DNA of 13,949 nucleotides. Source: Halothece sp. Uz-M2-17. Its GTDB lineage: Bacteria; Cyanobacteriota; Cyanobacteriia; Cyanobacteriales; Rubidibacteraceae. The translations under genes were made by a program, and so were the position numbers. The stretch spans positions 1 through 13,949 of the forward strand of contig JAVLCL010000031.1 in NCBI GenBank assembly GCA_031580825.1. Reading direction: 5' to 3'. The notes under the pieces were generated by a model. It did not search any database. It was not told the origin of the DNA and saw only the letters and a program-made list of their open reading frames with translations. Shown piece after piece: positions 1 to 13,949 of the stretch (positions are counted from its first letter, which is position 1; every line of letters begins with the position of its first letter).

Positions 1-1
1 C

Positions 2-310
2 TCAGCGCAAGTGAACGAAATGTTAGCGCAAATTTGGCAAGATACAGGAGTTGATGCTTCAGAGTTATTCTTGGTGCAACAGATGGAAATGATTCTGAAA
101 CAAGCAGCCAAAGTACCCCATCGCTTGCATTTAGGTGAAGTGACAGTGATTGATAATGGCAATGGTAAAGCCCTTGCTTCCCTGTCAAATGCTTATCCGG
201 AAATGATTCGTCAGTTTTTAAAACAATCAGAAGACACACTCGGTATTACCCTCAGTGGTAAAAAGAGGGAAGTTGCTGAAGAAAACCAAATGGAGGAGGA
301 AGACGCATGA
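2..310 (+). CDS. Flotillin-like (SPFH/band-7 family) protein, C-terminal fragment; 5' end lies outside the window
   Basis: The frame stays open back to the window edge. The C-terminal segment ELFLVQQMEMILKQAAKVPHRLHLGEVTVIDNGNG...LGITLSG parallels the C-terminus of the downstream flotillin ORF (EIFLFQKLEPLLSSMVNTVPEIDVQKVTVIDPAKGGN...TGIDLPG). The stop overlaps the next ATG (ATGA at 307-310). Confidence 0.6.
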   Translation, partial: SAQVNEMLAQIWQDTGVDASELFLVQQMEMILKQAAKVPHRLHLGEVTVIDNGNGKALASLSNAYPEMIRQFLKQSEDTLGITLSGKKREVAEENQMEEEDA

Positions 311-1563
311 CTGCTATTGTAACCTTACTGGTGCTTTTGTTCGGCGGGGCAGGAACCATTGGTCTCGTGATTAAAAATTTATATTACATCTGTCAGCCGA
401 GTGAAATTCTCATTTTTGCTGGAACTCGTCAAACTGTGAGTGGTGATAAAAGCGTTGGTTATCGCTTGGTCAAAGGGGGAAGTAGTATCCGCAAACCCTT
501 GTTAGAAAAAGTGTTTCGGATGAACCTCACCAATATGATTATTGAGTTGAAAGTGACCAATGCTTACTCGAAAGGGGGGATTCCCTTAAAAGTAGATGGG
601 GTTGCCAATATTAAAGTTGCTGGGGAAGAACCCACCATTCACAACGCGATCGAGCGGTTATTAGGAAAAAGCCAAAAGCAAATTGAAAAAATTGCTCAAC
701 AAACCTTAGAAGGGAATTTAAGAGGCGTTCTCGCCAGTCTAACCCCAGAACAAGTTAACGAAGACAAAATGGCATTTGCTCGGAGTTTATTAGAAGAAGC
801 AGAAGATGACTTACAAAAATTAGGGTTAGTCCTCGATAACTTACAAGTTCAGAATATCTCTGATGATGTAAACTATCTGAACTCCATTGGACGCAAACAA
901 CGAGCAGACTTACTGCGAGATGCGCGAATTGCAGAAGCAAGAACCAAAACGGAATCTGCATTGCAATCAGCAGAAAACGAGAAAAACACCTCTCTACGTC
1001 AAGTGGAAGCTCAAATTGCAAAAGTCCGGGCTGAAGCTAACCGTCGCTTACAAAATGCCCTCACTCAGAGAGAAGCAGGGATTGCCGAAGCAGAATCTGA
1101 AATTGCAGCAGAAGTTGCCCGTACCCAAGCCGAATTAGCGGTACAACGGGAACGACGGAAACAAGTAGAACAGCAACTACAAGCGGATGTCGTCGCCCCC
1201 GCCGAAGCAGACTGTCAACGGGCACAAGCTGAAGCAAAAGGACAAGCAGCTAGCATCATTGAGGATGGAAAAGCGCAAGCCGAAGGGTTACGGAGTCTCG
1301 CCAAATCTTGGAATGCTGCGGGAGAAAATGCCAGAGAAATTTTCCTCTTCCAGAAACTGGAACCGCTCTTATCAAGTATGGTTAACACTGTTCCCGAGAT
1401 TGATGTGCAGAAAGTAACGGTGATTGATCCGGCTAAGGGGGGTAATGCGACCAAATTAGCAGCGTTTACAGAACAGTTGCGAGAAAGCACTGGCATTGAT
1501 TTACCTGGGATTGCAGAACGAATGGGACAGTCGAATCAAAGCAATCAAAACAGTGAAGAGTAG
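307..1563 (+). CDS. Flotillin family protein (SPFH/band-7 domain plus EA-rich coiled-coil flotillin domain)
   Basis: 418 aa. It has an N-terminal TM helix (MTAIVTLLVLLFGGAGTIGLVI). The SPFH-like core has ...GGSSIRKPLLEKVFRMNLTNMIIELKV...IPLKVDGVANIKV. A long Ala/Glu/Gln-rich coiled coil follows (AEARTKTESALQSAENEK...AQAEAKGQAA), typical of flotillin/YqiK-like proteins. A GGAGGAGGA Shine-Dalgarno sits about 8 nt upstream of the ATG. Confidence 0.85.
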   Translation: MTAIVTLLVLLFGGAGTIGLVIKNLYYICQPSEILIFAGTRQTVSGDKSVGYRLVKGGSSIRKPLLEKVFRMNLTNMIIELKVTNAYSKGGIPLKVDGVANIKVAGEEPTIHNAIERLLGKSQKQIEKIAQQTLEGNLRGVLASLTPEQVNEDKMAFARSLLEEAEDDLQKLGLVLDNLQVQNISDDVNYLNSIGRKQRADLLRDARIAEARTKTESALQSAENEKNTSLRQVEAQIAKVRAEANRRLQNALTQREAGIAEAESEIAAEVARTQAELAVQRERRKQVEQQLQADVVAPAEADCQRAQAEAKGQAASIIEDGKAQAEGLRSLAKSWNAAGENAREIFLFQKLEPLLSSMVNTVPEIDVQKVTVIDPAKGGNATKLAAFTEQLRESTGIDLPGIAERMGQSNQSNQNSEE

Positions 1564-1635
1564 TTGTTTTCAGAGAACATTCGTGATTATTAATGTGATC
1601 CAACTCTGATAACAGTTGAATATAACACTCTAAAG

Positions 1636-1658
1636 AAACTCCCTCGCTGAGGGAGTTT
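1636..1658. terminator. Perfect 10-bp inverted repeat hairpin (AAACTCCCTC-gct-GAGGGAGTTT) about 70 nt after the flotillin stop; candidate intrinsic terminator or RNA stability hairpin
   Basis: The inverted repeat is exact in the sequence. The GC-rich core stem CTCCCTC/GAGGGAG is followed by TTTAAAAA, so the T-run is short and this is not a canonical terminator. Confidence 0.35.
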
Positions 1659-1856
1659 AAAAATAGAATTTAAACCAGAATATTAATTATAAAAAAATAA
1701 TTATTGTGCGATTTTATTATTTATAGGAGTCTTCCAGTTCTAGGCTATATCGGTTTATAATAAAGGCTTAAGAGTCAGCAAAAAAATGTTTCAAAATAAA
1801 ATTCTTTTCAGGATTTTTGTATGTAAAAGTTAACTTGAACTTAACTCAGACCAACA

Positions 1857-2573
1857 ATGAAAAAACTAATTTTTTATTTCGCTTCTGTTCTTTTGTCCAC
1901 ATTACCGGCACAAGCTGTTCCTAACTTTGCGTCAAGGAATATTCAAGGACTGAATGTTAATGTTCCTCAAGGATGGCAGGTAGAATCAGATCACTATAGT
2001 ATTCAACTGTTTGCAGATCCCAGTAACGAAGACGCACCAACGATGGGATTAATTGCAGCAACAGCAAATCAAAGTATGACCATTACCCCAGCGCAAGTGA
2101 GTGCTATGGTTATCCAACAAATTCAAGCAGCAGCACCCACGACTCAAATGCAGTTAGTTGATCAAAATGACAATGGGACTGCTTTGTATCAGCTTCATCA
2201 ACTGACTGAAGGTTCAAATATTGGTTATATGAGTAGCTACACATATACTGATCAAGGCAGTGGTTCTATGGTTTATGTCTTTTTTACCGCTTTAGCTCAA
2301 GATTTTGTTAACTTAGGCGGTCCCGCTTTACCTTTAGTTGCTTTTGGTGGACTGCAACCACAAGCTGTTGCTAACATTCAACAGCAAGTCACTCAAAATC
2401 CTGCATCTTACCAAAATAATATCAATCAGGATCAGTACAGTAATCTGCAAGTTACCCCTCAAAATTATGAGATGCTGTCCCAAATCTCAGCCATGTCTCA
2501 TGAGACAAGTATGAAAATCCTTCATAATATCGGAGGCGGTTGGTGTTACAGGGGAGAACCAAATTGTTATTAG
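1857..2573 (+). CDS. Secreted hypothetical protein, Q/N-rich, with a C-terminal Cys pair
   Basis: 238 aa. It has a signal peptide (MKKLIFYFASVLLSTLPAQA|VP) and low-complexity Gln/Asn/Thr-rich composition. The C-terminus is GGGWCYRGEPNCY. I recognise no family. Confidence 0.6.
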   Translation: MKKLIFYFASVLLSTLPAQAVPNFASRNIQGLNVNVPQGWQVESDHYSIQLFADPSNEDAPTMGLIAATANQSMTITPAQVSAMVIQQIQAAAPTTQMQLVDQNDNGTALYQLHQLTEGSNIGYMSSYTYTDQGSGSMVYVFFTALAQDFVNLGGPALPLVAFGGLQPQAVANIQQQVTQNPASYQNNINQDQYSNLQVTPQNYEMLSQISAMSHETSMKILHNIGGGWCYRGEPNCY

Positions 2574-2605
2574 ATTTGAATCTCTGTCGTGTTCCTGTCC
2601 CAAAA

Positions 2606-3022
2606 TCATGATTCTAATAAGTTCCGATCGTCTTCACTGGGTAAATAGAGCATTGCTGTTTGTGCTTCTTCATCTGCTTCTACCCAGATTTGAATCGGTA
2701 GTTCAGCTTCTACACCGTTATGAGGAATAGAGAGTCCGACAAAACTTTCCCCATCTTCAGCCTGACGACCCATTAAGTTAAGGGAATTATCTTCAATTTC
2801 CCATAATTGTAGGGGACGAGTAAAATTCCAATTTTTCATTAAGCGTTGTTGATTTTGGAATTTAATAAAATGTCTTAACTCTTCCATCCCATCTTCTGCG
2901 GGGAGAAATAAATAGGGTTGTGCAGCAACGATCAAACTAATTAATTCATTAAGTTTTTCATCATTCTCTTTTAAATCTAAAACGCCTTGAGTTCCTTCTA
3001 CTCTAATTTCTGGTGTCTCCAT
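2606..3022 (-). CDS. Hypothetical acidic cytoplasmic protein
   Basis: 138-aa ORF, acidic, with no TM helices. It is divergent from the downstream transporter gene. I recognise no family confidently. Confidence 0.5.
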   Translation of the reverse strand: METPEIRVEGTQGVLDLKENDEKLNELISLIVAAQPYLFLPAEDGMEELRHFIKFQNQQRLMKNWNFTRPLQLWEIEDNSLNLMGRQAEDGESFVGLSIPHNGVEAELPIQIWVEADEEAQTAMLYLPSEDDRNLLES

Positions 3023-3264
3023 TCTGTTTCCTTAGCCTCATTGCTGGCAATTTTATCACAGTCAAAAATTACCAAAAAAATTACGGGTTTAATGCTCCGT
3101 CATTACTATTGAGTGCCTATGATCTGTTACTTGGGGCAAATTCCCGAATGACTAACGACCATCATAGAAACCCTTGCTCTCGTTAAACTGAAGGATACAG
3201 GGAGTGCAATGCTTAAACTGCAATTAGTTTGATTCCTATATCTCCCCCATCTTGGGTCTCTCTC

Positions 3265-5094
3265 ATGTTTAGTTTTCTGGTCTTACAAGCTCTAGCGATG
3301 GGGTTTGTTAGTGCCTGTTCATTGCCTCTAGGAGCATTAACGGCTCGTTTCTGGCAACCGAGACAGCGTGCATTAGCTTTTCTGATGGCGTTTGGGGCGG
3401 GCGCGTTACTTTCAGCGTTAGCGATTGATTTGGTGAATCCTGCCGTAGAAGCTGGATATTTTTATCCTCTCGCCTTCGGATGTATTTTGGGTGGACTATT
3501 ATTTCTATCTCTAAACCAATTGCTCAATAATTATGGGGGATTTCTTAGAAAAGATTCGATTACGGCTCACTACTTCCAAGCTCGTCAACGACGCAGATTT
3601 AAGCGTATGCTGTCAAATATGGGTCGAATTGATGTATTTCAGCAGCTAGCCCCTAGAGAAATTCAACAGCTTGCCAATAGTGTTTTTAGTCGTAAATATC
3701 CAGCAGGAACCCGAGTTTATCACTCTCGTGAACCGTCAGCAGGTCTTTATATGATTGAAGAAGGGGAAGTGGAACTCTTAGATCCACAGCAAAATGCCCG
3801 TGTTGTTAAGCACTTGACCAAAAATGATGCCTTTGGGCGGATGGCATTTTTTACGGGTGCACCTCACGCCACGATCGCGCTGACAAAAACAGATACTCGA
3901 CTTTGGATCTTACCGAAAACGGCGTTTGATCAGTTGCTCAAAACGTCCCCGACATTAGTGGAAGCGGTCAAACAATTACTTCAAAGTCATGAGATTGCGT
4001 TTTATTTACAACAGCGACAAGGACTCTCACCCAAAAATGTCAAAGCATGGGTGAAGCGGGCGGTTCAAGAAATTGAAACGTGCAGTGCGCCACAGGAAGT
4101 TATTTCCGTTGAGCGCAAAGATCAAGAACTAGAACATCTCTTAACTCAAGTCCGACGAGTTCCGATTTTCCAAGATTTATCACCGGAAGATACACGAGCG
4201 ATTGCAGGGCGGGTTTTTTGCAAACGACATCCCAAGGGTCACACCTTTTTTCATCAAGGTGAACTCGCTGATCGGATGTATATTATCGAAAGTGGAGAAG
4301 TGGCATTAATTGACCGTACCAATCCGCAGCGACAGCCTTTAAACTTGCAAAAACAAGATGCTTTTGGCAGTCTATCTTTTTTAACGGGAACTTTCCACAC
4401 GGCGACCGCGATCGCGAATACAGAGACCATCGTTTGGGTCTTACGAGAACAAGATTTTAATGAACTGTTACAAACCTCACCGCTTCTGGAAACAGCAGTT
4501 AAAACCTTTTTACAAGAAGGAGAAGTGTTTCACTATCTCCAAGAGCGACAAAATTTTGATTTGGATCAAGCTGCGCGTTGGACTCAAAAAGTCATTAAAA
4601 TTATGGATTCGGGTCAATTCATTCCTTCTGCTGCGGAGATGAGAGACGCAATTGAAGAACACCGCAGCGCACCGGTTGCGATCTGGTTGGGGTTGATGCT
4701 GGATGACATTCCCGAATCATTAGTTATTGGTTCCAGCTTAGTCCACTCTCAGGTTAGTTTCTCCTTGATGGCTGGGTTATTTCTCTCGAACTATCCAGAA
4801 GCCCTTTCTAGTTCAGTCGGAATGATGCGACAAGGCTTCTCTTTTCGGCGCGTGGTCAGTATGTGGAGTTCGCTCACTGTAGTGACAGCAGTGGGTGCTG
4901 CACTCGGAAGTCTCTTTTTTGTGAGTGTATCGCCGTTTCTCTTTTTTTTCGTAGAAGGATTAGCAGCCGGTTGCGTACTCACGATGGTTGTGGAAACAAT
5001 GTTGCCCGAAGCCTATTTGAAAGGAGGATCAATTATTGGATTTTCGACTTTAATGGGATTTCTGGCTGCTTTATTTTTTAAAACATTCGAGTGA
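3265..5094 (+). CDS. ZIP-family (ZupT-like) metal permease with two tandem cyclic-nucleotide-binding (CAP/CNB) domains inserted in the cytoplasmic loop
   Basis: - **ZIP N-terminal half:** ALAFLMAFGAGALLSALAIDLV resembles ZupT [22 protein letters not shown].
- **ZIP C-terminal half:** LMLDDIPESLVIGSS...LFLSNYPEALSS...FVEGLAAGCVLTMVVETMLPEA...GFSTLMGFLAALFF resembles ZupT LHNFPEGIA...LHNIPEGLAV...AGIMVALSVDELMPLA.
- **Two CNB beta-roll signatures in between:** FGRMAFFTGAPHATIALTKTDTRLWILPKTAFDQLL and FGSLSFLTGTFHTATAIANTETIVWVLREQDFNELL. Each is followed by a FxYLQxRQ helix.
- **Start uncertain:** the ORF track begins at TTG 3229; the first ATG is 3265. Confidence 0.8.
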   Translation: MFSFLVLQALAMGFVSACSLPLGALTARFWQPRQRALAFLMAFGAGALLSALAIDLVNPAVEAGYFYPLAFGCILGGLLFLSLNQLLNNYGGFLRKDSITAHYFQARQRRRFKRMLSNMGRIDVFQQLAPREIQQLANSVFSRKYPAGTRVYHSREPSAGLYMIEEGEVELLDPQQNARVVKHLTKNDAFGRMAFFTGAPHATIALTKTDTRLWILPKTAFDQLLKTSPTLVEAVKQLLQSHEIAFYLQQRQGLSPKNVKAWVKRAVQEIETCSAPQEVISVERKDQELEHLLTQVRRVPIFQDLSPEDTRAIAGRVFCKRHPKGHTFFHQGELADRMYIIESGEVALIDRTNPQRQPLNLQKQDAFGSLSFLTGTFHTATAIANTETIVWVLREQDFNELLQTSPLLETAVKTFLQEGEVFHYLQERQNFDLDQAARWTQKVIKIMDSGQFIPSAAEMRDAIEEHRSAPVAIWLGLMLDDIPESLVIGSSLVHSQVSFSLMAGLFLSNYPEALSSSVGMMRQGFSFRRVVSMWSSLTVVTAVGAALGSLFFVSVSPFLFFFVEGLAAGCVLTMVVETMLPEAYLKGGSIIGFSTLMGFLAALFFKTFE

Positions 5095-5349
5095 GCGAGC
5101 TTCGCTCGATCGCGCTTATAGAAGTCTCGATATCCTCAAAAAATGCCGACGCTGGATCGATACCAGTGACCCGTAAATTCTTTGGCATTATAACCTCTAA
5201 GGTGAGGGAAGTCAGTAGATTAAATTTTTACAATTTAGATCATTTTACTATATGTTTTATACATCTAAATCTATATGCTCTTTATCATATAAATATAATA
5301 CTAGAATTTAGTAGTTTAATAAAGCCTCACCCAACAAGGTCAATATAAT

Positions 5350-6114
5350 ATGGCTTATCAAAATATATTACTAGACTTAGATATTAACTTTATTCAAAAT
5401 CTTAAGATTGCATGGAATATTTTTAAGGCAAATTTTAAACTCTTTTTTGTTTTATCAATAATTAGACCACTCATAGCATTGATTTCAGTATTACTCGACT
5501 CATTGCCTCAATTAATGTTTAGTGCTTAGATTGATAATATTTTCTTTATTTTATACTTTTTGACGGCTTTAGTAGAACTAACACTAATTTTGATTCCATA
5601 TATTGTTACAGAACAGACAGTCCTGAATAATAAGAGTCAACTTAAGCTAGCATTCAAAAAAGCATTGAGTAAAACATTAATTATCATCATTATTACTTTG
5701 ATCTTAACAATTATAACTGGAATCGGTTTTCTACTATTGATTATTCCTGGAATTTATTTATCAACTCTCTTTAGTTTTTTGTGGCAGTCAATTTGTTTGC
5801 GAAACTGTAAACTAAATGCTTTTACATATAGTAAGAATTTAGTAAAAGGAAGGTGGTGGAAAGTTTTTTATCACTTTTTCTTAATTAGTTTTTTTGGGAT
5901 AATTTTATCATTTTTTATTTTTATGATTTCGGGAATTATTAGTTTTGCCTTACCACAAATTCTAACTTGGAATTATTGGGTTTCCTTTATTTTTATTATC
6001 TTGCCTTTAACGTACTTTTTGTTAGCTTTAACTGTTAATTATTTTATCACAGTGATTACTATTTATTTTCTCAACTTAGATTATAGAAAAAATGGTTTAC
6101 CACTGCGAGTATAA
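5350..6114 (+). pseudogene. DUF975-like polytopic membrane protein gene interrupted by an in-frame TAG (5527-5529); the ORF track shows only the distal part, from TTG 5560 to 6114
   Basis: ATG 5350 opens a 59-codon ORF (MAYQNILLDLDINFIQNLKIAWNIFKANFKLFFVLSII...) in the same frame as the 5560..6114 ORF. A single TAG separates them. The N-terminal W-x-x-FK-x-NF motif and the downstream IIPGIYLSTLFSF...SKNLVKGRWWKVF motifs match the DUF975/YciC-like integral membrane family. That family normally carries them in one polypeptide. Confidence 0.5.
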
Positions 6115-6275
6115 TTTATAAAACTACCCAAGTACTCATGATTTAAATCTTGCTGATCGCCTCGGAAGGTGATGGCGTATGGGGGATTTAAAGCCTGTTC
6201 ATTCGTAGCAACCATTAGGAGATTTCATTCATATTAACTAGAAACCTTGAAAAATAATAAGGAAAGGCGACATAT

Positions 6276-6303
6276 TTGACTAAAAATTAACTTTTCTTAA
6301 AAT
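6276..6303 (+). promoter_or_regulatory. Candidate sigma70-type promoter (TTGACT -16 nt- TAAAAT) about 80 nt upstream of the 6384 gene
   Basis: Motif match only, inside an AT-rich intergenic region. No other support. Confidence 0.25.
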
Positions 6304-6383
6304 TTGGCTTATTACTAATTTGCCAGTTTTATGGGTGTGATAAACTGCCTTGCAAGTCAAGCTATATAAAATGGATTACTAAT

Positions 6384-7652
6384 ATGTCTCAACAACTGAT
6401 TCCTCCCCGAAATATTCAGATTGATGAAACGCATAATAATGTCAGAATTGTCCGAAAGTGGTTAGACAAAACGTTTTTCTCATATTTGTTGCCATTAGCA
6501 ATTGGTTGGAATGGATTTTTCGCTTGTGGTATCTGGATACTTTTCATTAGTGGAAATATAACTTTCAGTTCTGGAATGTTAACTTCAAATATGCCCGTTT
6601 TTGCTAATATAATAATAATTTTATTTATATTAATGGGAATTTATTTAATCTATCTTGTAATTGTAAAATTAATCAACAGAACTGAAATTATAGCTAATGA
6701 TGAAGAAATTGCGATTAGCCACAGACCACTTTTTTATCTTGGCTTAAAGAGGAAACGATTTAGAGTTTCTAATTTAAAGGACTTCCACGTTAAACAAGTT
6801 TATAACCCTGGTACAATTCCAAGTCAATATTATTGTTATGAGGTTTATGCTAATACTCATACAGGAAGTGATCAGAAATTGCTTACTGTTGCAAGTAGTA
6901 AAGAGGCTTATTTTATTGAGACAACCCTAGTAGAGTATTATAAAATTGAACTTGAACCAGAAAATGAAACTGAACATGAGCCGATAAATGCGCGTAGTTT
7001 ACAATCAAAAGAAAAACAACCTGTTGTGAGTAGTGTTAATAAGCCTAATGAAATAGAAAGTCCTAAAAGCATTAAAATTTATCAGGATGATACCCAAATT
7101 AAAATCAGCAAAAAATGGACTGGTGGGGCTTTTATGGCAGGATTTGCAATTTTGTGGAACGGTATTTTTATTGTTTTGGCTCTATTATTTGCTAACAGTG
7201 ACAATACAACTGGAAATCCCTCGCTCCTATTTCCATATTTTTTGGTATTTTTCTCTACGGGATTATTGCTTATTTATGTTGCAGTTATGCTGTGGCGAAA
7301 TTATACCTATATTGTTGCCAATGAGGAATTGATTACGGTTAGCTATGGATCAGTTCCCTGTCCTTGGTTTAGAAATCAACAGATTAAAGCAACTCAATTA
7401 AAAAGACTGTATTCTAAAGTATATTCTAGGGGTAAAAATGGTTATACTTATATCATTCATGCCAAGATGACTTGGAAAAGAAAGAAAAATAGAGAAATAG
7501 AAGAAAGGCTAGTTAGTGTTGATAGTCGTCAAGAAGCCTTGTTTATTGAGAGGACATTAGAGGATTATTACAACATAGAAGATCAGCCTCAGGAAGGAGA
7601 AATTGGTGGACCTGAAAGATCGGTTCTTCGTCGGTTCCTCGGAAATCAATAA
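6384..7652 (+). CDS. Internally duplicated membrane protein of unknown function: 2 x [short beta-strand + TM hairpin + ~110-aa soluble domain]
   Basis: 422 aa.
- **Repeat 1:** IQIDETHNNVRIVRKW..LAIGWNGFF..(2 TM)..EIIANDEEIAISH...YCYEVYAN...KEAYFIETTLVEYYKIE.
- **Repeat 2:** IKIYQDDTQIKISKKW..AILWNGIF..(2 TM)..YIVANEELITVSY...YTYIIHAK...QEALFIERTLEDYYNIE.
- It lies in the low-GC island. I recognise no family confidently; it may be a bacterial PH-like (membrane-flanked) domain arrangement. Confidence 0.75.
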   Translation: MSQQLIPPRNIQIDETHNNVRIVRKWLDKTFFSYLLPLAIGWNGFFACGIWILFISGNITFSSGMLTSNMPVFANIIIILFILMGIYLIYLVIVKLINRTEIIANDEEIAISHRPLFYLGLKRKRFRVSNLKDFHVKQVYNPGTIPSQYYCYEVYANTHTGSDQKLLTVASSKEAYFIETTLVEYYKIELEPENETEHEPINARSLQSKEKQPVVSSVNKPNEIESPKSIKIYQDDTQIKISKKWTGGAFMAGFAILWNGIFIVLALLFANSDNTTGNPSLLFPYFLVFFSTGLLLIYVAVMLWRNYTYIVANEELITVSYGSVPCPWFRNQQIKATQLKRLYSKVYSRGKNGYTYIIHAKMTWKRKKNREIEERLVSVDSRQEALFIERTLEDYYNIEDQPQEGEIGGPERSVLRRFLGNQ

Positions 7653-7777
7653 TACCTTAAAATGGACAACTAAGGGCATTAAATTTCATTTTGTATAGCG
7701 GTTCCTAGTCAGACCAAATAGGTGAAAAGAAGTCATACTAATTCAATGCTGTACTTTATCAGTTCAAGAATTCCTAT

Positions 7778-7797
7778 AAGGTTTTTTAGCCAACCTT
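7778..7797. terminator. Weak hairpin (AAGGTT-N8-AACCTT) between the convergent 6384 and SNF2 genes; possible terminator
   Basis: The 6-bp AT-rich stem is present in the sequence. GCGTTTTTT follows about 10 nt later on the plus strand. This is weak. Confidence 0.2.
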
Positions 7798-7810
7798 CCC
7801 CAAGCGTTTT

Positions 7811-10800
7811 TTAAACTGACAGAATGGACTTTTGGCAACGCGCTATTAATTCTTCAAATATAGGATCGCCAAAACTCATCAAACGTAGTGAACTGTTCTC
7901 AGCAAAAACTTCAGGATAAAATGTAACTTGATAAGCGTTACTTGAATCATGCAGTTGCCAAGTCTGTTCCGTCAACTTAGTCCACTCCACTCCCTGTAAA
8001 GCCAAAATCCTAGAATTGGTCATTAATTGTTCAATGGCTTTTGGAGAAAGGGGAGAAGGAGGAAGGGGTTCATTCACTTCCGCTAAATCGGCTTCCACAT
8101 CTCGGTTGACCAAATCATCCACATCCATCTCCATCTGGACGTTGTTGAAATTCTGCTCAAATTCCGCCATCAACACATCTTCCTCTTGCGGATCTGCACT
8201 CATGACGGCTTTTTCAATGAAGGTGGGAACTTCTGCGAGAATCGGTTGAACATGACCGACGACATTCTCAAATAAATCAATGCGATCGCGCAGCCGTCGA
8301 TAAACTTTCGCTTCTACTGTTCCATCATAGTAGAAGTTATGAATCCTGACCGTAGAATACCGTTGTCCAATGCGATCCAATCGTCCGATCCGTTGTTCTA
8401 CTCGCATCGGGTTCCAAGGGAGGTCATAATTGATTAAAACGCCACAGGTTTGTAAGTTTAGTCCTTCACTGGCTGATTCGGTACAAATTAAGAGTTTGAT
8501 AGCGCGTAGGTCGGAGACCGAGCCGTAGGCATCGCGAAAACTGCGCTTAATCTGTTCCTTGGGAACAATCCGCCATCTGTCCCCTTCATAAAGTTCTCCA
8601 CCTCTTCCCGAATAACAGGCGAGTTGCGTTCCATACAGTTGTTGTAACGATTCTCGCAAATAGTCCATTGTGTCAGTGTACTGGGTGAAGATGAGGATAC
8701 TTTCGCGATTTAGAAATTCTTGACGAAGGAGATCAATGAGAAACGATAACTTACTATCTTCTCCTGTATTTTCAAACTGACGCAGTAAATCTTCTAAATA
8801 CTCGATTTCTTTGGGGTCAACGGGTTCAGCTAAATAAGACTCTAACCCTGTAATCACCGCATCATCCACTTCATCCAGTTCAATTAAATCATCTTCGGTG
8901 ACACTAATGCCATCTAAACGACGTTGAAGCGATTGACGAACGGCGTAAAAAGAACTGGTGAGGCGTTTGCGATACAGGGTCATCAAAAAGCCTAATGCTT
9001 TGCGTTCCTGTTTTTGCGCGAGGCGATAAAAGTCCCGCACATAGTCACTGACAGCACGATAAAGAGGGATTTCACGGTTGGTTTCGAGGTTAATGGCGTT
9101 ATCTTGAACTTCGCGGGTGGGAACATCCCGTTCTAACATTCCCCGTTTGTAATATTCTCTCAAGGTATCGCGGGTGTGGCGGAACATATGGTCTTTGAGG
9201 GGAGTGTTAACGGTGAGATATTGGCGGGAGGTGTTAATAAACGGTTTATTCGCCAGAGAAGATTTGTAGTTGGCGATCTTTTTCCCTTTTTCCCAAGTAT
9301 CCTGGAGTTGGTAAGCTAGAACGCGATCGCGCTGTTTAAGATAGTCTTGAAAACGGGGACAAGCCCTTCCCCCATTACGGAAATAATCGGTGGACATCCG
9401 TTGCCAAAATTCTAGAGTATTTTGATTCGGTTGATTGCTAAGAGAGGCAAAATAATCACAGAAGTTATCGCCGTAATACCAGTGTCCTTTTAAGCCGAAT
9501 AAATGGAGGAGATCAAAGACTTCAATGGGATCGATTTGCATGGGAGTCGCTGATAAAAGAATCAGTGATTTTGCCTTTCCGCTTTCCCGTAGTTGTTGCA
9601 TTAAGGTTAACAACCGATTGGGAGTATCTTTTCGCGCTTGCGGGCTTTTTCGTCTGGCGTGGTGGGCTTCATCTAATACGACTAAATCCCAAGCCTTTGC
9701 TGATAACAATTCTTCCATCCGTTCTTGACGGCGCATCAAATGACTGGAGGCTAAAACTAAATCTTTACTATTCCAAGGATTCGTAAAGTTTTCCTGATTT
9801 TCTGTTTTCCCATAACAGTCTTGAAACGCCCCTTTAGTATAACTCCAAAAATGTAAGTTAAACTTTTCTCGCAGTTCTTCTTGCCATTGGGTTTGTACAC
9901 TTGCAGGAGAAAGCACTAACACTCGTTGTACTTTTTGGGTAATCAAAAGATATCGTAAAATTAAACCCGTTTCAATGGTTTTTCCTAAGCCAACTTCATC
10001 AGCAATCAGGAAGCTATGGGGAAATTGTTCCGCAACACGGCGCAGAATTTTAACTTGATGTAACCAAGGAGTAATGGGAATAGATTGCAAGCAAAAATCT
10101 AAGCATCCGTCATGCTTTGGAAGATTAAATAATAGTTCCCATTGTTGTTTTTCTTCATTAGTTATTTGTGGTTGGTTATTCGTTATTTGTTCTTCGTCGG
10201 CGGTTTGAGTGTTATAGTCATTCCAATTAATTTTCGTAGTGCGACCGTCTCGGTCGCTGTTAGAAAAAGTGTCTTGGTTGCTGTTAGAAACGGTATCGGC
10301 GCGATCGTTGTTAGGGAGCAAGATGCTCCCACTACTATTCACCTGATAATTCTCCTTGGGAATTACTATAGGGCGAGTATCGAATTCTACTTTTTGATTC
10401 CAGGTTGGTTTCGTATTTGGAGTGTAGCGTAAGAGTTTTTGACGCACCGCTTCGGGAACTTCAAAGGTTTTCACATTCGGTGCAAAATTATTCCAAAGTT
10501 GTTCAAAGCGAAACACTTCTTCTGAAACTCGTTCTAAATCTCTTCCCCCTTCCCATGAGCAGTAAACATGAAACGATTCAACATTTTGTTCCCAGCCACT
10601 TAGGGATTCATTATTTGACCCAAAACAGACTAATTGGTTATTCTCAGCATCGGTAAAGATTCCCACTTTTTCATGGAAAATATGTTGCGGATTAATTTGA
10701 GTTTCCGATGATTCAGGAAGTCCATTTTTTTTGAAAGGAATAGCGATTTTTATATCTAAATATTCGTTTTGAATTAGCCAACTGAGGATTTCAAAATGTT

Positions 10801-11122
10801 TCAGTTGGGCGAAGGTTTCAGGAGAGGTTAACTCCGTATCGAGGCGAGTGGTTAAAGCCTCCCGCAGCGCATAACCTTTTTCAATCGCTTCTAAATCTTG
10901 GGGACTAAACTGACAGCCCATAATCAGACGCATTTTACCATTATTGTCTAACATCGCGCCTAATCCTTGAGCTACTTTGCTAAGAATGCGACTACTGAAA
11001 AAGCCTGATTTGCGATCATAGTTGACAGACCGTTCTAAGGCGGGAATGTAAAATTCAAGGATGGGGTTATGTTCGTTACTGGAGTAACCAATGCGCCAAG
11101 TGTAATCAGGTAATGTTTGCAT
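7811..11122 (-). CDS. PLD-family nuclease (single HKD motif) fused to an SNF2-family helicase (helicase-nuclease)
   Basis: 1103 aa.
- **N-terminal domain (about aa 1-230):** HEKVGIFTDAENNQLVCFGSNNES is an H-x-K...D...GS-x-N PLD/Nuc motif.
- **Linker:** a low-complexity N/S/Q/T stretch.
- **SNF2 motifs:** Walker A is FLIADEVGLGKTIETG. The DEAH box is LVVLDEAHHARR. Motif III is LLSATPMQ. Motif VI is QRIGRLDRIGQ, with LICTESASEGLNLQ ahead of it. Confidence 0.9.
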   Translation of the reverse strand: MQTLPDYTWRIGYSSNEHNPILEFYIPALERSVNYDRKSGFFSSRILSKVAQGLGAMLDNNGKMRLIMGCQFSPQDLEAIEKGYALREALTTRLDTELTSPETFAQLKHFEILSWLIQNEYLDIKIAIPFKKNGLPESSETQINPQHIFHEKVGIFTDAENNQLVCFGSNNESLSGWEQNVESFHVYCSWEGGRDLERVSEEVFRFEQLWNNFAPNVKTFEVPEAVRQKLLRYTPNTKPTWNQKVEFDTRPIVIPKENYQVNSSGSILLPNNDRADTVSNSNQDTFSNSDRDGRTTKINWNDYNTQTADEEQITNNQPQITNEEKQQWELLFNLPKHDGCLDFCLQSIPITPWLHQVKILRRVAEQFPHSFLIADEVGLGKTIETGLILRYLLITQKVQRVLVLSPASVQTQWQEELREKFNLHFWSYTKGAFQDCYGKTENQENFTNPWNSKDLVLASSHLMRRQERMEELLSAKAWDLVVLDEAHHARRKSPQARKDTPNRLLTLMQQLRESGKAKSLILLSATPMQIDPIEVFDLLHLFGLKGHWYYGDNFCDYFASLSNQPNQNTLEFWQRMSTDYFRNGGRACPRFQDYLKQRDRVLAYQLQDTWEKGKKIANYKSSLANKPFINTSRQYLTVNTPLKDHMFRHTRDTLREYYKRGMLERDVPTREVQDNAINLETNREIPLYRAVSDYVRDFYRLAQKQERKALGFLMTLYRKRLTSSFYAVRQSLQRRLDGISVTEDDLIELDEVDDAVITGLESYLAEPVDPKEIEYLEDLLRQFENTGEDSKLSFLIDLLRQEFLNRESILIFTQYTDTMDYLRESLQQLYGTQLACYSGRGGELYEGDRWRIVPKEQIKRSFRDAYGSVSDLRAIKLLICTESASEGLNLQTCGVLINYDLPWNPMRVEQRIGRLDRIGQRYSTVRIHNFYYDGTVEAKVYRRLRDRIDLFENVVGHVQPILAEVPTFIEKAVMSADPQEEDVLMAEFEQNFNNVQMEMDVDDLVNRDVEADLAEVNEPLPPSPLSPKAIEQLMTNSRILALQGVEWTKLTEQTWQLHDSSNAYQVTFYPEVFAENSSLRLMSFGDPIFEELIARCQKSILSV

Positions 11123-11124
11123 GG

Positions 11125-11142
11125 TTTGTTATTCGTTATTTG
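11125..11142. repeat. 18-bp element TTTGTTATTCGTTATTTG in the DUF5615-to-SNF2 intergenic gap; left arm of a perfect inverted repeat with 12427-12444
   Basis: It is exactly identical to the reverse complement of 12427-12444 (CAAATAACGAATAACAAA). It sits 3-20 nt upstream of the SNF2 ATG on the coding strand. Confidence 0.6.
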
Positions 11143-11143
11143 G

Positions 11144-11476
11144 CTAAGTTAGCACTAAAATACTTTCCGTTGCGCTATTACAAAACTGGCTAATGGTGTC
11201 AAATTGATCTCTGAGAACTTGAACAATTTTAGAGGTTGGCCTGTTTCCAATACGAAGATAAATAAATTTAGGAGGATGACCATAAAGTAAGCTACGTTGA
11301 TAAAAGTCAGAGTCCTTAGAAACAATGACAAAATCATTGGCTTTTGCATACTCCCAAATTACTGCATCATCGGTGTTTGTTAAACCAACAGTCTTAACAT
11401 GGGTAGAATCAGGATATAGATCAACAATCCTATTAATGATACGGTCGGAAAGATTTTCGTCTAATAGCAGTTTCAC
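11144..11476 (-). CDS. DUF5615 family PIN-like (Mut7-C-like) protein; toxin-like partner of DUF433
   Basis: 110 aa: MKLLLDENLS...GLTNTDDAVIWEYAKANDFVIVSKDSDF matches the DUF5615 consensus (LLDENLP...GL..ASD.EI..A.....ILITKDKDF). Its start overlaps the DUF433 stop (ATGA at 11473-11476). Confidence 0.75.
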   Translation of the reverse strand: MKLLLDENLSDRIINRIVDLYPDSTHVKTVGLTNTDDAVIWEYAKANDFVIVSKDSDFYQRSLLYGHPPKFIYLRIGNRPTSKIVQVLRDQFDTISQFCNSATESILVLT

Positions 11477-11697
11477 AATGAAGTTACAAATAGCTTTTTC
11501 TCACGGTCAGCAGCAAAAGCAAGACAGGCTTTAATATCTTCAGGAGTTAATTCAGAAAAATCTTCTAAAATTTCCTCTTCAGTCATTCCACCTGCTAAGT
11601 ATTCTAGAATATCAGAGACAGTAATTCGCATTCCTCGAATACAGGGTTTTCCGCTACGTTTTCCAGGTTCAATTGTAATGATTTGATGGTAATCCAT
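11473..11697 (-). CDS. DUF433 family protein (antitoxin-like partner of DUF5615)
   Basis: 74 aa: IITIEPGKRSGKPCIRGMRITVSDILEYLAGGMTEEEILEDFSELTPEDIKACLAFAA matches the DUF433 signature (GKP.I.GTRI.V..IL..LA.G.S.EEIL.DYP.LT.EDI.A.L.YA). Confidence 0.8.
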   Translation of the reverse strand: MDYHQIITIEPGKRSGKPCIRGMRITVSDILEYLAGGMTEEEILEDFSELTPEDIKACLAFAADREKKLFVTSL

Positions 11698-11735
11698 TTT
11701 TGTTCTCAGTTATTTGAAGTTAATCAAGAAAATAA

Positions 11736-12020
11736 CTACATATTATTAATTTTGACAGGACGGGCTTGATTATCTAACTCGGAACGATAGTTGTTTTCTA
11801 AATTTATCCAAATATCAGCCGATGTTTCTAAACTCTTACCTAGATCATTTGCAATCTCAGTTGTAATTTGTTGATCTCCTTTTAGAATTGCTTCAATTAT
11901 TTCTACAGAATATCCCATTCTTTCTGCTAGATCATTTTTTGTCCAGTCCCGTGCTTCTAACTCCCGATTCAAGATTTTTCCTGGTGCAACTCTTCTGGCG
12001 GGGGTTAATTTTTTACTCAT
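11736..12020 (-). CDS. higA: HigA-family HTH (XRE-type) antitoxin/transcriptional regulator
   Basis: 94 aa: PGKILNRELEARDWTKNDLAERMGYSVEIIEAILKGDQQITTEIANDLGKSLETSADIWINLENNY matches the HigA-family pattern (PGEIL.EE.LEP.G.S...LA..LGVS...IS.I..GKR.IT...A..L...FG.S.E.WLNLQ..YDL). Its ATG shares one nucleotide with the upstream TAA (TAATG). Confidence 0.8.
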   Translation of the reverse strand: MSKKLTPARRVAPGKILNRELEARDWTKNDLAERMGYSVEIIEAILKGDQQITTEIANDLGKSLETSADIWINLENNYRSELDNQARPVKINNM

Positions 12021-12409
12021 TATTCTAGTCCTAATTCGTTATTAGTTATTGGTTCGTGTTTCTTTATTGAGTTGAGGTAGGCGTTAAGTTTCGGGGAAAG
12101 TTCTTCGATTAAGGGCTTAATTTGATTGATTTCTTCCTCGGTTAAAAGTTTATGATTATAAGCGAGTCTTAGCCAATGGCGAGTTTCATAGAGAGAACCT
12201 CTTGCTATTTTAATAAAACGTTGATTATCTTTATAATTATAACGTCCATTTCCTTCAGCAATATTTGCGCCAATACTATCAGCAGATCGAATGATTTGTT
12301 TCCCGACAGTATTTTTAGCAAAGTAATCCCATTTTGCAACGATAACCCAAAGCTGATTAGCCAATTCTTCTGCTAGTTGATAAACTCTCAACTCTGAAAA
12401 TTTTGCCAT
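12020..12409 (-). CDS. Four-helix-bundle protein of the '23S rRNA intervening-sequence protein' family (Avd-like)
   Basis: 129 aa: FSELRVYQLAEELANQLWVIV...GKQIIRSADSIGANIAEGNGRYNYKDNQRFIKIARGSLYETRHWLRLAYNHKLLTEEE matches the family hallmarks (F..L.VWQ.A..L...IY......Q.RRAA.SI..NIAEG.GR....E...FL.IA.GS..E.). Confidence 0.8.
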   Translation of the reverse strand: MAKFSELRVYQLAEELANQLWVIVAKWDYFAKNTVGKQIIRSADSIGANIAEGNGRYNYKDNQRFIKIARGSLYETRHWLRLAYNHKLLTEEEINQIKPLIEELSPKLNAYLNSIKKHEPITNNELGLE

Positions 12410-12426
12410 TCCCTTCTCCCAAACAA

Positions 12427-12444
12427 CAAATAACGAATAACAAA
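12427..12444. repeat. 18-bp element CAAATAACGAATAACAAA in the MTase-to-4HB intergenic gap; right arm of the perfect inverted repeat
   Basis: Exact reverse complement of 11125-11142. It lies in the 38-nt gap between the MTase stop (12448) and the 4HB start (12409). Confidence 0.6.
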
Positions 12445-12447
12445 TAA

Positions 12448-13932
12448 CTAAATCCCTAAATTCATCTGTCCATCGTCTAAGTTGATCTCCATTTGTTCGT
12501 AAAGCACCTTAGATTTAATTTCATCCATGGCTAACCATAAGTCTAATAACGCTTTATGTTCAGGGACATTTTGCGGAATTACCTTAAACGCCACTTCCAT
12601 TGTTTTACTAAACATATCATTACTAACTAACCCTGTATCGTGCATAAACCGCCGTACCATTTGGATGTTTTCTTCTTCTTGATAAAGGGCGATAATCGCA
12701 TGAAGTCCATTCACTAAATGTTGGGCGGAAAATTCTTGGGGGTTGATGGAAAAGGCGCGTTTTTTCAGGCGCTGAATAGGGGTTAAGAGTTTACAGCTTC
12801 CACTGGCGGAGTCGAGGAGTTTATGGACTTTTGCTAAGTCGGTGACGTTAAACCCACCAATGGCTAAGGCTAACTGTCGCGCTTCATCAAAGGGGAACTC
12901 TCGCGCTTTGAACGCATCCCACGCCAGAAGATACCATTGGGTTAAGGTGTCAAACCCTGCGGTGTCGCTTTGTACCAGTTTTTGGAAGCGGTAGTTTGCA
13001 ATGGCGGTTCTCGCTTCGGCGAAGGCTTTTTCGGGACGGACTTCTTCTCCTGTACTATCGAGGATAGGGTAGGAACGGGAGAAGACGTTGAGGGCGGGAC
13101 CAAAGGCGCTAAGATAAAGGTCAATTCCTGTGATGTCGTTGGCTTCAAAGTCAGGGGCGCGAGACTCTACAAGGTTGGCAACTTCGGGGCGCAAATCATC
13201 CCACCAGGCTTGTTCGGCGTTGGGGTCGCGTTTACGACAGACTAATAAAACGGTGCTGGAAACGCTATTTTTCTTGGCTTGGTGGAGGTTTTGGGGGCTT
13301 TCGGTACTAACCGCCCAAGATGCGGTAATCTCGAAGCCTGCATCAATGAGAGATTTGGTTAGGACATCCCACGCGCCAGAGTCTTTATGGTTAAACTGAA
13401 CGGTCATCACGCCATGTTCTTTTAAGACGCGATAGTATTCAGCGAACGCCATTTGCATTTTCCCTTCGTAGTCTTGGCTGGCGAGTTCGTCGGGGGAGAC
13501 TCCCATGTTACGGAAACGGGAAGAGTTAGCAACGGCTTCTCTATCTTTATCGGTGAGTTCAGTGAGGAAAAGTTCGGGGTGAATACCTTCTAAAACTCTT
13601 TTTTGCCAGACGTAGAAAAAGTCTGATATTTCTGCATATTGAATAGTTGCGTAATAAGGAGGGTCAGTGACGATGGTATCAACAGAGTTATCAGGAATAT
13701 GGAATAAACTATCAGCAGAAGCAGAGTTGATTTGAATTGATTTAGAGTCGTATTTTTCCAGTTCTTTTAGTTGGATAGAGTTAGATTGTGTTCCTAATAA
13801 TTGACAAAGTTTACTGTATTCTGAAGCTAAAGCATCAGCACACCAATGCCATAATTCTCCATTTCCACTAATTTCTGGATAATTCCAAAATAAATTGGCT
13901 CTTCTAGAGTGAGTATGATAAGTTAATACCAA
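12448..13932 (-). CDS. DNA methyltransferase domain protein (DPPY motif IV; amino-MTase N6-A/N4-C type), apparently N-terminally incomplete or split
   Basis: 494 aa from a TTG start.
- **Motif IV:** SADSLFHIPDNSVDTIVTDPPYYATIQYAEISDFFYVWQ. It is followed by a YY.VLKEHGVMTVQFNHKD...AGFEITASWAV block typical of amino-MTases.
- **No motif I:** I see no FxGxG SAM-binding motif I anywhere in the ORF.
- **N-terminal limit:** an in-frame TAA immediately precedes the TTG, so the N-terminal part must be missing, frameshifted or encoded separately. Confidence 0.7.
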   Translation of the reverse strand: MVLTYHTHSRRANLFWNYPEISGNGELWHWCADALASEYSKLCQLLGTQSNSIQLKELEKYDSKSIQINSASADSLFHIPDNSVDTIVTDPPYYATIQYAEISDFFYVWQKRVLEGIHPELFLTELTDKDREAVANSSRFRNMGVSPDELASQDYEGKMQMAFAEYYRVLKEHGVMTVQFNHKDSGAWDVLTKSLIDAGFEITASWAVSTESPQNLHQAKKNSVSSTVLLVCRKRDPNAEQAWWDDLRPEVANLVESRAPDFEANDITGIDLYLSAFGPALNVFSRSYPILDSTGEEVRPEKAFAEARTAIANYRFQKLVQSDTAGFDTLTQWYLLAWDAFKAREFPFDEARQLALAIGGFNVTDLAKVHKLLDSASGSCKLLTPIQRLKKRAFSINPQEFSAQHLVNGLHAIIALYQEEENIQMVRRFMHDTGLVSNDMFSKTMEVAFKVIPQNVPEHKALLDLWLAMDEIKSKVLYEQMEINLDDGQMNLGI

Positions 13933-13949
13933 TTAAAAAGGAAGAATAG

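Follow-up and report, generated by a model that had tools for sequence, protein, structure and literature searches.

A duplicated membrane protein of Halothece with two predicted split-PH modules of EROS-like topology, and the bacteria-wide family of its module

Introduction

The closest described systems to the protein reported here are EROS and Ycf4. EROS stabilizes the client membrane proteins NOX2 and P2X7, and its deficiency leads to chronic granulomatous disease, while Ycf4 is needed for photosystem I. PH-like domains as a whole have many functions, and one of the bacterial types, bPH_2, is described in Pfam as occurring in one to three copies per protein, flanked by transmembrane (TM) hairpins. 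To our knowledge, the EROS/Ycf4 literature has treated the combination of a split PH domain with a TM hairpin in just two cases, the EROS of animals and the Ycf4 of plants and algae. Sequence similarity between EROS, the NOX2 chaperone, and Ycf4, the photosystem I assembly factor, was described by Thomas et al. (PMC5379978), and this relation is relevant to the present case because the host of the gene is a cyanobacterium. In the paper on the EROS structure, the PH domain is described as “separated by H1 and H2”, with six strands running from H2 to the C-terminal helix, and it is with this hairpin and PH domain that EROS grips TM2, TM6 and the dehydrogenase domain of NOX2 (PMC11161758).

The split-PH architecture is therefore known already, from EROS. 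What is added here is a large, bacteria-wide family of modules, together with its motifs and its zinc-ribbon and tandem forms, which lies outside the four profile libraries that were searched. The family was reached from a single gene in a stretch of 13,949 nucleotides of the cyanobacterium Halothece sp. Uz-M2-17 (contig JAVLCL010000031.1), here called the window, for which a sequence-only reading had described a membrane protein built of two copies of one module.

The gene and its internal duplication

The gene occupies positions 6384..7652 of the forward strand as a clean reading frame of 422 aa plus stop, according to the ORF list and the translation, and its product is 100 % the same as the NCBI entry “hypothetical protein RI580_02795” of Halothece sp. 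Uz-M2-17. Its features, with the evidence for each in brackets, are the following.

6276..6303, + strand: promoter-like site TTGACT-16-TAAAAT (consensus scan, 10/12 matches; weak)
6384..7652, + strand: whole gene, predicted to encode two tandem split-PH/TM-hairpin modules
6384..6971, + strand: module 1, residues 1-196 (hmmsearch envelope 1-196, module HMM)
6414..6458, + strand: predicted N-terminal beta-hairpin of module 1, residues 11-25 (full-length AF2: strands E11-16, E19-25)
6468..6674, + strand: predicted TM hairpin of module 1, helices at residues 29-59 and 70-97 (AF2, hydropathy, K/R counts)
6678..6950, + strand: putative cytoplasmic beta region of module 1, residues 99-169, and C-terminal helix KEAYFIETTLVEYYKIE, residues 172-189 (AF2, half-to-half alignment)
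6951..7040, + strand: acidic/polar inter-module linker, about residues 190-219 (predicted disordered; homologues differ in length)
7041..7601, + strand: module 2, residues 220-406 (hmmsearch envelope 220-406)
7071..7115, + strand: predicted N-terminal beta-hairpin of module 2, residues 230-244 (AF2: strands 230-234, 238-244)
7125..7298, + strand: predicted TM hairpin of module 2, helices at residues 248-271 and 279-305 (AF2, hydropathy)
7302..7568, + strand: predicted six-stranded beta region of module 2, residues 307-379, and helix QEALFIERTLEDYY, residues 382-395 (AF2)
7581..7649, + strand: C-terminal tail EDQPQEGEIGGPERSVLRRFLGNQ (consensus ...LGIxDxxVxGE; pLDDT 53-66)

The number of promoter-like sites in the 269-nt upstream spacer is not above that of shuffled sequence, and an Rfam scan of the window returned no RNA family. 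The linker stands out by a pLDDT below 50 at residues 189-225 of the full-length AF2 model and by indel-rich columns in the alignment of homologues. The beta-hairpin of module 1, which would supply the first two strands of a split PH-like domain, terminates in an invariant KW (W26 is invariant in the family), and the two TM helices that follow are joined by a short, uncharged outer loop. The beta region of module 2 contains the N-x-T and VPCPW loop motifs, and the tail carries the family-conserved D-x-P-x-x-GE motif, after which a short helix is predicted with low confidence.

The two halves of the protein align by BLASTP over 192 aa with 29 % identity (E=1e-20), and the comparison by hhalign of an N-module profile with a C-module profile, both from five close homologues, gives a probability of 99.9 % over 180 columns (E=4e-33). 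The sequence-only reading had seen this alignment of the halves at the protein level and had left its significance to HHalign, which establishes it; the four pairs of segments that it quoted are all in place (residues 11-26/230-245, 39-46/255-262, 101-113/309-321 and 173-189/383-399) and stand in register within one alignment. Its further claims, that the halves have diverged in DNA and that the duplication is old, also agree with what was found. The sole trace of DNA similarity between the halves is a 68-nt stretch over the helix, in which copies 630 nt apart are 72 % identical, and each module is closer to the modules of other proteins than to its partner in the same chain, the partner coming 22nd and 51st among the matches of the two modules. 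Moreover, both halves score about 145 bits (145.8 bits for module 1) against a family HMM that was built without this clade, so neither of them has decayed. The candidate explanation of one half as a degenerate pseudo-module was ruled out by these scores.

Membrane topology

Hydropathy analysis gives four hydrophobic membrane segments that form two hairpins, in line with the two TM hairpins predicted earlier from the letters. The loops within the hairpins are short and uncharged, and Lys and Arg abound at the N terminus and in the two domains behind the hairpins. The same distribution holds across the family, with an outer loop of median 7 residues carrying 0.4 K/R, an N-terminal segment carrying 5 K/R and a domain carrying 14 K/R. 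From these counts, by the positive-inside rule, we infer that every soluble part of the protein faces the cytoplasm: the N terminus, the linker and the two PH-like domains. The module as first described, i.e. a beta-strand, a TM hairpin and a domain of ~110 aa, needs adjustment at two points: the beta element before each hairpin is present, in the form of a two-stranded hairpin and not of a single strand (AF2), and the domain after the hairpin is present at a size of ~95-100 aa.

In inward rectifier (Kir) channels, an N-terminal strand in the cytoplasm is followed by two TM helices and then by a beta domain, again cytoplasmic, and the order of elements in the module is superficially alike, which suggests, as an alternative, a Kir-like channel or pore whose cytoplasmic beta domains would oligomerize round the pore. 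Weak matches to the Pfam IRK TM domain (PF01007) are found in 6 of 69 family members, with a best E of 0.0075, and Kir chains match the family profile weakly (E ~0.1) in a search of PDB sequences that returned nothing significant. These IRK matches, however, are sub-threshold (~15 bits, against a cut-off of 22.7) and cover one TM helix only, and an inter-TM loop of 7 residues leaves no room for a pore helix or a selectivity filter. A channel function of this kind is considered very improbable.

Fold of the module

The full-length AF2 model, computed from an alignment of five sequences, has a pLDDT of 57.6 and was for this reason used for secondary structure only. It shows the same order of elements twice, in each half a beta-hairpin, two long helices, six strands and a helix. 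The C-terminal module (residues 220-422) was modeled from an alignment of 69 sequences with a pLDDT of 89.6 and a pTM of 0.80. When this model was compared with the PDB by Foldseek, EROS was the sole match at E<=1e-3 (E=3.7e-6, probability 1.00, TM 0.56/0.67). Since the topology of the module is that of EROS, the module is, according to the model, a PH-like beta-sandwich that ends in a C-terminal helix and is split by a TM hairpin, which enters the chain after strand 2. The sequence-only reading of a TM hairpin and then a PH-like domain was right in that both elements are present, but the hairpin interrupts the predicted PH fold, of which two strands come first and six strands and the helix afterwards. 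Insertion of the hairpin after strand 2 would seat the folded domain right against the membrane on its cytoplasmic side. The structural classification as a four-TM protein composed of two split-PH modules with EROS-like topology is put forward with high confidence.

The bacterial PH-like families bPH_1 to bPH_6, among which YdbS and YdbT belong to bPH_2 (PF03703), share with the module the PH-like fold of the soluble part and the association with TM segments, and the repeated TM-flanked copies seen here resemble bPH_2 as it is known from Pfam. The protein could accordingly be of the bPH type and act in envelope stress, in resistance to antimicrobial peptides, or in the export of bacteriocins or immunity to them. 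In the Foldseek search the bPH_1 structures 3dcx and 3hsa appear with probabilities of 0.66-0.85, at E ~0.2, and YdbS/YdbT-like PH proteins are connected in the literature with bacteriocin transport and with the sigma-W regulon (PMC8657885, PMC3498285). Nevertheless, these solved structures cover just the ~90-residue soluble part, whereas EROS covers the whole module including the TM hairpin, which in the module lies inside the fold, after strand 2. Furthermore, hmmscan of the protein, of its halves and of 69 family members gave no match to the bPH Pfam models at E<=10, nor did further scans at E<=0.01-0.1, and no recurrent bacteriocin or ABC-transporter neighborhood was found around family genes at 83 loci. 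The resemblance to bPH/YdbS-YdbT domains that was noticed from the sequence is consequently retained as a PH-like fold (Foldseek) and given up as bPH membership, and a bPH-type function is judged unlikely.

Comparison with EROS and Ycf4

In the case of EROS (CYBC1, PF15169; 8kei chain D, the ER chaperone of NOX2), the likeness consists of the series of two strands, TM hairpin, six strands and C-terminal helix, of the size (~185 aa per module, against 187 aa) and of the cytoplasmic position predicted for both termini. On the other hand, identity is only 7-8 %, there is no HMM signal, and the bacterial family has motifs of its own, namely KW before TM1, N-x-T after TM2, PLPWxGN, and ALFIEQ...D-x-P-x-x-GE. 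The module also stands in tandem here, and in other members a zinc ribbon often precedes it at the N terminus. It is thus in fold and topology, as seen in the predicted model, that the module resembles EROS. In the case of Ycf4, of cyanobacteria and plastids, the likeness lies in the length of ~185 aa and in two N-terminal TM helices followed by a stromal or cytoplasmic domain with a terminal helix, but the Ycf4 motifs GSRR.SN and RWGFPGKNR are absent from the family described here, whose members live mostly in non-phototrophs.

Neither PF15169 (EROS/CYBC1) nor PF02392 (Ycf4) matched the protein, its halves or 69 relatives by hmmscan, even down to E<=10, while in the query controls Pfam recognized tobacco Ycf4 at 4.7e-76 and human EROS, in a sequence identical to 8kei_D, at 9e-86. 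By hhalign, 153 modules compared with a set of 44 diverse Ycf4 sequences recovered from metagenome contigs gave a collinear alignment of ~165 columns, with a probability of 0.7-2.2 % and E=0.02-0.04; the comparison with an earlier, plant-only Ycf4 profile gave 1.4 %, and that with a single-sequence EROS profile 0.5 %. The accepted EROS-Ycf4 pair, used as control under equal conditions, itself reaches just 2.4 %, so that the low hhalign scores speak neither for nor against homology. It could be proposed, as a doubtful reading, that the module is a third, bacteria-wide branch of the EROS/Ycf4 superfamily, and that the Halothece protein is a fused, pseudo-dimeric paralogue standing beside a canonical Ycf4. 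If this were true, split-PH chaperones would be ancient and widespread in bacteria, and not just present in plastids, cyanobacteria and animals, and their clients would be polytopic, possibly redox or cofactor-binding, membrane complexes.

A bacteria-wide family

When the whole protein was used in a word-index search, just five relatives came up, each with two modules, among them FRE64_03535 of Euhalothece natronophila. The impression of an orphan protein that this search had left was overturned by an exhaustive profile search. A HMMER profile of eight half-sequences matches 2061 cluster representatives at E<=1e-3, 647 at E<=1e-10 and 15 at E<=1e-30, the representatives being those of clusters at 50 % identity. 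Among the best 150 matches, the module occurs alone in proteins of ~185 aa, twice in proteins of ~400 aa, and three times in one protein, and the form in which a zinc ribbon (CxxC...CxxC) precedes one module, of ~235 aa, is common; a few of these 150 are fusions to FGE-sulfatase, DUF3592, DUF4178 or extra membrane domains. The single-module homologues that the sequence-only reading had thought worth seeking thus exist, alone and with zinc ribbons.

The exact motif HGPLPWxGN was confirmed at 117 loci, each in a different species (one genome per GTDB species), in at least six phyla. Its carriers belong to Planctomycetota, Myxococcota, Gemmatimonadota (Longimicrobium), Verrucomicrobiota, Chloroflexota, Spirochaetales, Cohnella and Bacteroidota. 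The family is also present in cyanobacteria, and most members are found in non-photosynthetic bacteria. Conserved positions near the membrane are a Trp at the end of strand 2, just before TM1, a Gly and a Tyr in TM2, and the N-x-T motif right after TM2, and those in the domain are the loop P-L-P-W-x-G-N, a Tyr in the sheet, A-L-F-I-E-Q in the C-terminal helix and the D-x-P-x-x-G-E of the tail. In module numbering, the columns conserved throughout the family are N87, T89, P104, P106, G109, Y137, A166 and E170.

Family members are named “hypothetical” or “zinc ribbon domain-containing” in the databases, and none of their precomputed Pfam domains lies over the module. Scans of the protein, its halves and relatives against Pfam, NCBIfam, PHROGs and PADLOC likewise gave no match over the module, the only matches being zinc ribbons and sub-threshold noise from DUF6585 (0.045), IRK and DUF3093. 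The four libraries therefore share an annotation gap, being without a model for this domain, and no assignment to a characterized housekeeping family, an outcome that the earlier reading had named as contrary to it, came from any of them.

With respect to the tandem form, the modules of every two-module protein find their best matches either in single-module proteins or in the corresponding module of another protein. The two-module proteins fall into three or four separate clades at least, N-modules grouping with N-modules and C-modules with C-modules, and in one of these clades both modules carry a zinc ribbon. These groupings point to two-module fusions that were derived independently within the family. 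In addition, family genes lie side by side as adjacent paralogues, two to four per genome, in four genomes (loci L028, L031, L060 and L074). The recurrence of two-module fusions and the adjacency of paralogues together suggest a working unit of at least two modules, a hint of pairing that can be tested.

Genomic context

The gene lies next to an operon with a methyltransferase gene and a PLD-SNF2 gene, and the sequence-only reading had conceived of an exclusion or abortive-infection role from this position. The protein would in that case be an effector of the adjacent operon, e.g. one that depolarizes the membrane on phage infection, and it is indeed a small multi-TM protein encoded by a gene of low GC content at 158 nt from a row of defense-like genes. 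However, it is convergent, and not co-directional, with the PLD-SNF2 helicase gene (7811-11122, - strand) across these 158 nt. The orthologues are placed in unrelated contexts: that of Euhalothece lies between a GT4 glycosyltransferase gene and apcA/apcB, and that of the close homologue P0004 between HNH/KGK genes and WD40/CobW genes. Between the window and these orthologue loci, DNA similarity begins 4 nt before the ATG and ends within the gene, so it stops at the gene limits.

The wider family gives the same picture. Three distant relatives have unrelated neighbors, and when all ORFs within 4 kb of 83 loci were clustered, no neighbor family recurred in more than five loci, and no conserved neighbor that would hint at a client protein was seen across the 83 loci. 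PADLOC and PHROGs each matched 0 families, and searches of the viral collections IMG/VR and BFVD returned no relatives. The defense role is in this way largely refuted already by the genomic contexts, its probability being slight in the extreme, and the protein is not part of the adjacent defense operon. As a separate observation, the upstream ORF at 5350-6114 has no similarity to the membrane domain that is fused to the module in the family protein P0139.

The low GC content that had been read as a low-GC island is real, but it is a property of the gene itself in three genomes and not of a shared island: the gene has a GC of 0.31-0.33 and a GC3 of 0.25, against ~0.38-0.44 in most neighbors. 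Because the loci are unrelated, DNA similarity is confined to the gene and the low GC is its own, the gene behaves as a relocating accessory gene and not as part of a shared island.

Proposed function

Taken as a whole, the best explanation is tentatively that of a duplicated split-PH membrane protein with a role as adaptor or assembly chaperone. The protein would be anchored in the membrane, face the cytoplasm and serve a partner membrane protein, which its TM hairpins and the conserved surface of its PH domains would hold. The two modules would form a covalent pseudo-dimer, and other bacteria may build the same unit from separate subunits. The proposed role draws on the analogy with EROS, which acts on NOX2, and with Ycf4, the scaffold of photosystem I assembly, and by this analogy a chaperone function for another membrane protein is the likeliest of the readings considered, although still less than probable. 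A photosystem-specific role is unlikely for the family as a whole, since most of its members are found in non-photosynthetic bacteria.

An unannotated family that shares the predicted architecture and numbers over 2000 sequence clusters could provide tractable bacterial models for how chaperones of this kind grip their client membrane proteins. Should the functional analogy fail, a correctly classified new PH-like membrane family would still be gained, of modest interest.

Concerted evolution of the helix segment

The helix-coding segment shows concerted evolution in the Halothece/Euhalothece genes. Positions 7531-7605 of the window have 90.7 % DNA identity to the helix segment of the N-module in the Euhalothece gene, and two close homologues, P0003 and P0004, carry the helix motif a third time, as a partial copy within the linker.

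Placement and base composition of the two-module gene

The gene encoding the two-module membrane protein is found in three related genomes, that of the window and those of its orthologues (loci L001 and L002), as follows.

Window 6384-7652, + strand: family gene, 422 aa
L001 10001-11227: family gene
L002 10001-11254: family gene

In all three, the GC content (0.31-0.33) and GC3 (0.25) of the gene are lower than those of most neighbours, the copies occupy three different, non-syntenic places, and DNA similarity among the three loci ends at the gene borders. Taken together, these observations suggest that the family gene is a relocating accessory gene.

Concerted evolution between the repeats

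Each module has a conserved C-terminal helix, and the coding segments concerned are as follows.

Window 7531-7605: helix-coding segment
L001 10539-10613: helix-coding segment
L002 10634-10670: helix-coding segment

Comparison of the DNA of these segments shows concerted evolution between the repeats in the three loci, and the helix DNA of the window C-module is 90.7 % identical to that of the Euhalothece N-module. In the family members P0003 and P0004, part of the helix motif (EKTLEDYYNFEGKYQKGEI) is present a third time, in the linker.

Sub-threshold matches to Kir channels

The transmembrane domain of Kir (IRK) channels gave sub-threshold matches in 6 of the 69 family members, P0045 among them (best E 0.0075), and Kir chains from the PDB match weakly, at E about 0.1. 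The IRK-like matches fall at positions 80-133 of the family profile A4, and their recurrence is probably due to transmembrane composition.

Paralogues and module fusions

A pair of adjacent paralogues is present in each of the three genomes of loci L028, L031 and L060, and one further locus holds four family genes in a row, one of which encodes 414 aa.

L074 4632-7989, Planctomycetota bacterium ZRK32 (CP066225): four family genes in a row

Rare module fusions are also found (P0107, of 756 aa, P0078 and P0091), with FGE-sulfatase (SUMF1-like), DUF3592 and DUF4178 as partners, and the cluster of the FGE fusion has 37 members.

Neighbouring genes in the window

The gene is flanked by the following features.

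5350-6114, + strand: polytopic membrane ORF, just upstream
7811-13932, - strand: defence-like gene row, comprising
a DNA methyltransferase (HmaB-like)
a 23S-rRNA-IVP four-helix protein
an HTH protein
a DUF433 and DUF5615/PIN-like pair
a PLD and SNF2 helicase protein, matching PbeA/BrxH/DrmD/HmaA models

The upstream ORF, possibly a pseudogene or the product of a sequencing error, has the lowest GC of the window (0.26) and is broken by a single in-frame TAG (5527-5529). The ORF has no Pfam match and no similarity to the module-fused membrane domain of P0139, and a very weak NCBIfam YciC-like match (E=0.014) is confined to the part after the stop (5560-6111). Further upstream, an unusual fusion (3229-5094, + strand) joins an N-terminal ZIP zinc-transporter segment, limited to residues 9-104, to two cyclic-nucleotide-binding domains, and an SPFH/Band-7 membrane-scaffold protein gene at the left end (307-1563, + strand) is unrelated to the two-module gene finding. 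In the defence-like row, the DUF433 and DUF5615/PIN-like pair looks like a toxin-antitoxin module, and the methyltransferase ORF starts 17 nt from the window end.

Follow-up and report, generated by a model that had tools for sequence, protein, structure and literature searches.

We analysed a window of 13,949 nt, which is a complete contig of the metagenome-assembled genome of Halothece sp. Uz-M2-17, a salt-loving cyanobacterium. Six ORFs lie on its minus strand with spacings of 38, -1, 38, -4 and 21 nt, in exactly the order and with the gaps given by the first-pass annotation, whose domain labels for the last five genes (4HB, HTH, DUF433, DUF5615, SNF2 and PLD) were borne out by Pfam and NCBIfam. 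The features, in the direction of transcription, are:

13897-13949, minus strand: contig-end 53 nt, unlike any methyltransferase (MTase) orthologue, supplying a TAA stop and a TTG 'start'
12448-13932, minus strand: apparent MTase ORF, 494 aa, TTG start
12448-13896, minus strand: 3' half of a DUF1156-family N6-adenine DNA methyltransferase gene, 482 codons (PADLOC HmaB, NF042963, comparison with the related locus L001, blastn)
12410-12447, minus strand: 38-nt spacer after the MTase stop, with a reverse array of heptamers (three GTTATTN units, read on the operon strand) and then the ribosome-binding site of the 4HB gene
12020-12409, minus strand: four-helix-bundle (4HB) protein, 23S rRNA IVS/Avd-like, 129 aa (Pfam 23S_rRNA_IVP, TIGR02436)
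11736-12020, minus strand: orphan HigA-like HTH protein, 94 aa (HTH_3, TIGR02607)
11473-11697, minus strand: DUF433 protein, 74 aa, predicted antitoxin partner of DUF5615 (Pfam)
11144-11476, minus strand: DUF5615 PIN-like protein, 110 aa, GTG start, predicted toxin of the DUF433/DUF5615 pair (Pfam)
11123-11143, minus strand: 21-nt helicase leader with a short forward heptamer array, CAAATAAC GAATAAC AAACC (repeat search)
7811-11122, minus strand: intact PLD(HKD)-SNF2 effector, 1103 aa (Pfam, PADLOC, NCBIfam)
10394-11113, minus strand: N-terminal single-HKD PLD-like nuclease domain of the effector, aa ~4-243
10610-10675, minus strand: HKD/GSNN motif
10103-10384, minus strand: low-complexity variable linker, aa ~247-340, partly heptamer repeats
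8177-10063, minus strand: RapA-like Swi2/Snf2 ATPase core, aa ~354-982, followed by a C-terminal tail

The effector is the only large gene of the array present in full. Pfam detected its motor (SNF2-rel_dom, E=3e-17; Helicase_C, E=5e-16), and PLDc_2 alone stayed sub-threshold (17.7 bits vs 27). The whole protein matched NF042964, 'phospholipase D-like domain-containing anti-phage protein', with 366 bits, and its N-terminal 250 aa alone matched the N-terminus of that model (E=3.8e-13). Among 21 homologues, the nuclease residues H150, K152, D158 and G168-S-N-N171 were invariant, as were the helicase motifs GLGKT, DEAHH and QRIGRxDRIGQ. The best PDB match was RapA, restricted to the ATPase core, and the RapA model scored 211 bits vs a 576-bit cut-off, so the protein does not fall into the housekeeping RapA-like family that the first-pass annotation had named as an alternative. 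Likewise, the neighbouring MTase is of the DNA-adenine type, not an rRNA or protein methyltransferase. Both enzymes belong to anti-phage families, in PADLOC (PLD_Helicase, HKD+Snf2, DrmD, HmaA/HmaB and DUF1156_MTase, with PbeA a further match of the effector) and in NCBIfam (NF042964 and NF042963), and the proposal of a restriction-like anti-phage module thus held. Its more specific appeal to DISARM (DrmD/DrmC/DrmMI logic) came down to analogy. The locus does combine a PLD nuclease, an SNF2 helicase and an adenine MTase, and DrmD models match the helicase (PADLOC E=9e-70; NF038317, 289 bits). However, the NF038317 score lies under its 610-bit cut-off, PLD-helicase models score better, and the annotated relatives L001 and L002 carry DUF499 and DUF7680 genes instead of a DrmA helicase, DUF1998 (DrmB) or separate DrmC. 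We therefore regard DISARM, or a variant of it, as a very improbable identity for this locus.

The MTase and the PLD(HKD)-SNF2 protein close a conserved gene array, as its final two members, in dozens of cyanobacterial loci. Its full order in relatives is a DUF499 AAA+ ATPase, a small DUF7680 protein, a ~930-aa DUF1156 N6-adenine MTase and the HKD(PLD)-Swi2/Snf2 fusion; tblastn across 82 loci recovered this order on one strand in many cyanobacterial genera. In L001, whose helicase is 94% identical, the genes run DUF499, DUF7680, a 936-aa MTase, 4HB, DUF433, DUF5615 and helicase. The relatives' DUF499 protein and MTase matched the HmaC/DUF499 and HmaB/DUF1156 defence models, and their neighbourhoods contain TA, SIR2 and plasmid genes, contrary to the first-pass alternative that such loci never lie in defence islands. 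The first-pass suggestion to look upstream for DUF499 and DUF3780 was right in essence: relatives do carry DUF499 and a small gene there, though the small gene is DUF7680 and not DUF3780 in every HMM library tried. The window itself lacks DUF499, DUF7680 and the 5' half of the MTase gene, leaving the intact effector and the MTase 3' half.

Indeed, the MTase ORF is a fragment, the 3' half only of a ~936-aa gene. The label 'DPPY methyltransferase' was correct in that motif IV (DPPY) is present, but the gene is incomplete: motif I (AdoMet-binding), the DUF1156 domain and the Zn-ribbon are missing. The HmaB/DUF1156 MTase models align only at positions ~540-900 of ~970 (PADLOC HmaB, E=6e-39, profile positions 542-899 of 973; NF042963, positions 554-767 of 960). 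The fragment corresponds to residues ~455-936 of the 936-aa L001 orthologue, whose motif I, FAGGG at residue 110, has no counterpart in the window. An in-frame TAA directly precedes the TTG start of the apparent ORF, and blastn homology to both L001 and L002 ends at 13896, 53 nt short of the window end. These last 53 nt found no exact match in the metagenome contig collection or in the fetched loci. We conclude that 13896/13897 is a junction with sequence foreign to MTase orthologues and, since the window is an entire contig, that the MTase break lies at a contig end.

Such a break might mean that the locus is truly disrupted or decaying, with the MTase interrupted at codon ~454 by a rearrangement or by an element, mobile or repeated, and the HKD-SNF2 protein left as a solo effector or en route to loss. 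Homology to two independent orthologues stops at one base and gives way to unrelated sequence and the contig end, and assemblies typically break at repeats. Population contigs L083, L084 and L086 carry the helicase gene with internal deletions and an inverted fragment, and in a Euhalothece plasmid copy DUF499 is missing and the gap contains a TnpB gene. A solo effector also has precedent: HmaA alone protects against T4, and hmaB or hmaC is missing from 15-20% of Hma loci (PMC11232893). On the other hand, the 482 kept MTase codons contain no stop or frameshift and show a dN/dS of 0.12, the same as the helicase (0.11 vs L001), within a range of 0.05-0.26 for all genes. In addition, the contig-end 53 nt matched no element, and the contig end may be chimeric or may reflect strain heterogeneity in the metagenome. 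Real disruption is therefore a serious contender, at somewhat less than even odds.

Between the two enzyme genes, the four small ORFs were each assigned to a family. The 4HB protein matched 23S_rRNA_IVP (E=7e-31) and TIGR02436 (E=4e-29), and is 95% identical to the L001 copy and 100% identical to P0121 of Halothece sp. Uz-M2-17. The HigA-like protein matched HTH_3 (E=3.6e-5) and reached 43.3 bits with TIGR02607 (HigA), under the 47.7 cut-off. The DUF433 (E=1.9e-26) and DUF5615 (E=4.6e-33, with a weak PIN_10 match) Pfam assignments were clear, and the DUF5615 start overlaps the DUF433 stop by 4 nt. The first-pass annotation had read the cassette as two TA-like pairs plus a HigA regulator, all built into the operon transcript. 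DUF433-DUF5615 is the only co-inherited pair of the cassette: it is kept in L001, L007 and L083-L088, and an identical DUF433 protein occurs on the plasmid-like metagenome contigs L083-L088, always followed by DUF5615. The HigA-like gene, by contrast, is an orphan. Window positions 11124-12032 share 98% identity with L083-L088, and in those contigs the HigA-like gene comes after one for a 112-aa HigB-like toxin; no cognate HigB toxin lies beside the window copy.

The cassette did not stand as a wired-in unit either. The window matches L001 over 12008-13896 and 10370-11701, while 11709-12032 matches L002 (96%) and L083-L088 (98%), and the HigA-like gene, 96% identical to L002, is absent from L001. 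The 4HB and HigA genes are thus of different origins, and the cassette is a recombinant of a 4HB element, a HigA without HigB and a DUF433-DUF5615 TA pair. Its junctions coincide with short heptamer-repeat arrays. Across related loci, the MTase-helicase gap is an insertion hotspot for small selfish genes, whose content differs in nearly every case, and conservation of the system does not extend to the four-gene cassette. The gap is filled in 62/66 loci and measures 50-2828 nt, with a median of ~1.1 kb and just 4/66 gaps <300 nt. It holds 152 ORFs in 52 sequence clusters, Zeta toxin, PIN, ParE and Uma2 among them, of which 119 (78%) are co-oriented with the operon. The families of the window cassette recur rarely, HTH in 2 of the 66 gaps, DUF433/DUF5615 in 2 and 4HB in 4.

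Could the embedded genes nonetheless be functional defence accessories, the HigA-like HTH as operon autoregulator and DUF5615 (PIN-like), together with 4HB, as an abortive-infection back-up or a locus-stabilising addiction module? The near-universal occupancy of the gap and the co-orientation of its ORFs may leave room for a class-level benefit of inserts. The small genes are under purifying selection, no terminator-like site was found on the minus strand between genes of the array, 4HB occupies this exact position again in the Nostocales locus L093-L099, and PIN, HEPN and other nucleases inside BREX/BR loci have been proposed as back-up effectors (PMC12839542). Yet cassette content is unconserved, this cassette is a recent recombinant from different donors, and its HigA has no toxin. 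On the plasmid-like contigs, moreover, the HigBA-DUF433-DUF5615 block adjoins only fragmentary or deleted helicase-gene remnants, and 4HB homologues also occur in chemotaxis-like and ABC-transporter contexts. An accessory role for these genes is consequently unlikely.

The whole cassette is bracketed by a perfect 18-nt inverted repeat, with arms at 11125-11142 and 12427-12444. When the 1.3-kb cassette is folded, its MFE structure has the two arms paired, and an RNA duplex of the spacer array with the helicase leader has a predicted energy of -22.6 kcal/mol. Heptamer units also lie inside the 3' end of the 4HB gene (12038-12050), and the helicase leader of L001, L002 and L004 has 4-5 units. In most cases, 4HB genes lie between inverted heptamer arrays, an arrangement that resembles 23S rRNA intervening sequences.

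Judged from sequence and predicted folds, 4HB and the arrays might form an intervening-sequence-like element: once transcribed, the arrays would pair into a long stem whose loop holds the ORF (in the window, the entire cassette), cleavage of this stem by RNase III could uncouple the MTase and helicase mRNAs, and the arrays would also act as recombination or slippage substrates that shuffle cassettes. Besides the perfect arms, 7/12 4HB genes in the fetched loci had flanking inverted repeats scoring 17 or more, whereas a score of 14 was reached by just 3% of the 261 other gap ORFs. TRF showed inverted period-7 arrays tightly enclosing 10/12 4HB genes, with a unit that varies from copy to copy, and in MFE folds the arrays around 4HB genes pair as 35-61-bp terminal stems. 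Mosaic breakpoints fall at arrays, array copy number differs among close relatives, and in the Coxiella 23S IVS a 28-bp stem cut by RNase III has the 4HB (S23p) ORF in its loop, with tandem heptamers before the ORF (PMC4990558). However, the arrays around the Nostocales 4HB gene are direct, not inverted; forward arrays just before start codons are known more generally from some cyanobacteria and Beggiatoaceae (PMC4679880) and precede the helicase without any 4HB in L002 and L022; the 4HB-proximal 3' array is degenerate in the window; and the 4HB array sample is small and mostly from one operon family. We hold this element as a tentative possibility, with the odds against it.

Taken together, these results indicate, with a probability of roughly 80%, that this region forms the distal portion of a DUF499-centred, BREX-related ("Type-2 BR", Hma-like) RM-like defence system, and that the four small genes are hotspot filling and not system components. 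Going by domain content and by the Type-1/Hma and BREX systems, the MTase would mark host DNA, as its family suggests, detection of unmarked DNA, by sensing or scanning, would fall to the ATPase and small protein, the SNF2 motor would translocate along that DNA, and the N-terminal HKD nuclease, probably dimeric, would cut it. This kind of system has already been described, which makes the finding largely ordinary, and the view that the locus was not a named system has to be abandoned. Its architecture is that of Type-2 BR (NAR 2026, PMC12839542), with an HKD endonuclease replacing the TUDOR domain at the N-terminus of a RapA-like Swi2/Snf2 helicase, an adjoining DUF1156-type N6-adenine MTase and, in relatives, a DUF499 ATPase with a small standalone protein between ATPase and MTase. 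It differs in that sequence models identify the cyanobacterial small protein as DUF7680, not DUF3780, in that the window is limited to the helicase and an MTase half, in the heavy load of TA-type genes in the intergenic gaps, and in NCBIfam equivalog scores far under curated cut-offs (366 vs 1100; 95 vs 1000), which marks the cyanobacterial clade as divergent.

Hma, or Type-1 BR (Halomonas meridiana HmaABC), likewise joins a helicase, a methylase and a DUF499 ATPase; the HmaB model matches the MTase and HmaC the relatives' ATPase. Resistance to T4 is conferred by HmaA, whose operon, too, is an insertion hotspot, with inserted genes in 66.5% of hma loci (PMC11232893). The HmaA nuclease, however, is a C-terminal PD-(D/E)XK (NOV_C) domain, which Pfam did not find in the effector, whereas the nuclease here is an N-terminal HKD/PLD, and Hma inserts are whole defence systems (Septu, PARIS, Ppl) instead of small TA, 4HB and Uma2 genes. 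Type-3 BREX (BrxC, PglXI, BrxHII) shares BrxHII, PglXI and BrxC-like homology (PADLOC BrxHI|BrxHII, E=8e-71; PglXI, E=3e-17), but PglZ, BrxA and BrxF were not seen in the L001 and L002 annotation and the effector is an HKD nuclease. Compared with DISARM, whose restriction-like enzyme set is similar, PLD and SNF2 share one polypeptide here. SauUSI-type PLD-helicase restriction enzymes are similar at the level of fold and architecture only, not significantly; SauUSI is of type IV, depends on modification, lacks a cognate MTase and carries a target-recognition domain of its own. As for the repeats, the Coxiella burnetii 23S rRNA IVS (PMC4990558) also has PF05635 in the loop, inverted-repeat ends and heptamers in the stem region, but the element here sits in an mRNA operon between protein-coding genes, its stems are tandem heptamers of lineage-specific sequence, and RNase III excision is putative. 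TAACTGA-type heptamers (PMC4679880) resemble the forward tandem arrays that end a few nt before the helicase, MTase and DUF7680 start codons, and the unit of a Trichodesmium relative, ATAACTG, is TAACTGA rotated; by contrast, the Halothece unit is NAATAAC, with reverse-complement arrays after stop codons and inverted pairs around inserted genes.

The six minus-strand open reading frames reported in the first-pass annotation are present as claimed, with spacings of exactly 38, -1, 38, -4 and 21 nt. Profile searches of the kind that it had proposed (here Pfam, PADLOC and NCBIfam) confirmed the labels 23S_rRNA_IVP, HTH_3/HigA-like, DUF433 and DUF5615 (PIN-like), as well as a full Swi2/Snf2 core in the 1103-aa protein. 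In operon order, the genes are:

12448-13896, minus strand: methyltransferase (MTase) fragment
12020-12409, minus strand: four-helix-bundle (4HB) protein of the 23S rRNA intervening sequence (IVS)/Avd-like family (PF05635)
11736-12020, minus strand: HigA-like helix-turn-helix (HTH) protein
11473-11697, minus strand: DUF433 protein
11144-11476, minus strand: DUF5615 (PIN-like) protein
7811-11122, minus strand: 1103-aa HKD(PLD)-SNF2 protein, hereafter the helicase

The four small genes between MTase and helicase are hereafter the cassette. The observation is real, and its one substantive correction is that the MTase is truncated at the contig end.

In the helicase, Pfam matched SNF2-rel_dom and Helicase_C, and the PLD domain scored below threshold (17.7 bits). 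The N-terminal 250 aa alone matched the N terminus of NCBIfam NF042964, a "phospholipase D-like domain-containing anti-phage protein", with E=3.8e-13, and H150-x-K152, D158 and G168-S-N-N171 are invariant in 21 homologues (66-86% identity). The PLD call is thus supported by this N-terminal match together with the invariant HKD/GSNN motif. With an HKD endoDNase domain at its N terminus and a Swi2/Snf2 core behind it, the helicase shows a feature of Type-2 BR, the DUF499-centred, BREX-related restriction-modification (RM)-like system. A profile search of the PLD domain against PDB sequences gave no match; its AlphaFold model was mediocre (pLDDT 63), and Foldseek found no significant match for this model in the PDB. 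The whole protein scored 366 bits against NF042964, below the cut-off of 1100. PADLOC's HmaA model, from the Type-1 relative Hma, covers the helicase part alone, and Pfam detected in this protein no NOV_C or PD-(D/E)XK domain of the kind that defines HmaA, its nuclease being the N-terminal HKD domain. Relatives are very widespread among cyanobacteria: 3,485 proteins matched the helicase at E<=1e-20 (among the 120 listed, all are ~1,000 aa long and 59-95% identical), and relatives are encoded in 352 genome stretches.

The gene order around these relatives defines the system. In L001, the closest contig with context (helicase 94% identical), a DUF499 ATPase is followed by an oppositely oriented TacAT pair, DUF7680, HigB, HigA and a Y1 transposase fragment, and then by a 936-aa DUF1156 MTase, 4HB, DUF433, DUF5615, the helicase and a SIR2 protein. 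By tblastn (82 loci), the order DUF499-DUF7680-MTase-helicase on one strand was found in most loci with enough flank, on chromosomes and plasmids, in genera including Nostoc, Calothrix, Scytonema, Trichodesmium, Microcoleus, Tychonema, Arthrospira and Pleurocapsa. The relatives' ATPase matches the HmaC/DUF499 defence models, and their MTase the HmaB/DUF1156 models. DUF499 lies upstream in most relatives with a long enough flank and is absent from the Euhalothece plasmid copy (L002); it is not in the window because the contig ends. The earlier suggestion to look beyond the window end for DUF499 and DUF3780 was apt. By sequence, the small protein is DUF7680: this 142-aa protein (E=2.4e-47) stands at the position of the Type-2 BR DUF3780, and no DUF3780 match to it was found with PADLOC, NCBIfam or Pfam (E<=1).

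In the published description of Type-2 BR (PMC12839542), a helicase with an HKD endonuclease at its N terminus goes together with an N6-MTase, a DUF499 ATPase and one small standalone protein. The statement that this architecture is not a named system is thus outdated. We conclude that the system in the window is a divergent member of the described Type-2 BR family, and that the defence reading was right in kind. DISARM was considered and rejected: the helicase scored 289 bits against the DrmD model NF038317, below its cut-off of 610, and the gene context of L001 and L002 is also against it, neither DUF1998 (DrmB) nor DrmA being found in these two annotated loci. Dpd/Pbe was likewise rejected on scores and gene context, and on the same grounds we rejected membership in the RapA housekeeping family, an alternative that the annotation had itself raised.

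The closest cultured relative lies at positions 3795-13102 of Euhalothece natronophila Z-M001 plasmid CP042329 (L002), where the helicase is preceded by DUF7680, MTase, HTH, a VapBC-like pair and a TnpB (IS605 OrfB) gene. No DUF499 was found within 23 kb of this locus, indicating that the system is incomplete there too.

The methyltransferase label and the DPPY motif were confirmed, but the gene is not complete. Its 494-aa open reading frame matches only the C-terminal ~40% of the HmaB/DUF1156 MTase profiles (PADLOC), so that of the adjacent N6-adenine MTase of Type-2 BR (DUF1156-type, with nested TRD) the window retains only the counterpart of residues ~455-936 of the 936-aa L001 orthologue. 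The fragment keeps motif IV (DPPY) and lacks motif I (FAGGG, residue 110 in L001), DUF1156 domain and Zn-ribbon. Exact-sequence look-ups gave no record of the helicase, the MTase fragment, 4HB or the HTH protein; the protein database does contain a 4HB protein of 100% identity, from Halothece sp. Uz-M2-17. Relatives have full-length MTase genes directly upstream. Nucleotide homology to L001 and to L002 stops at the same base, 13896, and since the window is the whole contig, the break sits at the contig end. Beyond it lies a single segment:

13897-13949: 53 nt unrelated to the MTase orthologues, providing an in-frame TAA and a TTG "start"

No exact match to these 53 nt was found in the public metagenome contigs scanned (two scans) or in the fetched loci; this stretch may belong to the margin of a mobile or repeated element or may mark an assembly junction. 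The retained MTase codons are free of defects and have a dN/dS of 0.12, equal to that of the helicase, which points to a recent break, to one that varies within the population, or to an assembly effect. Synonymous divergence from L001 is ~0.30 for both genes. Against the Euhalothece plasmid, dS is 0.35 for the MTase fragment (12448-13896) and 0.79 for the helicase (7811-11122), and this inequality between neighbours is further evidence for recombination within the operon.

The cassette had been presented as a module of the system, with a HigA regulator and two toxin-antitoxin (TA)-like pairs wired into its transcript. The neighbourhood comparison instead makes it one instance of a general insertion hotspot. 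The gap between MTase and helicase ranges from 50 to 2828 nt (median about 1.1 kb) and is shorter than 300 nt in only 4 of 66 loci. These 66 gaps hold 152 open reading frames of at least 50 aa, 119 of them co-oriented with the operon, which form 52 sequence clusters, among them a 91-aa family of unassigned kind (24 loci), Zeta-toxin-like, PIN, two Uma2 groups, ParE, 4HB (4 loci), DUF433 and DUF5615 (2 loci each) and HTH (2 loci). The gap between DUF7680 and MTase is equally variable (82 to 4760 nt), and 66.5% of Hma loci likewise carry inserts (PMC11232893). The commonest occupant of the MTase-helicase gap, the ~91-aa protein (MKVRxIKRGQNIE..., for example at L009 9703-9978 and L043 9470-9745), has no Pfam match and may represent an antitoxin not yet recognised as such, or else an accessory specific to its lineage; a PIN gene lies in the same gap in about 10 loci.

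The cassette itself is a mosaic. The alignment to L001 covers two parts, the MTase fragment with 4HB and the DUF433-DUF5615 genes with the helicase. L001 lacks this HTH gene, which shows 96% identity to L002, and positions 11124-12032 (HigA, DUF433, DUF5615) are 98% identical to the plasmid-like metagenome contigs L083-L088. In the latter, a 112-aa HigB toxin gene lies upstream of HigA, and the helicase gene survives only as fragmentary or deleted remnants. In the window no HigB was found, and the upstream neighbour of the HigA-like gene, whose product falls just below the TIGR02607 cut-off (NCBIfam), is 4HB. This HigA is thus an orphan antitoxin left by recombination, and 4HB and HigA form no pair. 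DUF433 and DUF5615 both score above the Pfam gathering thresholds, their genes overlap by 4 nt, and they recur together in L001, L007 and L083-L088, making them the sole conserved pair in the cassette, a TA pair predicted from sequence. Inserts of this kind may bring a class-level benefit, as addiction or back-up. For the cassette, we conclude that it is hitchhiking selfish cargo in a hotspot, not a wired-in module.

In these plasmid-like contigs, which come from related samples, helicase remnants lie beside HigB-HigA-DUF433-DUF5615 at L083 2134-2832, L084 3176-3599 and L086 1605-1756, one of them inverted; the locus family is undergoing rearrangement and erosion in the population.

Heptamer repeats mark the cassette junctions. 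On the operon strand, three GTTATTN units follow the MTase stop and CAAATAAC-GAATAAC-AAACC precedes the helicase ATG, and the two form a perfect 18-nt inverted repeat (11125-11142 and 12427-12444) around the whole four-gene cassette. NAATAAC heptamers or their complement occur at every cassette junction of the window, and NAATAAC-type arrays at every cassette boundary of L001. Further units lie in the 3' end of the 4HB gene (12038-12050) and in the PLD-SNF2 linker of the helicase (10161-10187), where they code for QITNNQPQITNEE. No NAATAAC-unit arrays were found in the non-operon parts of the window (1-7800), L001 or L002, and other lineages carry different heptamer units at the same junctions. 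The idea that heptamer arrays are specific to the operon is weakened by the 235 arrays found across the loci in 1.36 Mb, and by the literature: forward arrays just 5' of start codons, such as the TAACTGA repeats, are already known from cyanobacteria and Beggiatoaceae (PMC4679880). A role of the linker heptamers as a frame-shifting phase-variation switch was judged unlikely, since the units are imperfect. Array copy number varies among close relatives and the mosaic breakpoints fall at arrays, which makes recombination or slippage there a plausible route to cassette shuffling; we put this forward as a hypothesis only.

The 4HB genes stand out by their packaging. Of the 12 in the fetched loci, 7 score 17 or more for flanking inverted repeats, a score of 14 being reached by only 3% of 261 control open reading frames, and 10 are tightly enclosed by inverted period-7 arrays with a copy-specific unit (TRF). 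In predicted RNA folds, these flanking arrays pair to give stems of 35-61 bp in which every seventh position is mismatched.

Array-enclosed 4HB genes (locus, positions)
L001, 8945-9408
L004, 706-1137
L017, 13113-13622
L033, 2768-3324
L039, 7244-7713
L039, 2855-3324
L041, 15685-16164
L054, 20128-21120
L057, 11385-11994
L062, 3881-4485
L089, ~2870-3500

The chromosomal 4HB copy of Halothece PCC 7418, between chemotaxis-like genes, has the inverted-array pattern too. Direct arrays surround 4HB in a Nostocales locus (L093-L099), which rules out inverted flanking arrays as a universal rule. Relatives clearly have the 4HB frame in the loop of terminal inverted repeats; in the window, the perfect 18-nt arms lie on either side of the whole cassette, and 4HB by itself is surrounded by a weaker stem. 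Upstream of another locus (L096 1-1612), a called product of 1049 aa has both 23S_rRNA_IVP and DUF1156 matches; either 4HB and MTase are fused here, or the gene call reads through a 4HB inserted before the MTase.

4HB genes were discovered in 23S rRNA intervening sequences. One reading of their packaging, to which we give roughly one chance in five with all its parts taken jointly, is that cyanobacterial 4HB genes travel as IVS-like hairpin cassettes whose stems are inverted, lineage- and copy-specific heptamer arrays. Such cassettes would colonise heptamer leaders between defence-operon genes and be excisable as RNA by RNase III. In combination with slippage-prone arrays, such cassettes would turn intergenic sites into integron-like landing pads, a source of TA-cassette mosaics, and these landing pads would tune the MTase/nuclease expression ratio.

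Domain content, motif conservation, the relatives' gene order and purifying selection are what this analysis brings to a mechanism. Judging from their families, the MTase would methylate host adenines, DUF499 and the small protein would sense or scan DNA, the SNF2 motor would translocate, and unmodified DNA would be cleaved by the single-HKD domain, which, if it resembles Nuc and BfiI, must dimerise.

Two further frames lie outside the operon:

6384-7652, plus strand: 422-aa open reading frame, convergent with the helicase
3229-5094, plus strand: 621-aa open reading frame

The 422-aa frame, in a low-GC stretch (26-33% GC, window ~5000-7500), has no family match and is an internal tandem duplication, both halves of which contain hydrophobic segments and the conserved motif EAxFIExTLxxYYxIE. 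In the 621-aa frame, part of a ZIP zinc transporter (profile 4-100 of 323) stands N-terminal and is joined to two cyclic-nucleotide-binding domains, an unusual combination. No rRNA or other Rfam family was found in the window, and Rfam, tRNA and terminator scans added nothing.

Taken together, these results indicate that the contig should be annotated as a partial Type-2 BR/Hma-like defence locus with a truncated methylase. It should not be taken for a complete RM module or for a new MTase-nuclease-TA system. A complete relative (L001 or the Trichodesmium locus) is a reasonable test case for Type-2 BR. Between the core genes, the gaps act as lasting hotspots for insertion with heptamer arrays at their borders, and the 4HB packaging offers a concrete, testable handle on the role of 4HB elements and of cyanobacterial heptamer repeats.

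In 23S rRNA IVS, RNase III cleaves a stem whose loop contains a 4HB frame, and the Coxiella frame has tandem heptamers in front of it (PMC4990558). This inverted-repeat stem-loop has a predicted parallel in the cyanobacterial relatives, here inside mRNA operons; the IVS sits within the 23S rRNA gene, whereas the 4HB gene of the window lies between protein-coding genes. In Hma, the Type-1 sister system, whose helicase-nuclease HmaA protects against T4 (PMC11232893), the HmaA nuclease is a C-terminal PD-(D/E)XK domain (NOV_C), whereas the window protein carries an N-terminal HKD. Against the NCBIfam equivalogs, all scores are far below the cut-offs (for NF042963, 95 bits for the MTase fragment and 240 bits for the full-length L001 MTase, cut-off 1000), indicating that the helicase and MTase are homologous but divergent. 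Type-2 BR as described has DUF3780 as its small protein, whereas the cyanobacterial clade has, by sequence, DUF7680.
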